From: Candidatus Nomurabacteria bacterium
Lineage (GTDB): Bacteria > Patescibacteriota > Minisyncoccia > Phycocordibacterales > UBA9973
Direction: 5' to 3'
Assembly (NCBI GenBank): GCA_020851595.1
Contig: JADZCK010000019.1
Span: forward strand, 1 to 56,714
DNA: 56,714 nt
The translations under genes were made by a program, and so were the position numbers. Shown piece by piece: positions 1-56,714 of the stretch (its first letter is position 1; every line of letters begins with the position of its first letter). The notes beneath the pieces were generated by a model. That model did not search any database. It was not told the origin of the DNA and was given only the letters and a program-made list of their open reading frames with translations.

Positions 1-83
1 AAGGCCTCTCTACTGGTACTGAGCTAGAATATTCCGACAACGACACTCTAAAAAATGCACTAAAAAATAGACAGTAAAAATAC

Positions 84-113
84 TTGACAGTATGTATTTT
101 TATTTGATATAAA
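84..113 (+). promoter_or_regulatory. sigma70-type promoter (TTGACA, 18-nt spacer, extended -10 TGaTATAAA)
   Basis: ttgaca at 84-89, tg at 105-106, tataaa at 108-113. GGAGGA SD and the ATG at 130 follow. Confidence 0.55.
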
Positions 114-129
114 AACATTGGAGGAATCA

Positions 130-312
130 ATGATTAAAATCGTATGTCCTGTTGAAAAAAAACAGGGAGAAAACAACCCACATGTTCCGATCGACAAACT
201 GGTTGGTGTTATGTTAAGAAATGAAAGGAACCTAACAGAAAAGGAACTAGAGCATGTCAAATCATGCAAATACTGCCAATCAAAGCTGCTGGTCGCAATG
301 GCAGCTTATTGA
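130..312 (+). CDS. small (60 aa) protein with H-x3-C-x2-C (zf-HC2 / ZAS-like) motif
   Basis: The ORF track starts at a TTG (118). The ATG at 130 has GGAGGA 5 nt upstream. Motif LEHVKSCKYCQSKL. A GC-rich hairpin terminator follows. Confidence 0.5.
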   Translation: MIKIVCPVEKKQGENNPHVPIDKLVGVMLRNERNLTEKELEHVKSCKYCQSKLLVAMAAY

Positions 313-315
313 TCC

Positions 316-366
316 GCCCCGCGACAGAAAAGCCCCACGGCTTTCGTCGCGGGGCTTTTCTTTTTG
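316..366 (+). terminator. rho-independent terminator (10-bp GC stem plus T tract)
   Basis: gccccgcgac (316-325) pairs with gtcgcggggc (346-355), followed by ttttcttttt. It lies between convergent genes, so it may also serve rplU. Confidence 0.8.
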
Positions 367-371
367 TATAT

Positions 372-698
372 CTATTTTATTGAAGTGATTTTTACTTTGA
401 GGAAGGGTTGGCGGTGGCCGTTTCTTTTTAGATAGCGAGATTTTTGTTTATATTTAACAACCATGACTTTTCGAGAACGGCCGATTTCAGCAATTTCAGC
501 ATCTACTTTTGCGCCTTTGATGTAAGGAGTACCGATAGTGGTATCTTTGCCATCATCAACAAGAAGAACTTTGTCGAAGGATATCTTGTCCCCTTTTTTA
601 TACTCTCCCTTTATTTTCTCAATAGAAACAAAACCTCCTTCGGAGACCTTGTATTGTTTACCGCCCGTTTGTATTACAGCAAATTCCTCTTTTGTCAT
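372..698 (-). CDS. rplU: 50S ribosomal protein L21
   Basis: FAVIQTGGKQYKV...KYKQKSRYLKRNGHRQPFLKVKI is typical L21. Start trimmed to the internal ATG (cat at 696-698); the 23-aa N-terminal extension in the track looks spurious. Confidence 0.9.
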   Translation of the reverse strand: MTKEEFAVIQTGGKQYKVSEGGFVSIEKIKGEYKKGDKISFDKVLLVDDGKDTTIGTPYIKGAKVDAEIAEIGRSRKVMVVKYKQKSRYLKRNGHRQPFLKVKITSIK

Positions 699-757
699 AT
701 TCGTATATATTATATGAAATTTCACAAAAAGGCAAGCGTTTGTTATACTAAAACCAT

Positions 758-1765
758 ATGCAACCAAAAATCATAGAGAAATACTTTTTCTTTGGGCTTT
801 TATTAACAACTTTAATTTTTACGTTTTTCATTTTTAGACCTTTTTGGATCGTCCTTGTATTAGGAGCTTCTTTTGCGATAATACTTTATCCTGTACATGA
901 ATGGCTGAACAAAAAACATTTACCGAACTGGCTTGCATCATTTTTAACTTTGTTGTTTTTTGTAATAGTTCTATGCATACCTCTTTTCAGTATTGGATCG
1001 ATAGTTTTTAACCAATCGCAGAATCTTTATCATTCTGTGATCAACAATGGAAATAGTTTCCCATTTATAAATGAAGTTGGAATTAAAATTAATAGCATAT
1101 TGCCTAGCGGAGTATATTTTGACATAAATCAGAAAATTTCCAGTCTTATTTCTTTGTTTACAAACAATATTGCAAATATATTTACCGCTACGGTCTCAGC
1201 ACTACTTTCCTTTGTACTTATGCTTTTAGCTATTTTTTATTTCTTAAAGGATGGAAATAATTGGAGGAAAACAATATTAAGATTGAGTCCCCTTTCAGAT
1301 ACTGATGATGAAAAAATAATAAACAAACTTTCTCAAACCATAAACGGCGTAATGAAAGGAACTCTTTTTATTGCGATAGTTCAGGGTATTCTTATGGCTA
1401 TCGGCCTTACTATATTTGGTGTACAAAATGCTGCTATCTGGGGTGTCGTGGCTGCTATCACTTCCCTTATCCCCACAGTAGGAACTGCGATAGTTTCTAT
1501 CCCTGCGATTATTTTCCTTTTTGTAACTGGCTATACATTTTCTGCTGTTGGACTTCTTGTTTGGGCAACTATAGTAGTAGGAACTATCGATAATTTCTTA
1601 ACTCCATACATCATTGGAAACAAAATAAGTATTCCTCCTTTCCTTATACTTTTCTCTGTTTTGGGAGGTATTGCCCTACTTGGCCCCGTCGGAGTATTAA
1701 TAGGTCCTCTTACTGTGAGTCTTCTTTACACTTTAATAGAAATGTACCAAAGCCAATTTAACTAA
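758..1765 (+). CDS. AI-2E family (PerM/UPF0118) transporter
   Basis: 335-aa polytopic membrane protein. The family-typical layout and glycine-rich C-terminal helices (GGIALLGPVGVLIGPL) are present. Confidence 0.75.
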   Translation: MQPKIIEKYFFFGLLLTTLIFTFFIFRPFWIVLVLGASFAIILYPVHEWLNKKHLPNWLASFLTLLFFVIVLCIPLFSIGSIVFNQSQNLYHSVINNGNSFPFINEVGIKINSILPSGVYFDINQKISSLISLFTNNIANIFTATVSALLSFVLMLLAIFYFLKDGNNWRKTILRLSPLSDTDDEKIINKLSQTINGVMKGTLFIAIVQGILMAIGLTIFGVQNAAIWGVVAAITSLIPTVGTAIVSIPAIIFLFVTGYTFSAVGLLVWATIVVGTIDNFLTPYIIGNKISIPPFLILFSVLGGIALLGPVGVLIGPLTVSLLYTLIEMYQSQFN

Positions 1766-1774
1766 ATAAATTAA

Positions 1775-3163
1775 ATGCCCTTAAAATTCTACAATACCTT
1801 AACCAGAGAAAAAGAAATATTTACTCCGATCGATCCACCAAATGTAGGATTTTATTCTTGTGGACCGACAGTATACAATTATGCGCACATTGGAAATTTA
1901 AGATCTTATGTGTTAGCAGATATTATTCAAAAAACACTCGAGTTTTATGGATATAAAGTAAAACGAGTTATGAATATAACTGACATAGGACATTTGACTA
2001 GTGATGCTGATGATGGAGAAGACAAAATGGTAAAAGGATTAAAACGCGAAGGTAAACCTTTTACCCTAGAAGCGATGAAAGAGCTAGCTGTTTTTTACAA
2101 AGATAAATTCATGGATGATTTAAAAGATATGAATATCAAAAGTCCCGATATCATAGCTTTTGCAAGTGATCATATAAAAGAAGATGTAGATATGATCGAA
2201 ACACTCTTAGAAAGAGCATTTGCGTATAAAACTAGTGATGGAATTTATTTTGAAATAGCCAAATTCCCCGATTACTGGAATCTATCTGGCAGGAAAAAGG
2301 GTTCTCTAGAAAACACCGAATCGAGAATCGGAGAAAATTTAGAGAAAAAAAATCAAGCAGATTTTGTGCTTTGGAAGTTTTCAGATAAAAATAATTTAGG
2401 GTATGAAACAAAACTAGGAAAAGGATTCCCGGGCTGGCACATAGAATGTTCAGCTATGGGAGTAAAATACTTGGGAGAACAATTTGATATACATACAGGA
2501 GGCATCGATCATATCCCAGTGCATCACACAAACGAGATAGCTCAATCAGAATCTGCTACTGGTAAAAAACCATTTGTTAAGTTTTGGATGCATAATGAAT
2601 TTATAGATACAGGGGGAGAAAAAATGGCAAAATCTGGAGACAATTTTACTACCCTTCGAACTCTTATCGAAAAAGGCATCAATCCTATCGCCTACCGTTT
2701 TTGGCTTTTAATGGCTCATTATCGCACTAAAATGAACTTTAATTACTCAGCCCTAGAAGGTGCCGAAATCGCTCTGAAACGCCTTTATGGGCTTTATTTA
2801 GGGTTAGGAGATACTATCGGAAATGTACATCAAGAATACCAAAATAAATTCAAAGAATATCTTGAAGATGATCTCGATACCCCAAGGGCCTTAACTATTC
2901 TTTGGGATGTATTCAAGGATGAAAATATAAGAGATGCCGACAAAAAAGCAACAGTTTTGGACTTTGATAAAGTACTTGGTTTGGGTTTTAAAAATCTAAA
3001 AAAAGAAGCGATTCCAGAAAATATTTTAAAACTTGCAGAAGAACGCGAAGAAGCGCGCAAGAATAAAGATTTCAAAAAATCTGATGAGTTGCGAGCAGAA
3101 ATAAATTCTCTTGGTTATGAAGTCAAAGATACGGCAGAGGGTCAGAGAGTTTCTAAAATATAA
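1775..3163 (+). CDS. cysS: cysteine--tRNA ligase
   Basis: HIGN motif (YNYAHIGNLRSY), KMSKS-type motif (KMAKSGDN), GWHIECSAM zinc/cysteine-binding region. Confidence 0.93.
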   Translation: MPLKFYNTLTREKEIFTPIDPPNVGFYSCGPTVYNYAHIGNLRSYVLADIIQKTLEFYGYKVKRVMNITDIGHLTSDADDGEDKMVKGLKREGKPFTLEAMKELAVFYKDKFMDDLKDMNIKSPDIIAFASDHIKEDVDMIETLLERAFAYKTSDGIYFEIAKFPDYWNLSGRKKGSLENTESRIGENLEKKNQADFVLWKFSDKNNLGYETKLGKGFPGWHIECSAMGVKYLGEQFDIHTGGIDHIPVHHTNEIAQSESATGKKPFVKFWMHNEFIDTGGEKMAKSGDNFTTLRTLIEKGINPIAYRFWLLMAHYRTKMNFNYSALEGAEIALKRLYGLYLGLGDTIGNVHQEYQNKFKEYLEDDLDTPRALTILWDVFKDENIRDADKKATVLDFDKVLGLGFKNLKKEAIPENILKLAEEREEARKNKDFKKSDELRAEINSLGYEVKDTAEGQRVSKI

Positions 3164-3202
3164 ACGTTTGCATTAAAAATAAATAATGTTAATTTAACAT
3201 AT

Positions 3203-4102
3203 ATGATAAAAACAATTATAAATGAAAAAAATATAGATAACGCGGACGTAGTTTTACTTTCAGCACCATACGAAAAAACAGCGTCTTCACACAAAGGCAC
3301 TGTATATGGCCCAGAGAAAGTGATCGAATGCTTAGACACTCAAATCGAATTTTTCGACAGAAATTTTAAAACAGAAGTAAGTAACTTTGTAAAAATTGCA
3401 CATGTATACTTAGATAATTTAGAAAATCTATCCCCTATTGACGCTTTAGAAAAAATAAAAAGCAACGCAAAAAAATTAATTGAAAAAAATAAATTTATTT
3501 TTCTTTTGGGAGGTGAACATTCTGTGTCTATAGGAGTATTTCAAGAGTTGACAAAAAAATATAATCCAAAAGATGTCACAATAATGCAAATAGATGCGCA
3601 TTGTGATTTACGTGAAAATGATAGCGATTATAGCGACACACCTTCTGACCTTGCGCATTCTACAGTAATGCGTCACGCAAGCTCTCTCGGCTATCCTATT
3701 ATCCAAGTCGGCATACGCACTTATTCCAAAGATGAATACGAATATTTCAGTAACAAGAAAAATAACGTAAAAGTTTTTGAATGGAGCAGAAAAATACCCA
3801 AAATTACAGATATTACAAGAAGTATTAAGACAAAATATTTATACATTACGATAGACGTAGATGGTTTTGATCCAAGCTTTATGCCGGGCACAGGTACAGC
3901 TGTCCAAGGAGGTCTTGAATGGTGGTACGGCATAGAACTTCTAGAAAAAGCAATTAAAAAAGCCGAACTTGTAGGCGCAGATATAGTAGAAGTCTCTCCG
4001 GTCGCTGACTCAGTCCTTACTGAATACGGCGCAGCGCAACTCTGCTATACAATGATCGCAAATAAATATCAGAAAAGATTTTCTAAAAAGTCTAAGAGGT
4101 AA
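3203..4102 (+). CDS. speB: arginase-family ureohydrolase, probably agmatinase
   Basis: Metal-binding motifs GGEHSVSIG, IDAHCDLR, ITIDVDGFDPSFMPGTGT. Confidence 0.7.
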   Translation: MIKTIINEKNIDNADVVLLSAPYEKTASSHKGTVYGPEKVIECLDTQIEFFDRNFKTEVSNFVKIAHVYLDNLENLSPIDALEKIKSNAKKLIEKNKFIFLLGGEHSVSIGVFQELTKKYNPKDVTIMQIDAHCDLRENDSDYSDTPSDLAHSTVMRHASSLGYPIIQVGIRTYSKDEYEYFSNKKNNVKVFEWSRKIPKITDITRSIKTKYLYITIDVDGFDPSFMPGTGTAVQGGLEWWYGIELLEKAIKKAELVGADIVEVSPVADSVLTEYGAAQLCYTMIANKYQKRFSKKSKR

Positions 4103-4688
4103 TTTCTCTTTTAAAATTAAAAAAGTTTCTCCTATACATACAAAATAATATTGCTAAGTTTATTAGTATTAGATAAATACCAAAAGAATAAACAGAAAAA
4201 ATCCAATTTTTTATAATTAATAAACCTAGAATATTATTGAATATCCCCATCAGATAAATCGTAGAGTTTTCTGTTTCTGGAAATTTCCAAGATTTTACAA
4301 GAGTAGGTACTGCAGCTAATCCATCACTCAATATTGCAAAAAATATAGATATTCCTAAATTGTGAGTAAATACATAAAAAATTAAAGCTAGAAATGCAAA
4401 AATTCCACAATAAATATCGAAAGTATCGATTTTCCAATATGCATTCTTTTTTAATAAAGAAAACACAATGACAAGCAATGGGCCAAAACCAGCCATAAAC
4501 ACAGGCAAAGCTGACAAGTTAGCTCCCGCTTTAATTTGGAAAAATACTCCAATAAATGGAGCTAACATCCAAAGAAACCAAGATACAAGATTCGGTTTAG
4601 TTTGACCATAAAAAATATCTTTCAAATAAAAAAAGATGCCGACAAAGCTAGTCAAAATCGTAACGTAAATTATTTTTTCAGGAAGCAT
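4092..4688 (-). CDS. polytopic membrane protein, function unknown
   Basis: 198 aa and almost entirely hydrophobic helices. No motif recognised. Confidence 0.5.
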   Translation of the reverse strand: MLPEKIIYVTILTSFVGIFFYLKDIFYGQTKPNLVSWFLWMLAPFIGVFFQIKAGANLSALPVFMAGFGPLLVIVFSLLKKNAYWKIDTFDIYCGIFAFLALIFYVFTHNLGISIFFAILSDGLAAVPTLVKSWKFPETENSTIYLMGIFNNILGLLIIKNWIFSVYSFGIYLILINLAILFCMYRRNFFNFKREITS

Positions 4689-4695
4689 TAATTAA

Positions 4696-5790
4696 TTATA
4701 TACCTTCTTTTTTTAGTTCTTCTATAAGCTCGCGGGATTTGCGAGAAAGTTTATTTGGAAGTTTTATGTTTAGTTTAATCAAAAGATCACCACGTTTATT
4801 CTTAGAGGTTGGAACACCCTTGCCTCTTACACGAAGAACCTCATTAATAGAAACACCTTCTGGAATAGTAACTTCTATGTCTCCATCGAGTGTCTTTATC
4901 GGATATTTAGTTCCGAGGAGTGCGTCAGAAAGATTTAAATTCAAACTCATAACGAGATCGTTTCCCTCCCGCTTAAAAACTGGGTGTGGCGCTACGTTTA
5001 TTTTAATATAAAGGTCTCCAGTAGTACCTCTTGAGATAGCTTCTCCATATCCCGTCATACGAACCATCTCTCCATCGCGAATTCCTGCAGGGATATTAAT
5101 AGATATTTCTTCTTCACGACGAAGCACTCCTTTACCCTTACATTTATCACAAATTTCTTTGGGAACTTCGCCAGAACCTAAGCAAACTTCACAAATTTCT
5201 GTATTGGCAATAGTGCCAAATATTGTTCTTTTTTGTTCATGAACTTTACCTTGACCATTACAATGTTTACATGTTTCCATTTTAGATCCCGCTTTTGCGC
5301 CAGAACCATTGCAAGCCAAACAATTTGAAGTTTTAGTAATTAAAATTTTTCTATTTACACCAAAAATAGATTCAGAAAAAGAAATTTGTATTTCTGTAGA
5401 AATATCTCTACCTCTTCTAGCTTGAGCTCTGCCTCCTCCCATTCCTCCACCAAAAAAATCACTGAAGATATCATTTAAGTTGCCAAAATCAAAATCTGCT
5501 CCAGCGCCATTTTGGAAACCAGAGAAATCGAAACCACCAAAACCTCCTTGCTGCGCTCCTCCGTATCCGGCTCCCATATTTTCAAAACCAGATCCAAATT
5601 GATCGTATTTTGAACGTTTTGCATCATCAGAAAGCACTTGATAAGCCTCATTCACTTCTTTGAATTTTGCTTCGTCTCCACCTTTTTTGTCAGGGTGATA
5701 TTTGTGCGCCAATTTGTAAAAAGCCTTCTTGATTTCATCTTTAGAAGCGCTCTTAGGAACACCTAAAATTTCATAATAGTCTTGTTTCAT
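4696..5790 (-). CDS. dnaJ: molecular chaperone DnaJ
   Basis: J domain (DYYEILGV...HPDK), G/F-rich region, four CxxCxGxG zinc-finger repeats. Confidence 0.95.
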
Positions 5791-5819
5791 AAGCTTATTT
5801 TGCTATTGTAGCACAAATT

Positions 5820-7190
5820 TTATTTAATGTTAAGTTTTTCTTCTTCGATAATTATTCGCGCAGCCTCTTCTTTAGGAATAGAATATTTTCTACGAGATGC
5901 TTCCATAATTTCTTCTCGATAAGAAGAGTGTATTGGTGGAAGAACTTTTAATGTTTCTGCAGAAAATGGATCGTAAGACTCACCATCTATCGTCATTTTT
6001 ATATAAAATTCGGTAACACCAAGATTGATCATATCTTTGGTTCCAAAAACAGGATCGAATTCTGGTTTCAATCTTACCGCATCTTCGCCCCCAACACGAA
6101 AAGTGATAACGCTTCCAATATTTCCAAGTATTGCTTGATAAACTTTTGGCAAAATTTGCCCGACATATTGATGGGCTATTGTTAGATTTAATCCATATTT
6201 TCTTGCTTCGGCTAAAATATTTTCAAAAGTTTGAGTTACCACATTTTGAAATTCATCTATATAAAGATAAAAATCTTTGCGGTCTTTTTCTAACATAGAA
6301 GCCCGTTCCATACCTGCTTGCTTTATTTTTGTTAAAAACAAAGCGCCAAGAAAAGATGAATTTTCTTCTCCGAGTCTGCCTTTTGAAAGATTTATAAGAA
6401 TTATTTTATTTTCGCTCATCAATTTTCCTATATCAATTTTATTTTCTTGTTGAGAAAAAATATTTCGAAGCAATGGGTCTGATATAAACTGTCCGAGTTT
6501 ATTCACAAGAGGGATAATAGCGTCAGTATCAAATTTCTCAGACCAATCAGCAAACTCAACAGCAAAGAATCTCTTTACCATATCGTCGGTAATATACCCA
6601 ATTACTTTTTGTCGATAATTTTTATCGGTAAGCATCGATATCATACCGCGCATCGTAGCGTCTGGATAATCAAGTAATGCCAAGCAAGTAAAACGAAAAA
6701 CATGTTCCAAGCGAGGAGTCCAGTTTGTACCAAATTGTTTTTGGAAAACTTCGATTAAACCTTGAGTTAATTGAAACTTAAACATCGGATCAACGTTTAC
6801 AAGAGGGTTAAAAGAGGCGGGGAAATCGATATCTGCTGGGTCTATGATACACACATCTTCTATCCTTTCTTGCGGAATATAATCCAAAATAGCATCTACA
6901 ATATCTCCATGTGGGTCAATAAGGCAAAGACCGTGTCCATAAGATATATCTTGACGAATAAAAAGCTCCATAAGTTTGGTTTTACCCACACCCGCCTTCC
7001 CGATCACATACAGATGTCTTCTTCTGTCAATACGTTTAATCCCGAAAATAAACTTTTTTTCCTCTAGAGAAGCTACATAATTCGTCCTTCCAATAAAAGA
7101 AACATCTTCGGGTTTAATTTTTCCAAAGATTGGTAATTCCGGAGGAGGAGGCGCGTATTTGATTATTTGCACTCTATTAGGACTTGGCAT
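5820..7190 (-). CDS. soluble TraD/VirD4 (type IV coupling protein)-like P-loop ATPase, paralog 1
   Basis: Walker A GKAGVGKT, Walker B FYLYIDEFQN, no N-terminal TM helices. Alignable along its length with the 7951-9915 product. Confidence 0.65.
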   Translation of the reverse strand: MPSPNRVQIIKYAPPPPELPIFGKIKPEDVSFIGRTNYVASLEEKKFIFGIKRIDRRRHLYVIGKAGVGKTKLMELFIRQDISYGHGLCLIDPHGDIVDAILDYIPQERIEDVCIIDPADIDFPASFNPLVNVDPMFKFQLTQGLIEVFQKQFGTNWTPRLEHVFRFTCLALLDYPDATMRGMISMLTDKNYRQKVIGYITDDMVKRFFAVEFADWSEKFDTDAIIPLVNKLGQFISDPLLRNIFSQQENKIDIGKLMSENKIILINLSKGRLGEENSSFLGALFLTKIKQAGMERASMLEKDRKDFYLYIDEFQNVVTQTFENILAEARKYGLNLTIAHQYVGQILPKVYQAILGNIGSVITFRVGGEDAVRLKPEFDPVFGTKDMINLGVTEFYIKMTIDGESYDPFSAETLKVLPPIHSSYREEIMEASRRKYSIPKEEAARIIIEEEKLNIK

Positions 7191-7224
7191 ACTTTGATTA
7201 TACCAATAATATATTGATTCTTCA

Positions 7225-7950
7225 ATGATAAAAATGTATTATGAAAATATGAAAATCCATAGATTTATCGGAGTTTTTGATTTATCAAAAAAAGAGATAG
7301 AAATCGTAAATCCTGAAAATATTAAGCAAATAAGGGATGTTTTGAGGCTTAAGATTGGTGAAAAAATAATTATTTCCGATGGTAAAGGCAAGGAGGCTGA
7401 GACTGCAATTAACGAGGTATCAAAAGATAAAATATTAGTATCTGTGTTGGAATTAACAAATAAAAAAGAACAGGAAAGAAAAATATCATTATATTTAGCA
7501 ATATTAAAAAAAGAAAATTTTGAATTGGCTGTGCAAAAAGCCGTAGAAGTTGGGGTTTCAAATATTGTTCCTATTGTCACAGAAAGAACGATCAAAACAG
7601 GGTTAAATATTGATCGCTTAGAAAAAATAATTCTTGAAGCCAGCGAACAATCCGGTAGAAGTACCGTACCTACAATATCCTCTATTTTTAATTTCAAAGA
7701 TGCGTTAGAAATTGGAAAAAGTTCAGAAGAAAAATTTATATTTCACACGAAAGAAGAAAATAGTGTTTACACACCAAACAAAACAGCAAAAAATGTTAGT
7801 ATATTTATTGGACCAGAGGGAGGATTTACAGAAAAAGAGATAGGTCTTGCTAAAGATTCTGGCTATTTTGTTGCATCCTTAGGCACACTCACACTACGAG
7901 GAGAAACTGCGGCAATAGTAGCCACATACCGCGCAGTGAATGCAATATAA
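7225..7950 (+). CDS. rsmE: 16S rRNA (uracil1498-N3)-methyltransferase RsmE
   Basis: Typical M-x-HRF N-terminus and C-terminal GPEGGF...LG..ILR.ETA motif. The true start may be the ATG at 7249 (MKIHRF). Confidence 0.85.
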   Translation: MIKMYYENMKIHRFIGVFDLSKKEIEIVNPENIKQIRDVLRLKIGEKIIISDGKGKEAETAINEVSKDKILVSVLELTNKKEQERKISLYLAILKKENFELAVQKAVEVGVSNIVPIVTERTIKTGLNIDRLEKIILEASEQSGRSTVPTISSIFNFKDALEIGKSSEEKFIFHTKEENSVYTPNKTAKNVSIFIGPEGGFTEKEIGLAKDSGYFVASLGTLTLRGETAAIVATYRAVNAI

Positions 7951-9915
7951 TTATTCTTCTAAGATTTTCTTTAATACTTCTTCAGGAACTTCCTTAACCT
8001 TTTGAGTAGAATCTATGTCGGGCTTTTTTTCTTCTGCCTCTTCTTTTGCGCTCTCTTCTTTTTCGGATTTCCCTGTTTTATCTACCTGAGTAGCAGAAAT
8101 TAAATCTTTCAATTTGTTCATTTCTTCTTTCGTAGCAGACCTATCTTTTAAGGTGTTTATATCTTTACTAATTTCTTTTGTTTTATTCTTGAGAGCATCT
8201 AGAGAAACTGGTTCCGGTGTGGGTATGGGAGTAGCAAGAGTTTTATTTAAAATATCTCTCAAAGCTGAGTTGCTTTTTTCTGGTGGTTTATTGTTGAGAA
8301 CTTTTTTAGCGATACTAGGTATCTTACTCTTGTCATTTGAACCATTTTGCGAATTTCCATTTTTGGGTTTAAATTCTATACCAAGATCAGAAAGTGGTTT
8401 ATAAAATTTTGACTCATCATATTTGATCTGGTCTTCTCCCCTCTTTTCCACCTTAACTTCTCCAGACTTTATTTTTGCTATACATTCTTTACAATACGCA
8501 GGCCTTCCAGGTTCTGGTTTAAAAGGAACAGTTTTCTCTTTTCCACACAAAGAACAAATTATAGGGAATTTACCAACACCCCCAGATGAATCACCATTAC
8601 CCAGTGACATTTCACTCCATTCATTTATTTCTCTTTCTACTATTTCTCTAGGCCTACAATATAAATCACGAGAAGTTCTAATCACTTCTTCTTCTATTTT
8701 TTTATTTCCAGATTTTACCATTTGAGGTAAAGTTTTTGCGGAGAAAGGTCTTGACGTCACACCATCAATCATTAACTTTAAATAAATTTTATAGTTTGGT
8801 AAGTTAACAATATCTTGGGGTGTAAATTCTGGATCAAACTCTTTTTCTAGAAATTTTGCGTCATCAGAACCAACTCTGAAAACAATCATCGTTCCAACGT
8901 TACCGAAAACAGCGTCACGAACAGCCGTACTTTTATCTACAACAAGTTGGGCGGTATACTGATGAGCCACAGTAAGATTTAATCTATATTTTCTAGCCTC
9001 AGACAAAATACCCGCAAAAGCATCAGTAACGAAATTTTGGAATTCGTCGACATATAGATAAAAATCTTTTCGGTGTTCCTCTGGAATACGCACACGTTCC
9101 ATGGCGGCAAGTTGAATCTTGGTAATAATCATTCCTCCGAGTAAGCCAGAATTATCTTCACCGATACGCCCCTTTGAAACATTTACAAGAAAAATCTTTC
9201 CATCGTTCATAATATCAAAAACATTTATAGTGCTTTTTGATTGACCGACGACATTTCTTATTATAGAAGTAGAAAGAAACTGCCCGACTTTATTTTGAAT
9301 CGGAGCGATAGCCTCATTTCTAAATTTTTCCTGCCAAGCTTCATATTCATGAACCCAAAAAGCTTTTATAACAGGATCTTTCAAATTTGCGATTATTTTT
9401 TGACGATAATCTTTATCCACGAGCATTCTAGGAATTCCAAGAAGTGTAGTGCCTGGAGTATCAAGTAAAGCCAAAATACAATTGTTTAAAATATATTCCA
9501 TTCTAGCGCTCCAAGCATTCGCCCAAATCTTCGTAAATATTCCCATCAATCCAGAAGCTACAAGATGTTTATATTGTGGATCTATAAGTTCAAGTACATT
9601 AAAACCAATATGGTAGTCAGTGTCAGCTGGATTAAAGTAAACTACATCTTTCATACGATGAGGAGGAATAGCCGAAAGCACTCCTTCCACGAGCTCTCCG
9701 TGAGGATCTACCACACACACACCTTCACCATTCTGAATATTCTGAATAATCATATTAAACATAAGCACAGATTTACCTGTACCAGATTTTCCGAGAATAT
9801 AAACATGTTGACGCCTGTCTTTGCGTTTTATTCCAAATAGCTGGTTTTTGTCACGAAATGTTGTAAGTCCAAGGTAAGTGATATCTTTATTTATAGGTAT
9901 TTCTGGCAAATCCAT
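7951..9915 (-). CDS. soluble TraD/VirD4-like P-loop ATPase, paralog 2, with C-terminal CxxC-x17-CxxC zinc ribbon and K/E-rich tail
   Basis: Walker A GKSGTGKS, Walker B FYLYVDEFQN. CSLCGKEKTVPFKPEPGRPAYCKEC is encoded at 8482-8556, followed by a low-complexity charged tail. Confidence 0.7.
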   Translation of the reverse strand: MDLPEIPINKDITYLGLTTFRDKNQLFGIKRKDRRQHVYILGKSGTGKSVLMFNMIIQNIQNGEGVCVVDPHGELVEGVLSAIPPHRMKDVVYFNPADTDYHIGFNVLELIDPQYKHLVASGLMGIFTKIWANAWSARMEYILNNCILALLDTPGTTLLGIPRMLVDKDYRQKIIANLKDPVIKAFWVHEYEAWQEKFRNEAIAPIQNKVGQFLSTSIIRNVVGQSKSTINVFDIMNDGKIFLVNVSKGRIGEDNSGLLGGMIITKIQLAAMERVRIPEEHRKDFYLYVDEFQNFVTDAFAGILSEARKYRLNLTVAHQYTAQLVVDKSTAVRDAVFGNVGTMIVFRVGSDDAKFLEKEFDPEFTPQDIVNLPNYKIYLKLMIDGVTSRPFSAKTLPQMVKSGNKKIEEEVIRTSRDLYCRPREIVEREINEWSEMSLGNGDSSGGVGKFPIICSLCGKEKTVPFKPEPGRPAYCKECIAKIKSGEVKVEKRGEDQIKYDESKFYKPLSDLGIEFKPKNGNSQNGSNDKSKIPSIAKKVLNNKPPEKSNSALRDILNKTLATPIPTPEPVSLDALKNKTKEISKDINTLKDRSATKEEMNKLKDLISATQVDKTGKSEKEESAKEEAEEKKPDIDSTQKVKEVPEEVLKKILEE

Positions 9916-9923
9916 ATGTTTAA

Positions 9924-9932
9924 ATTATATCA
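9924..9932 (-). promoter_or_regulatory. extended -10 box TGATATAAT, 8 nt upstream of the ATG at 9915
   Basis: The reverse complement of 9916-9940 reads ttaaactTTGATATAATttaaacat, followed by atg. Confidence 0.5.
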
Positions 9933-9939
9933 AAGTTTA

Positions 9940-9987
9940 AACAAACTAAAAAGCCCTAAAATTTATTTAGGAACTTTTTAGTTTGTT
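9940..9987 (-). terminator. long hairpin downstream of dnaK
   Basis: aacaaactaaaaag (9940-9953) pairs with ctttttagtttgtt (9974-9987). An inner cctaaa/tttagg pairing is also present. Confidence 0.55.
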
Positions 9988-9997
9988 ATTTATTAAA

Positions 9998-11899
9998 TTA
10001 TGCTTTTGGTTCTTCTCCTTCTTTTTTTTCCTTAAATTCAGCATCTTTAACCTCTGCATTTTGTTCTTCTGGAGTAGGATTTGCACCTTGTGTTGCGCCG
10101 GCTTTATTTAAAGCTTCTCCAATTTTAGACATTTCAGATGAAAGTTCTTCGGTAGCTTTTTTAATTGCTTCACCGTCTGTGCCATCTTTTACTCCACGCA
10201 ATGCTGTGATTTTTGCATTCACACTATCTTTTAATTCTGCGGGAATTTTTGCTTCGTTATCTTTTACAGCTTTTTCGGCAGTATAAATATTCATTTCTGC
10301 TGTATTTTTTAGATCAGCAACTTCTTTCTTCTTTCTATCTTCTTCTGCGTGAAGTTCTGCATCAGCCTGCATTTTTTTAATATCTTCTTCTTTCAAACCA
10401 GAACTTGCTTCTATTTTAATAGATTGAGTTTTACCAGAAGCTTTGTCTTTTGCTGTAACATTTAGTATTCCGTTTGCGTCAACATCAAAAGAAACTTCAA
10501 TCTGAGGCATACCTCGAGGTGCTGGTGGAACTCCATCTAGAATAAATCTTCCAAGAGATTTGTTATCGGAAGCCATGGGACGTTCACCTTGAACGATATG
10601 TATTTCTACAGAAGTTTGATTGTCAGCAGCGGTAGAAAATACTTGAGATTTATTTGAAGGTATAGTCGTATTTCTTTCGATTAATTTAGTAGCCACACCC
10701 CCCAATGTCTCGATTCCCAAAGACAAAGGTATAACATCAAGAAGAAGCACGTCACGCACATCTCCTTGAAGCACCCCAGCTTGCACAGCAGCTCCAAGAG
10801 CCACGACTTCATCTGGATTGATAGATAAGTTTGGAGTTTTACCAAAAACTTTTTTAACTTCTTCCACAATTTTTGGCATTCTTGTTTGTCCTCCCACCAT
10901 CACGATCTCATTCATATCTTCCATTTTAAAACCAGAAGCAGCCATAGCGCGCTTTGTTATTTCAATAGAACGAGAAATATATTCATCTGCAATGGATTCA
11001 AGCTGAGCACGAGTCATCTTTAAGAGTAAGTGCTGAGGGCCATCTGAAGTAGAAGTAATAAATGGAATATTAATTTCACTTTCAATAGCAGTAGAAAGTT
11101 CTATTTTTGCTTTTTCTGCCGCTTCGTCTAGACGTTGCAATGCGAGCTTGTCACTTCGAACATCCACACCAGAAGTCTTTTTAAATTCTTCTGCAATCCA
11201 ATTTATTATTTTGTGATCAATATCACGACCTCCAAGGTGGCTATCTCCATCGGTAGACTTAACTTCAATCACGTCATCTCCTATCTCAAGAACAGATACA
11301 TCAAAAGTTCCTCCACCAAAATCATACACAACGATTTTTTCATTTTTCTTTTTATTGAATCCATAGGCAAGAGCGGCAGCGGTAGGTTCATTGATAATTC
11401 TTTTTACATCAAGACCCGCGATAGCTCCCGCATCCTTAGTAGCTTTTCTTTGCGCATCGTTGAAGTATGCAGGTACAGTGATGACAGCTTCTGTAATTTT
11501 TTCTCCTATTTTTGCTTCCACGTCAGCTTTTATTTTTGATAAAATCATCGCAGAAACTTCTTCTGGACGCATCCATTTTTCGCCTATCTTTACCTCTACT
11601 CCGCCATTTGCAGATTTCTGAATTTTGAAAGATGCATTTTTCAAATCCTTTTGTACTTCTGGATCTTCAAAATTGTGACCCATAAAACGTTTGATACCGT
11701 AAACAGTATTTTCAGGATTTGTCACTGCTTGTCTTTTGGCAAGAAGACCGACAATGCGATCACCGTTTTTAGCAACAGCGACTACGGAAGGAGTCGTTCT
11801 ATTTCCTTCCACATTTTCTATAATTTTTGGGGCGCCACCTTCTATGATAGCGACCGCTGAATTTGTTGTACCCAAATCTATACCTATTATTTTACTCAT
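9998..11899 (-). CDS. dnaK: molecular chaperone DnaK (Hsp70)
   Basis: [20 protein letters not shown], full-length Hsp70 with acidic C-terminus. Confidence 0.97.
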
Positions 11900-11996
11900 A
11901 TTTTTTAATGATTATTTATGTTTATAATGTTTTTAACTATTATTTTGCGACCACTAATTATTTGTATAAAAAGAGTATATATGATAGTATATACAC

Positions 11997-12515
11997 ATGT
12001 CAAGCAAATCCAAATATTCTAGCAAAATATTGAAAATATTAGGGGAAAAACCAGCTATCCCTCTTGATTCTTTCAAGGATGTGGATAACCCAAAAACATC
12101 TTACGCTGTAACCCGATCAATTAAAAATCTGATAGATTCAGGATGCGCTGAAATATTGAATTCTACCAAGCAAAAATTTCTACGTATAACCAAAGAAGGG
12201 AAAACAAAATTGAATACCCAACTCCTAGAAGGCGAAGAAGCTCTGGTCCCCTCTTCTTGGGACGGATTATGGAGAATTATTTTGATTGATTTACCTGAAA
12301 ACAGAAAAAGTGAACGTGAATCTCTACGTTATTTATTAAAAAAAGCTGGCTTTGTATGTTTGAAAAATTCTGCTTGGATTTCTCCATTTCCTTTTGAATT
12401 TTTATTTGCAAATATTAAAAAAGACCTAAGACTAACTACCGAGATGATGATTATAGTAACAGAATTCATAGACGAAGAAACTAAGAAAGTTTTGTTTGAA
12501 ACTTTCGGAAAGTAG
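11997..12515 (+). CDS. putative DNA-binding regulator with PaaX-like/Cas2-fold C-terminal domain
   Basis: N-terminal wHTH-like region, then WDGLWRIILIDLPENRKSERESLRYLLKKAGFVCLKNSAWISPFP, a pattern typical of PaaX-type C-domains. TGaTAGTAT -10 lies 6 nt upstream of the ATG. Confidence 0.4.
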   Translation: MSSKSKYSSKILKILGEKPAIPLDSFKDVDNPKTSYAVTRSIKNLIDSGCAEILNSTKQKFLRITKEGKTKLNTQLLEGEEALVPSSWDGLWRIILIDLPENRKSERESLRYLLKKAGFVCLKNSAWISPFPFEFLFANIKKDLRLTTEMMIIVTEFIDEETKKVLFETFGK

Positions 12516-12522
12516 ATTTTCC

Positions 12523-12546
12523 ATATTTACGCTATAGCGTAAATAT
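12523..12546. terminator. perfect 24-bp palindrome between convergent genes
   Basis: atatttacgcta / tagcgtaaatat. Confidence 0.45.
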
Positions 12547-12550
12547 GTAT

Positions 12551-12856
12551 TTAAGCAATCTTTTGGGTCATCCATTCTTTATAAGCTCTATTCATCCTAC
12601 GAATATCAACTCCTGCAATGAGCGGAGTAGAGTAGCTGTGGTGCTTCGAGATCAGATCATTCACCTCTTCAAGCTTAGATTCAAGAGTTGTGATTACAAG
12701 CATAGTCTGTGATACTTGTTTCCCTTCCCCTTCCCAGTTATAGATAGAATCAATAGACCAATAATCCACACAAGCGCCGATTTTTTTATCAATAATTAAT
12801 TTACCCAAAAGTCTTGCTTCTTCTGAATTTGCACAAGTTGTGTAAATAAATACCAT
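12551..12856 (-). CDS. cutA: divalent-cation tolerance protein CutA
   Basis: 101 aa, with the CutA1 pattern TTCANSEEA...GACVDYW..DSIYNWEGE. Confidence 0.8.
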   Translation of the reverse strand: MVFIYTTCANSEEARLLGKLIIDKKIGACVDYWSIDSIYNWEGEGKQVSQTMLVITTLESKLEEVNDLISKHHSYSTPLIAGVDIRRMNRAYKEWMTQKIA

Positions 12857-12933
12857 AAAATTATAGAGTGTATTATTCTATTAATAGAATCGACCTTTGT
12901 TTAATTATACTCCTATTTTAAAAAAGAAAGTTT

Positions 12934-13530
12934 TTAAGCTTCTTTGTATTCATACACGTCCACTCTCGCCGGACGAATAACACGCTCACCGAGTTTATAT
13001 CCTTTTTGGATTATTTTAGCTACTTTATGATCCAAATCTTTTTTATCCGTAGCTATCATGTCTATTGGTTGATGAATACTTGGATCAAAAGATTCATTTT
13101 CTTCTCCTACTGGCTTTACTCCATATTCCTCAAAAATATTATTTAATTGAGCATAAATATATTCCACACCCTTACGCCAATTTAAATCCACCTTTTCCCA
13201 AGATTCCTTGTTTTGAAATGCCATATTAAAACTATCTACTACCGTCAAGAAACGCGAAAGAATCCTTTCACGCATCGACTCAGAAAACATGGCTTTTCTG
13301 TCTTCTTCTTGTTTGCGATAATTAGAAAATTCTGCGCGCTCTTTTTGCCAGCCAGTTAAATATTCTTCTTTTTCAGTCTTAGCTTGTTTTAAGTCAGCTC
13401 TTAATTTCTTTAATGTTTTTTTTAGGTCTTCTTCACCATCTTCATTAAATTCAAACTCCAAAACTTCAGAATCATCTAATTTTGGCTCTGTGCTTTTGGT
13501 ATCTTTTTCTATTTTATCTTCGTCACTCAT
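12934..13530 (-). CDS. grpE: nucleotide exchange factor GrpE
   Basis: Acidic N-terminus, coiled coil, C-terminal GY.L.ERVIRPARV motif. Located in the chaperone neighbourhood. Confidence 0.9.
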   Translation of the reverse strand: MSDEDKIEKDTKSTEPKLDDSEVLEFEFNEDGEEDLKKTLKKLRADLKQAKTEKEEYLTGWQKERAEFSNYRKQEEDRKAMFSESMRERILSRFLTVVDSFNMAFQNKESWEKVDLNWRKGVEYIYAQLNNIFEEYGVKPVGEENESFDPSIHQPIDMIATDKKDLDHKVAKIIQKGYKLGERVIRPARVDVYEYKEA

Positions 13531-13546
13531 GACGATATACTAGCAC

Positions 13547-13577
13547 AAAAAAATCCCACTTGGAAGTGGGATTTTTT
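13547..13577 (-). terminator. rho-independent terminator after rpsI
   Basis: aaaaaaatcccact tgga agtgggatttttt. A and T tracts sit on both sides. Confidence 0.75.
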
Positions 13578-13582
13578 CAAAA

Positions 13583-14002
13583 TTAACGCTTTGACCATTG
13601 GGGAGCTTTGCGAGCTTTTTTTAATCCAAATTTTCTTCTTTCTTTTGCTCTAGGATCTCGTTTCAAATACCCAAGTGTCTTCAGCCCACCTCGTAAAGCT
13701 TCATCTATCTCTACAAGAGCCCTAGAAAGCCCATGTCTTATAGCTTCCGCTTGAGAATGAACCCCACCACCCGATACATGAATCTCCACACTCCATTTAG
13801 AATTAACGCCGGTTGGTAAACCTTTTATTATTGGATCTAAAATAGTACGTCTTTCTACTTCTGTTTTAAAATAGTCTTTAGCATCTTTGCCGTTCACAGT
13901 AAAAACATTTTTATTTCCTTCTTTAATACGAACTCTTGCGGTAGAAGTCTTTCTTCTGCCCACAGCTTCAGTATATTTTCCTTTGATTGTTTCTTTATCC
14001 AT
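13583..14002 (-). CDS. rpsI: 30S ribosomal protein S9
   Basis: GRRKTSTARV...GGG..GQA.AIRHGLSRAL...RKFGLKKARKAPQWSKR. Confidence 0.95.
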   Translation of the reverse strand: MDKETIKGKYTEAVGRRKTSTARVRIKEGNKNVFTVNGKDAKDYFKTEVERRTILDPIIKGLPTGVNSKWSVEIHVSGGGVHSQAEAIRHGLSRALVEIDEALRGGLKTLGYLKRDPRAKERRKFGLKKARKAPQWSKR

Positions 14003-14006
14003 ACAA

Positions 14007-14384
14007 TTAATCTTCTACGGTTAAATGTTTCATCATAACTCGACGCAATTTATTCCCTGGCAACATCTGATATGTAGCAAGTTTGACTAATTCTTTTAGC
14101 CCCTTCTTTTCTTTAGTTTCGGTCCCCTTTAAAATACGAAGTCCACCTGGGATACCAGAATATCTAGTATGGTATATTTCTTCTAATTTTTTTTCAGTAA
14201 TTCGAATTTTTGAAGCATTTATCACTTTTACTGGAAAACCAGAATAAACATTACGCTCAAAAGTTGCTTTGGTTTTGCCCATTAAAGACATCGCTACTTC
14301 ACTAGCCACTCTACCCAATGTTCTGCCAGAGGCATCAATAGTTTTGATTTCTGTTTTTTTGTTTTTTATTGCTTCTTTTTTCAT
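14007..14384 (-). CDS. rplM: 50S ribosomal protein L13
   Basis: IDASGRTLGRVASEVAMSLMGK, with rplM-rpsI synteny. Confidence 0.93.
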   Translation of the reverse strand: MKKEAIKNKKTEIKTIDASGRTLGRVASEVAMSLMGKTKATFERNVYSGFPVKVINASKIRITEKKLEEIYHTRYSGIPGGLRILKGTETKEKKGLKELVKLATYQMLPGNKLRRVMMKHLTVED

Positions 14385-14401
14385 AATTTAAAAATTAATT
14401 T

Positions 14402-14755
14402 TTATACAAATTCTATGATTGCCATTTTAGCACCATCTGATTTTCGAGTACCCAATTTCAAAATTCGTGTATACCCCCCATTTTGATCTTTATATTTTGG
14501 AGCAATAACATCGAAAAGCTTTTTTACTTCACGACCATGATTTGAAAGTTTAGCAGCTATTAATCTTCGTGTGGCTACACTTCCCCCCTTTGCTCGAGTA
14601 ACAAGTTTTTCAATAAAAGGACGAAGTTCTTTTGCCTTAGGTTCTGTAGTTTTTATTTTTTCCCTAACAATTAAATTAACTGCCAAAGAATTCAAGAGCG
14701 CTCTCTTTTGTGTCTTGTCTCTACCGAATTTTCTTACATTGTTGTGATGTCTCAT
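14402..14755 (-). CDS. rplQ: 50S ribosomal protein L17
   Basis: MRHHNNVRKFGRDKTQKRALL...GGYTRI, directly downstream of rpoA. Confidence 0.95.
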   Translation of the reverse strand: MRHHNNVRKFGRDKTQKRALLNSLAVNLIVREKIKTTEPKAKELRPFIEKLVTRAKGGSVATRRLIAAKLSNHGREVKKLFDVIAPKYKDQNGGYTRILKLGTRKSDGAKMAIIEFV

Positions 14756-14760
14756 ATAAA

Positions 14761-15738
14761 TTATTCTTTCAAGTTAAGACCAAATTTATTCAAAACTTTT
14801 TTAATTTCTGTAATACCTTTTTCTCCTATGCCCTCAAGCTCTAACAAATCTTCTCTTTTTTTACGAGCCAATCCGCCAAGTGTTCGAATATTAGCTCCGG
14901 TTAAAGCATTTAGGGTACGAGTAGAAAGATCAAGGGAATCTGTGCGAGTTTTTAAAATATCAGCAAAATCTTCACTCTTTTTTTCTTCTTTTTCATCGCC
15001 CTCTTCTTCTTTTAATTTCTTTTTTTCTATTTTTATTTCTTCGGTAGGTTCCTTGAAATCTATAATAGCTTTTAATTGATTGATCATTATTTCTATAGAT
15101 TTAGAAAGGGCCTCCCGAGGAGACAAGGTTCCGTCTGTTTCTATGGATATTCTTAGACGATTGTGATTTGTTTTATCTCCGACACGCATATTTTCAACCT
15201 CATAAGCTACTCTACGTATTGGTGTAAATATAGCGTCAACTGCTATAGTACCTACATCTACTTTTTCTTTTTGAAAAATTTCTTTTGGAATAAATCCGAG
15301 TCCTTTCTCTATCTTCATTTCAATATTTAAATTGACTTTTCCTGTAACTTCTACAATATGAAGATCTGGATTTAAAATTTCAACTTGACCGCCAGTTTTG
15401 ATATCACCTGCAAGTACTTCTTTTGGGCCTTTTACAGAAAGAGTAACCGTCTGAGGTTCGTCAGATAACATTTTAAAACGAGTTTTCTTTAAGTTTAAAA
15501 TCATTACAATAACATCTTCCTTTATGCCATCCATTGTTTGGAATTCGTGAGAAACCCCATCTATTTTAATAGACGTAACACTGGCACCCGGTAAAGAAGA
15601 AAGGATAATTCTTCTTAAACTATTTCCTAGTGTATGACCATAACCTGGAGACAAACCATCTATCTCAAATACTCCCTTATTACCCTCTTCTAAAACAATA
15701 CGAGGTTTTGAAGGCATAATTATTTTATATTCAGGCAT
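14761..15738 (-). CDS. rpoA: DNA-directed RNA polymerase alpha subunit
   Basis: NTD motif GHTLGNSLRRILLSSLPG and CTD helix-hairpin-helix (LSTRTLNAL). An acidic/lysine-rich linker insert is present. Confidence 0.95.
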   Translation of the reverse strand: MPEYKIIMPSKPRIVLEEGNKGVFEIDGLSPGYGHTLGNSLRRIILSSLPGASVTSIKIDGVSHEFQTMDGIKEDVIVMILNLKKTRFKMLSDEPQTVTLSVKGPKEVLAGDIKTGGQVEILNPDLHIVEVTGKVNLNIEMKIEKGLGFIPKEIFQKEKVDVGTIAVDAIFTPIRRVAYEVENMRVGDKTNHNRLRISIETDGTLSPREALSKSIEIMINQLKAIIDFKEPTEEIKIEKKKLKEEEGDEKEEKKSEDFADILKTRTDSLDLSTRTLNALTGANIRTLGGLARKKREDLLELEGIGEKGITEIKKVLNKFGLNLKE

Positions 15739-15788
15739 AATTTTTATAAAAAGTTAGCTTTTAAATTTAATAATAAATGAAAAAATAA

Positions 15789-16391
15789 TTAACGACTATA
15801 AAATTCCAAAACAGCGTTAAGATCAAGAAACGTTTCAGTATTTTTGGGCTTATCTAGTATTTTACCCTCTAACTTGTTTAGATCGAATAATACCCATTTT
15901 GGCCCATTATAATCTTTTAGCCTATCGGTTAAGTTTTCAAAAATTTTCTTATTTTTACTTCCTTCACGAATTTTTACAATATCTCCAGGACGTAATTCGT
16001 ATGAAGGAATAGTAACTCTATGATTATTTACCATGAAATGTCCATGAGAAACCATTTGTCTGGTTGCGCGACGACTTGCACCAAGCCCCATTCTGTAAAT
16101 AACATTATCCAAACGAGATTCAAGATTTTCATAAAGTTTTTCAGCTGTCCCAGCTCCCTTTACTACAGAAACTTTTTTAACGTAATTAGAAAGTTGACGC
16201 TCTGATATACCATAAGAAAAACGAATCTTTTGTTTCTCTACGAGTTGTGCCCCATATTCGGTAAGAGCCTTAGGGCGCTTACCACCTGCTATAGATTTTG
16301 TTGAAGAAGAGACAAACTTGGAAGTTTGACATTTATCAAAAACCCCTGGTCCTAATCTTCTGCAAATTTTAAATTTCGGTTTGGATATCAT
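15789..16391 (-). CDS. rpsD: 30S ribosomal protein S4
   Basis: S4 N-terminus and S4 RNA-binding domain (RLDNVIYRMGLG.SRRATRQMVSHGH), with synteny. Confidence 0.95.
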   Translation of the reverse strand: MISKPKFKICRRLGPGVFDKCQTSKFVSSSTKSIAGGKRPKALTEYGAQLVEKQKIRFSYGISERQLSNYVKKVSVVKGAGTAEKLYENLESRLDNVIYRMGLGASRRATRQMVSHGHFMVNNHRVTIPSYELRPGDIVKIREGSKNKKIFENLTDRLKDYNGPKWVLFDLNKLEGKILDKPKNTETFLDLNAVLEFYSR

Positions 16392-16406
16392 ACATTTTTA
16401 AAAAAA

Positions 16407-16850
16407 TTAAACTCTTCGAGGCTTCTTAGCTTTTGGACCATTGTGTGGTACAGGCGTAGCATCTAATATTGAAGTCACTTCAATACCGTGTGCCATAAAA
16501 GCTCTAATTGCAGGCTCGCGACCAGAACCAACCCCTAATACAACAACATCAGCATCTTTAACTCCCAAAGCAGCAGCCTTTGAGCCAATAACTTCACCAA
16601 CCTTTGAAGCTGCAAAGGGGGTACCCTTTTTTGCTCCTTTAAAACCCATAGCCCCAGCGCTACTCCAAAATAAAGTATTACCAAGTTTATCTGAAAAAAG
16701 AACTTTAGTATTGTTAAAAGTAGCCTCTATATGCAAAATACCAGAAACTATTTTTTTCTTTGGAGTCTTTGGTGACGCCTTTTTTGCTTCACCTGTTTCA
16801 ATTGAGGGATCCGCTATTTTTTCTTCGGTTGTTATTTTTGTTTTTCCCAT
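16407..16850 (-). CDS. rpsK: 30S ribosomal protein S11
   Basis: GILHIEATFNNT...GFKGAKKGTPFAA...PHNG.K.KK.RRV. Confidence 0.95.
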   Translation of the reverse strand: MGKTKITTEEKIADPSIETGEAKKASPKTPKKKIVSGILHIEATFNNTKVLFSDKLGNTLFWSSAGAMGFKGAKKGTPFAASKVGEVIGSKAAALGVKDADVVVLGVGSGREPAIRAFMAHGIEVTSILDATPVPHNGPKAKKPRRV

Positions 16851-16860
16851 TTTATTTTAA

Positions 16861-17241
16861 CTATGTTTTACTTTCTTTTCTCTTACCTGATGCCATTGTC
16901 TTTCTTACATTGCCTCTAACAGTTCTAGAATTTGTCTTTGTTCGTTGCCCCCGAACTGGTAACCTTTTCATATGCCTTACACCTCGATAACTTTTTATAT
17001 CTTTTAATCTTTTTATGTTTGCAGCTATTTCTCTCTTTAGATTTCCTTCTATTGGTATCTTTTCTACCACAGAACGAATACTGTTTTCTTCATCGTCTGT
17101 AAGATCTTTAGCTTTTTTGCCACGATCGATACCTACCTGGTCTAATATTCGACGCGCAGAAGACACACCAATGCCATATAGACATGTTAATCCAATTTCT
17201 AGTCTCTTTTCATTTGGTACTGTAATTCCAAGAATTCTCAT
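16861..17241 (-). CDS. rpsM: 30S ribosomal protein S13
   Basis: MRILGITVP..KRLEIGLT.LYGIG...SYRG.RH...LPVRGQRTKTN. Confidence 0.95.
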   Translation of the reverse strand: MRILGITVPNEKRLEIGLTCLYGIGVSSARRILDQVGIDRGKKAKDLTDDEENSIRSVVEKIPIEGNLKREIAANIKRLKDIKSYRGVRHMKRLPVRGQRTKTNSRTVRGNVRKTMASGKRKESKT

Positions 17242-17246
17242 AAAAA

Positions 17247-17357
17247 TTATTGTTTTTGTTTATGCTTTGGGTTACTACAAATTATCCTAAGATGTCTCTC
17301 TCGTCTTACCATTTTACAATTATCACAAATTTTTCTTACTGATGATTTTATTTTCAT
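17247..17357 (-). CDS. rpmJ: 50S ribosomal protein L36 (not in the ORF track because under 60 aa)
   Basis: The reverse strand translates to [36 protein letters not shown]. It occupies the expected slot between infA and rpsM. Confidence 0.9.
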
Positions 17358-17495
17358 AAAAATTTTTTAATATTTTCCATCAACTGAACATAACATAATA
17401 AAAACAAGGAAATACCCTTATTTTCAAATGCTATAACTTTTTAAAAACTATAATCGATATGATACACTATTATTAAAAAAATTACAACCCCCCCC

Positions 17496-17741
17496 CTATA
17501 ATCTTTTGGAGATTCTACCTTTTCCACCATAAGGATCAAGTATAACTTCGACAGTATCTCCTATTAAAACCTTAATTCTATGCATTCTCATTTTACCCGA
17601 CAAATATGCAAGAATTTCTTTTTCATCTTCAACATCCTCACTAGGATTATTACCTATTTTTACCCTAAACAAAGTAGAAGGTAAAGCCTCAGTAATTACT
17701 CCTCTGACTGTTAAGATTTTTTCGTTTTTAGAATCATTCAT
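17496..17741 (-). CDS. infA: translation initiation factor IF-1 (with about 10-aa acidic insertion)
   Basis: S1-like fold motifs LFRVK...YLSGKMRMHRIKVLIGDTV.VILDPY. An extra NNPSEDVEDEKE loop is present. Confidence 0.9.
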   Translation of the reverse strand: MNDSKNEKILTVRGVITEALPSTLFRVKIGNNPSEDVEDEKEILAYLSGKMRMHRIKVLIGDTVEVILDPYGGKGRISKRL

Positions 17742-17791
17742 GTATGAAACATCATTATAGAAAAATAATAAAATTATGTCAAATATTAAAA

Positions 17792-19054
17792 TTAATTTGG
17801 ATATTTCAATATAATCTTTATATTTTTTATTTTATCTGGAATCACGGTACGCCAGAACGGACTTATTTTTAAAGTTGCAGAATCTATATTTGGATAACGT
17901 GAAAGTACGTTATTAAAATCTTTTTTTGATTTATTAAGCAAATCAGCTAAAAGCACATCAGCATTCACTCTCCAAACAAACTTTGTTTTCCCAGACAAAT
18001 TAAAACCTATATTTTTTAAATCTGCAAAAGAATTATTTTCTTTATCTGAAAGAGTAAAATTGAGATTTTTTATATTTGAAATAAAAATTTCACTACCATC
18101 ATATTTTGCCATATTTTTCTCCAAAATATATCTAGTTAATTTTTCCTCATTGAACAAAATACCGTATAAAGTTCCATTTATTTTAAAAACTGCATTTTTA
18201 TCTTTTTCATAAGACAAGGACAATTTTGAATCATTTGTATCCAAAAAAATAGCATCTTTGAATAAAACAAAGCCTTGTGGAATCTGATCAGTCGCATTTT
18301 TTAATAATTTTAACCGTAGATTATTTTTAATTCTTGAAACAATCAAAACCTTATCTTCTTCTGACACTACCGGTGCTTTTCCCTCAAAACCACCGGAAAT
18401 AGGCCCCTTTGATCTTCCATAAAATTTTGTATATTTAGGAGTTCCTTTAAAGCCATAAATCTTGAAATCAAGCGGGCCGCTATTATATTCTTCACCAGAG
18501 CCAGCTGCGTATATTTTTACTTCCACCGAACCAGGAATACCACTTTTCGCCATTCCAGGGACTGTTGTTTTGGTAAGTGTTTTGTAAATCTTCCCATTTG
18601 AGCCCTCTAGCCTTGTATCAACACTCAGATTTTGAGAAACAGAACTAAAAGAATTGTAAATAATTACGCTTCCAGTAGCAACTTCTCTTACATCCCTTTC
18701 TTCTTTTGCTACAACGATTTCACTTTCTTCCCCCGAGATAACAACAGTATCAAAAACCAGACCATCATCAGAGGAATCTTTTGTGGCAGAGAAATTGTCA
18801 TTTAAGACAACTTCTTTCATTTTTGGATTAATAGTAATTTCAGCTTTGGAAAACAAATAAGAAAACGCAAAAAAACAAATTGTTACAGATATTAAGGCTA
18901 CAAACCAAAGCAAATATTTAGGGCTGCTTTTCGTATTGGCAACATTTGCAACTTTAGGTTCCCGACCCTCTATTGTTTTAGTAGGTGGTACCACTCTAAT
19001 TTTTCTCTGTTGATTTTTATTTTTTACAATGTCTTCTAGTAAGCGTTTTGCCAT
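17792..19054 (-). CDS. single-pass membrane protein with large extracytoplasmic beta-rich domain, function unknown
   Basis: Basic N-terminus, one TM (YLLWFVALISVTICFFAFSYLF), then 350 aa with no recognised motif. There is a 2-nt gap to the upstream actin-like ATPase gene. Confidence 0.45.
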   Translation of the reverse strand: MAKRLLEDIVKNKNQQRKIRVVPPTKTIEGREPKVANVANTKSSPKYLLWFVALISVTICFFAFSYLFSKAEITINPKMKEVVLNDNFSATKDSSDDGLVFDTVVISGEESEIVVAKEERDVREVATGSVIIYNSFSSVSQNLSVDTRLEGSNGKIYKTLTKTTVPGMAKSGIPGSVEVKIYAAGSGEEYNSGPLDFKIYGFKGTPKYTKFYGRSKGPISGGFEGKAPVVSEEDKVLIVSRIKNNLRLKLLKNATDQIPQGFVLFKDAIFLDTNDSKLSLSYEKDKNAVFKINGTLYGILFNEEKLTRYILEKNMAKYDGSEIFISNIKNLNFTLSDKENNSFADLKNIGFNLSGKTKFVWRVNADVLLADLLNKSKKDFNNVLSRYPNIDSATLKISPFWRTVIPDKIKNIKIILKYPN

Positions 19055-19056
19055 AA

Positions 19057-20238
19057 TTATTTACTCTTCAAAAAACGACTAATATAAACGGAATCCATAA
19101 TAAGAAATGGATCACGAATAACTTTATCCTCAAAAGAAGCAAATCCGTGGAGTAATTCTGTACTCAAGAAAATAACTTCGAATTTTGATTCTGTTAGAGA
19201 GTATTGACTGAATTGTTCGGTTTTTATTGTTTGATTAAAGAAAGAAGCTAAATCTTTGTCTATAGCTATAAATATAGTAGCTGGGACAGAAATATCATGA
19301 GAAAGATGTGCTAAGGATTCTTGAAATTTTTTTAACCATTCTGTTTTTAATTTATCCATTACTGGCATAATTCTTTCGACAATAGATTTTTCTGCGTGCT
19401 CGTCTTTAAATAAAGAAATTAAAGATTTAGCTTCATCCAAACTACAGCCGAGAAGAGAAGCAACACCACGAATAAAGAAATTGCGACCGATTGGGAAAGA
19501 TATAGATTCTCGCAAAACATTATTTTTAATCATAGAAATATCTGTGATCTCACCAGCGATATCTGCCAGAAGAAAATCTATTTTTTGATGATTCATATCC
19601 CTAACAGCAGAAAAAGAAGCCATGGTAAAAGAAGAGAATTTTATTTGATGAAAATTAAAATGTTTAGATACGATATTCTCTATCCCCTGTAAAACTTGTT
19701 CCCCACTCAGAGCCACAAATATAACCATTTCTAACTCTTTTGTTTTTTGATTTAGCGGCTTTGAAACTTCATAACCATTTAGAGACGTTTTTATATTTTT
19801 TAGTTCAATTGCTCGTACAGCATTACCTATATTTTTATATTTTTCTAAATTTTCTTCTTCAAATACTTTAATTTCTTTTTGGATTAACTCATCTGCTAGT
19901 TTTGTGTTAAAAATAAATGGTGTATTTTTCTTGTAACTTATAATTCGAGTCTGCGAAGTATACCAAGGAGAAGAAAGCACACAAAAACACCTGTCTGGAG
20001 CGCCCAACTTAGCAAAATATATTTTATTTACTACAGCTTCTAGGGCTTGCAACATTAAAGGTAAAAACCTATTAACGTCTAACTTTTCTTCTAATTTTAT
20101 TGGCTCAACAACGGAGAAAATGATTTTAGGAATCCCAGATTCTTGTGTTAAGAAAAGAGCTCCGCTTACCGAAGAAGACCCAACATCAAATACTAACACC
20201 AATTCATTTTTATTTTTTGCGCTTGAAAAAATTCCCAT
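19057..20238 (-). CDS. actin/Hsp70-fold ATPase-like protein (FtsA/PilM-like), function unknown
   Basis: Phosphate-1-like motif LVLVFDVGSSSVSGALF and a later LLADIAGEITDIS motif, spaced as in ASKHA-fold proteins. Confidence 0.4.
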   Translation of the reverse strand: MGIFSSAKNKNELVLVFDVGSSSVSGALFLTQESGIPKIIFSVVEPIKLEEKLDVNRFLPLMLQALEAVVNKIYFAKLGAPDRCFCVLSSPWYTSQTRIISYKKNTPFIFNTKLADELIQKEIKVFEEENLEKYKNIGNAVRAIELKNIKTSLNGYEVSKPLNQKTKELEMVIFVALSGEQVLQGIENIVSKHFNFHQIKFSSFTMASFSAVRDMNHQKIDFLLADIAGEITDISMIKNNVLRESISFPIGRNFFIRGVASLLGCSLDEAKSLISLFKDEHAEKSIVERIMPVMDKLKTEWLKKFQESLAHLSHDISVPATIFIAIDKDLASFFNQTIKTEQFSQYSLTESKFEVIFLSTELLHGFASFEDKVIRDPFLIMDSVYISRFLKSK

Positions 20239-20272
20239 TTATTCAATTATAGCATAAATTAAAATATAAAAA

Positions 20273-22018
20273 CTACAAAAGAACAGCTTTAATGCGCCTG
20301 ATTCCTTGGGCCACAGCTTCTTCTTTTTGAATTTTAAATTGACCGAGTTCTTTCGTGTTAGAAACGTGTGGACCCCCACAGAATTCTTTTGAAATTGGGT
20401 TACCGTTCGCATCTTCTATGAAATACAAAGATACTATTTCAGGATATTTTGCTCCAAATTCCATTTCTGCCCCTATTTTTTCTGCTTCTTCTTTGGACAT
20501 TTCGCGACGCACAACATTTAAACCTTGTTTTATTTTATCATTTACCCAATCTTCCACTTTTAACTTTTCTTCATCAGTTAATTTACGATCAGACAAAAAA
20601 TCCATACGCAACCTTTCCTCTGTAATATTACTTCCCCGCTGTTTTATATTTTTATCCACAACTGTTTGAAGTCCCGCAAGTAATAAGTGGTGCGCCGTAT
20701 GAAGTTTAATTGTTTTTTCATTATGGTTCGCAAGCCCGCCCTTAAACATTCCCGCTGAAGCTGTATGTGAAAGTTTCTGGTGCTCAGTCATTTTTTCTTT
20801 GAATTTCTCCAGATCAATTTCTATCCCCTTTTCCTTCGCAAGCTCCAAAGTAAGCTCTATTGGAAAGCCATAAGTGGTAGCCAAAACAAAAGGATCGACA
20901 CCTTTTTCAAATTCTTTTAATCCATGTTTAAGTGTTTCCCTGAATTTATTTTCTTCTTTTTCTATTTCTTTTTTAATTATTACAGCATTCTCTGTAAGCT
21001 CTGAATATGTATCTTTGTATTTTTCAACAACAGCTTCTACAACCCCAAAAAGCTCTCCATGCTCAAAACCTAAAATATCAGAATAACGAACAGCACGACG
21101 AATTAATCTCCTTAATACATAACCTCTATCGGTATTGGAAGGTAGAACTCCATCCGCAATCATAAAAACACTAGCGCGTATATGGTCCGCAATTATTCTT
21201 TCTGCTTTTAAATTACTTTGTTTAGAAAATTCTTTTATTTTTCCCAAAATACCACTAAAAATATCCGTATCGTACGCTGTCTTTTTCCCTTGCATTACAG
21301 CTGTAATACGCTCGAGACCCGCTCCAGTATCTACATTCTTTTGCTTTAATTTGCCAATTACTTTTCCGTCTTTCTTTTCGAACTCCATAAAAACATCATT
21401 CCATATTTCTATCACATCTTCATTTTTTATCGCTTTCAAAAAATCTTCCTTGTTTAAATCACCGATATCTCCCTTCATGTCATAAAACATTTCACTGCAA
21501 GGACCACAAGGGCCATTATCCCCAGGACTCCACCAGTTATCACTTGCAGGCAAAGCATAAATACGGTCCTCTCTAATACCCAAACTCATCCAAATATCTT
21601 TAGACTCTTGATCAAATTGAGCATTTTCATCTCCTTCAAAAATCGTTACATACAAACGTGAAGCATCAAGTCCAAGCCCTTCATCTTTTTTTGTTAAAAA
21701 TTCGTGGCTCCACTCTATCGCCTCTTTTTTAAAATAATCGCCGAGAGACCAATTACCCATCATTTCAAAAAAAGAAAAATGACGATTGTCCCCGATATCA
21801 TCCAAGTCTCCGGTGCGTACGCATTTTTGTACATCAGCTATTCTTTTACCCATAGGATGTTCTTGTCCTAAAAGATAAGGCACGAGAGGTTGCATGCCTG
21901 CTGTATTAAAAAGTACAGAAGGATCATTTTCTGGCACAAGCGAAGCTGAAGGAATTATTTTATGTCCTCTATTTTCAAAAAACTTTAGAAATTTTGATCT
22001 AACTTCACTTGATTGCAT
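20273..22018 (-). CDS. alaS: alanine--tRNA ligase, compact 581-aa form lacking the C-terminal (C-Ala) domain
   Basis: N-terminus MQSSEVRSKFLKFFENRGH, FFEMMGNWSLGDYFK, editing-site HTAHHLL and CGGPHV motifs. The ORF ends shortly after the latter. Confidence 0.92.
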   Translation of the reverse strand: MQSSEVRSKFLKFFENRGHKIIPSASLVPENDPSVLFNTAGMQPLVPYLLGQEHPMGKRIADVQKCVRTGDLDDIGDNRHFSFFEMMGNWSLGDYFKKEAIEWSHEFLTKKDEGLGLDASRLYVTIFEGDENAQFDQESKDIWMSLGIREDRIYALPASDNWWSPGDNGPCGPCSEMFYDMKGDIGDLNKEDFLKAIKNEDVIEIWNDVFMEFEKKDGKVIGKLKQKNVDTGAGLERITAVMQGKKTAYDTDIFSGILGKIKEFSKQSNLKAERIIADHIRASVFMIADGVLPSNTDRGYVLRRLIRRAVRYSDILGFEHGELFGVVEAVVEKYKDTYSELTENAVIIKKEIEKEENKFRETLKHGLKEFEKGVDPFVLATTYGFPIELTLELAKEKGIEIDLEKFKEKMTEHQKLSHTASAGMFKGGLANHNEKTIKLHTAHHLLLAGLQTVVDKNIKQRGSNITEERLRMDFLSDRKLTDEEKLKVEDWVNDKIKQGLNVVRREMSKEEAEKIGAEMEFGAKYPEIVSLYFIEDANGNPISKEFCGGPHVSNTKELGQFKIQKEEAVAQGIRRIKAVLL

Positions 22019-22025
22019 ATATTTA

Positions 22026-22496
22026 TTAATTGAGCGGCTGATCTATCTCGTCAGAAATTTTTCTAATAGGCTTTTCAAAAATATTCATAACACTAAAAAT
22101 AAGGAGCACTAAAACAGTAGAAATAATTGCTAGGCTATAAAGACCGAACCCAGCAGCTATACCCACACCAGCTGTAACCCAAAGCCCGCTAGCAGTAGTA
22201 AGACCTCTCAATTGAGATCCGTGAAGCATTATGGATCCAGCACCCAAAAATCCAATACCTACTATTATCTGAGAAGCGACCATTATAGGATTGAAGCCTG
22301 GCAAATTCATATATTTACTTGCCATCATTTCAGAAACCAAAATAAAAACAGCAGCGCCCATAGCCACAAGAGCATGGGTTTTCATTCCCGCTTCTTTGTG
22401 AACCAAAAGCCTTTCTGCTCCGATAAGCATACCTAAACCTACAGCTGTCACTAATCTTAAAATTATTTCACTATTTTGTGTTAAAAATTGTTCCAT
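22026..22496 (-). CDS. MgtC/SapB family membrane protein
   Basis: RLVTAVGLGMLIGAERLLVHKEAGMKTHALVAMGAA. Start trimmed to the ATG at 22496 to remove the overlap with mnmA. Confidence 0.8.
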   Translation of the reverse strand: MEQFLTQNSEIILRLVTAVGLGMLIGAERLLVHKEAGMKTHALVAMGAAVFILVSEMMASKYMNLPGFNPIMVASQIIVGIGFLGAGSIMLHGSQLRGLTTASGLWVTAGVGIAAGFGLYSLAIISTVLVLLIFSVMNIFEKPIRKISDEIDQPLN

Positions 22497-22503
22497 AAAT
22501 ACA

Positions 22504-23724
22504 TTATATGACAACTCCACCACCCAGGCAAACATCATTATCATAAATTACACACGACTGACCAGAAGCAACTAAAACTGGTTTTTGAAAAATTAACTCA
22601 GCTTTATTTTCTTCTATCTTTTTTATTTGGCAAGACAAAAATTCTCCGTGATATCTTACTTGTGCTGTGTAATTTTTACTCTCATTTGAAACTTCATTAA
22701 CCCAGTTTATGTTTTCTATTTTTAAGCAAAAATTATTTGAAAAAGAGACTTGCGCAGGCTGACGAGCCGAGCAGGAAGAATTTTTTAGCAAAAAAATATC
22801 TGTGCTTTTTTTTGAATAATTTTTGCTTTGCGACACATATAAAATATTATTTTTTACATCTTTGCCGACGACGTAATAAGGCCTATCTGTAGATGTTTTT
22901 TTAGTGATCGTAAACCCATGCCTTTCCCCTAAAGTATGAAAAACTACCCCATCGTGATAGCCAACCTCCTCCCCTTTTTCATTTATTACTTTTCCCCTTT
23001 TTTCTTTTATATAATGTTTTAAAAATTCTTTTAAATCTACCGCACCCAAAAAACAAATACCTTGGCTGTCTTTCTTTTCTGCAACGGGTAAATTAAATCT
23101 CTTTGCGAGTTTTCGTACTTCAGTTTTATTTAAATGCCCCACAGGAAACAATATTCTCTTTAACTGCTCTTGTTTTAATGTCCAAAGAAAATAGCTTTGG
23201 TCTTTTGAGGGATCATTGCCTTTTAAAAGATAAACAAGATTCAAAAAATTCTTTGGCTTTACTCCACCCCCCGGGCGGAACCTTCCGCCTGCATAATTTT
23301 TTAACTCTTGTTTTATAGATGCATAATGCCCAGTAGCGACAAAATCAGCCCCCATAGAAACAGCTTTTTTTAGAAATGCACCAAATTTCACTTCTTTATT
23401 ACACATTACGTCAGGGTTGGGTGTTCTACTAGCTTTGTATTCTCTGATCATATAATCCGCAACTTCTTTCTTGTAAACATCTTCAAAATTAAAAGTTAAA
23501 AAAGGAATATCCAAAAAAGCTGCCACTCGCATAGCATCATGCCTTTCTTCTTCTTCGTTGCATACTAGAAAATCTGGATGCCAAGTTTTAATAAAAACTC
23601 CGACGACATCGTAACCCTGCTCCTTCAACAAAGCTGCAGAAACAGCAGAATCAACTCCTCCAGATAATCCAACAAAAACGGTTTGGGTTTTCTTACCGTA
23701 AACTATTTTTCTCTTCATAAACAA
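22504..23724 (-). CDS. mnmA: tRNA 2-thiouridine(34) synthase MnmA
   Basis: PP-loop VGLSGGVDSAVSA, catalytic-Cys regions (NPDVMCN, KDSQGICF). The start may be the ATG at 23718. Confidence 0.88.
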   Translation of the reverse strand: MFMKRKIVYGKKTQTVFVGLSGGVDSAVSAALLKEQGYDVVGVFIKTWHPDFLVCNEEEERHDAMRVAAFLDIPFLTFNFEDVYKKEVADYMIREYKASRTPNPDVMCNKEVKFGAFLKKAVSMGADFVATGHYASIKQELKNYAGGRFRPGGGVKPKNFLNLVYLLKGNDPSKDQSYFLWTLKQEQLKRILFPVGHLNKTEVRKLAKRFNLPVAEKKDSQGICFLGAVDLKEFLKHYIKEKRGKVINEKGEEVGYHDGVVFHTLGERHGFTITKKTSTDRPYYVVGKDVKNNILYVSQSKNYSKKSTDIFLLKNSSCSARQPAQVSFSNNFCLKIENINWVNEVSNESKNYTAQVRYHGEFLSCQIKKIEENKAELIFQKPVLVASGQSCVIYDNDVCLGGGVVI

Positions 23725-23727
23725 ACA

Positions 23728-24255
23728 TTACAATTCCAAGAGTTTTTTGTAAAGCTCGTAGGTAGCGCGAGCATCACCCAATCCAGAATGTGGATTTTTG
23801 TTTTCGATACCAAAATGAACACACATTTCGTGCAAAGAAAAACGTTCCAAATCCGGATCGTTATGAAGTTTGGCCCAAGCGATAGATACAGTATCCAATT
23901 TATGGTAATGCAAAGTATTCATTACCCCTAACTTATTAAAATAATATTCCAAGAATCCAGAATCAAAAGCTACATTGTGCCCAACCATAATACACCCTTC
24001 GACTTTGTTTAGAAAAATATTTATCGCCTCTTTATAATCAAGAGCAGATTCCCAGTCTTTCTCATTGTAGTGATTTACCTTCAATGCCACAGAATCAGCA
24101 TCTTCTATGCGCTCTGGTTTTATTTTTAATTCAAATTCTTCAATTACTTCTAAATTTGGCGTAGTCAAAACACAACCGATCTCAATGATCTCGTTTTTAA
24201 GCAAGTTTAATCCAGTGGTTTCTATATCGATAAATGCAAAATTGTGTTTTCTCAT
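23728..24255 (-). CDS. DEDDh 3'-5' exonuclease (DnaQ/epsilon-like)
   Basis: Exo I FIDIETTGL, Exo II VGHNVAFDSGFL, Exo III HSGLGDARATYELY. Confidence 0.85.
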   Translation of the reverse strand: MRKHNFAFIDIETTGLNLLKNEIIEIGCVLTTPNLEVIEEFELKIKPERIEDADSVALKVNHYNEKDWESALDYKEAINIFLNKVEGCIMVGHNVAFDSGFLEYYFNKLGVMNTLHYHKLDTVSIAWAKLHNDPDLERFSLHEMCVHFGIENKNPHSGLGDARATYELYKKLLEL

Positions 24256-24260
24256 AAATT

Positions 24261-25193
24261 TTACTTCAAGTATTTTAATATATTACTTCTATGCTCAGCA
24301 AAAGTCTTCGCATAATGAATATTACCATCTTTATCGTGAAGATAGTATAAATAAGAAGATTTTTTTGGATAAATAGACGCTTTTATCGATTCTAAACCAG
24401 GATTGCTTATAGGGCTCTTGGGTAATCCTTTTGTTTTATAAGTTTCCATAGCTGCGTCTACCTGAAGTGGCATACCGATAGCAATTCTTCTCCATAAAAT
24501 ACCTGATATTATTTCTCTGTCCGCGTCCCCTTTGGCTTCTTTCTCTATTACCGAAGCCATAGTAATAATATCTTTTTCAGATTTACCGGACTTTTTTATT
24601 TCAGAAAGAATCGGTGTTATTTTTCTATCAAAATTATCTAACATCAATTTGATCACATCTTTTTCATTTGCATCAGATAAGAAAAAGTAAGTATCAGGGA
24701 AAAGGTAGCCTTCCTTGTCTTTTGTTTCGTTCAAGAAATTATTCTTATCAAAATTTGATAACTCTTTCAAGAAAGCGTTTGCTATTTCAATCCTATTAAA
24801 ACCTTCAGGAATAGTTACAGAGATTGGAGCCATATTTCGTTCACCTTCTTTTATACGCCAAGCTACCTGCCAAACTGGTATTTTTTTATCAAACAAATAA
24901 TCGGCAAATTTTATATGCAATTCTCCTCCAAAAATTATTACAAATGATTCAAAAGCTGCTCTAGAGCGTATGATATGTTCTTTTTTTAAAAGAGCCGATA
25001 CGCTACGCAAACTTTCCCCTTTTTCAATTTTTACTACAGCGCTAGAAGGGAAATCAGATGGTGGACTGAAAAGAAAATAATAAAAGATAAAACCCAAACA
25101 TGAAAACAAAAAGATATAAAAAACTTTTTTCTTTGGTTTCCTTGGTTCCAAATAACCAAGACCGCTTTCAAATTCGTTTACAGAATTTTCCAT
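24261..25193 (-). CDS. mltG: endolytic murein transglycosylase MltG (YceG-like)
   Basis: N-terminal TM, EGYLFPDTYFF motif, MASVIEKEA motif. Confidence 0.88.
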   Translation of the reverse strand: MENSVNEFESGLGYLEPRKPKKKVFYIFLFSCLGFIFYYFLFSPPSDFPSSAVVKIEKGESLRSVSALLKKEHIIRSRAAFESFVIIFGGELHIKFADYLFDKKIPVWQVAWRIKEGERNMAPISVTIPEGFNRIEIANAFLKELSNFDKNNFLNETKDKEGYLFPDTYFFLSDANEKDVIKLMLDNFDRKITPILSEIKKSGKSEKDIITMASVIEKEAKGDADREIISGILWRRIAIGMPLQVDAAMETYKTKGLPKSPISNPGLESIKASIYPKKSSYLYYLHDKDGNIHYAKTFAEHRSNILKYLK

Positions 25194-25196
25194 AAA

Positions 25197-26630
25197 TTAA
25201 ATAGGCAAATTTGTAGGAGGAGCAGATTCTTTGGACTCAATGCGTTCAAGAGTAGGGACTTTTAATATCTGACCTGGGAAGTGCCACAATGTAGCCAATT
25301 CTTCGACATTCAGAACAAATATATTGTGATGAAAATATGCCTTGAAAAAAATATTAAAAGGAAAAGAAAGATTATGTTGAGAAAGAAGATGATGTCGTAG
25401 TGGCGGATGGAAAAAAGCGCGCTCCCTATATTCTTCGAGCATTCTATCAGACAATTTCAAAACTGTTTTAGGAGAAAGCATAAAAAGATTGCCCAAAGGA
25501 TTCCCCGTCATATATGCATCTGGTGCAGTATTGTTACAACGCACTAATTCATTACTATTTGGATCCGCGTACTGGCGCCAAATCAAACGTATGTTTCTTC
25601 TACTATTTAAATCATAAGCTTCTTTTTTAGCTATATACATCGATCTAATTCCAACATCAAAACCGATTTTTGCTGGTTTCTGTCTCATTTTTTTTACAAC
25701 ATCTTCTAGGTGAGGAGGAACACGAACTTCTTTTCTACTTCTGCCTATACCGATTTGGTCTGCTGTTTGAACTTCTTTGTAACTACTATAATCCGCTACA
25801 AGTTTGTACAACTGAAGCTCGGATTCTTTCACCCAATCGTGTTTACCAAACCAAGTGCCAGCATCGTGAAATTCTTTTTTTGAAGGAGTAATAATAATCT
25901 GTACCCACATTTGTTCTCCTTTTTTCAAGGAACCAAAAAGTTCTATCACAGGAGAAATGGGATCAACTTTAAATTCTTCTTTTGGATCTTTATCCAAACC
26001 AAAATCTACATATGTTTTAATAGGAAACGCTTCTGATTTTGCTAATTTCCATTCGCAACCCCAACCCATCCATTCACTATCTTCAGTTATTTTATCTACA
26101 GCTAAAGTATAATCCTCCACTACTTTTACTTGGGCTTGCGGATATTGCGCATACATTTGTGTTTCTATCAACCCTTTTAATCTCGAAGGAGTTCTTATAT
26201 AAAAATGCACTTGGCCGTCGATAGAGACAATCTCCAAAGAAAACCAAAACCACACAGCACCTTGCCAGTAGGCTTCGAGTCCTCCTTTCATACTCCAGTG
26301 GTAAAGAGCATTTGTAAAAAAGAGTTCCATAGCTCTTGGAGACCTCAAAACTTCTCTTGGTGGAACGATTTCAAGCAAGACAAATTCTATTCCTGAAATA
26401 AAATCTTGTTGTACATAATGCACCCAGAGTTTCCAAGCTAGCATTCCTAACCCTACAACACCGAGCAAAGGAAGAATATTTAAAAATGTTTTGTATAAGA
26501 AAAAAGCAAACGAATCATTTTTTGCTGCAAAAACAATTATAATTCCAACAACAATTACATGCCAATATGTAGTGGCCTCTTTTATCAAAACATCAAACAG
26601 ATCCTCCCCTCCTGCTTTTGCATCAGACAT
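25197..26630 (-). CDS. large membrane-anchored protein of unknown function
   Basis: N-terminal TM helices, then a 380-aa soluble domain beginning LLEIVPPREVLRSPRAMELFF. No family assigned from memory. Confidence 0.45.
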   Translation of the reverse strand: MSDAKAGGEDLFDVLIKEATTYWHVIVVGIIIVFAAKNDSFAFFLYKTFLNILPLLGVVGLGMLAWKLWVHYVQQDFISGIEFVLLEIVPPREVLRSPRAMELFFTNALYHWSMKGGLEAYWQGAVWFWFSLEIVSIDGQVHFYIRTPSRLKGLIETQMYAQYPQAQVKVVEDYTLAVDKITEDSEWMGWGCEWKLAKSEAFPIKTYVDFGLDKDPKEEFKVDPISPVIELFGSLKKGEQMWVQIIITPSKKEFHDAGTWFGKHDWVKESELQLYKLVADYSSYKEVQTADQIGIGRSRKEVRVPPHLEDVVKKMRQKPAKIGFDVGIRSMYIAKKEAYDLNSRRNIRLIWRQYADPNSNELVRCNNTAPDAYMTGNPLGNLFMLSPKTVLKLSDRMLEEYRERAFFHPPLRHHLLSQHNLSFPFNIFFKAYFHHNIFVLNVEELATLWHFPGQILKVPTLERIESKESAPPTNLPI

Positions 26631-26684
26631 TCTTATATTTTAGTATGAAAAACAAAAAAAACAAAGCGACGCAGAAAAAAATAT

Positions 26685-27713
26685 TTAAGCTACAGTATAG
26701 AGTCCGTTTTTGTTTTTCTTGAAAAATTTAGTATTGGCAAGGTTTACCAATATAGTATTTTTTTTGAAATATCTTTCCTTCATAACCTTTTCTACTATAT
26801 CTTCTTTAGATAAAGGCCCCTCTCTTTTTAAGATATCTTCTATTACTTCACGAGCAATCCCCGCTTTATACCCCCATTCTTTAAGTGCATACATACCCCT
26901 ACCAACTAAGACAAAACGAGTGTCTTTTATTAGTTCGTTGTGACAAGTCGCGTAGTGCGTCTTTTTACCAAAAGTTTTAGAAATAGAATCCGCCACTTCC
27001 TTAAAATGCATAGGGGATCCGTGACGCCTCATCACAAGAAAAGCGTAATCCTTCACTCCACGAGTGCGAATGTTTGGAGAATTTGTTTTACCCCACTCAC
27101 CAAGTTGATTTTTCGAAATAGTTTTAGACATAGAAAGCCATCTCTTAGCCATCTCTTCGTCTCTCAAATCTTCAGAAATGTCTTTGATATGTTCAAGAAA
27201 TTTTTTTATCATCTCTGTCTCAGAGATAAGGTCTTCATCTTTTAAAGATGAATAAAGTTTCTTTAATGCTTCATGCACTTTGTTTGCCATCATATCGTCC
27301 ACGCTCCAACGAGCATGAAAATGGTCATCTTCTCGATGCTTTTTAAAAGCATCTCCTAAAACCAAAAAGAAGTGAACATGATTTTGCACCGATTGATCTT
27401 TTGAAATATATGAAAGTAATTGTTTTTCAGAAACAACTGAGCCGAGTTTATGCATTAATTGTTTCAATTCTTCAAATGCAGCTTGCTCTGTTTTGTAAAA
27501 TTCAGATTTTTTAATCAAATTTATAGCAGCATCTTCTACTTGTCTTACGCGTTCACGAGTTATGTTATATTTTTTACCTATTTCCTCGAGAGTTTTACGT
27601 TTTCCATCAGCAGTCAAACCAAATCGGTTCATTATCACATCAGAAGCGCGTTCTTGCAAATGTGAGATTAATTTTTTTGTAATTTTTTGAGGTTTGAAAG
27701 AAATTGTTGGCAT
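26685..27713 (-). CDS. sigma-70 region-4-like HTH protein with C-terminal HARE-HTH-like domain
   Basis: TLEEIGKKYNITRERVRQVEDAAINLIKK is a classic region 4.2 pattern. The C-terminus (MHFKEVADSISK...RFVLVGRGMYALKEW) resembles the delta-subunit/HARE-HTH fold. Confidence 0.5.
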   Translation of the reverse strand: MPTISFKPQKITKKLISHLQERASDVIMNRFGLTADGKRKTLEEIGKKYNITRERVRQVEDAAINLIKKSEFYKTEQAAFEELKQLMHKLGSVVSEKQLLSYISKDQSVQNHVHFFLVLGDAFKKHREDDHFHARWSVDDMMANKVHEALKKLYSSLKDEDLISETEMIKKFLEHIKDISEDLRDEEMAKRWLSMSKTISKNQLGEWGKTNSPNIRTRGVKDYAFLVMRRHGSPMHFKEVADSISKTFGKKTHYATCHNELIKDTRFVLVGRGMYALKEWGYKAGIAREVIEDILKREGPLSKEDIVEKVMKERYFKKNTILVNLANTKFFKKNKNGLYTVA

Positions 27714-27781
27714 GTTTGTATTATATCATTTAAAATTTTTTTGTTTAATGTTTTATGTATATTTTTTATATTTTATGATAA

Positions 27782-29584
27782 CTATCTTTTTGATTTCACC
27801 CTTTCTAATTCTGTTAAATATTTCTTGCGAAGCCGGACTGATTTGGGTGTGACTTCCAGATATTCGTCGTGATTCATTACTTCAAGGCCGCGTTCGATAC
27901 TGAGTGTGAATACTGGGTTTAGGACTATCGCTTCATCTGTACCAGAAGCGCGCATGTTGGTAAGTTGTTTACCTTTTGTAGGGTTTACAGACATATCGTC
28001 TCCCTTCAAAACGTTACCTATTACCATACCTTCATAAACCTCTGTTCCATGACCCACATATAGTATACCACGTTCTTGTAAATTTGCAAGGGAAAAGGCT
28101 ACAGCCTTGCCAGAAACCATAGAAGTCATGGATCCATACTCTCTTTTCTTTATTTCGCCAGCGTATTCTTTGAACCCAGTAACACGAGAAGACATGATCC
28201 CTTCCCCTTTTGTATCTATGATAAATTCCCCTCTATAACCCAAAAGTCCACGAGTTGGTATATCGAAAATAATCCTTGCTACACCTTCTTTTTCAACCAT
28301 ATCCTTCATAATTCCACGTCTCTTACCTATTTTTTCAATAACAGTTCCACTTGATTCCATAGGAACATCTATTACCAGCTCTTCGTAAGGTTCGGTCTTA
28401 ACCCCATTTTCTTCTTTGATGATTACCTCCGGTTGAGACACTTGCATCTCAAAACCCTCTCGACGCATATTTTCAAGTAGTATAGCTACATGAAGTTCAC
28501 CTCTTCCATAAACTTTAAAAAATGAAGGTCCAGATTTATTTTCACCTTGGTCTGGAGAGAAATCAACCCTAAGCCCGACATTTATTTCCAATTCTTTTTC
28601 TAGCCTTTCTTTGATTTGTCTTGAAGTAACGAATTTCCCTTCTTTCCCAGCAAAAGGAGAGTCATTGACCAAGAAATTAAGAGAAAGAGTCGGTTCATCA
28701 ATAGCTATGTGGGGAAGCATTTCTACACTTTCATCTTCGCAAATTGTTTCTCCTATGTATATGTCTGGAATGCCTGCCAAAAGCACAATATCCCCAGAAG
28801 TCGCAAAATCGACTTCTTTTCTGTTAAGACCTTCAAAACTAAAGAGTTTTGTTATTTTCCCTTTTCGTGTACCATTCTCCCCTTTTACAAAAACCTGACT
28901 TCCAGATAAAACTTTACCAGAATAAATACGAGCGACGGCCATTCTACCCAAAAAGTTGTCATACCCTAGATTGAAAACTTGCGCAGACATTTTGCCACTC
29001 TCGTCAAGAGATGCTGGAGGAACTTTTTCTAAAATCAAATCAAGCAATGGAGAAAGATCTGTGGATTTATCTCCTAAATTTTTAAATGCCAGACCGGTAC
29101 GCCCTATCGCATAAATAGTTTCAAAATTTGCTTGTTCTTCGTTTGCACCTAATTCGAAAAATAATTCTAAAACTTCTTCGTGCACTCTGTGTGGATCAGC
29201 TGCTGGTTTATCTATTTTATTTATAACAACAATAGGCTTCAATCCTAATTCCAAAGATTTCTTTAAAACGAATCTAGTCTGTGGCATAGGACCTTCTACT
29301 GCATCCACAAGCAAAAGCACAGAATCGATAGCGCGCAAGACACGTTCTACTTCAGAACCGAAATCAGCGTGGCCTGGCGTATCTACTATGTTGATCTTCG
29401 TATCTTTATAATAAATAGAAGTATTTTTAGAATAAATAGTAATACCACGCTCTTTTTCAAGATCGTTTGAATCCATCGATACTCCTTCGTCTTGGATAGC
29501 ACCATTTTGCTTCATTAAAGCATCAGTCAAAGTGGTTTTGCCATGGTCAACATGAGCTATTATTGCTATATTTCTAATTTCCAT
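27782..29584 (-). CDS. typA: translational GTPase TypA/BipA
   Basis: IRNIAIIAHVDHGKTTL, DTPGHADF, NKID, and full-length BipA architecture. Confidence 0.93.
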   Translation of the reverse strand: MEIRNIAIIAHVDHGKTTLTDALMKQNGAIQDEGVSMDSNDLEKERGITIYSKNTSIYYKDTKINIVDTPGHADFGSEVERVLRAIDSVLLLVDAVEGPMPQTRFVLKKSLELGLKPIVVINKIDKPAADPHRVHEEVLELFFELGANEEQANFETIYAIGRTGLAFKNLGDKSTDLSPLLDLILEKVPPASLDESGKMSAQVFNLGYDNFLGRMAVARIYSGKVLSGSQVFVKGENGTRKGKITKLFSFEGLNRKEVDFATSGDIVLLAGIPDIYIGETICEDESVEMLPHIAIDEPTLSLNFLVNDSPFAGKEGKFVTSRQIKERLEKELEINVGLRVDFSPDQGENKSGPSFFKVYGRGELHVAILLENMRREGFEMQVSQPEVIIKEENGVKTEPYEELVIDVPMESSGTVIEKIGKRRGIMKDMVEKEGVARIIFDIPTRGLLGYRGEFIIDTKGEGIMSSRVTGFKEYAGEIKKREYGSMTSMVSGKAVAFSLANLQERGILYVGHGTEVYEGMVIGNVLKGDDMSVNPTKGKQLTNMRASGTDEAIVLNPVFTLSIERGLEVMNHDEYLEVTPKSVRLRKKYLTELERVKSKR

Positions 29585-29701
29585 AAATAATTTTATTTCA
29601 AAAATTTTAATTACCTCCTGTATGAAAGAAAAAAGCCCGAAGGCCTTTAGGTGAACTATTTTATAATAACATATTTAATCAAAAACTACAAATTTTACTG
29701 A

Positions 29702-29749
29702 ACTTAAAATTAAAACCACCAGCTAATGCTCGTGGTTTTAATTTTAAGT
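29702..29749 (-). terminator. 18-bp perfect-stem hairpin downstream of 29774-30217
   Basis: acttaaaattaaaaccac (29702-29719) pairs with gtggttttaattttaagt (29732-29749). Confidence 0.6.
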
Positions 29750-29773
29750 TATTAATACGACCTTATATTAATC

Positions 29774-30217
29774 CTATTTTTTGTTTCTGTTACCAAAACC
29801 AGTTTGGTTTACCATCTTAACTATTTTCGCGGTTAAAATGTTTGTCGTTTTATCCAAAGCTCCGACAACTATCACCTTTTGCCCAACGACAAGGTCAAAA
29901 GAAGATGCATCAAGACCATTTTTCTTATAAACAGTATTTGCATCAGTTTTTACATCCACCGATGAAGTTACTTTTGTTCTCATATTCTTCAACTCCAATG
30001 TAAAACCAGAAGCATTTACCGCAGATACACTACCGACAACATTATCCCTTTCTCTATTTTTATCTTTTAAATGTTTATTATTCTTTTGTTGCCTTTGGTA
30101 AGTCTGCTGAACATTTTTAATTCCTAGATCTTGTGGTGTTGCCGCAAAAACACTAGAACCTCCGACTAAAAGCGATATAGCGAGCGCACCTGTAGCAATG
30201 TGTTTTTTGTATTTCAT
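29774..30217 (-). CDS. small secreted protein, function unknown
   Basis: Signal peptide (LAISLLVGGSSVFA/A) followed by a beta-rich 90-aa domain. It is the last gene after the two-component pair. Confidence 0.45.
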   Translation of the reverse strand: MKYKKHIATGALAISLLVGGSSVFAATPQDLGIKNVQQTYQRQQKNNKHLKDKNRERDNVVGSVSAVNASGFTLELKNMRTKVTSSVDVKTDANTVYKKNGLDASSFDLVVGQKVIVVGALDKTTNILTAKIVKMVNQTGFGNRNKK

Positions 30218-30341
30218 ATAATTTATTTAATTAATTTTATCTAATAAGAATATTTATTCATTCCTTCGTTTATTAATTAATAATTACTCAAAACGACCAT
30301 TTAGAGTAGTCTACATATTATACAAAAACACGATGAAGTTA

Positions 30342-31367
30342 TTATGAAGAAATAGGTAGAGAGATAATAACGTTTGTACCCTTATTTACTTGGCTTTTTA
30401 TAACTATAGTGCCCTTGTGATTTTCAATAATTTTTTTAGAAAGTGTTAGCCCGAGTCCAGCTCCATTTGTGTGGCGTGATGCATCTCCCCTAAAAAATGG
30501 ATCAAATATTTTGTTTAAAATATCTTCTCTGATTCCTACTCCATTATCATTTATATTCACGATATATTTATTTGAAGTTACTTTATCTGAAATACTTATA
30601 GTCCCAGAATCTTTCGTGTACTTTATCGCATTATCTAAAATATTAAAAAATACACGGGAAAGCTCTATCTTATTGCCCTTTACTGAAGCATTTGAAGATA
30701 TTTTATTTTCTATATTTATATTTTTCACAATTGCCAAACTTTTATTTTTTTCTACGATATCATTTACAAGAAGAGATATATTTATATTTTCATATTCTAC
30801 TTCTACCGCTCTATCGTATTTAGAAAGGTCGAGAAGATTGTTGCTGAGTTTAGAAAATTCTCTCATTTCTTCTAAAGTATTTTCTAGAGTTTTCTTTGCG
30901 CTAGCTAGGTCTAAATTCTTATTGTTCAGGTTCACTTCGAGCCCAGAGATAACCACAGCTATAGGAGTACGAAGCTCGTGTGAAGCGTCTGCAACAAACC
31001 TCTTTTGTTTTTGCATATTGGATTCTATAGGTTCTAATGTTTTGTTTGTAAGTAAAAATCCAAGAATAATTATGAAAAATATAATTGCGCTATCTATCGA
31101 AATAAAACGATTGAGAAGTATATCTTGAGCCTTATCTATTATTGCTTGGCCAATACGTGGGTCTAAAAATATATTTTGGGATATAGACTCCGTTAAATTA
31201 GAAAGAATCATATTGTAAAGAACAATACTAGAACCTCCCAAGATTATTATCGCAGTAATGGAATAGTAAAAAGTAAGCCTGATACGCGCGATAAAAAATT
31301 CATCGCTTTTTAGATCAGCCTTCCATTTTGTAACCGACTCCGCGAATTGTTTGTATAATTTTCCCAT
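30342..31367 (-). CDS. sensor histidine kinase
   Basis: Two TM helices, H-box FVADASHELRTPI, N box NILDNAIKY, G boxes DNGVGI and GAGLGL. It overlaps the regulator gene by 53 nt if the ATG at 31367 is used. Confidence 0.88.
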   Translation of the reverse strand: MGKLYKQFAESVTKWKADLKSDEFFIARIRLTFYYSITAIIILGGSSIVLYNMILSNLTESISQNIFLDPRIGQAIIDKAQDILLNRFISIDSAIIFFIIILGFLLTNKTLEPIESNMQKQKRFVADASHELRTPIAVVISGLEVNLNNKNLDLASAKKTLENTLEEMREFSKLSNNLLDLSKYDRAVEVEYENINISLLVNDIVEKNKSLAIVKNINIENKISSNASVKGNKIELSRVFFNILDNAIKYTKDSGTISISDKVTSNKYIVNINDNGVGIREDILNKIFDPFFRGDASRHTNGAGLGLTLSKKIIENHKGTIVIKSQVNKGTNVIISLPISS

Positions 31368-31983
31368 TATCGTGAATTTTTCTTCTTAGATTTTTTATAT
31401 GCACATCGACAGTGTTACTAAAAGACGAATCTGCAAAATCCCAAGCGTGAGAATAAAGTTCATCTCGAGTAATCACTTTATTTAAATTACGCATCAAATA
31501 TTCTAATACCATAAATTCTTTTAATGTTAAAGAAATGGGTTTATCTTTATAAGTCACCATCCTGCTCGTCGTATTAATACTAGCATTGTGAGAAGTAAGC
31601 ACAATAGGTGAAGTTTTCTTTGGTCTACGCAATAAAGCATGAATGCGAGCCAGAAGTTCCTTAAAAGCAAATGGTTTTGCCAAATAATCATCCGCCCCAG
31701 CATCGAGCCCTGTGACTTTATCATCAGTAGCATCGAGCGCCGTAAGCATCAACACTGGAACAACTACATCGTTCTCTCTCCAATTATGACAGACAGCCAC
31801 TCCATCTTTTCCTGGAAGCATTCTATCCAGAACCACGAGATCGTATTCATCGCGATTTAGCAATATACGCTTCTCTGCCACAAGACCATCTTCGACAACA
31901 TCGACAGCATAGCCTTCCTGCATAAGCCCTTGTTTTAAATTTTCCGCCAATTTTGTGTTATCTTCAACAACCAATATTTTCAT
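31315..31983 (-). CDS. OmpR-family response regulator
   Basis: Receiver domain MKILVVEDN...DLVVLDRMLPGKDG plus winged-helix output domain (TLKEFMVLEYLM...IQTIRGVGYKM). Start trimmed to the ATG at 31983. Confidence 0.9.
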   Translation of the reverse strand: MKILVVEDNTKLAENLKQGLMQEGYAVDVVEDGLVAEKRILLNRDEYDLVVLDRMLPGKDGVAVCHNWRENDVVVPVLMLTALDATDDKVTGLDAGADDYLAKPFAFKELLARIHALLRRPKKTSPIVLTSHNASINTTSRMVTYKDKPISLTLKEFMVLEYLMRNLNKVITRDELYSHAWDFADSSFSNTVDVHIKNLRRKIHDNGKIIQTIRGVGYKMEG

Positions 31984-32083
31984 ATATTTATATAGTATCA
32001 CTTTGATATGAAAACTTCATGAAGTATAAAAAACCAAAAGAGGTGCAAAAATATTATTTTTATGTTATTTTAGTTATGTAAAT

Positions 32084-32167
32084 GCGTCGGTGGTAGAGTG
32101 GTCAATTACAACAGACTGTAAATCTGTCGGCCTTAGGCCTACGAAGGTTCGAATCCTTCCCGACGCA
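32084..32167 (+). tRNA. tRNA-Tyr: tRNA-Tyr (anticodon GTA), type II with long variable arm; CCA not encoded
   Basis: Hand fold: acceptor gcgtcgg/ccgacgc, anticodon stem acaga/tctgt with loop ctGTAaa, T arm gaagg-ttcgaat-ccttc. Confidence 0.88.
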
Positions 32168-32175
32168 CAACAAAT

Positions 32176-34872
32176 TTAAACCTCTGATTTAGAACGTACT
32201 CGGATAGTGCTTTTTATTTTTCCTTTTTTGGTTTCGATAAAGAGTTCGTCTTTTTTTATTGAAACAATGACGACATCTCCTTTCTTTACTTCGTTTGAGA
32301 TAATGTGCGTAGCAACAGGATTCAAAATTTTATTTTGAATTAAGCGATTAAGTGGTCTTGCTCCATAATGTGGATCATATCCTTCTTTAGCAAGATATGA
32401 TAAGGCTTCATCAGAAATCTCAAAGCTTATCCCCTTTCCGGACAACCGGTCAGCGACGACTTTTATTCTCAATTTTACTATTTCTTTCAAAGCAGATTCT
32501 GGTAAAACATCAAAGACAATAATTTCATCAAGTCTATTTAAGAATTCTGGACGGAAATTATCTTTGAGCGCTTCCATTACCTTATCTTTCATATTACTAT
32601 AATCCTCTTTTGTAGAATTATTTGAGAAGCCAATAGACTCCATCCTTTGTACAAACTGAGAACCAATATTTGAAGTCAGAACAATAATAGTATTTTTAAA
32701 ATTAACAACCCTGCCTTTTCCATCAGTAAGTCTTCCTTCATCTATGACTTGCAAAAGCACATTGAAAATTTCTGGGTGAGCTTTTTCAATTTCATCAAAA
32801 AGAACAACCGCATAAGGTCTATGACGCACAGCCTCTGTAAGCTGACCAGCCTCATCGTACCCCACATATCCTGGAGGAGACCCTATAAGTTTCGACATAG
32901 AATGTTTTTCCATATATTCCGACATATCCACTCGGATAATGGCATTGTCGTCATTAAACATAAACTGCGATAAAGCTTTTGTGAGCTCTGTCTTACCTAC
33001 TCCAGTGGGACCCAAGAATATAAATGAACCGATTGGTCTATTTGGATCACCAATACCTGCCCGTGAACGACGTATAACATCCGCAACCCTTTTTATAGCA
33101 GCATCTTGCCCGATAACCCTTTTGCTTAATTCTTCTTCCATTTTCTCCAATTTTGCGCGTTCTTCTTCTAGCATTTTAGTAAGAGGTATTCCAGTCCAGC
33201 GAGCAACAACTTCTGCTATATCTTCAGCTGTGATTTCTTCTTTTAATATTCTACGAGATTTTTGTAATTTTTTCAGACGCATAAGTTTTGTCTCGAGTTC
33301 TTTTTTAAGAGTAGGCATTTTACCATAACGAATCTCCGCAGCGAGAGAAAGATCTGCTTTCATTTCCGCATCCTCTGCTTCTAGGCGAATACTCTCGAGT
33401 TCTTTTTTGATTGCGCGAATTTCAGCGACAGTTTCTTTCTCATTCTGCCATTTCAATTCTATTTCTTTTGTTTTTTCAGTTAGATTTGCAATTTCTTTAT
33501 CTATTTCTTTGATTCTGCTTTTTATTTCTTTTTCTTTCTGTTTATCTTGATCTTCTGCGCTAGAAGCCACCTCTTTTTTTAGCGCTTCTTTTTCTATTTC
33601 AAAGCGCATTATCTTTCGGTGAGCATCTTCTAAAATAGGAGGCTTGTTTTCAAGCATTATTTTTAAGGAAGAAGAAGCTTCATCTATCAAATCCACAGCC
33701 TTATCTGGAAGAAATCTATTTGTGATATAACGTGAAGAAAAATTTACAGCAGCTACAATAGCGTCATCAGTGATGCGGATACCGTGAAAAAGTTCATATT
33801 TTTCTTTAAGCCCACGAAGAATAGTAATAGCATCCTCCACGCTCGGCTCATCGATGTACACAGGCTGAAAACGACGAGCCAAAGCCGGATCTTTTTCAAT
33901 ATGTTTCTGATACTCTCTTAGGGTCGTCGCGCCAATAGCCCTGAGTTCTCCTCTCGAAAGTGCTGGCTTTAACATATTCGAAGCATCCATAGTGCCTTCT
34001 GCCCCACCAGCCCCTACTATGGTGTGTATCTCATCAATAAAGAGAATTATCTTACCATCAGAACGTTCTATCTCTTTCATTATACCCTTCAATCTTTCCT
34101 CAAATTCTCCGCGGTATTTTGTTCCAGCCACAAGCATCCCAAGATCAAGAGATACTAGCTCTTTTTCTTTTAATGATTCTGGTACATTATTTTTTGCAAT
34201 CATTTGAGCCAATCCTTCTACTACCGCAGTCTTTCCTGTACCAGCTTCACCTATTAAAATAGGATTGTTTTTTGTTCTGCGAGAAAGTATTTGCATTATG
34301 CGAGTTATCTCGTTATCGCGACCAATAACAGGATCCAGTTTATCTTCTTTCGCAAGCTTGGTTAAATTGCGAGTATATTTTATTAATAATTTAAATTTCT
34401 TTGGTTCAGAAATATCTGTAATATTTTGGCTGCGAAGTTCTTCTAAAACTTTCATCACTTGATCCTTATGAATTCTAAACTTAGAAAGTGTTTCTCTTGC
34501 CTCGCTATTTATATCAAGAAGCGCGACAAAAAGATGTTCTGTTGATACGAAATCATCTTTCATATATTCTGCAAGTTTTACTGACTGTTCTATCACCTGT
34601 GCAAGATCTGGATTTAAATATATTTGATATGAAGGAGAAATAGTACTGTGTGATTCTGGTTGTTCAATCAATTCTAAAACAGAATCCAAAAGCAAGACTG
34701 TATCTATCTCGAGTTTATCTAGTACAGAAGTCACCATAGATTCTTCAGCCAATAGTAAAGCTCCAAGTAAATGCAAGGTGGAAACATGGTTTACTCCACG
34801 CTCTATAGCGAGTTCGTGGGCTTTTTTTATGGCTTCTTTTGCTTTAGTTGTAAATTTATTTAATGGTGGCAT
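32176..34872 (-). CDS. clpB: ATP-dependent chaperone ClpB
   Basis: Clp N domain, two AAA+ modules ([16 protein letters not shown]), and a long coiled-coil middle domain between them. Confidence 0.93.
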
Positions 34873-34933
34873 AAAATTTATTTGTAAATTATTAATTACG
34901 AATAATGATGAACCAGAAACTTACAATTACAAA

Positions 34934-35722
34934 TTATGGAGTTTTTGGTTTAGCAGAATCTGTCTTGAGGGGATTCAAAACATCATTAATATTTTTTATT
35001 GAGGCAAAAGACAAACCATCTGGGGAAAGGGCTATACCCAATACTTCTCCGTCTAAATTGAGAACCACACCTCCCGCATTTGATTTTGTAACACTTAGAT
35101 CTATGTTTTTATTTGCATTCAACCCCTCAAAAATAAAAGACGAAAGTGTTCCACCCATCAGCAAAATCTTTTGCCCGATTTTCATTTTCTCTAAATCTCC
35201 AAAAACTGGTACGGTAAATGCAAGTTTACTTTTCTCGTCAACTGGATCTCCTATTTTTATAAAAGAAAAACCAGCTTTATCTGTTGATACAAAATCTGCT
35301 TTAAATTTACCGCTATCATTTTTTACATAATAAACTGCCCTATCTGGTACAAGTGAAGCATCAGCTACAACGATACCATCTTTCGAAACTGCAAAGCCTC
35401 TGCCGGCATAAGCTTCAATAAATTTTCCGTCAAAATCTGTAGTCTCCCTAGTAATCGAAAATACAGCAGATTTATTTTTTGCAATTGCATCCACCACGAG
35501 ATCTTCTTCTTTAACAATTACGGTCTGAGTAATAGTCTTTCCTTCTACTTGTTGTATTTTCTCAACAGTTTGCTGTATTACTCGATTTACTGGAACAGTA
35601 AAAGAAGCTGGCGCTTGTTGCATTAACGTGACAGTAGTTATACCTGTAGCGATGGAAGTAACGAAGCTCAAAAGCACCGCCAAGAGAATGAGTTGTGATT
35701 TGTTTAGATCTTTGATATCCAT
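34934..35722 (-). CDS. membrane-anchored trypsin/HtrA-fold protein lacking catalytic His and Ser (pseudo-protease)
   Basis: N-terminal TM. GRGFAVSKDGIVVADASLV replaces G.GF....G.I.TN.HV, and SNAGGVVLNLDGEVLGIA replaces GNSGGPL.N..GEVIGI. Confidence 0.5.
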   Translation of the reverse strand: MDIKDLNKSQLILLAVLLSFVTSIATGITTVTLMQQAPASFTVPVNRVIQQTVEKIQQVEGKTITQTVIVKEEDLVVDAIAKNKSAVFSITRETTDFDGKFIEAYAGRGFAVSKDGIVVADASLVPDRAVYYVKNDSGKFKADFVSTDKAGFSFIKIGDPVDEKSKLAFTVPVFGDLEKMKIGQKILLMGGTLSSFIFEGLNANKNIDLSVTKSNAGGVVLNLDGEVLGIALSPDGLSFASIKNINDVLNPLKTDSAKPKTP

Positions 35723-35725
35723 GAC

Positions 35726-36859
35726 CTAATAATACCATTTTTTTAGTTTTTGCAAAATCACTGAAAGAGTTTTGATTGTATAATCTATATCACTTTTTTT
35801 TGTATCTCGGCCAAGAGAAAAACGAAGTCCACCTATTTCAAGGTCAGCTTCGGGGCGTATCGCTTTTATAACATATGAGCCTTCAGCCTTTGAGCTTTTA
35901 CAGGCACTTTTTGATGAAGCCATTATCCCTTTTGCGGAAAGTTCTATCATAAGCAGGTCACTCGGAATCTTTGGAAAAGTAATATTTATATTGTTTGGTA
36001 ATCTATTTTCTAAATCACCATTTACTAACACAGAAAATTCTCCAAAATTTTTAATAATTTTTTGTACAAAATAATCACGAAGTTTTGTTAATCTTTTATT
36101 TTCTTTTTCTTTTACGTCTTGTATTTTTTTTAAAGCAGAAGAAAATTTAATAATTTCTTGCAAATTCTCTGTACCTGGACGCAACCCCATCTCTTGGTCT
36201 CCCCCACCAAATACATTCGCAAGAGATACGTTTCGTTTCTTATAAAGAAGCCCTACCCTTCCAGAATCTTCGATTTTTGCGCCAGATATAGATAAAAGAT
36301 CAACGCCTAACCTTTCGACATTAAGATCTAAATAATTTACAGCTTGCACCGCATCAGTATGAAATAAAACCTTTTTGTGGTTTGTCTTATTATAATGCCT
36401 AATTTCTTTTGCAATTTCTTTTATGGGTTGAATTGTGCCAATTTCATTGTTTGCGTACATTACAGAAACAAGAATAGTATTTTCTTTTATTTCTTTTTTT
36501 ATTTTCTTCGGATTTACTATTCCATTTTCTTCGACTGGCACAATAGATATTTCTGCTAATTTTCTTTTTTCTAATAATTTAAAAGTTTCAAGGACAGACG
36601 GATGTTCTATATTTGTAGTTATGATGTGAGGAAAAAAAGAAGAAGCTAAAACTACCCCTTGTATGGCAAGGTTGTTGCTTTCCGTAGCTCCACTTGTAAA
36701 TATTATTTCATCTTTATGAGCACTCAAAACACTAGCGACGATAGTGCGAGAGCTTTCTAATTTGTTTTTAGCTAAAACTCCAGCACTATGTATAGAACTA
36801 GGATTCGGCAACACCGAAGCTGCGTAATCTAGATATATATTTTTGTTTGATTTCGCCAT
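35726..36859 (-). CDS. class V aminotransferase / cysteine desulfurase (NifS/IscS-like)
   Basis: IYLDYAAS, SGATESNN, HTDAVQA, ISGAKI (PLP lysine), SACKSS near the C-terminus. Confidence 0.8.
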   Translation of the reverse strand: MAKSNKNIYLDYAASVLPNPSSIHSAGVLAKNKLESSRTIVASVLSAHKDEIIFTSGATESNNLAIQGVVLASSFFPHIITTNIEHPSVLETFKLLEKRKLAEISIVPVEENGIVNPKKIKKEIKENTILVSVMYANNEIGTIQPIKEIAKEIRHYNKTNHKKVLFHTDAVQAVNYLDLNVERLGVDLLSISGAKIEDSGRVGLLYKKRNVSLANVFGGGDQEMGLRPGTENLQEIIKFSSALKKIQDVKEKENKRLTKLRDYFVQKIIKNFGEFSVLVNGDLENRLPNNINITFPKIPSDLLMIELSAKGIMASSKSACKSSKAEGSYVIKAIRPEADLEIGGLRFSLGRDTKKSDIDYTIKTLSVILQKLKKWYY

Positions 36860-36883
36860 AAAAATAGTATATATTGAAATTGT

Positions 36884-37351
36884 ATGAATATAAAGCTCGA
36901 CACTGTTTTTCCTTTGGTTTTTTTTATTTTAACTGGTATAGCCATTTTGATTGGGGCTGTCTGGATTTTTGTCACCGAAAAACGTTTAAAAAGATTTTTT
37001 CTTGGTAAAAAAGCAAAAGATCTGGAAGACACTATCATAATGCTTGAAACTGAAATAAAAAATCTAAGCAAAGCAAGAGAAAGTATTGAAAAAGAATTGA
37101 GTGTGATGAATGCAAAACTCAAGAAAAGCATTCGTGGCCTTGAGGTGATACGTTTCAACCCCTTTCCAGACCAAGGTAGCAACCAAAGTTTTGCTATCGG
37201 AATGTTGAACGAAGAAAATGATGGACTTGTTGTTTCTAGCCTTTACTCTCGTGATCGAATGAGTGTTTTCGCGAAGCCTATTAAAAATGGACAATCTCCA
37301 TATGAGCTTTCTGTAGAAGAAAAAGAAGCGCTTCAAAAAGCAAAAGTTTAA
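36884..37351 (+). CDS. DUF4446-like protein
   Basis: N-terminal TM, coiled coil, then RFNPFPDQGSNQSFAIGMLNEENDGLVVSSLYSRD..SVFAKPI, as I remember for DUF4446. Confidence 0.6.
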   Translation: MNIKLDTVFPLVFFILTGIAILIGAVWIFVTEKRLKRFFLGKKAKDLEDTIIMLETEIKNLSKARESIEKELSVMNAKLKKSIRGLEVIRFNPFPDQGSNQSFAIGMLNEENDGLVVSSLYSRDRMSVFAKPIKNGQSPYELSVEEKEALQKAKV

Positions 37352-37362
37352 ATAAAATAAAT

Positions 37363-38880
37363 ATGGATAAAAATGATAAAAAATCAAATATAGAAGCGCG
37401 CCCACCTGTAGTAGTAGTGATGGGTCATATTGACCATGGCAAATCCACCCTACTCGACTACATAAGAAATACAAACATAGTAGCTAGCGAGACAGGTGGT
37501 ATCACTCAGACTATTTCTGCATATGAAGTTGTGCATAAAGACGAGAATGGCGAAGATAAAAAAATAACTTTCTTGGATACCCCAGGACATGAGGCTTTTT
37601 CCAAAATGCGTGAGCGTGGAGCAGAGATAGCGGACATAGCCATACTAGTAGTGTCAGCGGAAGATGGAGTAAAACCTCAGACGATAGAGGCTTGGAAAAC
37701 TATCGTTGAATCAGGGATACCTTCGATAGTAGCAATAAATAAAATAGATAAACCTGGAGCCAACATAGAAAAAACAAAAATGGAATTGGCTGAGCATGAA
37801 ATATATTTAGAAAATTATGGAGGCAAAATTCCTTGCGCAGAAATCTCTGCAAAAGTGGGCACTGGTGTAGACGGACTTCTTTCCCTTATCCTCATACTAG
37901 CTGAAATGGAAAACTTTACAGGGAATAGTGACGAAGAAGCATCTGGTTTTGTAATTGAAGTAAACTTGGATTCCAGGAGAGGCATACTTGCGACACTTAT
38001 CATCAAAAATGGTTCTATAAAAAAAGGAATGACCGTGGCGGTGGAAGATAGTATTTGTTCTACAAGAATAATAGAAAATTTCTTGGGCAAAAATATCGAC
38101 GAAGCTTCTTTTTCCTCCCCTATCCGTATTGTTGGTTTTGATAAAATGCCTAGAGTCGGCGCGCAATTTAAAACTTTCAAAAAGAAATCTGACGCTGAAC
38201 AATATGCAAAAGAATGGCAAGAAAATAAAAAAAAGGTAAATACAAATACTTCTAAAGAAAACCAAGATACAAACAAGAAAATAATTCCGATAGTATTAAA
38301 AGCTGATGTTTCTGGATCAATAGAAGCGATAGAAAAAGAAATAGCTAAAATCAAAAATGATAACGCTGTATTTAAAATAGTAGTTAAAGGTATAGGCTCT
38401 ATCACTGAATCTGATATAAAAGGAATATCTTCTGGAGAGGATGCTATCGTCGTAGGATTCAATGTAAAAGCAGACAAGAGCGCTATCGAGATAGCTGAAA
38501 AAAGAGGAATCATTATTTCCTTCTTTGAAATCATTTATAAAATGACAGAATGGCTAGAAACACAGATGGAAGAAAAGAGGCCGAAGATTGAAACCATAGA
38601 GACGACAGGTCAAGCAAAAATAATCCGTGCGTTTAGCCGTACAAAAGAACGACAAATAATAGGCGGCAAGGTTACAAGCGGACAAATAAATTTAAATAGT
38701 ACTGTCAGAATAATGCGTAGGGATTTCGAAATCGGCAGAGGCAAAATAGTTAATTTGGAAAAAAGTAAGGTTAAAACGAACGAGGTAATAGAAGGTAATG
38801 AATTTGGAATGATGATCGAATCAAAAATAGAAGTTGTAGCTGGAGATGTAATAGAAGCATTTTCTATAGTTCAAAAATAA
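37363..38880 (+). CDS. infB: translation initiation factor IF-2 (short form, no N-terminal extension)
   Basis: [33 protein letters not shown]. The C-terminal IF-2 domains are present. Confidence 0.93.
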
Positions 38881-38881
38881 T

Positions 38882-39202
38882 ATGCAAAGAAACGAAAAAG
38901 TCGCAAATAATATAAAAGAACTTTCTGCGCAATTCTTGGGGCGTGAAAATAACAGAACTTCACTTATCACGGTGACTTCTGCTACTGTATCCCCTGACCT
39001 AAAAAAAGCTACGATATTCATCACCGTGCTTCCAACAAGCAAAGAAAAAAACGCGCTAGACTTTGTAAAAAGACAACGCGGAGATTTGCGAGAGTTTTTA
39101 AAAAAGAGCATGCCAATAAAAGTAATACCTTTTATTGATGTTGAGATAGATGAAGGAGAAAAAAATAGACAGAAAATTGACGAATTGCTTCGAGCAAAGT
39201 AG
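38882..39202 (+). CDS. rbfA: ribosome-binding factor A
   Basis: 106 aa, with ITVTSATVSPDLKKATIFITVLP and infB-rbfA synteny. Confidence 0.82.
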   Translation: MQRNEKVANNIKELSAQFLGRENNRTSLITVTSATVSPDLKKATIFITVLPTSKEKNALDFVKRQRGDLREFLKKSMPIKVIPFIDVEIDEGEKNRQKIDELLRAK

Positions 39203-39203
39203 T

Positions 39204-39232
39204 ATTTAAAATAAGGCCTGGTAGCCAAGTGG
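39204..39232 (+). repeat. 29-bp direct repeat: ghost copy of the tRNA-Cys upstream flank plus its first 18 nt
   Basis: atttaaaataaggcctggtagccaagtgg is identical at 39204-39232 and 39307-39335. Confidence 0.9.
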
Positions 39233-39317
39233 CATGAGCGAAGCGAAATGAATTTAGCCAGAGCTCTGCCTAAAAGAAAGAAACCAAAGGCGATTGAGTT
39301 GTTTAAATTTAAAATAA

Positions 39318-39389
39318 GGCCTGGTAGCCAAGTGGTAAGGCAGAGATCTGCAAAATCTCTATGCGGCGGTTCAATTCCGCCCCAGGCCT
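39318..39389 (+). tRNA. tRNA-Cys: tRNA-Cys (GCA)
   Basis: Acceptor ggcctgg/ccaggcc, anticodon stem gagat/atctc with loop ctGCAaa, T arm ggcgg-ttcaatt-ccgcc. Confidence 0.88.
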
Positions 39390-39457
39390 CAAAAAATCAA
39401 CTTTGATTTTTTAAAAAATTAAATAATGTGCTAGAATGTTTTTGTTTTATGACGAGC

Positions 39458-39539
39458 GCCCGGATGGCGGAATTGGTATACGCGCACGACTTAAAATCGT
39501 GTCTCGCAAGGGATGTGGGTTCGACCCCCACTCCGGGCA
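39458..39539 (+). tRNA. tRNA-Leu: tRNA-Leu (TAA), type II
   Basis: Acceptor gcccgga/tccgggc, anticodon stem cacga/tcgtg with loop ctTAAaa, long variable arm, T arm gtggg-ttcgacc-cccac. Confidence 0.88.
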
Positions 39540-39559
39540 CACAACTTAATAAAAAATAT

Positions 39560-39582
39560 GCGCCCATAGCTGTTTTGGTAGA
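39560..39582 (+). repeat. degenerate ghost of the 5' part of tRNA-Lys
   Basis: gcgcccatagctgttttggtaga versus gcgtccatagctcagctggtaga (39635-39657), 18 of 23 identical. Confidence 0.6.
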
Positions 39583-39634
39583 TATACAGTTATAAAAAAT
39601 AATGTAAGATTATAGTTAAGTTTGGAAATTATAC

Positions 39635-39707
39635 GCGTCCATAGCTCAGCTGGTAGAGCAGATCCCTCTTAAGGATAAGGTCGGAGGTTCGATCCCTCCT
39701 GGACGCA
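39635..39707 (+). tRNA. tRNA-Lys: tRNA-Lys (CTT)
   Basis: Acceptor gcgtcca/tggacgc, D arm gctc-agctggta-gagc, anticodon loop ctCTTaa, T arm ggagg-ttcgatc-cctcc. Confidence 0.88.
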
Positions 39708-39742
39708 CAGCGATCAGGAAAAAACTGATCAAAATTATTTAC

Positions 39743-39824
39743 GGGCGAGTGGCGGAATTGGTATACGCGCTAGTCTTAGGAACTAGTGGAGCAATCCTTG
39801 AGGGTTCGAGTCCCTCCTCGCCCA
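39743..39824 (+). tRNA. tRNA-Leu: tRNA-Leu (TAG), type II
   Basis: Acceptor gggcgag/ctcgccc, anticodon stem ctagt/actag with loop ctTAGga, T arm gaggg-ttcgagt-ccctc. Confidence 0.88.
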
Positions 39825-39919
39825 CAAAAATGAGAAGCATTTTTATAGTGAATCGAAAGCCGGAGCACGACGGTGCGAGGCGGGATCGCGAACTTTGCTA
39901 ATAGGCAAAGATTTGTGAC

Positions 39920-39938
39920 CGAGTCCCTCCTCGCCCAC
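39920..39938 (+). repeat. 19-bp direct repeat of the tRNA-Leu(TAG) 3' end (T-loop to discriminator): att-like scar
   Basis: cgagtccctcctcgcccac is identical at 39807-39825 and 39920-39938. The 94 bp between the copies contains a GC-rich stretch (agccggagcacgacggtgcgaggcgggatcgcg). Confidence 0.85.
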
Positions 39939-39941
39939 CCC

Positions 39942-39970
39942 TTGACTTTTATGTTGATAAGTGCTATACT
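39942..39970 (+). promoter_or_regulatory. sigma70-type promoter TTGACT-17-TATACT, 8 nt upstream of the ATG (near-leaderless)
   Basis: ttgact at 39942-39947, tatact at 39965-39970, ATG at 39979. Confidence 0.6.
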
Positions 39971-39978
39971 ATCAGCAT

Positions 39979-40791
39979 ATGAGTAAAACAAATAAAAAAT
40001 CAATAAATTACGGCTTGAAAATATTGACTATATTGGCTTTCGCCTTTATTTTTATACCCTTCGATAAAGCTGCTGCTACATTTGGTTATGGTACAAACGT
40101 ACCTTACGTTACCACTGATCATGCTGGCTATAATAGCCTCGGACAACCAAGAGAAGTAAACAACCCAGTCCCTTCTGTAAGCTCAATATACCCAAAATCA
40201 ACAAACAGATATTCAGGCGGAAAAACTGTTACTATTACTGGAGGTAATTTTGTTCCGACTTCTATCGCAAGATTAAATGGTTCAGATAGACCTACTACAT
40301 TTATAGATTATTCTCACCTATTAGTTCAATTATCTGCAAATGATATTTCTCGTAGTGAAGGATTCTTTATCACTGTTTACAATGGAGCACCTGGAGGTGG
40401 ATATTCCAACTCAGCTTTCTTCACTATAAACAACGTAGCTAATACACCGGCTAACACAAACAATAATGGGTATAATAATGGTTACGATAATAGCTATAAT
40501 TACAACAATACAAACAGTAACGGCTACAATAATAGCTCTTACACAAACAGCAATTACACCGACAATAATTACACTTCAAATACTTCAAGCCAAAATAGCA
40601 CAAATAGTGGTACTTCAAACAAATACAGCACCCTAACTTCTAATGCTATCTGGGGATCAAACACTTTCCTTCCTTCTGGATTGGTACAATGGATCTTGCT
40701 TGCGATAATAATTCTCGTAATTGTTATATTAACTAGAAAAATATTCGGCGGAGAAAAAGAATATCACGAATCTCCAATGAAACACGCTTAA
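39979..40791 (+). CDS. cell-surface protein: signal/anchor, IPT/TIG-like Ig domain, N/Y/S/T-rich stalk, C-terminal TM anchor
   Basis: PSVSSIYPKS...GGKTVTITGGNFVPTSIARLNG...LLVQL resembles IPT/TIG. This is followed by about 70 aa of N/Y/S/T low complexity and LVQWILLAIIILVIVILT. Start set at the ATG at 39979 (the track uses a GTG at 39961). Confidence 0.55.
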   Translation: MSKTNKKSINYGLKILTILAFAFIFIPFDKAAATFGYGTNVPYVTTDHAGYNSLGQPREVNNPVPSVSSIYPKSTNRYSGGKTVTITGGNFVPTSIARLNGSDRPTTFIDYSHLLVQLSANDISRSEGFFITVYNGAPGGGYSNSAFFTINNVANTPANTNNNGYNNGYDNSYNYNNTNSNGYNNSSYTNSNYTDNNYTSNTSSQNSTNSGTSNKYSTLTSNAIWGSNTFLPSGLVQWILLAIIILVIVILTRKIFGGEKEYHESPMKHA

Positions 40792-40815
40792 TAATTCCTT
40801 TAAAATAAAGGGAAA

Positions 40816-40857
40816 ATACCAAAAAGTCAGGCCCCAAAAGGCTTGACTTTTTGGTAT
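40816..40857 (+). terminator. hairpin terminator after the surface-protein gene
   Basis: ataccaaaaagtcaggcc / ggcttgactttttggtat, an 18-bp stem with one mismatch. Confidence 0.65.
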
Positions 40858-40871
40858 TTATGTGATACAAT
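40843..40871 (+). promoter_or_regulatory. sigma70-type promoter TTGACT-17-TGaTACAAT overlapping the terminator's 3' arm and facing the GC-rich cassette
   Basis: ttgact at 40843-40848, tg at 40863-40864, tacaat at 40866-40871. It shares the 10-mer cttgactttt with the promoter at 39941-39950. Confidence 0.5.
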
Positions 40872-40911
40872 TAAACCAAGAATAAGGTACTTTGAAAACT
40901 ACATAAACACA

Positions 40912-40967
40912 GATGGTTTGCTCATTAAGTAGCTGATTTTTATCGGCTTTTCAATGAGCAAACCATC
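40912..40967 (+). promoter_or_regulatory. 15-bp perfect inverted repeat (stem-loop) in the cassette leader
   Basis: gatggtttgctcatt (40912-40926) pairs with aatgagcaaaccatc (40953-40967), with a 26-nt loop. Confidence 0.6.
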
Positions 40968-41047
40968 ATTAAAGTTTTAAGTCAACTTTCTTTAAGCTCG
41001 CGCTTCGGCGCTTAACAGCGCCATTGGCGCAAAAAAAAGGAGACGAA

Positions 41048-41941
41048 ATGAACATCGACTTGACAGTAATCGAAAAAAAGGAAGAGGACTCCTCGACCAC
41101 CATCACCGCTACCGCGGTGGTGACGCCCGACCCGCCTCCGCCTACCCCAAAAGGGCAGGCTCGGAGAGTCACCCCGTTGACCGTGAAGTTCACCATCAAC
41201 GGAGCTCCAAAAGGAGTCTCCCCAGTCGACGCAAACGGTCACGCCAGTATCGAGCTGAAAAAGCTCGAAGCCGGCAAGACCTACACGATCACCGCCGAGG
41301 TTCTCGGAGCATCCGTCCCAACCTCGGCGACAGAGGCGATAACCATCGCCGCCCCGCCCACGAAAACGAAGGTCCCAACCGGGCCCTTCGGATGGGCAAT
41401 GATGGTGCTGTTCTGGGTCATTGTCTGGGTCGTTGGACCCGGATGGCTCACGATGTTATACCTAGGAATAACGATTGGAATACTCTTCCTCATCGCGAAA
41501 CTCCGGGGTACGACATTGGGCTCGGTTGTTGGCAACAACAACTGGGTGTTCTTCTCGGTGCTGGCGATGGCGGCCATCTCGGCTGTCATCGGACACTTCA
41601 ACCCGCTTCCCGCTCAGGGAGCAGTGAGTTGGCTGAAAAGTCTTTTCACAAACGCTCCGAGCGGGATCCATGGACACATTTTTTGGAGATTCTTCAACAA
41701 TGTGTTCTTCGGAAAGACGTTTACCGGTGGGTGGAGCCATGCGGCTCTGCTCTACCTCGTGTCTGTAATTCCAGCGTTCTTCATTTCGTTCTCGGACGAG
41801 ATCGGAGATCTCTGGAAGAACTTCAAGGGGAAACATCAAGGCAAGGCAACGAGTTTCCTGACCTTGATCCCGGAGTTCGGTCGCTTCCTGTTGAAAGACG
41901 GGGTGGCTGAGATCTTCTGGGCGTTCCTAAAGAGAAAGTAA
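41048..41941 (+). CDS. hypothetical membrane protein: N-terminal Ig-like beta domain with Pro-rich segments plus about 5 TM helices
   Basis: AAGGAG at 41037-41042 lies 5 nt from the ATG at 41048 (the track starts at a TTG at 41024). Strong G/C third-position bias in this frame. TVKFTINGAPKG...GKTYTITAEV is followed by hydrophobic helices. Confidence 0.7.
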   Translation: MNIDLTVIEKKEEDSSTTITATAVVTPDPPPPTPKGQARRVTPLTVKFTINGAPKGVSPVDANGHASIELKKLEAGKTYTITAEVLGASVPTSATEAITIAAPPTKTKVPTGPFGWAMMVLFWVIVWVVGPGWLTMLYLGITIGILFLIAKLRGTTLGSVVGNNNWVFFSVLAMAAISAVIGHFNPLPAQGAVSWLKSLFTNAPSGIHGHIFWRFFNNVFFGKTFTGGWSHAALLYLVSVIPAFFISFSDEIGDLWKNFKGKHQGKATSFLTLIPEFGRFLLKDGVAEIFWAFLKRK

Positions 41942-41951
41942 GGAGAAAGCC

Positions 41952-42365
41952 ATGAGTAAGAGCAAGATCTTTTCCGTTATCATGGTTCTCCTCCTCGTCA
42001 TCTTAACCGCTGGGTGCGGCAAGTCTCCCAAAAAGGAACTTGCCGAACTTAAGGCAAAGACCTCGGCCACAACCTCGGATGAAGCTAAGGTTGCTCTCGA
42101 AGAGGTTCGCGAGTTCGTCGAACGGCTCAAGCAAGAAGAAGAGCCCCCAGACGAACTCAAAGGAGCCATCGTACTTCAGAGCCAGCGAGCTTTGGAGTAC
42201 GGAACGCTTCTCGTCAAGGAGAAGGTTTCGGGTGGGGTCGAAACCCTACTTGAGATCTTCAAGTCAAACGGGGTTGACCCATCAACGATAACCGACCCCG
42301 AGACAAAAGCGTACCTAAAAGCCTATGATCCCTACTCAGGGGACAGGCTTGAAGGTTACAAATAA
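41952..42365 (+). CDS. hypothetical lipoprotein (137 aa, helical, acidic)
   Basis: AAGGAG at 41940-41945. Signal peptide with lipobox LTAG/C (VLLLVILTAGCGKSP). Confidence 0.7.
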   Translation: MSKSKIFSVIMVLLLVILTAGCGKSPKKELAELKAKTSATTSDEAKVALEEVREFVERLKQEEEPPDELKGAIVLQSQRALEYGTLLVKEKVSGGVETLLEIFKSNGVDPSTITDPETKAYLKAYDPYSGDRLEGYK

Positions 42366-42428
42366 AACATAAGAGCGAGAGGGCTTTCGCAAGAAATCTT
42401 CTCGCTTGATTCAAAAAAGGAAACTACG

Positions 42429-43370
42429 ATGGAACTCGGAATTTGGGTGCTCGTCACCCTCGTGCTCTGGTTCACCCTCGACATCCCGCTGATCTATTGT
42501 TTGGCCATCGTGGCCATAGCGTGGATCATGATTAAGGGAGGTGGAATTGGCAACGCTTTCAACGGCATCAAAAACGCCGTCGGAGGAGTCGTTGATTTCA
42601 CCAAGCGCCTGATCATTTTCGTCCCGGTTTTCTTGGGGATGACTTTGATCATGACGTTGGCAAGTGGCATCTCCCCGCATAACGCAACCAGAAGGTTGCA
42701 AGTGTTGGGACCGATGCCATGGAACTGGCACTCCAATCCCGACATGCCCCTCGTCCTCTTCGTGTGCTTGATGTTCCTGGTTACCATGGCTTCCGTGAAG
42801 GTTGCATATGGTGACTGGAAGCTCGCACTCAAGATTTTCGGGGGGTCGGCTAGCATCTTGATCGTTATCCTATACCTTCCGAAGACTCGGGAAGCCATGG
42901 GGCCCACGACGCTCGCCGGACCAGACGGAGCTGACGAAAAGATCGCCAAGGAGGGCGTCGTCGCTCCGGTGGTTAAAGGAGCGGGAACGCTCCTCGCCGG
43001 ACAGCCCGACGACCTCAAAAAAAGGGGGTTGGTCGGTTCGTCCTATCATAGGGCGAAGGAGTACCTCTTCGGTGAAGAGCCTCCTCCCACCCCACCGCCG
43101 CCCGCCGCCCCACCGGTGGCGCCACCAACCCAAAAACAGGTGAGGAGGTTGTACCTCTTCACAGACAACGACACCATCGCGGTAAAAATCCACCTTGGAG
43201 AAGTGGACTTTTACCCCAAGGGTGGAGAGGTGTTGATCACCCCTCCGTCCCCCCTCAAGTCCTGGCTGGACAAGCCAGGGACGATAAATCCCCGGAGGGA
43301 ATTCCCTCCAGGAGTTTACACCGTAAAGAGGGTGGACCCCGGTGCCACTGGCATCGAGATCTGGAACTAG
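42429..43370 (+). CDS. hypothetical membrane protein: about 4-5 N-terminal TM helices, poly-Pro linker, 80-aa C-terminal beta domain
   Basis: AAGGA at 42417-42421. Linker EEPPPTPPPPAAPPVAPPTQ. GC3-rich frame. Confidence 0.7.
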   Translation: MELGIWVLVTLVLWFTLDIPLIYCLAIVAIAWIMIKGGGIGNAFNGIKNAVGGVVDFTKRLIIFVPVFLGMTLIMTLASGISPHNATRRLQVLGPMPWNWHSNPDMPLVLFVCLMFLVTMASVKVAYGDWKLALKIFGGSASILIVILYLPKTREAMGPTTLAGPDGADEKIAKEGVVAPVVKGAGTLLAGQPDDLKKRGLVGSSYHRAKEYLFGEEPPPTPPPPAAPPVAPPTQKQVRRLYLFTDNDTIAVKIHLGEVDFYPKGGEVLITPPSPLKSWLDKPGTINPRREFPPGVYTVKRVDPGATGIEIWN

Positions 43371-43432
43371 AGCAACTTGTTCTTCGGCCAGAAAGGAGTA
43401 TCGCGCCTGGCCAGCGCAAACATCAAACGCAA

Positions 43433-43464
43433 AGGGCGACTCGTTCACACGAGCCGCCCTTTTT
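43433..43464. terminator. GC-rich rho-independent terminator shared by the convergent cassette and pilin operon
   Basis: agggcgactcg (43433-43443) pairs with cgagccgccct (43450-43460), followed by tttt. Confidence 0.75.
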
Positions 43465-43483
43465 CAATTCTTTTTGTATTTTT

Positions 43484-43807
43484 CTACTTTGATAAATCTA
43501 CGCTACCATCTTGCAAGTTTATTTTAGACTTAGGAATATTTAGAGTACTTAGAACCATATTGAGTATAGTGAATACTCCCATCATTATCGTAAGCCCTAC
43601 AATACCCCAAATCATATGATCTCTACCGGTTATCTTGCTTTCTTCATTGTCTGCATTCGCAAAGAATTGATAGACCCCATAAAGGAAATAAACCAAAGCG
43701 AGAGCGAATAGCAATTCTATAAGTGGATTGATGATCTTATCACCAACATTAAAAATAAACGTATCCAGATCTGCTGCGTAGGCTATTTTTGTAGAAAAAA
43801 AATCCAT
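43484..43807 (-). CDS. TrbC/VirB2-like T4SS-type pilin paralog P1 (signal peptide apparently truncated)
   Basis: Two TM helices flank the NADNEESKITGRDHMIWGIVGL loop motif shared with P2-P4. Only 11 aa precede the AYA/A site. Confidence 0.55.
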   Translation of the reverse strand: MDFFSTKIAYAADLDTFIFNVGDKIINPLIELLFALALVYFLYGVYQFFANADNEESKITGRDHMIWGIVGLTIMMGVFTILNMVLSTLNIPKSKINLQDGSVDLSK

Positions 43808-43809
43808 TT

Positions 43810-44202
43810 TTATTGCGGAGGAATTTCAACAGTAGGGAAATCTGTCGTGGTAGCAGGAGTGTCTAAATTAAATGTTTTCAATACAACATTTACAAGCCCC
43901 CACATACCGATAATAACAGCTAAACCCACAATACCGTAGATCATTCTATCTCGGCCTTTTGACTTTGCTTCCTCGTCATCAGCGATTACAAAAGATACTA
44001 CCCCCCAAACAAAGAAAATAACTCCTAGCAATATTAATACAGGGATAACACTTTGTAGAAACTTACCAACAACACACAAGAAACCAAAAATCGTACCATT
44101 TGTACCAGTACTACATTCAGAAGTTACAGTAGACTGTGCTAATGCTACAAATGGAGCAAAGGTTAATACAGCACCTGACAAAACCATTAAATTCTTTTTC
44201 AT
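43810..44202 (-). CDS. TrbC/VirB2-like T4SS-type pilin paralog P2
   Basis: Signal peptide, Cys-x12-Cys loop, TM1, loop DDEEAKSKGRDRMIYGIVGL, TM2 (GMWGLVN). Confidence 0.6.
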   Translation of the reverse strand: MKKNLMVLSGAVLTFAPFVALAQSTVTSECSTGTNGTIFGFLCVVGKFLQSVIPVLILLGVIFFVWGVVSFVIADDEEAKSKGRDRMIYGIVGLAVIIGMWGLVNVVLKTFNLDTPATTTDFPTVEIPPQ

Positions 44203-44269
44203 TTTTTATTTAAACTAAAAAACGTTAATAATAAATCGCGACCTAATAATAAACTAATAATGTAACTTA

Positions 44270-44298
44270 ATTATACCTCCTAGCAAATTTCTAAGCAA
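44270..44298 (-). promoter_or_regulatory. internal promoter TTGCTT-17-TATAAT upstream of P2-P1
   Basis: The minus strand reads ttgctt agaaatttgctaggagg tataat (plus-strand aagcaa 44293-44298, attata 44270-44275). Confidence 0.5.
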
Positions 44299-44310
44299 AT
44301 CAAAATTTAT

Positions 44311-45000
44311 CTATGGGGCTTTCTTCGGAACCGTCGGGAGAAAATCAGTCGGTACTCCAAAGGTAGCACCAAGAATATTAACCAATCCCCACACAGAAAG
44401 CATTACAGCCAAAGACACAATACCCCAAATCATAAACTGTTTACCTTGTGTTCTTTTGGATTCATCATCAGCATTGATTATAAAGAAATTTACAGCTCCC
44501 CAGATAAACATAAGAGTAGCTAAAGCGAAAATCAAAGGAATAATAGTACCGTTGATGGTGCAAGTAATATAAGCTATGTATTTTTGGAAGGTTGACTCTT
44601 CCGCTCCTGGTGTAGGAGCTACACAAGAACCTTCGGTTACTATTGTGTTTAATTTAGGAGCTGTTAAATCACTAGAGTTAAAAAAGGTGCTTACAACTAT
44701 ATTCACAAGCCCCCACATACCGATAATAATAGCTAGGCCCACAATGCCGTATATTATCCTATCTCTTCCTTTATCCTTTGCTTCTTCGCTGTCATATATG
44801 ACGTACTGCACTACCCCCCAAACAAAATACAGGACCCCTAGAGAAATAAGTAACGGCAGAATAGAACTAAAGACATTATTTATGTTACAAACAAAACCAC
44901 TGAGTCCCTCATCTGGACAAGCAGCTGTAGCGGCAGAGGCTGTAAACGGCGAGAATCCTACTAAAAATAATATTGGAATAAACTTAAATATTTTTTTCAT
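44311..45000 (-). CDS. tandem double-domain T4SS-type pilin paralog P3
   Basis: There are two complete Cys-loop/TM/charged-loop/TM modules (DSEEAKDKGRDRIIYGIVGL and NADDESKRTQGKQFMIWGIVSL). Start set at the ATG at 45000 (MKKIFKF), 1 nt after the P4 stop. Confidence 0.6.
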   Translation of the reverse strand: MKKIFKFIPILFLVGFSPFTASAATAACPDEGLSGFVCNINNVFSSILPLLISLGVLYFVWGVVQYVIYDSEEAKDKGRDRIIYGIVGLAIIIGMWGLVNIVVSTFFNSSDLTAPKLNTIVTEGSCVAPTPGAEESTFQKYIAYITCTINGTIIPLIFALATLMFIWGAVNFFIINADDESKRTQGKQFMIWGIVSLAVMLSVWGLVNILGATFGVPTDFLPTVPKKAP

Positions 45001-45001
45001 A

Positions 45002-45406
45002 TTATGAAGGTAATAAATTTTTAATATCTGTACTAGATGGAGCTTTGTTTTGATTATCGTCATTCAAACCAAAAGTATTTTGTACTATGCGCACAAGTCC
45101 CCACATAGCTACGATAACAGTAAGCCCGATAATACCATATATTATACTATCCCTACCTTTTACTTTTGCCTCCTCGGTATCAGCGATAACATACTGAACT
45201 ACTCCCCAAACAAAGTAAATGACACCAAGTAGAATAATTATAGGAAGAACGTAATTCATAAGCTGTCCTATTCGGCAAAGAATACTTTGCAAACCGGAAA
45301 CAGCGCATGGATCTATAATAACCACAGCATAAGCCCTCGTACCAAATAAAAAAGAGAATAAAACTAATAAACTAATTTTATAAAACAATTTGAATATATT
45401 TTTCAT
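45002..45406 (-). CDS. TrbC/VirB2-like T4SS-type pilin paralog P4
   Basis: Signal peptide, CAVSGLQSILC loop, DTEEAKVKGRDSIIYGIIGL, AMWGLV. Confidence 0.6.
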   Translation of the reverse strand: MKNIFKLFYKISLLVLFSFLFGTRAYAVVIIDPCAVSGLQSILCRIGQLMNYVLPIIILLGVIYFVWGVVQYVIADTEEAKVKGRDSIIYGIIGLTVIVAMWGLVRIVQNTFGLNDDNQNKAPSSTDIKNLLPS

Positions 45407-45429
45407 ATTTTTTAAAAAAATAATTTTAA

Positions 45430-45810
45430 TTAACCAAGACTAGTAATAGTAGCCGATATCATCTCGGCTATAGCCCACGATCCTAATAAAATTGCAGAAC
45501 CTATCAAGGTATAAAGAAGTGCGTCTTTTGCTTTCCCTATCTCTTCAGGATTGCCTCTAGCAAAAACAAAAAGAAAACCGCAGTAAATAACAGCCAGAAC
45601 GATGAGAGGTATGCCGATTTTTATAACCCCCTCAAGCATGTTTTGTATGAACTCAGGAAGCGTGGTCTCTGTACCTAGTGGGTTACAAATTTTCCCTTTA
45701 CATGGATCTACAACCGTCCCTCCAGTGTCTGCAAGTAAAACGAAAACAGGAAGAAAAAAATAAGATAAACTTATAAATAATACGTACCATTTTTCTTTCA
45801 TTAATTTCAT
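45430..45810 (-). CDS. divergent T4SS-type pilin paralog P5
   Basis: Same topology: signal peptide, CKGKIC, TM1, charged loop GNPEEIGKAKD, TM2. Start set at the ATG at 45810 (MKLMKEKW). Confidence 0.5.
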   Translation of the reverse strand: MKLMKEKWYVLFISLSYFFLPVFVLLADTGGTVVDPCKGKICNPLGTETTLPEFIQNMLEGVIKIGIPLIVLAVIYCGFLFVFARGNPEEIGKAKDALLYTLIGSAILLGSWAIAEMISATITSLG

Positions 45811-45829
45811 AGAATGATTATAACTTATA

Positions 45830-46252
45830 TTACAAACCAATCCAAGCTCCGTCATACCCTAAAATTGATAATAATGTTTTAACGATGAGATAACCCGCAA
45901 CAGCAATAATCAGACCAATGACAACACTACTAAAAGTATCCTTTGCTTTTGTTTTAGCCTCCGCCCCAGGAGCAGTCACTATTAAAAACCCAGTATATGT
46001 AAACAAGATAGCGGCAATTGGAATCACCATCTTAAAAAGAAGAAATTTTATTACAGTATCTACTAAAGTCATAAGAGCGGTAAAATCACACTCCCCAGCA
46101 GGAGTGACAGTACCATCAGCAGCCGTTTTCATATTATTACAAGGAATCAGGCTGGTCGCGCCATGCGCAGCATAAAAAGAAGGAATAAACAACATAAAAA
46201 AAATAAAAACAGCGGGCAAGCTTTTGATTATAAAATTTTTTATTTTTTGCAT
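45830..46252 (-). CDS. divergent T4SS-type pilin paralog P6
   Basis: Signal peptide, Cys...Cys segment, TM1, loop APGAEAKTKAKD, TM2. Confidence 0.5.
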   Translation of the reverse strand: MQKIKNFIIKSLPAVFIFFMLFIPSFYAAHGATSLIPCNNMKTAADGTVTPAGECDFTALMTLVDTVIKFLLFKMVIPIAAILFTYTGFLIVTAPGAEAKTKAKDTFSSVVIGLIIAVAGYLIVKTLLSILGYDGAWIGL

Positions 46253-46267
46253 TTTAATTTTGAAATC

Positions 46268-47557
46268 TTATCTTAATAAAAGACCTATTTTTATGCTTGC
46301 GTCGTCTATCGCATCTTTGACTGTCAGATTACCAGAAAGCACCCCGTTTACCATCCCAGCGAAAATACTGCCAGTGTCTTTGGGAGATGGATCTACCCAA
46401 CTTTTAGCGTAGAGAGCAGAATTATAGAAAATAGGAGAATACGCGTCGTTAGGCTTTGAAGCAAGCAAGTCTCTACGAGCTGGAACTAAATTTAATGCAG
46501 CAGCAAACTGCGCAGCAAAACTACCACTTGTCATCAAGTTTGCAGCGACAAAAGCTGTATTTAGATTTTTTGACAAAGACGATATCGCAATTCCTGTCAC
46601 ACGAGAAGTGGTAGCTTTGAAATTAGAATTTTTAATCTGAGGAATACCAGTTACAGAAAAATTCAGATTTGGATTTTTATTCATTAAAACTTTTAATTCA
46701 CTGGAAAAACCAAAATGGAAAGCTAGGTTGTTTGACGAAAAAGCATCTATAGAGTTTGGAAAAGATTTATTCCAAGAATATACAGCACTCTGTGGGTCTG
46801 TAAAATCCGTGTAGAACTGCAAAATAGATGGAAGATTGTAGTTACCCAAAGGTACATTTAAGGTTGAAGAAAATCTGCCTTCTGTTTCTTTTACAATAGG
46901 ATTCCCTGCTTGCAAAAATAGAGTAGCAAGTATGTCTTTTGCATTGGTAACATTTGAAAATTGGCCAAAAGCAACCGCTGGTTTCAATATCTTATTCGCT
47001 TCATCTTTTTTGACAAGTATCGGCATCATATCTATCAAATCATTCCAAGTAGCTGGAGGATAAACCACACCATTTGCATCTAAAATACTTCTGTTGTAAT
47101 ACATCATCAATGGATCTATTGTGATAGGAAAAGCCATTAATCCTTTATTTTTCAAAAAAACCTCACCTGCCCCAGCAAAAACACTCTTAAATGTAGCTAG
47201 AGGGTAACTAGTGTAGGGTATGGTAAAAATTTTATTGGCATAATGATAGGCCAAATTGTCAGGCAAGAAAAAAATATCGGGCCCAGTATTTGTTGCTAAG
47301 GCTTCTAACAAATCCCTATCGAAAGTTTCTGGAGCCTTTTCTACATAATTAACAACAAAAGTAGGATTTGCATCATTAAAATCTTTTATTATAGGAGATA
47401 CGACGGGAGTCGGCATAGTACCCCAAAGTACCACTGTACCAGTACTTCCAGTAGACCCGCTATTACCTATAGGGATAGCGCCAGAAAAAACCAAAAGACC
47501 CAAAATACCAGCAGCTATAAACACAATGAGAATGATAAGTTGAAAATTGCCTTTCAT
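46268..47557 (-). CDS. membrane-anchored extracellular solute-binding protein (ABC SBP family 1-like), orphan
   Basis: N-terminal TM, then an SBP-like pattern (VVLWGTMP..., GPDIFFLP, W..D). No permease or ATPase genes are adjacent. Confidence 0.55.
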   Translation of the reverse strand: MKGNFQLIILIVFIAAGILGLLVFSGAIPIGNSGSTGSTGTVVLWGTMPTPVVSPIIKDFNDANPTFVVNYVEKAPETFDRDLLEALATNTGPDIFFLPDNLAYHYANKIFTIPYTSYPLATFKSVFAGAGEVFLKNKGLMAFPITIDPLMMYYNRSILDANGVVYPPATWNDLIDMMPILVKKDEANKILKPAVAFGQFSNVTNAKDILATLFLQAGNPIVKETEGRFSSTLNVPLGNYNLPSILQFYTDFTDPQSAVYSWNKSFPNSIDAFSSNNLAFHFGFSSELKVLMNKNPNLNFSVTGIPQIKNSNFKATTSRVTGIAISSLSKNLNTAFVAANLMTSGSFAAQFAAALNLVPARRDLLASKPNDAYSPIFYNSALYAKSWVDPSPKDTGSIFAGMVNGVLSGNLTVKDAIDDASIKIGLLLR

Positions 47558-47563
47558 ATTTTA

Positions 47564-48079
47564 TTAAATCTTCCTTAATATAATACCATAATTGTAATCT
47601 CCTGTGTTAATTTCTCTTTCCACAGCAAAACCTTTTTTCTCAAACATCTCACAAGCTTTTTGTTTGGGCACTATATTACTCCCCTTCATCACGGGAGAAG
47701 GAAGCCAGTCTACTAAAAGCACTTTACCGTTTTGTTTTAAAATTCTTTTTATTTCCAAAATAAAATTCTCTCTATCTTCAACCTGAAAAAGTATATTTGA
47801 AGCGATAACAACATCTACAACAGAGTCGTTTAGTTTTGTACCTCCAATCTTTTCAACATTTCCCCAAATTATTTCTATATTATTTAAATGCGCGTCTTTT
47901 ACTTTATTTTTTATTGTTTCAAGAAAATCTTTTTGCACTTCTATCGCATATACTTTTCCTTTGGGCACAAGAGTACCAGAAATGAGAGAATAATAACCTG
48001 TCCCCGCTCCCAAATCTGCCACTATATTATCTTCTCTTAAACCAAGAGCTTTTAAATTTTTTAATGGGTCGGTGAACAT
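47564..48079 (-). CDS. class I SAM-dependent methyltransferase
   Basis: Motif I VADLGAGTGYYS plus post-I and motif II spacing. Start set at the ATG at 48079, with TATAAT 6 nt upstream (the track uses a TTG at 48097). Confidence 0.75.
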   Translation of the reverse strand: MFTDPLKNLKALGLREDNIVADLGAGTGYYSLISGTLVPKGKVYAIEVQKDFLETIKNKVKDAHLNNIEIIWGNVEKIGGTKLNDSVVDVVIASNILFQVEDRENFILEIKRILKQNGKVLLVDWLPSPVMKGSNIVPKQKACEMFEKKGFAVEREINTGDYNYGIILRKI

Positions 48080-48105
48080 GAATACATTATAATACAAAAC
48101 AATAT

Positions 48106-48132
48106 AAAAATCCCGCTTCGTGCGGGATTTTT
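48106..48132 (-). terminator. rho-independent terminator (bidirectional form)
   Basis: aaaaatcccgc ttcgt gcgggattttt. Confidence 0.8.
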
Positions 48133-48150
48133 ATATTGTTACTTCATTGA

Positions 48151-49074
48151 CTATTGGATATCAAACGACTGAGTATCACCTGAAAAAGAAGTAACTCCAC
48201 ATTTTTTTGCTTCAATTTGCCATGTTGCCCATGCAGATTTTACGGTATTGAGACGTGCGTCACGAGCTGTTTTTTGTGTTGTTTTAAAAGTATTCCAAGC
48301 AGCTTTTATGGCTGCATCTCTAAGTTCAGGCCTCCCCCACCATGCCCCAGCGAGAGCATTTTTTCTTGCTGAAAAAGCAGTGGTCATTGTTGATGTAAAT
48401 GTATTTAAAGCATTAGCTACTGTAGTTTCTCTTATTCCTAGAGCTATATCTACACAACCAGAGTTAACATTTACTGTAATTGGTAAATCAACCTTCACTT
48501 TAGCCACTTTTATTGTGACTTTTTTATCACTTGATTTAAGAATTGTCTTGTCTTTTATGCTTGTTGTAATACCTTTAGCTGCAAAATTAGCAAACGCAAC
48601 TTCTTCAATAATTGGAGCTCCTTTACCATCTGTCGTGTTAGATTTTGTTAATCTAACAACTAAACCAGTTAAGTCTAAAGAATCACCAAAATAATAAACT
48701 GTTTTTGGAGACATCAACACTGTTATACTAGTTATTGTAGGAATTGGATTAACTGTGATTAATTGAGTAGCTGTTTTATCACCAGCTTTTATTATTAATT
48801 TTAAAGCACCAACTTTTCCAAGAATAGAACCATTCTTCATGTTTATAGTAATTCCCTTGGATGCAAAATCCGTAAATGTAATATATTCTGCTACTGCATT
48901 AGATTTACTTATTTTAACGACTAAACCAGTTAAATTTAAAGATTCGCCTGCCGTATAAATCGTTTTTGTTGGTGGTGTCGTAATCACTAAATCAGTCACT
49001 ATGGTATCAGCATAAACAAACGAACCAAACATGAACAGAACTGCAAATAAACTCAATAGTAATATTTTTTTCAT
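48151..49074 (-). CDS. secreted protein with two Big_3-like Ig repeats and a helical Cys-bounded C-terminal domain
   Basis: Signal peptide, then repeats PPTKTIYTAGESLNLTGLVVKISKSN and SPKTVYYFGDSLDLTGLVVRLTKSN. Confidence 0.55.
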   Translation of the reverse strand: MKKILLLSLFAVLFMFGSFVYADTIVTDLVITTPPTKTIYTAGESLNLTGLVVKISKSNAVAEYITFTDFASKGITINMKNGSILGKVGALKLIIKAGDKTATQLITVNPIPTITSITVLMSPKTVYYFGDSLDLTGLVVRLTKSNTTDGKGAPIIEEVAFANFAAKGITTSIKDKTILKSSDKKVTIKVAKVKVDLPITVNVNSGCVDIALGIRETTVANALNTFTSTMTTAFSARKNALAGAWWGRPELRDAAIKAAWNTFKTTQKTARDARLNTVKSAWATWQIEAKKCGVTSFSGDTQSFDIQ

Positions 49075-49163
49075 TTTTTAACTTAATAATTAATTAAATT
49101 TATAAATTTAAACTACCAAAAATTCAACCGACCCATGTCGATATTATAACATAAAAATCTTGT

Positions 49164-51626
49164 TTAGATACAGGCAAGCGATGCAATTCCGTCACCAGAA
49201 CGAAGTCTCATAATAGTCACACCTTGAGTTTGCCTTCCGAGAGCTGATATATCTGAAAGCGCAGTGCGTATGACTTGTCCTTTTTTGGACATAGCGATCA
49301 ATTCTTGTTCTTCTCCATTCAAAACTTTTGCAACGATTAATTTTCCTGTTTTGGAAGTCACTTTTGCTGTCTTCACGCCAGAACCTCCACGCTTTTGAAC
49401 TTTGTATTCTTTCAAACTCGTCTTTTTACCAAAACCATTTGCGCTCATTGTCAAAAACGCGCCTTTTTCTGTAGCTTTCTTTATAACGTCAACGCCGATT
49501 ACTTCATCATTTTTCCCAAGCCTGATCCCACTCACACCTCCAGCCGTTCTACCCATCTCACGAACGTCAGACTCTTTGAACCTTATAGATTGACCTTCTG
49601 CTGTAGCTATCATAACTTCATCGCCTTTTTCTACTGACAAAGCAGAAATCAACTGATCATCTTTATCCAAGCGAATAGCGATAATCCCACTTCTCCTAAC
49701 ATCTTTGAAACTTTCAGAAGACATTTTCTTAGCTGTACCGTTTTTTGTAACTAACATAAGCGAAGAAGAAGTTTTGGCTAAATCTTTTGGCATGGCAAGA
49801 ATAGAATTTACTTTTTCCTCTCCTCCCAACGCCAAGAAATTCATAATAGATTTACCTCGTGTAGCTCTACGCCCTTCTGGAATATCATACATTCTCATTT
49901 GATAAACTTTTCCAAGATTGGTAAAGAAAAGCAAATTACTGTGTGTAGATCCAGAGACAAGCATAGTCACAAAATCTTCTTCCTTTGTTTCAAGATCAAT
50001 AACCCCGACTCCACCTCTTTTTTGAGCATGATACTCAGAGGGATCCGTACATTTTACATACCCACCAGCCGTCAATACAAGGATAGTTTCCTTTTCTGGA
50101 ACCAAATCTTCGTCAGAAATTTCTTTTACTCCACCTTTTATTATTTTGGTTCTACGTTCATCTGCATATTTAGCACGAATGTCTTGCAATTCTGTAGCAA
50201 TAACTTTCAAAATTTTCTTTGGACTTGCAAGCAATTCTTTCATTTCTGCTATAAATTTTTGCTTCTCTGCAAGTTCATCTTCTACGGCCTTTCTTTCAAG
50301 ACCAGCAAGCTTTGCAAGCTTCATTTCCAATATCGCTGTCGCCTGCAAATCTGAAAACTTAAATTCTTTCATCAAGTTTACTTTTGCAATTTGTGAAGTT
50401 TTAGAACCACGAATGACCGTGATGACTCTGTCTATTTTATCTAGGGCTTTTTTCAAACCAAGGAGTATGTGTTCACGCTCTTCTGCTTTGCGTAAATCAT
50501 ACATACTTCGCCTTTTAACGACTTCTTTTCTGTGCGCGACAAATTCATCAAGGATAGATTTAAGAGATAATGTCTGAGGAACCCCATCCACAAGCGCAAC
50601 CATATTGAAATTGAAATTTGATTCTAATTGAGTATTTTTGTAAATATAATTTAAAACTTTTTCTGGGTGTGCGCTAGACTTTAAATCAATAACTATTCTT
50701 ATATCTTTGGCAGATTCATCACGCAAGCCTTTTATCCCTTCGAGTTTTTTCTCTTGCACAAGTTCTGCAATACTAACTATTAAATTTGATTTGTTTACTC
50801 TGAAAGGCAAAGAAGTTATAATAATAGAAAAGTTACCGTCTTTTTGCTCAACTATTTCCGCTTCACCTCTACATACCACACCACCTCGTCCAGAAGAATA
50901 AGCATGGAGCATATCTTTTGAACCAAAAGCGATACCACCTGTCGGAAAATCTGGACCTTTTATAAATTGCATCAGGTCCTCAGTGGTAGCATTTTCATTT
51001 TCAATTAAATAATTTGTCGCATCCAAAACTTCTGCCAAGTTATGAGAAGGAATATTGGTTGCCATACCAACAGCAATACCCAAGGTTCCGTTCAAAAGAA
51101 GAGCTGGAACAGCCGAAGGAAAAACTACTGGTTCTTTGCGTGTTTGATCATAGTTTGGACGAAAATCAACAGTTTCTTTTTCCAAATCCCGTAAAAGTTC
51201 GTTTGAAATTTTCGACATCTTTGCCTCGGTATAACGCATAGCAGCAGCGTTATCTCCATCTATAGAACCAAAGTTTCCTTGTCCTAACACAAGAGGATAA
51301 CGATAAGAGAATTCTTGCGCCATACCTACCATAGAATCATATACAGCAGTATCGCCATGCGGATGATATTTACCGAGCACATCTCCGACCACCAATGCAG
51401 ATTTTCGAAAACGTGAAGAAGAAGTAAGCCCGAGCTCATTCATTGCAAAAAGGATTCTTCTGTGCACAGGTTTCAAGCCGTCTCTGACGTCCGGCAAAGC
51501 ACGCGAAGTGATAACCGACATAGAATATGCCAAATAAGACTCCTTCATTTCTCCCACAATATCAACCGGCAATATCGCATCACTGCGCACTTCGATATTT
51601 GATTCTTCTTCTCTTTTTTTCGCCAT
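49164..51626 (-). CDS. gyrA: DNA gyrase subunit A
   Basis: [18 protein letters not shown] (catalytic Tyr), C-terminal beta-pinwheel repeats. Confidence 0.96.
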
Positions 51627-51636
51627 AAAATAAAAT

Positions 51637-51882
51637 CTATTTCTTGTTTAAATCTGTATCTGTAATACTATCATATCCTCCGATTAAATTCGCCTTTAAT
51701 GCTGAAAGTGGTTTCAGATCTCTGTCTATTTTTGCTTGAGTTTCAGTGCTATTCAAATTTGTACCCAAAGAATAAATCCAAAGAGCGCCCAAAACGACAG
51801 CACACACCATAATACTAACATGTAGTATGTGTCTTTTTACTTGTTCTGGTTGTTTTCTTAAATGATGAATTATTTGTCTCAT
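51637..51882 (-). CDS. small single-pass membrane protein
   Basis: 81 aa with one TM ([21 protein letters not shown]). There is a 10-nt gap upstream of gyrA. Confidence 0.4.
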
Positions 51883-51931
51883 AGTTTTAAATTATTTTAA
51901 TAATACATATTTTTTTATTCTTTGTTATTTT

Positions 51932-52558
51932 TTACACAGGCTTAAGTACTATCACATCACCTTCTTTTCCATCTAAATCTTTTCTCTTTAATGTAAGCTT
52001 ATCTACAACCTCCGCATTGTCTTCCCCCATTTCTTTTAAGAAAGCCTTTAGGGTGGTACTATCGTAATCCATGGGAATTACTAATCCAGGTTCAAGAGAT
52101 GAGGCAAATTTAGCAGCTGTTTTTGCATCAAGCAAACCTTTGTCGCCTACAGGAATAAATAAAATATCTGGACTATTTATGGCTTCGTGTGATTCTTTTG
52201 AAAGTTCAATATTTGACAAAGCACCGAGAAACGCAATATTTATACCATCCACCGAAAGTAGATAAATTGTATTTATATATTTTTTTGAATCAATAACCGA
52301 TTCAGATAAAACTCCTTTTATAAAAATTTCTTTTACTTCGTAATCCCCAGGACCATTTATAATAAATGGTTCACGCTCTCCATGAGATAACTGCTCTATA
52401 CCATTGTAATCTGGATGATTTGTGGTTTGTAAAGCAATATCTGCTCCAAAATGAGTCGAGATATCTGTTTTAGAATTTTTACTGACAGGGTTAAAAGCAA
52501 GGACCATATCCCCTTGCTGAATCTTAAAAAATTGCTTTCCAAAATATGTGATTATCAT
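51932..52558 (-). CDS. MBL-fold (beta-lactamase-like) protein with degenerate metal motif
   Basis: The UPF0173-like N-terminus (MIITYFGKQFFKIQ...) and overall length fit. The HxHxDH motif is replaced by TNHPDY. Confidence 0.45.
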   Translation of the reverse strand: MIITYFGKQFFKIQQGDMVLAFNPVSKNSKTDISTHFGADIALQTTNHPDYNGIEQLSHGEREPFIINGPGDYEVKEIFIKGVLSESVIDSKKYINTIYLLSVDGINIAFLGALSNIELSKESHEAINSPDILFIPVGDKGLLDAKTAAKFASSLEPGLVIPMDYDSTTLKAFLKEMGEDNAEVVDKLTLKRKDLDGKEGDVIVLKPV

Positions 52559-52674
52559 TCTGTATATTATAGCAAAATTTATGAAAAAAAGAAACAGCTT
52601 TTGTTTTTTTCTTTGCGTAAAGAAAAAATTTTATATAGAATATTATCTAGATTTGAACAAAAAAGGAGGCTCAT

Positions 52675-53058
52675 ATGAGCGACAAAAAGAAAAAACGGGA
52701 AGACATACTCATCATGGAAGGATCACCCTGTGAGTACGACTTATATCCTGACGGACCTCGCACATTAGAAGAAGCGGTAAAAATGAATGACCAAGTTTGC
52801 CCACACTACAAAGAATGCAAATCGACAGAACACTCCGGATACAGGGGGCAAAGTTGCATAATGTTGCTCGCGACTTGCCTTGCAAGAGAAAGACTCAATG
52901 GGAAAACGGAAAAATTCAAAACGCTGATCGATGCAATAAACCCACCAAATGGTTTTGTATGGTCGGAAGACCGCAAGACATTTGTGGTAATTGCGGACAA
53001 AAAAAGAGCACGTGAGCTAATCGACAAATTTGTAGACCAACTCACCGGTAAGTCCTAG
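52675..53058 (+). CDS. hypothetical Cys-rich cytoplasmic protein (127 aa), GC-elevated and SD-bearing
   Basis: AGGAGG lies 6 nt from the ATG. Hand count is 168/384 G+C (about 44%). A GC-rich terminator follows. No family recognised. Confidence 0.55.
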   Translation: MSDKKKKREDILIMEGSPCEYDLYPDGPRTLEEAVKMNDQVCPHYKECKSTEHSGYRGQSCIMLLATCLARERLNGKTEKFKTLIDAINPPNGFVWSEDRKTFVVIADKKRARELIDKFVDQLTGKS

Positions 53059-53065
53059 CTATCTT

Positions 53066-53090
53066 GGGCGCCCCGATGGGACGCCCTTTT
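53066..53090 (+). terminator. GC-rich rho-independent terminator
   Basis: gggcgccc cgat gggacgccc tttt. Confidence 0.7.
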
Positions 53091-53208
53091 CAATCCCCCT
53101 TGCTTTTTTATGTATTTGTAGTAGTGTAAACATACAATTTAAATTTTATTAAAAGCAGGATTTAGGGTAACCTACTCTGGCAATTGCCACAGTAAACCTA
53201 GACCTTAT

Positions 53209-53236
53209 GTCCGCTTAAATGCGGACGTTTTTGTTT
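53209..53236 (+). terminator. terminator-like hairpin 14 nt upstream of the rpsA start
   Basis: gtccgc ttaaat gcggac gtttttgttt. Confidence 0.55.
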
Positions 53237-53249
53237 AAGAATTATTATT

Positions 53250-54326
53250 ATGGAAAAAGAAGAAATAAAAGAAAATTTAGTGCTTAGCTCTATCACAGAC
53301 CGAAGCGTAAATAAACCAGAAGTAGATGCCTTAGTAGAAGGCCCTGTTATTTTGGTTAAGAAATCATCTGTATATGTTGATTTGGCGCCTTTCGGTACAG
53401 GTATTATTTATGGACGAGAATTTATTAATGCAAAAGATGTCATTAATAAAATAAACCTTGGAGACATAATAAAGGCCAAGATAGTAGAAGCAGAAAATGA
53501 AGATGGTTATATAGAATTATCTTTAAAAGAAGCAAAGCAAGCCCTTACCTGGAGTGAAGCAGAAAAAGCTATAAAAGCGAAAACAACTTTCAATTTGGAA
53601 GTAAAAGACGCGAACAAGGGTGGTTTGATATTAGAATGGCAAGGAATACAAGGGTTTTTGCCTGCTTCTCAACTAAAAGCAGACCATTACCCCCGTGTTC
53701 TAGATTCAGATAAAGATAAAATATTAAAAGAATTAAAGAAATTAGTCGGCCAAAATATTTCTGTAATGATTATCTCTACTCTTCCTAAAGAAGGAAAGCT
53801 GATATTCTCAGAAAAAGACAACAACCCAGAAGAAAAGAAAGAAATATTGAGCAAATACACTGTAGGCGATAGTCTGGATTGTACAGTTGCTGGCATCGTC
53901 GATTTCGGAGTATTTTTGAAATTAGAAGATAGATTGGAAGGCCTTGTACACATATCTGAACTTGATTGGGGCCTTGTAGAAGATCCAAGAAATCTTTTTA
54001 AAGTTGGAGATAAAGTGAAGGCTAAAGTTATCGAAATAAAAGATGGAAAAGTATCTCTTTCTCTTAAAGCACTCAAGGAAAATCCTTGGAAGGAATTTGA
54101 AGGAAAACTCAAGAAAGGAGATATCATCAAAGGAGTTGTTATTAAATACAACAAACACGGCGCACTTGTATCTATCAAAGAAGGAGTAGCTGGCCTTGTA
54201 CACAATTCCACCTTCCCTTCTGAAGCCAAACTTCGCGAAAAACTAGAACTTGGAAAGAATTACAATTTCCAAATCACCTTATTTGAACCAAAAGACCAAA
54301 AAATGACCTTAGTTTACCTAGAATAA
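53250..54326 (+). CDS. rpsA: 30S ribosomal protein S1 (four S1 domains)
   Basis: Repeated S1 OB-fold motifs (G.I..A.V..., GFLP.SQL, GLVHISEL, GLVH.S). Confidence 0.8.
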   Translation: MEKEEIKENLVLSSITDRSVNKPEVDALVEGPVILVKKSSVYVDLAPFGTGIIYGREFINAKDVINKINLGDIIKAKIVEAENEDGYIELSLKEAKQALTWSEAEKAIKAKTTFNLEVKDANKGGLILEWQGIQGFLPASQLKADHYPRVLDSDKDKILKELKKLVGQNISVMIISTLPKEGKLIFSEKDNNPEEKKEILSKYTVGDSLDCTVAGIVDFGVFLKLEDRLEGLVHISELDWGLVEDPRNLFKVGDKVKAKVIEIKDGKVSLSLKALKENPWKEFEGKLKKGDIIKGVVIKYNKHGALVSIKEGVAGLVHNSTFPSEAKLREKLELGKNYNFQITLFEPKDQKMTLVYLE

Positions 54327-54344
54327 AGTTTTCCACTCGTATTC

Positions 54345-54374
54345 TTGTCTTGTTTTATTTATAAATGATATAAT
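54345..54374 (+). promoter_or_regulatory. strong promoter TTGTCT-18-TGaTATAAT
   Basis: ttgtct at 54345-54350, tg at 54366-54367, tataat at 54369-54374. Confidence 0.6.
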
Positions 54375-54451
54375 GACATGTAATAGTCGTTTTATTAGTG
54401 TTATTTTATAAAACAATTTTATGGTAGGAGGACACTAAGAATCAAAACAAT

Positions 54452-54507
54452 AAAACCAAAAGAATTTTTTAAGTAAAATTAGATATTCTTTTGGTTTTTT
54501 GTTTTTT
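54452..54507 (+). terminator. rho-independent terminator about 75 nt downstream of that promoter and 23 nt upstream of the ATP-grasp ATG
   Basis: aaaaccaaaagaat (54452-54465) pairs with attcttttggtttt (54485-54498), followed by ttgtttttt. Confidence 0.65.
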
Positions 54508-54529
54508 AAATAGAAAAATATATATTCAT

Positions 54530-55720
54530 ATGACAGACACACCACACCAAATCAAATGCAGTGCTTGTGGCACAAGCCCTGTTAATCACAACTTATTGCT
54601 TTTTTCTGATATCCTCGATGCAACACTTGGAAAAATAAACGCTAGTGTATTTTATTTTACAAATACAGATAAATGGGAAAAATTTAGTATATTTTTAGAA
54701 AAAGTATTATTTGAAATATTCGCTTTCTTAAAAATTGTAACTTTTTCAAAAGACGTAGAAAAAGCATTGACAGGCAGATCGAAGCTGATATGGGAAGAAG
54801 CAAACAAGCGTGGTATAAAAATGGAACAAGTAAAAATTTTCGGTAAACCTGTAGAATTTTATAGAGCAATAATTAATGGTAAAAAACGATACTTTCAAAG
54901 TTTGCCAATACCTCCTTGGCTACAACAAAGTGGATATAAATGGCTTGATGATAAATTTAAACTTTATCAAGTATTATCCAAAAACAACATAAAAGTACCG
55001 AAAGCATACAAAATATCTAATTTGTCTCAAGCTAAAAAAGCTTTTGAAAATTTAAGCAAACCAGTAATAATAAAACCACAAAACGGATCTCGAGGCAGAC
55101 ACACCACAACAAACATAAACACAGAAGAAGAACTCATCAATGCATTAAATTTATCCAGGCAAATCACCTTGTTTACAGTTATGCAAGAACACCTTTTTGG
55201 TAGTGTATGCCGAGCTACTGTGATAAATAATAAACTTGTAGGTTTTTTCCGGGCTACCCCGCCTCAAATAATAGGAGATGGTATACACACAATACAAGAA
55301 CTTATCGATGATAAAAACAAAAATCGAAACAAAAAAATATCTGATGTAAATATCAATGATGATTTAATAGATTTTATTAAAAGACAAAACTACACCCTTG
55401 ATAGTATATTAGAAAAAGACAAAATCATAGATTTATCTGCTAAAACAGGAAGATTTTATGGTGGATACACCGAAGAAATGCTACCTAAGATTCATCCTAA
55501 AATGCACGATATCTTTAGTAGAGCTGGATCTTTGATAAAAGCTCCCATTGCTGGTTTTGATTTAATTATAAAAGACCCTACAAAAGACCCAGACACAGAA
55601 AGATGGGGCATAATAGAATGTAACTCACTACCATTTATAGATCTTCATTATTTTGCTTTAGAAGGTAACCCGGTAAATTTGGCAGAAAATATTTGGGATT
55701 TGTGGAAAAAAGAAAATTAA
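54530..55720 (+). CDS. ATP-grasp enzyme (cyanophycin-synthetase-like ligase domain)
   Basis: LDDKFKLYQVL..NNIKVP, PVIIKPQNGSRGRHTT, VMQEHLFGSVCRATVINNKLVG..R.PPQIIGDG. Start set at the ATG at 54530 (MTDTPHQIKCSACG). Confidence 0.65.
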   Translation: MTDTPHQIKCSACGTSPVNHNLLLFSDILDATLGKINASVFYFTNTDKWEKFSIFLEKVLFEIFAFLKIVTFSKDVEKALTGRSKLIWEEANKRGIKMEQVKIFGKPVEFYRAIINGKKRYFQSLPIPPWLQQSGYKWLDDKFKLYQVLSKNNIKVPKAYKISNLSQAKKAFENLSKPVIIKPQNGSRGRHTTTNINTEEELINALNLSRQITLFTVMQEHLFGSVCRATVINNKLVGFFRATPPQIIGDGIHTIQELIDDKNKNRNKKISDVNINDDLIDFIKRQNYTLDSILEKDKIIDLSAKTGRFYGGYTEEMLPKIHPKMHDIFSRAGSLIKAPIAGFDLIIKDPTKDPDTERWGIIECNSLPFIDLHYFALEGNPVNLAENIWDLWKKEN

Positions 55721-55722
55721 CT

Positions 55723-55750
55723 AAAAATCCCGCCAACTGGCGGGATTTTT
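55723..55750. terminator. bidirectional rho-independent terminator between convergent genes
   Basis: aaaaatcccgcc aact ggcgggattttt. Confidence 0.8.
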
Positions 55751-55754
55751 AGTT

Positions 55755-56393
55755 TTAGCTTTTATTGTTAGCAGGAGTAACTATCACATCTGCTTCACCT
55801 ATCGCATCCATTATAGACATAACCTGCTCAGCGTATTTAGGAACAATAGATGGAGGATTGTATGCGCGAAGAATTTCTTTTGTAGTTTTTTCATCGTAAT
55901 GCTTAGCAGTCTTAGGATTATTACCACCAAGATTTCTGGCAACAGTTTCTATGGCTTCCTCATTGGTTTTAAAACCAATTTTACAAGAACCCCAACCGAA
56001 TGCATTGTTTGGAACTTTTTTACATTCAAACTTACCACCAGTAGATTCCCGTACAGCAATAGCTGGTAATAGACGCCAATCAAGATCATTCTTTTCGGCT
56101 TCAAGTACCATTTTCATACCAGTACCCTTTAAAGGCATATCACGTTTAGTAAAGTAAGCATCGATAGCTTCCGCTTTTTCAACTCTGGTTTTTTGAAGCA
56201 AAACCTCTGGATCATCAGCTTTGTTAAGAGTTAATAATCCATTAGCCCCGATATTTAGTTGTTGCACTAACGCACTTTGAGAAATCCCAGAAACGATAAC
56301 GTTATTATTGCTTATATTACCAAAACTAGACATAGAAACTACCGGCAACATAACTAAGGATTGAACAAAACGTATTAGATTTTTATTTTTCAT
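55755..56393 (-). CDS. secreted protein, possible lysozyme-like peptidoglycan hydrolase
   Basis: Signal peptide. The LLPAIAVRESTGG...AFGW motif is reminiscent of a transglycosylase/glucosaminidase catalytic Glu region. Confidence 0.35.
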   Translation of the reverse strand: MKNKNLIRFVQSLVMLPVVSMSSFGNISNNNVIVSGISQSALVQQLNIGANGLLTLNKADDPEVLLQKTRVEKAEAIDAYFTKRDMPLKGTGMKMVLEAEKNDLDWRLLPAIAVRESTGGKFECKKVPNNAFGWGSCKIGFKTNEEAIETVARNLGGNNPKTAKHYDEKTTKEILRAYNPPSIVPKYAEQVMSIMDAIGEADVIVTPANNKS

Positions 56394-56612
56394 ATTTTAG
56401 CGGTTTCGCTCCGCAAAACTCAGTCTCGAAATTAAAAGACCCTTATTTCATAAGGCTTACGCCTTTAATCTAAGGATCTAATAGAATGATAGCATATTAA
56501 AAGGAAAAAGTCAATAGTTAGACAATAAATTTGAGATATGTCAAATCTAAAATACGTTGTTAAATAAGGATATTTTGAGATATTACTACGTATTAAAGTC
56601 AACACCTTTGCA

Positions 56613-56714
56613 TCACTTTGATTGAATTTCTAGCATTTTGGCTGGCGTTTTAAATTTAATTCCCATATGCATACGTTTGGTGTTGTAGTGTTTTAGAAAT
56701 TCTGAAACATCAGC
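56613..56714 (-). mobile_element. 3' end of a DDE transposase/integrase (rve-type) gene, truncated by the window edge
   Basis: The reverse strand reads ADVSEFLKHYNTKRMHMGIKFKTPAKMLEIQSK*. The YN..R.H..L/I...TP pattern is the conserved C-terminal tail of IS3/IS481-type transposases. Confidence 0.55.

Follow-up and report, generated by a model that had tools for sequence, protein, structure and literature searches.

A GC-rich three-gene cassette in a conserved, variably filled slot beside a VirB2-like pilin array of Parcubacteria

The GC-rich segment and its three genes

The DNA analysed here (hereafter the window) is a stretch of 56,714 nucleotides of contig JADZCK010000019.1, from the Candidatus Nomurabacteria bacterium assembly GCA_020851595.1. 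Between positions 40995 and 43466 lies a segment with a GC content of 0.547, against 0.348 in the rest of the window; the switch is abrupt, at about 40995-41050 on the left and about 43450 on the right. The segment carries three intact open reading frames on the forward strand, P1, P2 and P3, and is flanked by a gene for an IPT/TIG surface protein on the left and a convergent array of pilin genes on the right (Table 1).

Table 1. Features of the cassette and its flanks, in window coordinates
Feature	Position	Strand	Description
IPT/TIG 'choice-of-anchor Z' surface protein	39961-40791	+	C-terminal membrane anchor; NCBIfam NF058597, E = 3e-22
IPT-gene terminator hairpin	40814-40859	+	inverted repeat I5, 95% complementary
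Cassette promoter	40843-40871	+	TTGACT-17-TACAAT; promoter scan, 10/12 matches, TG-extended
AT-rich leader hairpin	40912-40967	+	inverted repeat I1, 26-nt arms, 85% complementary
GC-rich leader stem-loop	40998-41030	+	precedes the first gene of type A and type B cassettes alike
P1, 297 aa	41048-41941	+	Ig-like N-terminal region, Pro-rich spacer, 4 predicted transmembrane helices
P2, 137 aa, predicted lipoprotein	41952-42365	+	lipobox read in sequence
P3, 313 aa	42429-43370	+	
P3 N-terminal part	42429-43139	+	polytopic, ~5 transmembrane helices by hydropathy, soluble spacer, Pro-rich linker
P3 C-terminal domain, residues 238-313	43140-43370	+	all-beta; …ATGIEIWN at the C-terminus, then stop codon
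3' UTR element	43386-43417	+	kept in 9 loci, with type A and type B cassettes
Terminator hairpin	43431-43464		RNAfold: strong hairpin in ten of ten loci folded
Array of six VirB2-like pilin genes	43484-46252	-	Pfam PF18895 / PF04956 matches

The deviation reaches the level of codons. GC3 is 0.70, 0.59 and 0.71 in P1, P2 and P3, compared with 0.26 ± 0.035 (maximum 0.335) in 49 native genes, and the codons TTC, ATC and CTC have shares of 0.89, 0.69 and 0.42 in the cassette versus 0.21, 0.16 and 0.07 in native genes. In tetranucleotide composition, the segment has an L1 distance of 0.739, versus 0.193 ± 0.021 for 83 other 2.4-kb windows (z = 25.7). Shine-Dalgarno sites precede all three genes, AAGGAGA for P1 and P2 and AAAGGAAAC for P3; AGGA, GGAG or GAGG occurs at -16 to -4 in 0 of 49 native genes. 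The initial annotation, made from the letters of the window, had described three forward-strand frames with G/C-ending codons and Shine-Dalgarno sites that native genes lack, and both descriptions agree with the gene list, GC3, codon shares and site counts (3/3 vs 0/49); its seven hand counts of GC were all exact on recount, and in the tetranucleotide and codon-usage comparison that it had proposed, the segment is strongly deviant on both measures (GC3 0.59-0.71 vs 0.26). With deviating GC, codon usage and oligonucleotide content, the segment has the composition of a genomic island, and a foreign composition at the codon level is supported.

The Ig-like region of P1 spans residues ~15-100 and lacks a signal peptide. 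It gives sub-threshold Pfam matches to Big_3_5 (22.8 bits, cut-off 35.5) and Big_1 (17.4 bits, cut-off 34.9). Only three P1 homologues were found among 5.8e9 proteins; similar sub-threshold Ig-like matches occur among the homologues, and the domain is missing from two (L014, P0009; L and P numbers denote related loci and proteins). The Ig-like domain annotated initially thus finds sub-threshold matches but is not kept throughout the family, and the protein is polytopic as described, with four clear helices by hydropathy instead of about five. Since there is no signal peptide and there are four transmembrane helices, the Ig-like region may be cytoplasmic.

P2 had been read as a lipobox lipoprotein, a prediction that is strengthened here: VILTAG/C, residues 16-22, lies at the end of the signal peptide and fits the pattern [LVI][ASTVI][GAS]C, and the cysteine is kept in 4/4 full-length homologues, including those of L014 and L015 and a natural P1-P2 gene fusion (P0007/L008). 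The mature part is mostly charged and, judged from its sequence, probably helical. Searches of P2 against Pfam, PHROGs, PADLOC and NCBIfam/PDB sequences gave no family match.

The N-terminal part of P3 contains the conserved motif QVLGPMPWNW and shares its architecture with the long-form proteins P0002, P0037, P0061, P0063, P0071, P0094, P0096 and P0116; AlphaFold2 modelled it with low confidence. Set on a Pro/Thr-rich linker, the C-terminal domain (C-domain) comprises ~78 residues (…FYPKGG…AWGVEIWN) and terminates the last gene in both of the module types described below. A profile search of 1.84e9 representatives gave 126 matches, nearly always at the extreme C-terminus. The AlphaFold2 model of the C-domain has seven strands and a pLDDT of 92.6, and Foldseek returned only weak cupin or jelly-roll-like matches, the best PDB entries being cupin-like. 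A set of 58 family members matched no Pfam family, and NCBIfam likewise holds no covering model; the C-domain is a new all-beta domain, not covered by Pfam or NCBIfam. Members also occur in Acidobacteriota genomes (L011, L012), where the C-domain gene has a different architecture and a GC content below that of its own genome. A paralogue in L011 has an apparent N-terminal signal peptide, read by eye, and this paralogue together with positive-inside reasoning suggests that the C-domain lies outside the cell. With their transmembrane helices, lipobox and Pro-rich linkers, all three products are predicted membrane or envelope proteins, as had been proposed, and the statement that none belongs to a known family stands after searches of Pfam, PHROGs, NCBIfam, PADLOC and PDB sequences.

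A conserved slot, its frame and its two module types

Both flanking features have native GC. The IPT gene, whose true start is likely the ATG at 39979, is the immediate left-hand neighbour of the cassette in L006, L008, L009 and L014, with a TerC-like gene intervening in L010; its L009 orthologue matches Pfam TIG (E = 7e-8). The pilin array lies on the chromosome, no relaxase gene occurs near it in the window, and it is syntenic in L002, L004-L006, L009, L010, L014 and L015. Arrays of this VirB2-like kind are widespread among Patescibacteria; in an epibiont, one has been reported as essential (PMC12102498). The convergent orientation of cassette and array gives no evidence of co-regulation.

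The interval from the IPT/TIG gene to the 3' end of the PF18895 pilin array constitutes a slot that is filled in about ten related Parcubacteria/Nomurabacteria-like loci, most of them short metagenomic contigs. The initial annotation had proposed a recent insertion into an empty site, but all the related loci that were found (L003-L006, L009, L010, L014, L015) have the slot filled, at the same position and between conserved flanks, as in replacement flexible genomic islands. L006, L009 and L014 show the full order of IPT gene, cassette and convergent pilin array, as does L010 apart from one extra gene, with partial views of the pilin side in L004, L005 and L015 and of the IPT side in L008. In L009, a 190-kb Nomurabacteria MAG contig, IF2, RbfA, tRNAs and the IPT gene are followed by a cassette of SPFH-like and C-domain genes and then, in convergent orientation, by the pilin array, SBP and methyltransferase genes; the cassette has a GC content of 0.54-0.58 vs ~0.40.

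Two module types fill the slot and share the terminal C-domain. Type A consists of an SPFH/Band-7 scaffold gene in translational coupling with the gene of a small membrane protein, the two overlapping by 4 to 17 nt; in L003-L006 and L010, five sister loci, SPFH passes the Pfam cut-off, and the SPFH-like protein of L009 is homologous to one of the confirmed SPFH proteins (E = 3e-11). Type B, the type of the window, comprises the polytopic P1, the lipoprotein P2 and the polytopic P3, none of which has a Band_7 match in Pfam. This triad, whose co-occurrence elsewhere had been named as a check, is present at the slot in L014 and in L008+L002. P2- and P3-like genes also adjoin the pilin array of L015, whereas in L007 their neighbour is a short ORF fragment on the reverse strand; all P1/P3 long-form contexts inspected lie next to Parcubacteria-type pilin arrays. 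Relatives with the triad at AT-rich composition, which the initial annotation had named as counter-evidence to its reading, were found in part: the triad is at the same site in relatives but is GC-rich there too, and native-like composition is reached by the sister type A module in L006, not by the triad.

Promoter, GC-rich leader, 3' hairpin and terminator are common to the loci with readable cassette edges. The cassette promoter sits within the descending arm of the IPT-gene terminator hairpin and closely resembles the promoter of the IPT gene itself, at 39942 (repeat D5); the TTGACTTTTT…TGATACAAT arrangement recurs in L005, L006, L008, L009, L010 and L014. The ~170-nt 5' UTR holds the AT-rich leader hairpin, which has kin in L014 and in L009, where the loop has a GC-rich insertion. 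Forming the left edge of the GC-rich segment, immediately 5' of the Shine-Dalgarno site (GGAG, 41039-41042), is the GC-rich leader stem-loop, present as a single copy in the window and also found in L005, L006, L008, L009, L010 and L014. Each copy folds as a stable nested hairpin (-18 to -30 kcal/mol); RNAalifold gives 11 pairs, five with compensatory changes, with a slightly unfavourable covariation term (+0.63 kcal/mol), and Rfam contains no match.

On the other side, the hairpin of the 3' UTR element pairs 43403-43406 with 43414-43417 around a conserved 7-nt loop, CTGGCCA, to which the upstream GGCCAG at 43386-43391 is complementary. All 35 of 35 cells pair, three of the five pairs have compensatory changes, and the covariation score was reached by 0 of 500 shuffles. 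The terminator hairpin between the cassette and the pilin array is the right edge of the GC-rich segment, has its T-run on the cassette strand and is 100% identical in L002 and L003; given the convergent layout, it would be used bidirectionally. A promoter and leader on the left and a terminator on the right thus lie at the cassette edges, where they had been annotated. The native-looking promoter is a promoter-like site but, because the frame is conserved in all related loci read there, neither it nor the first-gene Shine-Dalgarno site is evidence of foreignness.

Allele replacement and the origin of the GC-rich DNA

Contigs of other sequencing runs span both junctions of the segment, in agreement with the initial view that these are real. 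L001 (ERR12389192) is 100% identical to window 40857-42202, across the left junction, which L008 spans with a variant allele; L002 (DRR274959) is 98.5% identical to window 49413-43086, across the right junction; and L003 (SRR29456499), also on the right side, has a pilin gene and terminator 100% identical to the window, followed by a different cassette.

Comparison of these loci shows that hosts whose flanks are nearly identical differ by allele replacement and by mosaicism inside genes. The window, with its triad, and L003, with SPFH plus a small protein, have different modules next to a 100% identical pilin gene, and their C-domains are 64% identical. Against L014, identity is 63% in the pilin and 37% in the C-domain; against L009, it is 62% and 69%. 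The window and L008 are 99-100% identical up to 40985 and 100% identical across 41088-41187, and then only ~50% identical. L008 and L002 overlap by 22 nt, and their joint allele has a different P3 N-domain with an identical linker and C-domain. Its flanks are 99-100% identical to those of the window and the cassette interior ~50%, the pattern of a replacement island with divergent content between near-identical flanks; the breakpoints, at about 41190 and 43086, are inside coding sequence. The dN/dS is 0.27-0.46 for cassette genes (0.34 for P1) and 0.06-0.11 for the pilin gene; the cassette genes are under purifying but relaxed selection.

GC3 of the last cassette gene runs from 0.38 in L006 (host 0.38) through 0.42 in L010 and 0.44 in L003 to 0.61-0.73 elsewhere. 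In L015, a relative of higher GC whose pilin genes have a GC3 of 0.41-0.60 and whose cassette has 0.64-0.69, the module is nearly native in composition; its P3-like protein is only ~30% identical to window P3, and among the loci recovered no donor allele close to the window cassette was found in a high-GC background. The continuum of 0.38-0.73, the mosaic alleles and the nearly native L015 speak against the single distant high-GC donor assumed initially.

We therefore favour, with reasonable though far from complete confidence, the reading that the segment is a real chromosomal allele, foreign in composition, of a conserved Parcubacteria slot, a replacement-type hypervariable envelope locus renewed by recombination. 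Alleles would pass between Parcubacteria lineages of differing GC when DNA is taken up and recombines homologously along the conserved flanks and frame; the window allele would then stem from a higher-GC relative rather than from a mobile element or a distant phylum. In groundwater Patescibacteria, most detectable gene transfer is between Patescibacteria, and competence and recombination genes are retained (PMC12455944).

The best-surviving alternative, itself unlikely, is a vertical locus whose GC was raised locally, through GC-biased gene conversion at a recombination hotspot or selection acting on the sequence, with no GC-richer import. It accommodates the elevated GC at the slot in many hosts and both module types, as well as the frequent recombination of the locus. 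The cassette of L004/L005 has co-diverged with its host (dS 0.33 vs 0.40) and still has a GC3 of 0.61-0.65, so the persistence of high GC does not always need recent import. However, the slot of L006 is at native GC3 (0.38 vs 0.38), identities of cassette and host are discordant, and P2- and P3-like genes exist at the corresponding place in a GC-richer relative. A GC3 shift of +0.45 also far exceeds any that we know to have been reported for bacterial gene conversion.

A little less probable again is a one-off recent acquisition into an empty site from a distant donor of much higher GC, a non-CPR bacterium and possibly the host cell of the episymbiont. Such an event would fit the GC3 contrast, the internal genes with their own Shine-Dalgarno sites and the Acidobacteriota members of the C-domain family, but it is at odds with homologous modules filling the slot in every relative found, with shared frame elements and mosaic alleles within one species, and with long-form contexts that all lie at Parcubacteria-type pilin arrays. 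The Acidobacteriota gene, moreover, has its different architecture and a GC lower than its own genome.

We give little credence to site-specific cassette exchange, in which the palindromic edge elements (5' …GCGCC-N3-GGCGC…, 3' …GCGC-CTGGCCA-GCGC…) would be the sites of an unlinked recombinase, as in an integron- or shufflon-like system. In type A and type B alike, structured, conserved elements do mark the precise limits of the variable DNA, and a fixed upstream promoter serves any resident cassette. The breakpoints, however, fall within coding sequence and not at these elements, which are not repeats of each other; no recombinase gene was found within the locus or adjoining it, either in the window or in the longer related loci; and ordinary homologous recombination with identical flanks suffices. 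An integron gene cassette was rejected on the same two grounds, the missing recombinase and the intragenic breakpoints. A search for direct repeats bounding the segment found none.

It is hardly credible that the segment is what is left of a mobile element, prophage or defence island once integrated at the neighbouring tRNA array. The array does have two partial duplications (repeats D3 and D6), one of the 3' end of tRNA-Leu(TAG), with the copy 113 nt downstream, and one of the 5' part of tRNA-Cys, a pattern typical of att-site scars. Yet the tRNA-Leu duplication lies 1 kb upstream of the segment, beyond the native-GC IPT gene, and L009 and L014 have the same tRNA array and gene order without the scar. 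No integrase, transposase or relaxase ORF lies within 40995-43466, as already noted at the outset; a scan of IMG/VR viral contigs for the C-domain and a tblastn search of phage and plasmid records with P3 returned none, P1-P3 had nothing significant in PHROGs, and P1-P3 and the type A proteins had nothing at E ≤ 0.1 among PADLOC defence models.

Finally, an assembly chimera, with GC-rich DNA of another organism fused into an AT-rich contig, might be suggested by the sharp composition switch and metagenomic source but is refuted for practical purposes, because both junctions recur base for base in separately assembled contigs of other runs (ERR12389192, DRR274959, SRR29456499), with equivalent junctions in the 190-kb MAG contig and in JGI contigs.

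Proposed function and comparison with known systems

Within the favoured reading of a recombination-renewed envelope locus, we propose that P1, P2 and P3 could form one membrane complex, as supported by the natural P1-P2 fusion. The complex would display the conserved beta-sandwich domain outside the cell and, from its architecture and position, may act as a variable cell-surface or host-contact determinant beside the pilin array, under a diversifying pressure such as host-cell specificity or phage/competitor recognition. More tentatively, and with considerable doubt, we speculate that the slot might serve episymbiotic Parcubacteria as a dedicated switch of host or partner specificity, in which the fixed promoter and structured RNA frame would express any resident module, and this module would present the previously undescribed beta-sandwich to act with the VirB2-like pilus. 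If so, swapping or shuffling of modules by recombination, including with GC-richer lineages, would alter which cells can be attached to or which phages attack, and the RNA elements kept at the 5' and 3' sides would together constitute a novel cis-regulatory pair.

Conjugative entry- or surface-exclusion determinants include the lipoproteins TrbK and TraT, and TraS. These resemble the cassette as sets of a small lipoprotein and inner-membrane proteins by pilin genes, highly polymorphic among backbones that are otherwise alike; the cassette differs in having no sequence or fold similarity to them and no adjacent conjugative machinery, the sole match being one to TrsH confined to the signal peptide (E = 0.07). 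With its six PF18895/PF04956 genes, the window array is one of the VirB2-like kind described in Patescibacteria (PMC12102498). The proteins of the cassette, for their part, are no pilins, and none matches a T4SS component profile. Neither 'SPFH' nor 'Band' occurs in the main text of that paper, which thus mentions no SPFH module at the array end.

Type A modules, in which an SPFH gene is coupled to that of a small membrane protein with a C-terminal beta domain, recall the operon pairs of SPFH (stomatin/flotillin/HflKC) and its partner NfeD (PMC2636767, PMC4208085). Unlike these pairs, the window allele has no SPFH gene, the partner gene of type A loci lies downstream of the SPFH gene, and the C-domain of the slot is a seven-strand cupin/jelly-roll-like sandwich, NfeD being a five-strand OB-fold. 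PF01957 (NfeD) matched one of 58 C-domain members, at a non-significant E = 0.06.

Closest to the reading favoured here are the replacement-type flexible islands and hypervariable surface loci, exemplified by the loci for capsule and O-antigen and by hypervariable stretches in Pelagibacter, Prochlorococcus and Alteromonas. Like these, the slot combines a fixed chromosomal position and near-identical flanks with divergent gene sets, atypical composition, predicted envelope products, no mobility genes and a proposed exchange by homologous recombination in the flanks. It differs in its size of 2.4 kb and two to three genes, in encoding membrane proteins rather than glycan-synthesis enzymes, and in a GC content above, not below, that of the genome. 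All of its alleles have one terminal domain and an RNA-like frame in common, and it lies in CPR bacteria, next to a VirB2-like pilin array.

Composition and junctions of the cassette

The segment at 40995-43466 has a GC content of 0.547, against 0.348 elsewhere in the window, and its tetranucleotide distance lies 25.7 standard deviations off other 2.4-kb windows. It comprises three intact forward-strand ORFs, P1, P2 and P3, with GC3 values of 0.70, 0.59 and 0.71, respectively, versus 0.26 ± 0.035 for the native genes (n = 49; highest, 0.335). Each ORF is preceded by a Shine-Dalgarno site (AAGGAGA for P1 and P2, AAAGGAAAC for P3), whereas AGGA, GGAG or GAGG was absent at -16 to -4 from all 49 of the 49 native genes. 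The initial annotation had reported these ORFs, the switch to G/C-ending codons and the Shine-Dalgarno contrast; all of its direct observations were correct, and its seven hand GC counts were exact on recount (7/7). The surroundings are core chromosome, with IF-2, RbfA, a tRNA array, GyrA and ribosomal protein S1 within the window.

An assembly artefact or chimera is ruled out by contigs of other sequencing runs, which span both junctions. The left junction is covered by L001 (ERR12389192), a 1,346-bp contig with 100% identity to window positions 40857-42202, and the right by L002 (DRR274959), a 6.4-kb contig with 98.5% identity from 49413 to 43086. In L003 (SRR29456499), the pilin gene and terminator are 100% identical, followed by a different GC-elevated cassette. 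These three contigs bear out the earlier preference for a real join over misassembly, and equivalent junctions are present in L009, a 190-kb Nomurabacteria MAG contig, and in the JGI contigs L014 and L015.

The cassette proteins and their shared C-terminal domain

As first proposed, the three products belong to no known family: no describing family was found in Pfam, PHROGs, NCBIfam, PADLOC or PDB sequences. P1 had been credited with an Ig-like domain and about five transmembrane helices; its Ig-like matches fall below threshold, and it has four clear hydrophobic helices and no signal peptide. P2, correctly called a lipoprotein, carries a canonical lipobox that is retained in its homologues. 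The possibility that P2 is a coiled-coil tail that became detached from the SPFH proteins was rejected (hhalign probability 0.06%). In P3, about five helices, which bear a conserved QVLGPMPWNW motif, are followed by a Pro-rich linker and the C-terminal domain (C-domain); the full-length P3 model has a pLDDT of 59 and a pTM of 0.27, with an unreliable membrane domain. Searches of PDB sequences with P3 and C-domain profiles gave nothing below E = 0.3, exact-sequence look-up of P3 and of the neighbouring IPT/TIG protein returned no record, and P0096 was the only homologue gained from a word-index search of proteins with the long-form profile. No match was obtained in phage and plasmid records searched with P3, in viral contigs searched with the C-domain or among defence-system models searched with all three proteins. 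The cassette genes are under purifying yet relaxed selection, with dN/dS of 0.27-0.46 versus 0.06-0.11 for the neighbouring pilin gene.

The C-domain is the feature that unites the two cassette types found at this site: type A, an SPFH/Band-7 gene followed by a small membrane protein gene, and type B, the P1-P2-P3 triad of the window. Searched with the profile, 1.84 billion representative proteins yielded 126 matches; the matching region nearly always forms the very C-terminus of a small membrane-anchored protein, with AWGVEIWN or AWGVEIWQ as the last residues, and about a dozen matches are P3-like long forms. The genome scan used a 10-sequence alignment, because a broad 58-sequence alignment was too diverse. 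AlphaFold2 confidently predicted a seven-stranded all-beta fold (pLDDT 92.6), for which Foldseek found only weak cupin/jelly-roll-like similarity (top match, the GGCX luminal domain; TMq 0.71, E = 1e-2). Pfam holds no model of the domain. An NfeD identity was rejected, as the predicted cupin-like seven-stranded sandwich has no OB-fold and no PF01957 match.

In Acidobacteriota (L011 4828-6225; L012 about 4712-4843), the C-domain ends a 465-aa protein with an apparent signal peptide, and the adjacent gene encodes an outer-membrane-protein-like product of 1,098 aa that looks BamA-like. By inspection, the N-terminus of the L011 paralogue resembles a signal peptide, which, together with positive-inside reasoning, suggests that the C-domain lies outside the cytoplasm. 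The gene has a GC content of 0.44-0.47, below the 0.55-0.60 of the surrounding genome, suggesting that the family is foreign in Acidobacteriota also.

A conserved slot within a resident frame

The initial annotation had envisaged a recent acquisition; instead, the cassette site is a conserved slot, occupied by a type A or a type B module in every related locus found. In L009, the gene order is IF-2, RbfA, tRNA-Cys/Leu/Lys/Leu, the IPT/TIG anchor protein and a two-gene GC-rich block (GC 0.54-0.58 versus about 0.40 in the surroundings), with a pilin array, a solute-binding protein gene and a methyltransferase gene convergent to it. This layout is repeated in L004, L005, L006 and L010, and all five loci carry a type A block, in which the SPFH gene runs 4-17 nt into the 5' end of the gene for a membrane protein of 140-209 aa. 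In L003-L006 and L010, the SPFH/Band-7 match exceeds the Pfam threshold, and the L009 protein at this position is homologous to its L003 counterpart (E = 3e-11). L010 (CAYREQ010000008.1) carries the possibly imprecise label 'uncultured Candidatus Saccharibacteria'; gene for gene, its locus is syntenic with the Nomurabacteria-type loci, save for one additional TerC-like membrane gene that separates the IPT gene from the cassette.

The type B triad recurs at the slot in L014 and in L008 and L002, two contigs of one run that overlap by 22 nt and were joined as a single locus. In the L014 triad (GC 0.53-0.60 versus 0.33), the P1-like protein lacks the Ig region, the P2-like protein is a lipoprotein and the P3-like protein is 318 aa long. 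L015 has P2- and P3-like genes next to the pilin array, and L007 has them next to a short ORF fragment on the reverse strand; on an ENA contig, two small genes come after a P1 homologue. L016, the contig of the homologue P0009, could not be used for gene context.

Wherever cassette edges are readable, the same elements enclose the variable DNA in both types (table). The boundaries first drawn coincide with these elements, so the promoter, already described as native-looking, and the first Shine-Dalgarno site are resident frame rather than imported.

Features of the cassette, its frame and the flanking genes (window coordinates)
Feature	Position	Description
tRNA-Cys partial duplicate	39204-39335	29-nt exact duplicate of 5' part and upstream bases, 103 nt apart
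tRNA-Leu(TAG) partial duplicate	39807-39938	19-nt exact duplicate of 3' end, 113 nt downstream
IPT-gene promoter	39942-39970	TTGACT-17-TAtACT, TG-extended
IPT-gene ATG	39979	about 8 nt past the -10 box
IPT/TIG conserved tail	40740-40791	…(F/L)GG(E/A)x(E/S/R)YH(E/N)(S/T)P(M/L)KHA
Terminator with embedded promoter		5' side of cassette
Cassette promoter	40843-40871	TTGACT-17-TAcAAT, TG-extended; within descending arm of IPT terminator hairpin
YTTTGAAAA stretch		5' side; conserved
Leader hairpin		5' side; sequence variable
GC-rich stem-loop element	40998-41030	directly 5' of first-gene Shine-Dalgarno site
P1	41048-41941	+ strand
P2	41952-42365	+ strand
P3	42429-43370	+ strand
3' element	43386-43417	includes GGCCAG, upstream of hairpin and complementary to its loop
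Small 3' hairpin	43403-43417	conserved CUGGCCA loop
Hairpin terminator	43431-43464	strong; parts cassette from convergent pilin array
Pilin array	43484-46252	- strand; six VirB2-like (PF18895/PF04956) genes
Two-domain pilin gene	44311-45063	two tandem pilin domains

The 5' stem-loop element, unique in the window, also occurs in L005, L006, L008, L009, L010 and L014, regardless of cassette type, with compensatory changes such as GCGCC/GGCGC versus GCGTC/GACGC; it is predicted to fold either as two hairpins or as one nested hairpin. The 3' hairpin is found in L003, L004, L005, L006, L009, L010, L014 and L015, with a nearly invariant CUGGCCA or CUUGGCC loop. The 5' and 3' intergenic regions aligned poorly in MAFFT, and the 3' hairpin was derived from per-sequence folding and a trimmed alignment: 35 of 35 stem cells are paired, three of five pairs are covarying or compensatory, and the score was reached in none of 500 shuffles. 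The upstream GGCCAG complements the loop and could thus give rise to a pseudoknot or an alternative hairpin; in several loci, AAGGAGG lies between GGCCAG and the hairpin. An E-value scan of 38800-44000 against Rfam returned only four tRNAs and chance matches, leaving the frame elements unmatched. In L009 (about 4790-4860), the leader-hairpin loop holds a GC-rich palindromic insertion of about 60 nt, CCTCTCCGGCCTTCGGCC…CTGGCCAGGAGAGGGCCAGGGTGAGG, which looks like a small inserted repeat element.

The top two promoter-like sites of the region, those of the IPT gene and the cassette, form a near-identical pair, and the spacing of the IPT start codon from its -10 box means that this mRNA may be leaderless. 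The IPT/TIG 'choice-of-anchor Z' protein has a C-terminal transmembrane helix and, after it, a tail that is strikingly conserved in all loci (orthologues in L005, L006, L009, L010 and L014) and may serve as a signal for sorting or interaction; the protein's middle is an Asn/Ser/Thr-rich low-complexity region of varying length, shorter by 9 nt in L008. The scanned part of the window showed no gene for VirB4, VirB6 or a relaxase. L009 and L014 have the same Cys-Leu-Lys-Leu tRNA array. The gap from tRNA-Leu to the IPT gene is only about 37 nt in L009, which therefore lacks the tRNA-Leu duplication; this points to the duplications as an old att-type footprint particular to the window's lineage.

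Allele exchange, source of the high GC and proposed function

The locus undergoes recombinational replacement and shuffling at the slot, with a fixed expression frame and two modules sharing a terminal domain. Judged from sequence identities, flanks and cassettes have differing histories: relative to the window, the pilin and C-domain are 100% and 64% identical in L003, 63% and 37% in L014, and 62% and 69% in L009, so that the C-domain of the window's type B P3 is nearest to type A C-domains. The joined L008 and L002 locus matches the window at 99-100% identity up to 40985 and over 41088-41187, falls to about 50% across a P1-P2 fusion gene and a differing P3 membrane domain, and is near-identical again from 43086 on (linker and C-domain), a pattern of intragenic mosaicism between divergent alleles within one host background.

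Across loci, the GC3 of the last cassette gene forms a continuum, from 0.38 in L006, the same as its host, through 0.42 (L010), 0.44 (L003) and 0.61-0.65 (L004, L005 and L014) to 0.71 in the window and 0.73 in L009, with host pilin values of 0.28-0.39. L015, whose own pilin GC3 is 0.41-0.60, has P2- and P3-like genes of 0.64-0.69 at the matching position. The simplest account is that the slot is ancestral to the group and that alleles are exchanged among Parcubacteria lineages differing in GC, the conserved flanks and frame supplying the homology for transfer. Groundwater Patescibacteria reportedly exchange genes mostly among themselves and have kept competence and recombination genes (PMC12455944). 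The GC-rich, foreign composition initially described stands; a single distant donor of high GC is not supported, as exchange between relatives would suffice. Because our search found no close donor allele for the window's cassette, and L004 and L005 kept their high GC3 while co-diverging with their hosts, we leave a small probability to a process raising GC locally at the slot. Under allele exchange, replacement between relatives of differing GC at a fixed slot is enough to create an abrupt GC island in a CPR genome, with no need for a mobile element or a distant donor; this bears on the scoring of GC islands when streamlined genomes are surveyed for horizontal transfer.

A tentative and rather doubtful functional reading is that P1, P2 and P3 would form one membrane complex, proposed because a natural P1-P2 fusion exists, that would display the beta-sandwich domain at the cell surface on a Pro-rich stalk and, alongside the VirB2-like pilus, would act in contact or recognition as a variable determinant. 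Type A alleles have an SPFH scaffold in place of P1 and P2. The convergent orientation to the pilins is no proof of co-regulation. CPR/Patescibacteria live attached to other cells, and to our knowledge the determinants of their partner range and surface variability are largely unknown; the locus provides a specific, small envelope module that has been exchanged repeatedly. VirB2-like pilin arrays are widespread in Patescibacteria and reported essential in one cultured epibiont (PMC12102498). New here are three protein families and one well-folding domain without description in Pfam, NCBIfam or PDB, and two conserved RNA-like elements missing from Rfam.

The cassette is not an integron cassette, a prophage or a defence system; it fails the tests of NfeD membership, and only its sister type A alleles resemble an SPFH-partner operon. 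It is a replacement-type hypervariable envelope locus, a known phenomenon, but differs from other such loci in being tiny, protein-based, above the genome in GC and RNA-framed, and in lying beside a pilin array in CPR bacteria and being made of undescribed protein families.

What the first reader, a model, noticed from the sequence alone, without database searches (positions are those of the whole stretch)
43484..46252. Six tandem TrbC/VirB2-like pilin paralogs, one a fused double pilin and one without a signal peptide, with no secretion machinery nearby
The six consecutive minus-strand genes share one architecture: signal peptide, a Cys...Cys loop, TM1, a short charged loop (consensus D.EEAK.KGRD..IYGIVGL in P1-P4) and TM2 (GMWGLVN). 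This is the topology of T4SS pilins (TrbC/VirB2, T4SS_pilin-type). P3 (44311-45000) contains two complete modules in one polypeptide. P1 (43484-43807) starts only 11 aa before an AYA/A cleavage-like site, so it lacks a hydrophobic signal core. P5 and P6 are much more divergent. P4, P3, P2 and P1 are nearly abutting (P4/P3 gap 1 nt, P2/P1 gap 2 nt). An internal TTGCTT-17-TATAAT promoter lies at 44270-44298. No VirB4, VirB6, VirB8-10 or relaxase genes are in the window. The only T4SS-like ATPases (5820-9915) are 34 kb away in a chaperone locus. Such a large paralog set suggests a heteropolymeric or antigenically variable surface filament used for something other than classical conjugation.
Basis: partly seen in the sequence, partly recalled or inferred. 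Interest (0 to 1): 0.65.

Follow-up and report, generated by a model that had tools for sequence, protein, structure and literature searches.

The report
Conserved pilin operon with a fused double pilin
The six genes are a real, expressed operon of VirB2-like pilin proteins in an ultrasmall wastewater bacterium (Paceibacteria); such pilin arrays are already known in this phylum, but the fixed gene order in about 75 of 80 related species, the fused double pilin and the leaderless pilin are not described in the papers I could search.

Summary
Six consecutive minus-strand genes (43484-46252) all match Pfam T4SS_pilin (PF18895). One (P3) has two complete modules and one (P1) has no signal peptide. 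Pfam and NCBIfam find no VirB4, VirB6, VirB8 or relaxase in the 56.7 kb window.

The interpretation needs correcting. This is not a fast-varying paralog set. The order P6-P5-(P4)-P3[A+B fused]-P2[A]-P1[B-like] recurs in about 75 of 80 loci from different Paceibacteria/Nomurabacteria species, always at gyrA-methyltransferase-MalE-like protein-[pilins]. Orthologs between species (47-60% identity) are more alike than most paralogs within the genome (22-45%).

P1 is a conserved leaderless pilin, not a truncation. The P3-P2 spacer carries a promoter and leader motif conserved across species. Metatranscriptome contigs show the array is expressed, and P2-P1 is detected most often.

In a relative, VirB3-TrsD-VirB4 lie about 500 genes away (PMC12102498, Table S3). 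VirB2-like arrays of 2-11 genes in Patescibacteria are already published. The most likely function is a heteromeric T4SS-dependent pilus or conduit for host contact, but this is inferred. The fused pilin, the split A/B pair and the regulatory leader are the new details.

The parts
45830..46252 (-). P6: pilin-like protein, 140 aa. It has a signal peptide, a conserved Cys...Cys pair, two hydrophobic helices and a conserved C-terminus LSILGYxGxWIGF.
   Evidence: ORF. PF18895 20.8 bits, below the cut-off. Orthologs in 74-76 of 80 loci, median 46.7% identity. hhalign to the P5 class E 5e-19. RNA contig 46073-46281 spans the junction with the upstream gene.
45430..45810 (-). P5: pilin-like protein, 126 aa from the MKLMKEKW start. 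It is the member closest to classical TrbC/VirB2.
   Evidence: PF18895 38.3 bits and PF04956 TrbC 32.2 bits, both above their cut-offs. Orthologs in 76 loci all start at the equivalent Met. RNA contig 45218-45473 spans the P5/P4 junction.
45002..45406 (-). P4: extra A-type pilin, 134 aa. It is the optional member, present as a separate gene in about a fifth of the related loci and fused to P3 in three of them.
   Evidence: PF18895 35.9 bits. Architectures 6-5-4-3ab-2-1 versus 6-5-3ab-2-1. Triple AAB proteins in L073, L074 and L076. RNA contig 44940-45090 spans the P4/P3 junction.
44311..45000 (-). P3: fused double pilin, 229 aa. Order: signal peptide, A module (about 44626-45000), a roughly 30-aa linker holding the first Cys of the B module's Cys pair, then the B module (about 44311-44625).
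   Evidence: Two PF18895 stretches, 67.4 bits. 946 homologous clusters, most of the 120 listed 190-280 aa. 221 GTDB species representatives encode a relative. Alignment A2 has 45 invariant columns. The AF2 model shows four long helices, H33-68, H72-106, H138-175 and H180-214, mean pLDDT 66.9.
44203..44310 (-). P3-P2 spacer. It holds a conserved promoter (-35 TTGCTT 44298-44293; -10 TATAAT 44275-44270) and a conserved 5' leader motif, ATTATTAG...TTATTAGGTCGC (44263-44238).
   Evidence: Sequence. The spacer has a median length of 106 nt in 73 loci. AGGTCG is in 53 of 73 (41 times background), ATTATTAG in 50 of 73 (125 times) and GTATAAT in 34 of 73 (33 times). The motif is unique in the window. 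No Rfam match. RNA contig 44083-44233 reaches into the leader.
43810..44202 (-). P2: A-type pilin, 130 aa. It is the unfused counterpart of the P3 A module and has an unusually conserved signal peptide (MKKKLxVLSGxVLGLAPVVALAQ).
   Evidence: PF18895 32.4 bits. hhalign of the P2 class against the P3a class scores 334, E 4e-58. Two Cys in 68 of 77 orthologs. Exact-match RNA contigs in several metatranscriptomes.
43484..43807 (-). P1: leaderless pilin, 107 aa, with no signal peptide and no cysteine. Its closest relative is the P3 B module, by a small margin.
   Evidence: PF18895 23.4 bits. 77 positional orthologs share MDLFSTKIAYA..LDSFI.NV..IINPLI, and a minority start directly at ..D.FI.NV. 433 homologous clusters of about 104-124 aa, nearly all with PF18895. 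No Cys in 76 of 77. Best hhalign partner is P3b (146, against 133 for P3a and 121 for P2). The AF2 model is a helical hairpin, H3-50 and H55-88, pLDDT 80.7. RNA contigs 43698-44066, 43729-44066 and 43782-43932 span the P2/P1 junction.
43434..43459 (.). GC-rich inverted repeat (GGGCGGCTCG-6-CGAGTCGCCC) between the convergent P1 and 42429-43370 genes. It is a possible bidirectional terminator.
   Evidence: Read directly from the sequence. The terminator scan did not list it, so this is only a visual call.
46268..47557 (-). Membrane-anchored MalE-like substrate-binding protein, 429 aa, 15 nt upstream of P6. It is probably co-transcribed and a conserved neighbour. No functional link is shown.
   Evidence: PDB phmmer hit to trehalose/maltose-binding protein 1eu8, E 2e-7 over residues 56-421. 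NCBIfam MalE 33 bits, far below the cut-off. An ortholog lies upstream of the array on the same strand in 77 of 80 loci. RNA contig 46073-46281 spans its junction with P6.

Best explanation
The locus is an old, vertically inherited chromosomal operon of a wastewater Paceibacteria (Nomurabacteria-type) bacterium. It encodes six VirB2/TrbC-superfamily (PF18895) pilin-like proteins, seven helical-hairpin modules in all. There are three subtypes: TrbC-like P6 and P5; A-type P4, P3a and P2; and B-type P3b and P1.

Five of the proteins have Sec signal peptides. Each module is a two-helix membrane hairpin with both ends outside the cell. P1 inserts without a cleavable leader.

My inference is that a VirB4/VirB3/TrsD-type T4SS encoded elsewhere on the chromosome extracts these subunits from the membrane. 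It would assemble them into one heteromeric surface pilus or conduit, used for contact with or exchange with a host cell rather than for conjugation.

The array has two transcription units. The upstream unit is MalE-like protein-P6-P5-P4-P3. The P2-P1 pair has its own conserved promoter and leader and is the part most readily detected in metatranscriptomes. P2 (A) plus P1 (B) are therefore the likely bulk subunits. P3, a covalent A-B fusion of the same two module types, and P5/P6 would be lower-abundance specialised subunits, for example for nucleation, the base or the tip.

Shown: family membership, the architecture, its conservation and synteny, expression, and the remote machinery in a relative. 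Inferred: filament formation, heteromeric composition, the major/minor roles and the biological purpose.
For: - **Family.** PF18895 is the top hit for all six genes. P5 also passes TrbC PF04956. NCBIfam gives the Mbov_0395 pilin-like conjugal transfer protein family.
- **Fold.** AF2 models are helical hairpins: P1 pLDDT 80.7 and P3 with two hairpins.
- **Organism.** Relatives are named Paceibacterota or Nomurabacteria. The source runs are wastewater and activated sludge.
- **Conserved operon.** About 75 of 80 species-level loci have the order 6-5-(4)-3ab-2-1. The synteny S1-MBL-gyrA-MTase-SBP-[pilins] is also conserved.
- **Distinct subunit classes.** Window modules score best against their own positional class: P1 160 bits, P3b 166, P2 179, P3a 160. 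P5 scores 160 against the class of the gene just before the fused pilin, which in most loci is the P5 ortholog. P4, the optional A-type copy, scores best against the P3a class. Median ortholog identity is 47-60%; paralog identity is 22-45% outside the A-type trio.
- **Fusion logic.** A and B are fused in P3 in 221 species. P4 is additionally fused in three loci. P2 matches P3a (E 4e-58) and P1's best match is P3b. This argues that A and B modules are physical neighbours.
- **Promoter and leader.** They are conserved in the P3-P2 spacer.
- **Expression.** RNA contigs span the SBP/P6, P5/P4, P4/P3 and P2/P1 junctions. The 827-nt P2-P1 query found 9 RNA runs (word share up to 0.40). The 1942-nt P3-P6 query found 3 RNA runs (share 0.11 or less).
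- **Machinery elsewhere.** In Nomurabacteria GW2011_GWB1_43_19, the organism named in the title of locus L023, Table S3 of PMC12102498 lists VirB2, PrgF and VirB2 hits at genes 126, 128 and 129, 'not near virB4'. It lists VirB3-TrsD-VirB4 at genes 634-636 with another PF18895 pilin at 638.
- **Function in the phylum.** A six-gene pilin cluster inside the T4SS locus is essential for epibiotic growth of Southlakia epibionticum (PMC10633639; PMC12857230).
Against: - No pilus made of PF18895 proteins has been seen in any organism, so the family name is a prediction.
- Structure and sequence searches against solved pilins gave nothing significant. Foldseek returned no match with E at or below 0.001. 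The Aeropyrum pernix conjugation pilus 8dfu ranked third for P1 at E 1.4. PDB sequence and profile searches found nothing relevant.
- The machinery of this particular genome is not in the window, so its presence is assumed from relatives.
- In relatives the virB4 locus has its own adjacent pilin gene. That gene could be the real pilus subunit, leaving this array for something else.
- The RNA evidence comes from assembled contigs at depth 2-5 in metatranscriptomes. These can contain DNA and are not quantitative.
- P1's closer relationship to the B module than to the A module is small (146 against 133).
Confidence: 0.55

Rival explanations
1. The array is an interchangeable-subunit set for antigenic or host-range variation. 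Each paralog would be an alternative major pilin, as proposed for the trwL copies of the Bartonella Trw system and the VirB2 paralogs of Anaplasma, and as suggested for Patescibacteria arrays in PMC12102498.
For: The genes are tandem paralogs of one family, and paralog identities are low (22-45% for most pairs). The number of A-type copies varies between species: P4 is present, absent or fused, and a few loci have extra B genes. The published survey offers this idea for arrays in the phylum.
Against: Position-by-position orthology holds across about 75 species. Orthologs are more conserved than paralogs. Conservation is similar to that of the neighbouring methyltransferase (65%) and MalE-like protein (62%). 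The co-occurring strain in run X1 is identical over 43925-47438, and the strain in run X3 differs by about 1.4%. Gene fusions would lock two 'alternatives' into one polypeptide.
Confidence: 0.1
2. The proteins are small membrane components that do not form an extended pilus. They could be a short pseudopilus or channel lining inside the T4SS envelope complex (PrgF-like accessory proteins of monoderm systems). Alternatively they could be a T4SS-independent oligomeric membrane structure that works with the conserved upstream MalE-like binding protein in uptake.
For: One gene in what is probably the orthologous array (mapping not verified) is picked up by the monoderm FATA_PrgF profile rather than a VirB2 profile. 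NCBIfam's best family is a Mycoplasma ICE 'pilin-like' membrane protein. Monoderm T4SSs generally lack pili (PMC12102498). The array is never next to virB4 in this clade but is next to, and co-transcribed with, a MalE-like protein in 77 of 80 loci. There is no significant structural match to solved pilins.
Against: P5 passes the TrbC/VirB2 Pfam cut-off. Signal peptide plus hairpin with both ends outside is the pilin topology. The high relative detection of P2-P1 RNA fits a bulk structural subunit. Reviews treat the Patescibacteria pilins as potential pilus formers. No ABC permease or ATPase accompanies the binding protein.
Confidence: 0.27
3. P2 and P1 are the two halves of a decaying or mis-assembled second copy of the double pilin. 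A stop codon and frameshift next to the T8 run at the start of P1 would have split it, which would explain why P1 has no signal peptide.
For: P2 resembles the P3 A module and P1 is closest to the B module. P2 and P1 are 2 nt apart in different frames, and a T8 run follows the P1 start codon.
Against: Separate P2 and P1 genes occur in 77 of 80 loci, with a median gap of 11 nt. P1 has its own conserved N-terminus, no Cys in 76 of 77 orthologs, and 58% median identity across species. RNA contigs with no mismatches reproduce the junction.
Confidence: 0.02

Closest known systems
VirB2-like pilin arrays of Patescibacteria (Quinonero-Coronel et al. 2025, PMC12102498; the essential pilin cluster of Southlakia epibionticum ML1, Wang et al. 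2023, PMC10633639; the array in Nanosynbacter lyticus TM7x)
   Same: Same Pfam family (PF18895/PF04956). Tandem arrays of 2-11 divergent paralogs. Chromosomal, with no relaxase. Often distant from virB4. Monoderm host-dependent bacteria. What is probably the orthologous array of Nomurabacteria GW2011_GWB1_43_19 is partly listed in that paper's Table S3 (3 genes detected; I could not verify the gene-by-gene mapping).
   Different: [quoted passage not shown] This one is a Paceibacteria operon fixed at gyrA-MTase-SBP and always more than 10 kb from any VirB4. It has a covalently fused A-B pilin, a matching split A/B pair, a leaderless member and a conserved internal promoter and leader. None of these is mentioned in the papers I could search.
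Classical T4SS pilins: VirB2 (Agrobacterium T-pilus), TrbC (RP4), TraA (F), and the archaeal Ced/conjugation pilins
   Same: Signal peptide followed by two hydrophobic helices joined by a short charged loop. P5 passes the TrbC/VirB2 Pfam model. The predicted fold is a helical hairpin. The Aeropyrum pernix conjugation pilin 8dfu is the third-ranked Foldseek match for P1, but the match is not significant.
   Different: Classical systems have one major pilin gene inside the T4SS operon and form a homopolymer with phospholipid. Here there are six genes and seven modules, one of them a tandem fusion, in a monoderm and away from the machinery. Cyclisation, lipid binding and filament formation are all untested.
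Amplified VirB2-type pilin genes of Bartonella (trwL copies of the Trw system) and Anaplasma phagocytophilum (VirB2 paralogs)
   Same: Tandem amplification of T4SS pilin genes within one genome, with divergent copies. The system is used for host interaction rather than conjugation.
   Different: Those arrays are thought to give variant surfaces for immune evasion or host-range breadth. Here every copy has a conserved ortholog and position across species, which points to differentiated, co-assembled subunits.
Major and minor pilin sets of type IV pili and type II secretion pseudopili (an analogy in mechanism only)
   Same: Several related small subunits are encoded together. One or two are abundant 'major' subunits and several are low-abundance ones that prime or cap the fibre. 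That is the role split proposed here for P2/P1 against P3/P5/P6.
   Different: There is no homology. No class III (prepilin peptidase) leader or N-terminal FTLIE-type helix is present, and the proteins here are two-helix hairpins.

Membership tests
Pfam T4SS_pilin (PF18895) | Score at or above the curated gathering threshold (26.6 bits) against the family HMM | tested here: met
   P2 32.4, P3 67.4 (two stretches), P4 35.9 and P5 38.3 bits. P1 (23.4) and P6 (20.8) are below the threshold, but PF18895 is still their top hit. Almost all listed P1 relatives carry PF18895. The P6 class links to the P5 class by hhalign, E 5e-19.
TrbC/VirB2 pilin (PF04956) | Score at or above the gathering threshold (27.9 bits) | tested here: inconclusive
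   Only P5 passes (32.2 bits). P6 scores 14.4 bits, and P1-P4 have no hit at E up to 1.
TrbC/VirB2-type T4SS pilin (functional class) | Cleavable signal peptide followed by two hydrophobic helices joined by a short charged loop (helical hairpin) | tested here: met
   N-terminal K-rich, hydrophobic, AxA-type leaders are seen by eye in P2-P6; no signal-peptide predictor was available. The hairpins are supported by alignment A1 and by the AF2 models. P1 is the exception because it has no leader.
TrbC/VirB2-type T4SS pilin (functional class) | Structural similarity to solved T4SS pilins | tested here: inconclusive
   Foldseek against the PDB gave no match with E at or below 0.001 for P3 or P1. The conjugation pilus 8dfu ranked third for P1 at E 1.4, TM 0.44-0.53. 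Two-helix hairpins are too simple for a significant match.
TrbC/VirB2-type T4SS pilin (functional class) | Encoded with, or at least in the same genome as, a VirB4-type ATPase and membrane translocon | tested here: inconclusive
   None is in the window, and none is within 10 kb of the array in any of the 80 related loci. The organism named in the title of L023 has VirB3-TrsD-VirB4 at genes 634-636 (PMC12102498 Table S3). The rest of this genome is not available.
TrbC/VirB2-type T4SS pilin (functional class) | Polymerises into an extracellular pilus; processing or cyclisation of the termini | not testable with these tools
   This needs microscopy, proteomics or multimer modelling.
Variable pilin arrays (Bartonella Trw / Anaplasma type) | Copies diverge rapidly and differ between strains or species without stable one-to-one orthology | tested here: not met
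   Stable positional orthologs occur in about 75 of 80 species. Ortholog identity is higher than paralog identity. The strain in run X1 is identical over most of the array.
Conjugative (DNA-transfer) T4SS locus | Relaxase and coupling protein associated with the mating-pair-formation genes | tested here: not met
   No relaxase is in the window. Two VirD4/TraD-like ATPases lie 34 kb away between dnaJ and dnaK, with scores far below the curated cut-offs. The published survey found relaxases in only 103 of 3,035 Patescibacteria genomes.
Type IV pilus / T2SS pseudopilins | Class III leader with a prepilin peptidase site and a conserved N-terminal hydrophobic helix | tested here: not met
   No pilin or pseudopilin Pfam or NCBIfam family scored. 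The only such hit was ComGF at E 0.39 for P1. The leaders are Sec-type by inspection.

The most novel reading that the evidence does not exclude
The repeating unit of this pilus would be a heterodimer of an A-type and a B-type VirB2-like hairpin, P2 plus the leaderless P1. The same pair exists as one covalently fused polypeptide (P3, and as a triple fusion in some species) that nucleates or caps the fibre. This would be the first heteropolymeric T4SS pilus with tandem-fused pilins. It would be built by a monoderm, machinery-remote T4SS and tuned by a dedicated conserved promoter and leader element upstream of P2.
Probability: 0.25. Interest if true: 0.7.

Novelty: new variant of a known kind. 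Interest (0 to 1): 0.42.

Why it matters
T4SS pilins in monoderm, host-dependent Patescibacteria are a recent and unexplained discovery. The pilin cluster is essential in the one species tested, and nobody knows what the structure is or does.

This locus shows that one large Paceibacteria clade keeps a fixed set of differentiated pilins. Three details stand out: a natural A-B fusion, a leaderless subunit, and a separately promoted and more readily detected P2-P1 pair.

That gives concrete hypotheses that can be modelled and tested: which subunits are major, which modules are neighbours, and where the transcription start lies. The fused pilin is also a ready-made construct for structure prediction or expression. 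None of this changes the general picture already in the literature, so the value is incremental.

Tried and rejected
1. **Foreign island next to P1.** I first took the high-GC block 40950-43450 for a window-specific insertion, because the three window proteins found 2, 0 and 7 homologs by direct BLAST. I rejected this as a full explanation. In 52 of 62 related loci, a 0.9-5.7 kb segment lies at the same position, in most of them with GC above the locus mean, and usually encodes an SPFH/Band_7 protein plus a small membrane protein. The C-terminus of 42429-43370 is related to that small protein. The block is a fast-evolving, strain-variable segment, not clearly foreign DNA.
2. **P2/P1 as a recent fission or pseudogene of a P3 duplicate.** Rejected, because the split pair is conserved in 77 of 80 loci.
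3. **Structure searches.** Foldseek of the P3 and P1 models against the PDB gave nothing significant. PDB sequence and profile searches with P5 and with the P5 and P6 ortholog profiles gave no relevant hit.
4. **RNA families.** An Rfam scan of the array and spacer gave only chance-level matches.
5. **Promoter and terminator scan.** Counts were not above shuffled expectation, and the scan lists neither the spacer promoter nor the hairpin after P1.
6. **Exact look-up of P2.** No contig on record encodes it.
7. **Structure prediction for P5.** I modelled P1 instead.
8. **Mapping to Table S3.** I tried to match the KKT accession numbers in Table S3 to the genes of L023. The cluster look-up showed only four accessions per protein and none was a KKT number. 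The correspondence between genes 126-129 and this array is therefore probable but not verified.

Full report
**1. What is there**

The stretch 43484-46252 carries six consecutive minus-strand ORFs. Pfam T4SS_pilin (PF18895) is the best hit for all six. P2, P3, P4 and P5 score above the curated cut-off. P3 matches in two separate stretches. P5 also passes the classical TrbC/VirB2 model PF04956. NCBIfam gives the Mycoplasma ICE 'pilin-like conjugal transfer protein' family as the best hit for five of the six (P6 is the exception).

P1 and P6 fall just below the Pfam cut-off. Almost all listed relatives of P1 carry a precomputed PF18895 hit, and the P6 ortholog profile aligns with the P5 profile at E 5e-19. 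One correction: P5 should start at 45810 (MKLMKEKW), as its orthologs do, not at the overlapping ATG at 45855.

**2. Organism and surroundings**

The window is a low-GC (about 0.35) housekeeping stretch. It holds ribosomal proteins, rpoA, alaS, cysS, dnaK/dnaJ/grpE, clpB, infB, gyrA and a tRNA cluster. Homologs are named Candidatus Paceibacterota or Nomurabacteria. The sequence is found in wastewater and activated-sludge metagenomes.

Pfam and NCBIfam detect no VirB4, VirB6, VirB8-10 or relaxase in the window. The two ATPases at 5820-7190 and 7951-9915, between dnaJ and dnaK, are VirD4/TraD-like at scores far below the curated cut-offs. This fits the published finding that Patescibacteria carry about two VirD4-like genes per genome, almost never next to virB4 (5,713 in 2,918 genomes, 148 near virB4; PMC12102498).

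**3. The array is a conserved operon, not a fluid paralog set**

I scanned one genome per GTDB species with an alignment of double pilins. It found relatives in 221 species, and 80 loci were kept. I classified the ORFs in those loci with module HMMs and with the window proteins.

- About 75 of 80 loci have the same order: P6, P5, an optional extra A-type gene (the window's P4), the fused A+B protein (P3), an A-type gene (P2), and a short gene of about 105 aa (P1).
- The flanks are also conserved: S1 protein, metallo-beta-lactamase-fold protein, gyrA, methyltransferase and a MalE-like binding protein upstream; a 'choice-of-anchor Z' surface protein, tRNAs, infB and clpB downstream.
- Window modules score best against the HMM of their own positional class: P1 160 bits, P3b 166, P2 179 and P3a 160. 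P5 scores 160 against the class of the gene just before the fused pilin, which in most loci is the P5 ortholog. P4 scores best against the P3a class.
- Median identity to orthologs is 47-60%. Identity between paralogs in the window is 22-45%, except within the A-type trio P2/P3a/P4 (51-63%).
- For comparison, the neighbouring methyltransferase and binding protein are 65% and 62% identical to their orthologs.
- A co-occurring strain (run X1) is identical over 43925-47438. Another (run X3) differs by about 1.4%.

These results argue against antigenic variation. They argue for differentiated subunits that are all needed.

**4. The fused pilin and the split pair**

P3 (229 aa) consists of a signal peptide, an A module, a linker of about 30 residues holding the first Cys of the B module's Cys pair, and a B module. 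The architecture is widespread: 946 clusters, with most of the 120 listed 190-280 aa. It is strongly conserved, with 45 invariant columns among 22 diverse sequences. Three loci carry a triple A-A-B fusion in place of P4 plus P3.

Profile-profile comparison shows that P2 is the unfused twin of the A module (score 334, E 4e-58). P1's best partner is the B module (146, against 133 for P3a and 121 for P2, so the margin is small). P5 and P6 form a third subgroup. The operon therefore encodes the A-B pair twice, once as a single polypeptide (P3) and once as two adjacent genes (P2, P1).

By the usual fusion argument, A and B modules are likely to be physical neighbours in whatever they build. The AF2 model of P3 has four long helices forming two hairpins (pLDDT 66.9).

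**5. P1 is a genuine leaderless member**

Seventy-seven positional orthologs share the N-terminus MDLFSTKIAYA(S/A)..LDSFI.NV..IINPLI. A minority begin directly at the ..D.FI.NV part. This suggests that the first 11 or so residues are a dispensable pre-sequence. P1 orthologs lack cysteine in 76 of 77 cases, whereas P2, P3b and P6 usually have exactly two.

The AF2 model of P1 is a clean helical hairpin (H3-50, H55-88, pLDDT 80.7). Separate P2 and P1 genes with a median gap of 11 nt are the rule. The frameshift or pseudogene reading is therefore rejected. How a hairpin with both ends outside inserts without a leader is not shown. YidC- or Sec-mediated insertion of a short N-tail is my inference.

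**6. Regulation and expression**

The P3-P2 spacer has a median length of 106 nt in 73 loci and is a phylogenetic footprint:

- GTATAAT is present in 34 of 73 spacers (33 times background).
- ATTATTAG is present in 50 of 73 (125 times background).
- AGGTCG is present in 53 of 73 (41 times background).
- The elements are arranged as -10 box, ATTATTAG, TTATTAtAGGTCGC, TTTATTATTAG, then about 36 nt to the start codon.

The motif occurs once in the window and has no Rfam match. The generic promoter scan did not flag the site, so the support comes from conservation rather than consensus strength.

Exact-match metatranscriptome contigs span four junctions:

| Junction | Contig |
|---|---|
| SBP/P6 | 46073-46281 |
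| P5/P4 | 45218-45473 |
| P4/P3 | 44940-45090 |
| P2/P1 | 43698-44066 and others |

The array is therefore transcribed in situ, and the upstream unit is probably co-transcribed with the MalE-like gene. Searching RNA runs with the 827-nt P2-P1 unit found nine runs (word share up to 0.40). The 1942-nt P3-P6 unit found three (share 0.11 or less). This suggests that P2-P1 is the more abundant transcript. The data are assembled contigs at low depth and may include DNA, so this is suggestive only.

**7. Where the machinery is**

The window cannot answer this for its own genome. For Nomurabacteria GW2011_GWB1_43_19, the organism named in the title of locus L023, Table S3 of PMC12102498 lists the following:

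- VirB2, PrgF and VirB2 hits at genes 126, 128 and 129, marked 'not near virB4'. This is probably the same array, but I could not verify the accession mapping.
- T4CP-like genes at 528, 532 and 576.
- VirB3-TrsD-VirB4 at 634-636, with another PF18895 pilin at 638.

The same pattern recurs in two other Nomurabacteria assemblies in that table. A remote T4SS is therefore the expectation.

**8. Comparison with what is known**

Tandem VirB2-like arrays of 2-11 genes were reported in 383 Patescibacteria assemblies. The pilin genes were near virB4 in 1135 of 1948 assemblies (PMC12102498). A pilin cluster is essential in Southlakia epibionticum (PMC10633639). A 2025 review highlights Patescibacteria as the only monoderms with VirB2-like pilins (PMC12857230). 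The core of the finding is therefore already known.

The papers I could search do not mention the following:

- the fused double or triple pilin;
- the A/B split pair that mirrors it;
- the leaderless P1 class;
- the fixed Paceibacteria operon at gyrA;
- the conserved spacer promoter and leader.

Direct tests against solved pilins were inconclusive. Foldseek gave no significant match, with the Aeropyrum pernix conjugation pilus ranking third for P1 at E 1.4. PDB sequence and profile searches found nothing relevant.

**9. Verdict**

The family assignment is supported.

The most likely mechanism is as follows. The hairpin subunits are inserted into the membrane. A remote VirB4-type system extracts them and assembles them into one heteromeric pilus or conduit for host interaction. 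P2/P1 would be the bulk subunits and P3/P5/P6 the specialised ones. I put this at about 0.55. The main rival, at about 0.27, is a non-filamentous membrane or pseudopilus role, possibly linked to the co-transcribed binding protein.

Novelty is a new variant of a known kind, and interest is moderate.

Noticed in passing
window 40950-43450: This block has GC of 0.50-0.62 in a genome of 0.35. It holds three plus-strand ORFs: an Ig-like protein (41024-41941), a lipoprotein (41952-42365) and a membrane, Pro-rich protein (42429-43370). It is strain-variable: run X2 holds it, while runs X1 and X3 lack or replace most of it. In 52 of 62 related loci, a 0.9-5.7 kb segment lies at the same place, in most of them with GC above the locus mean, convergent to P1. 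It usually encodes an SPFH/Band_7 protein plus a membrane protein of about 150-200 aa, to which the C-terminus of 42429-43370 is related. Why GC is raised there, and whether these proteins work with the pilins, is unknown.
   Followed up: partly
window 44238-44275 (minus strand); the same place in about 50 related loci: A conserved 5' leader lies upstream of P2: GTATAATTA, then ATTATTAG, then TTATTAtAGGTCGC, then TTTATTATTAG. It is 33-125 times enriched over the locus background, occurs once in the window and has no Rfam match. It could be a regulator binding site or an RNA element that sets the level of the P2-P1 transcript.
   Followed up: partly
window 46268-47557 (minus strand): A membrane-anchored, distant MalE-like substrate-binding protein with no ABC permease or ATPase nearby. 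It lies upstream of the pilin array on the same strand in 77 of 80 related loci, and an RNA contig links it to P6.
   Followed up: partly
window 5820-7190 and 7951-9915 (minus strand): Two VirD4/TraD-like P-loop ATPases sit between dnaJ and dnaK, separated by an RNA methyltransferase on the other strand. The second one carries a CxxC-x17-CxxC treble-clef zinc finger. All scores are far below the curated cut-offs.
   Followed up: partly
window 48151-49074 (minus strand): A Big_3 (Ig-like) secreted protein lies between the methyltransferase and gyrA. It has no counterpart in any of the 80 related loci, so it appears to be an insertion specific to this lineage.
   Followed up: no
L073 9983-10897, L074 9860-10855, L076 9968-10879: Triple-module (A-A-B) pilins of 303-331 aa, in which the extra A-type gene appears fused to the double pilin. 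Four loci (L048, L051, L055, L058) instead carry an extra B-type gene right after the double pilin.
   Followed up: partly
P2 orthologs (77 loci); window 44134-44202: The signal peptide of P2 is unusually conserved across species (MKKKLxVLSGxVLGLAPVVALAQ). P3 ends with a conserved LPxV(T/K)PP-type tail (L221 and P222 invariant), and the P2 consensus ends with a similar LPTVP. These may be processing or recognition signals.
   Followed up: no
L001-L080, contig coordinates: In many long contigs the pilin array lies about 19-24 kb from a contig end, for example L001, L003, L005, L009, L012, L025 and L028. This suggests a recurrent assembly break, perhaps an rRNA operon or a variable region, at a fixed distance from the array.
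   Followed up: no
window 39318-39825 and 39961-40791: A cluster of four tRNA genes (Cys, Leu, Lys, Leu) is followed by a 'choice-of-anchor Z' repeat surface protein. That protein is conserved in 62 of 80 loci but is only about 43% identical to its orthologs.
   Followed up: no
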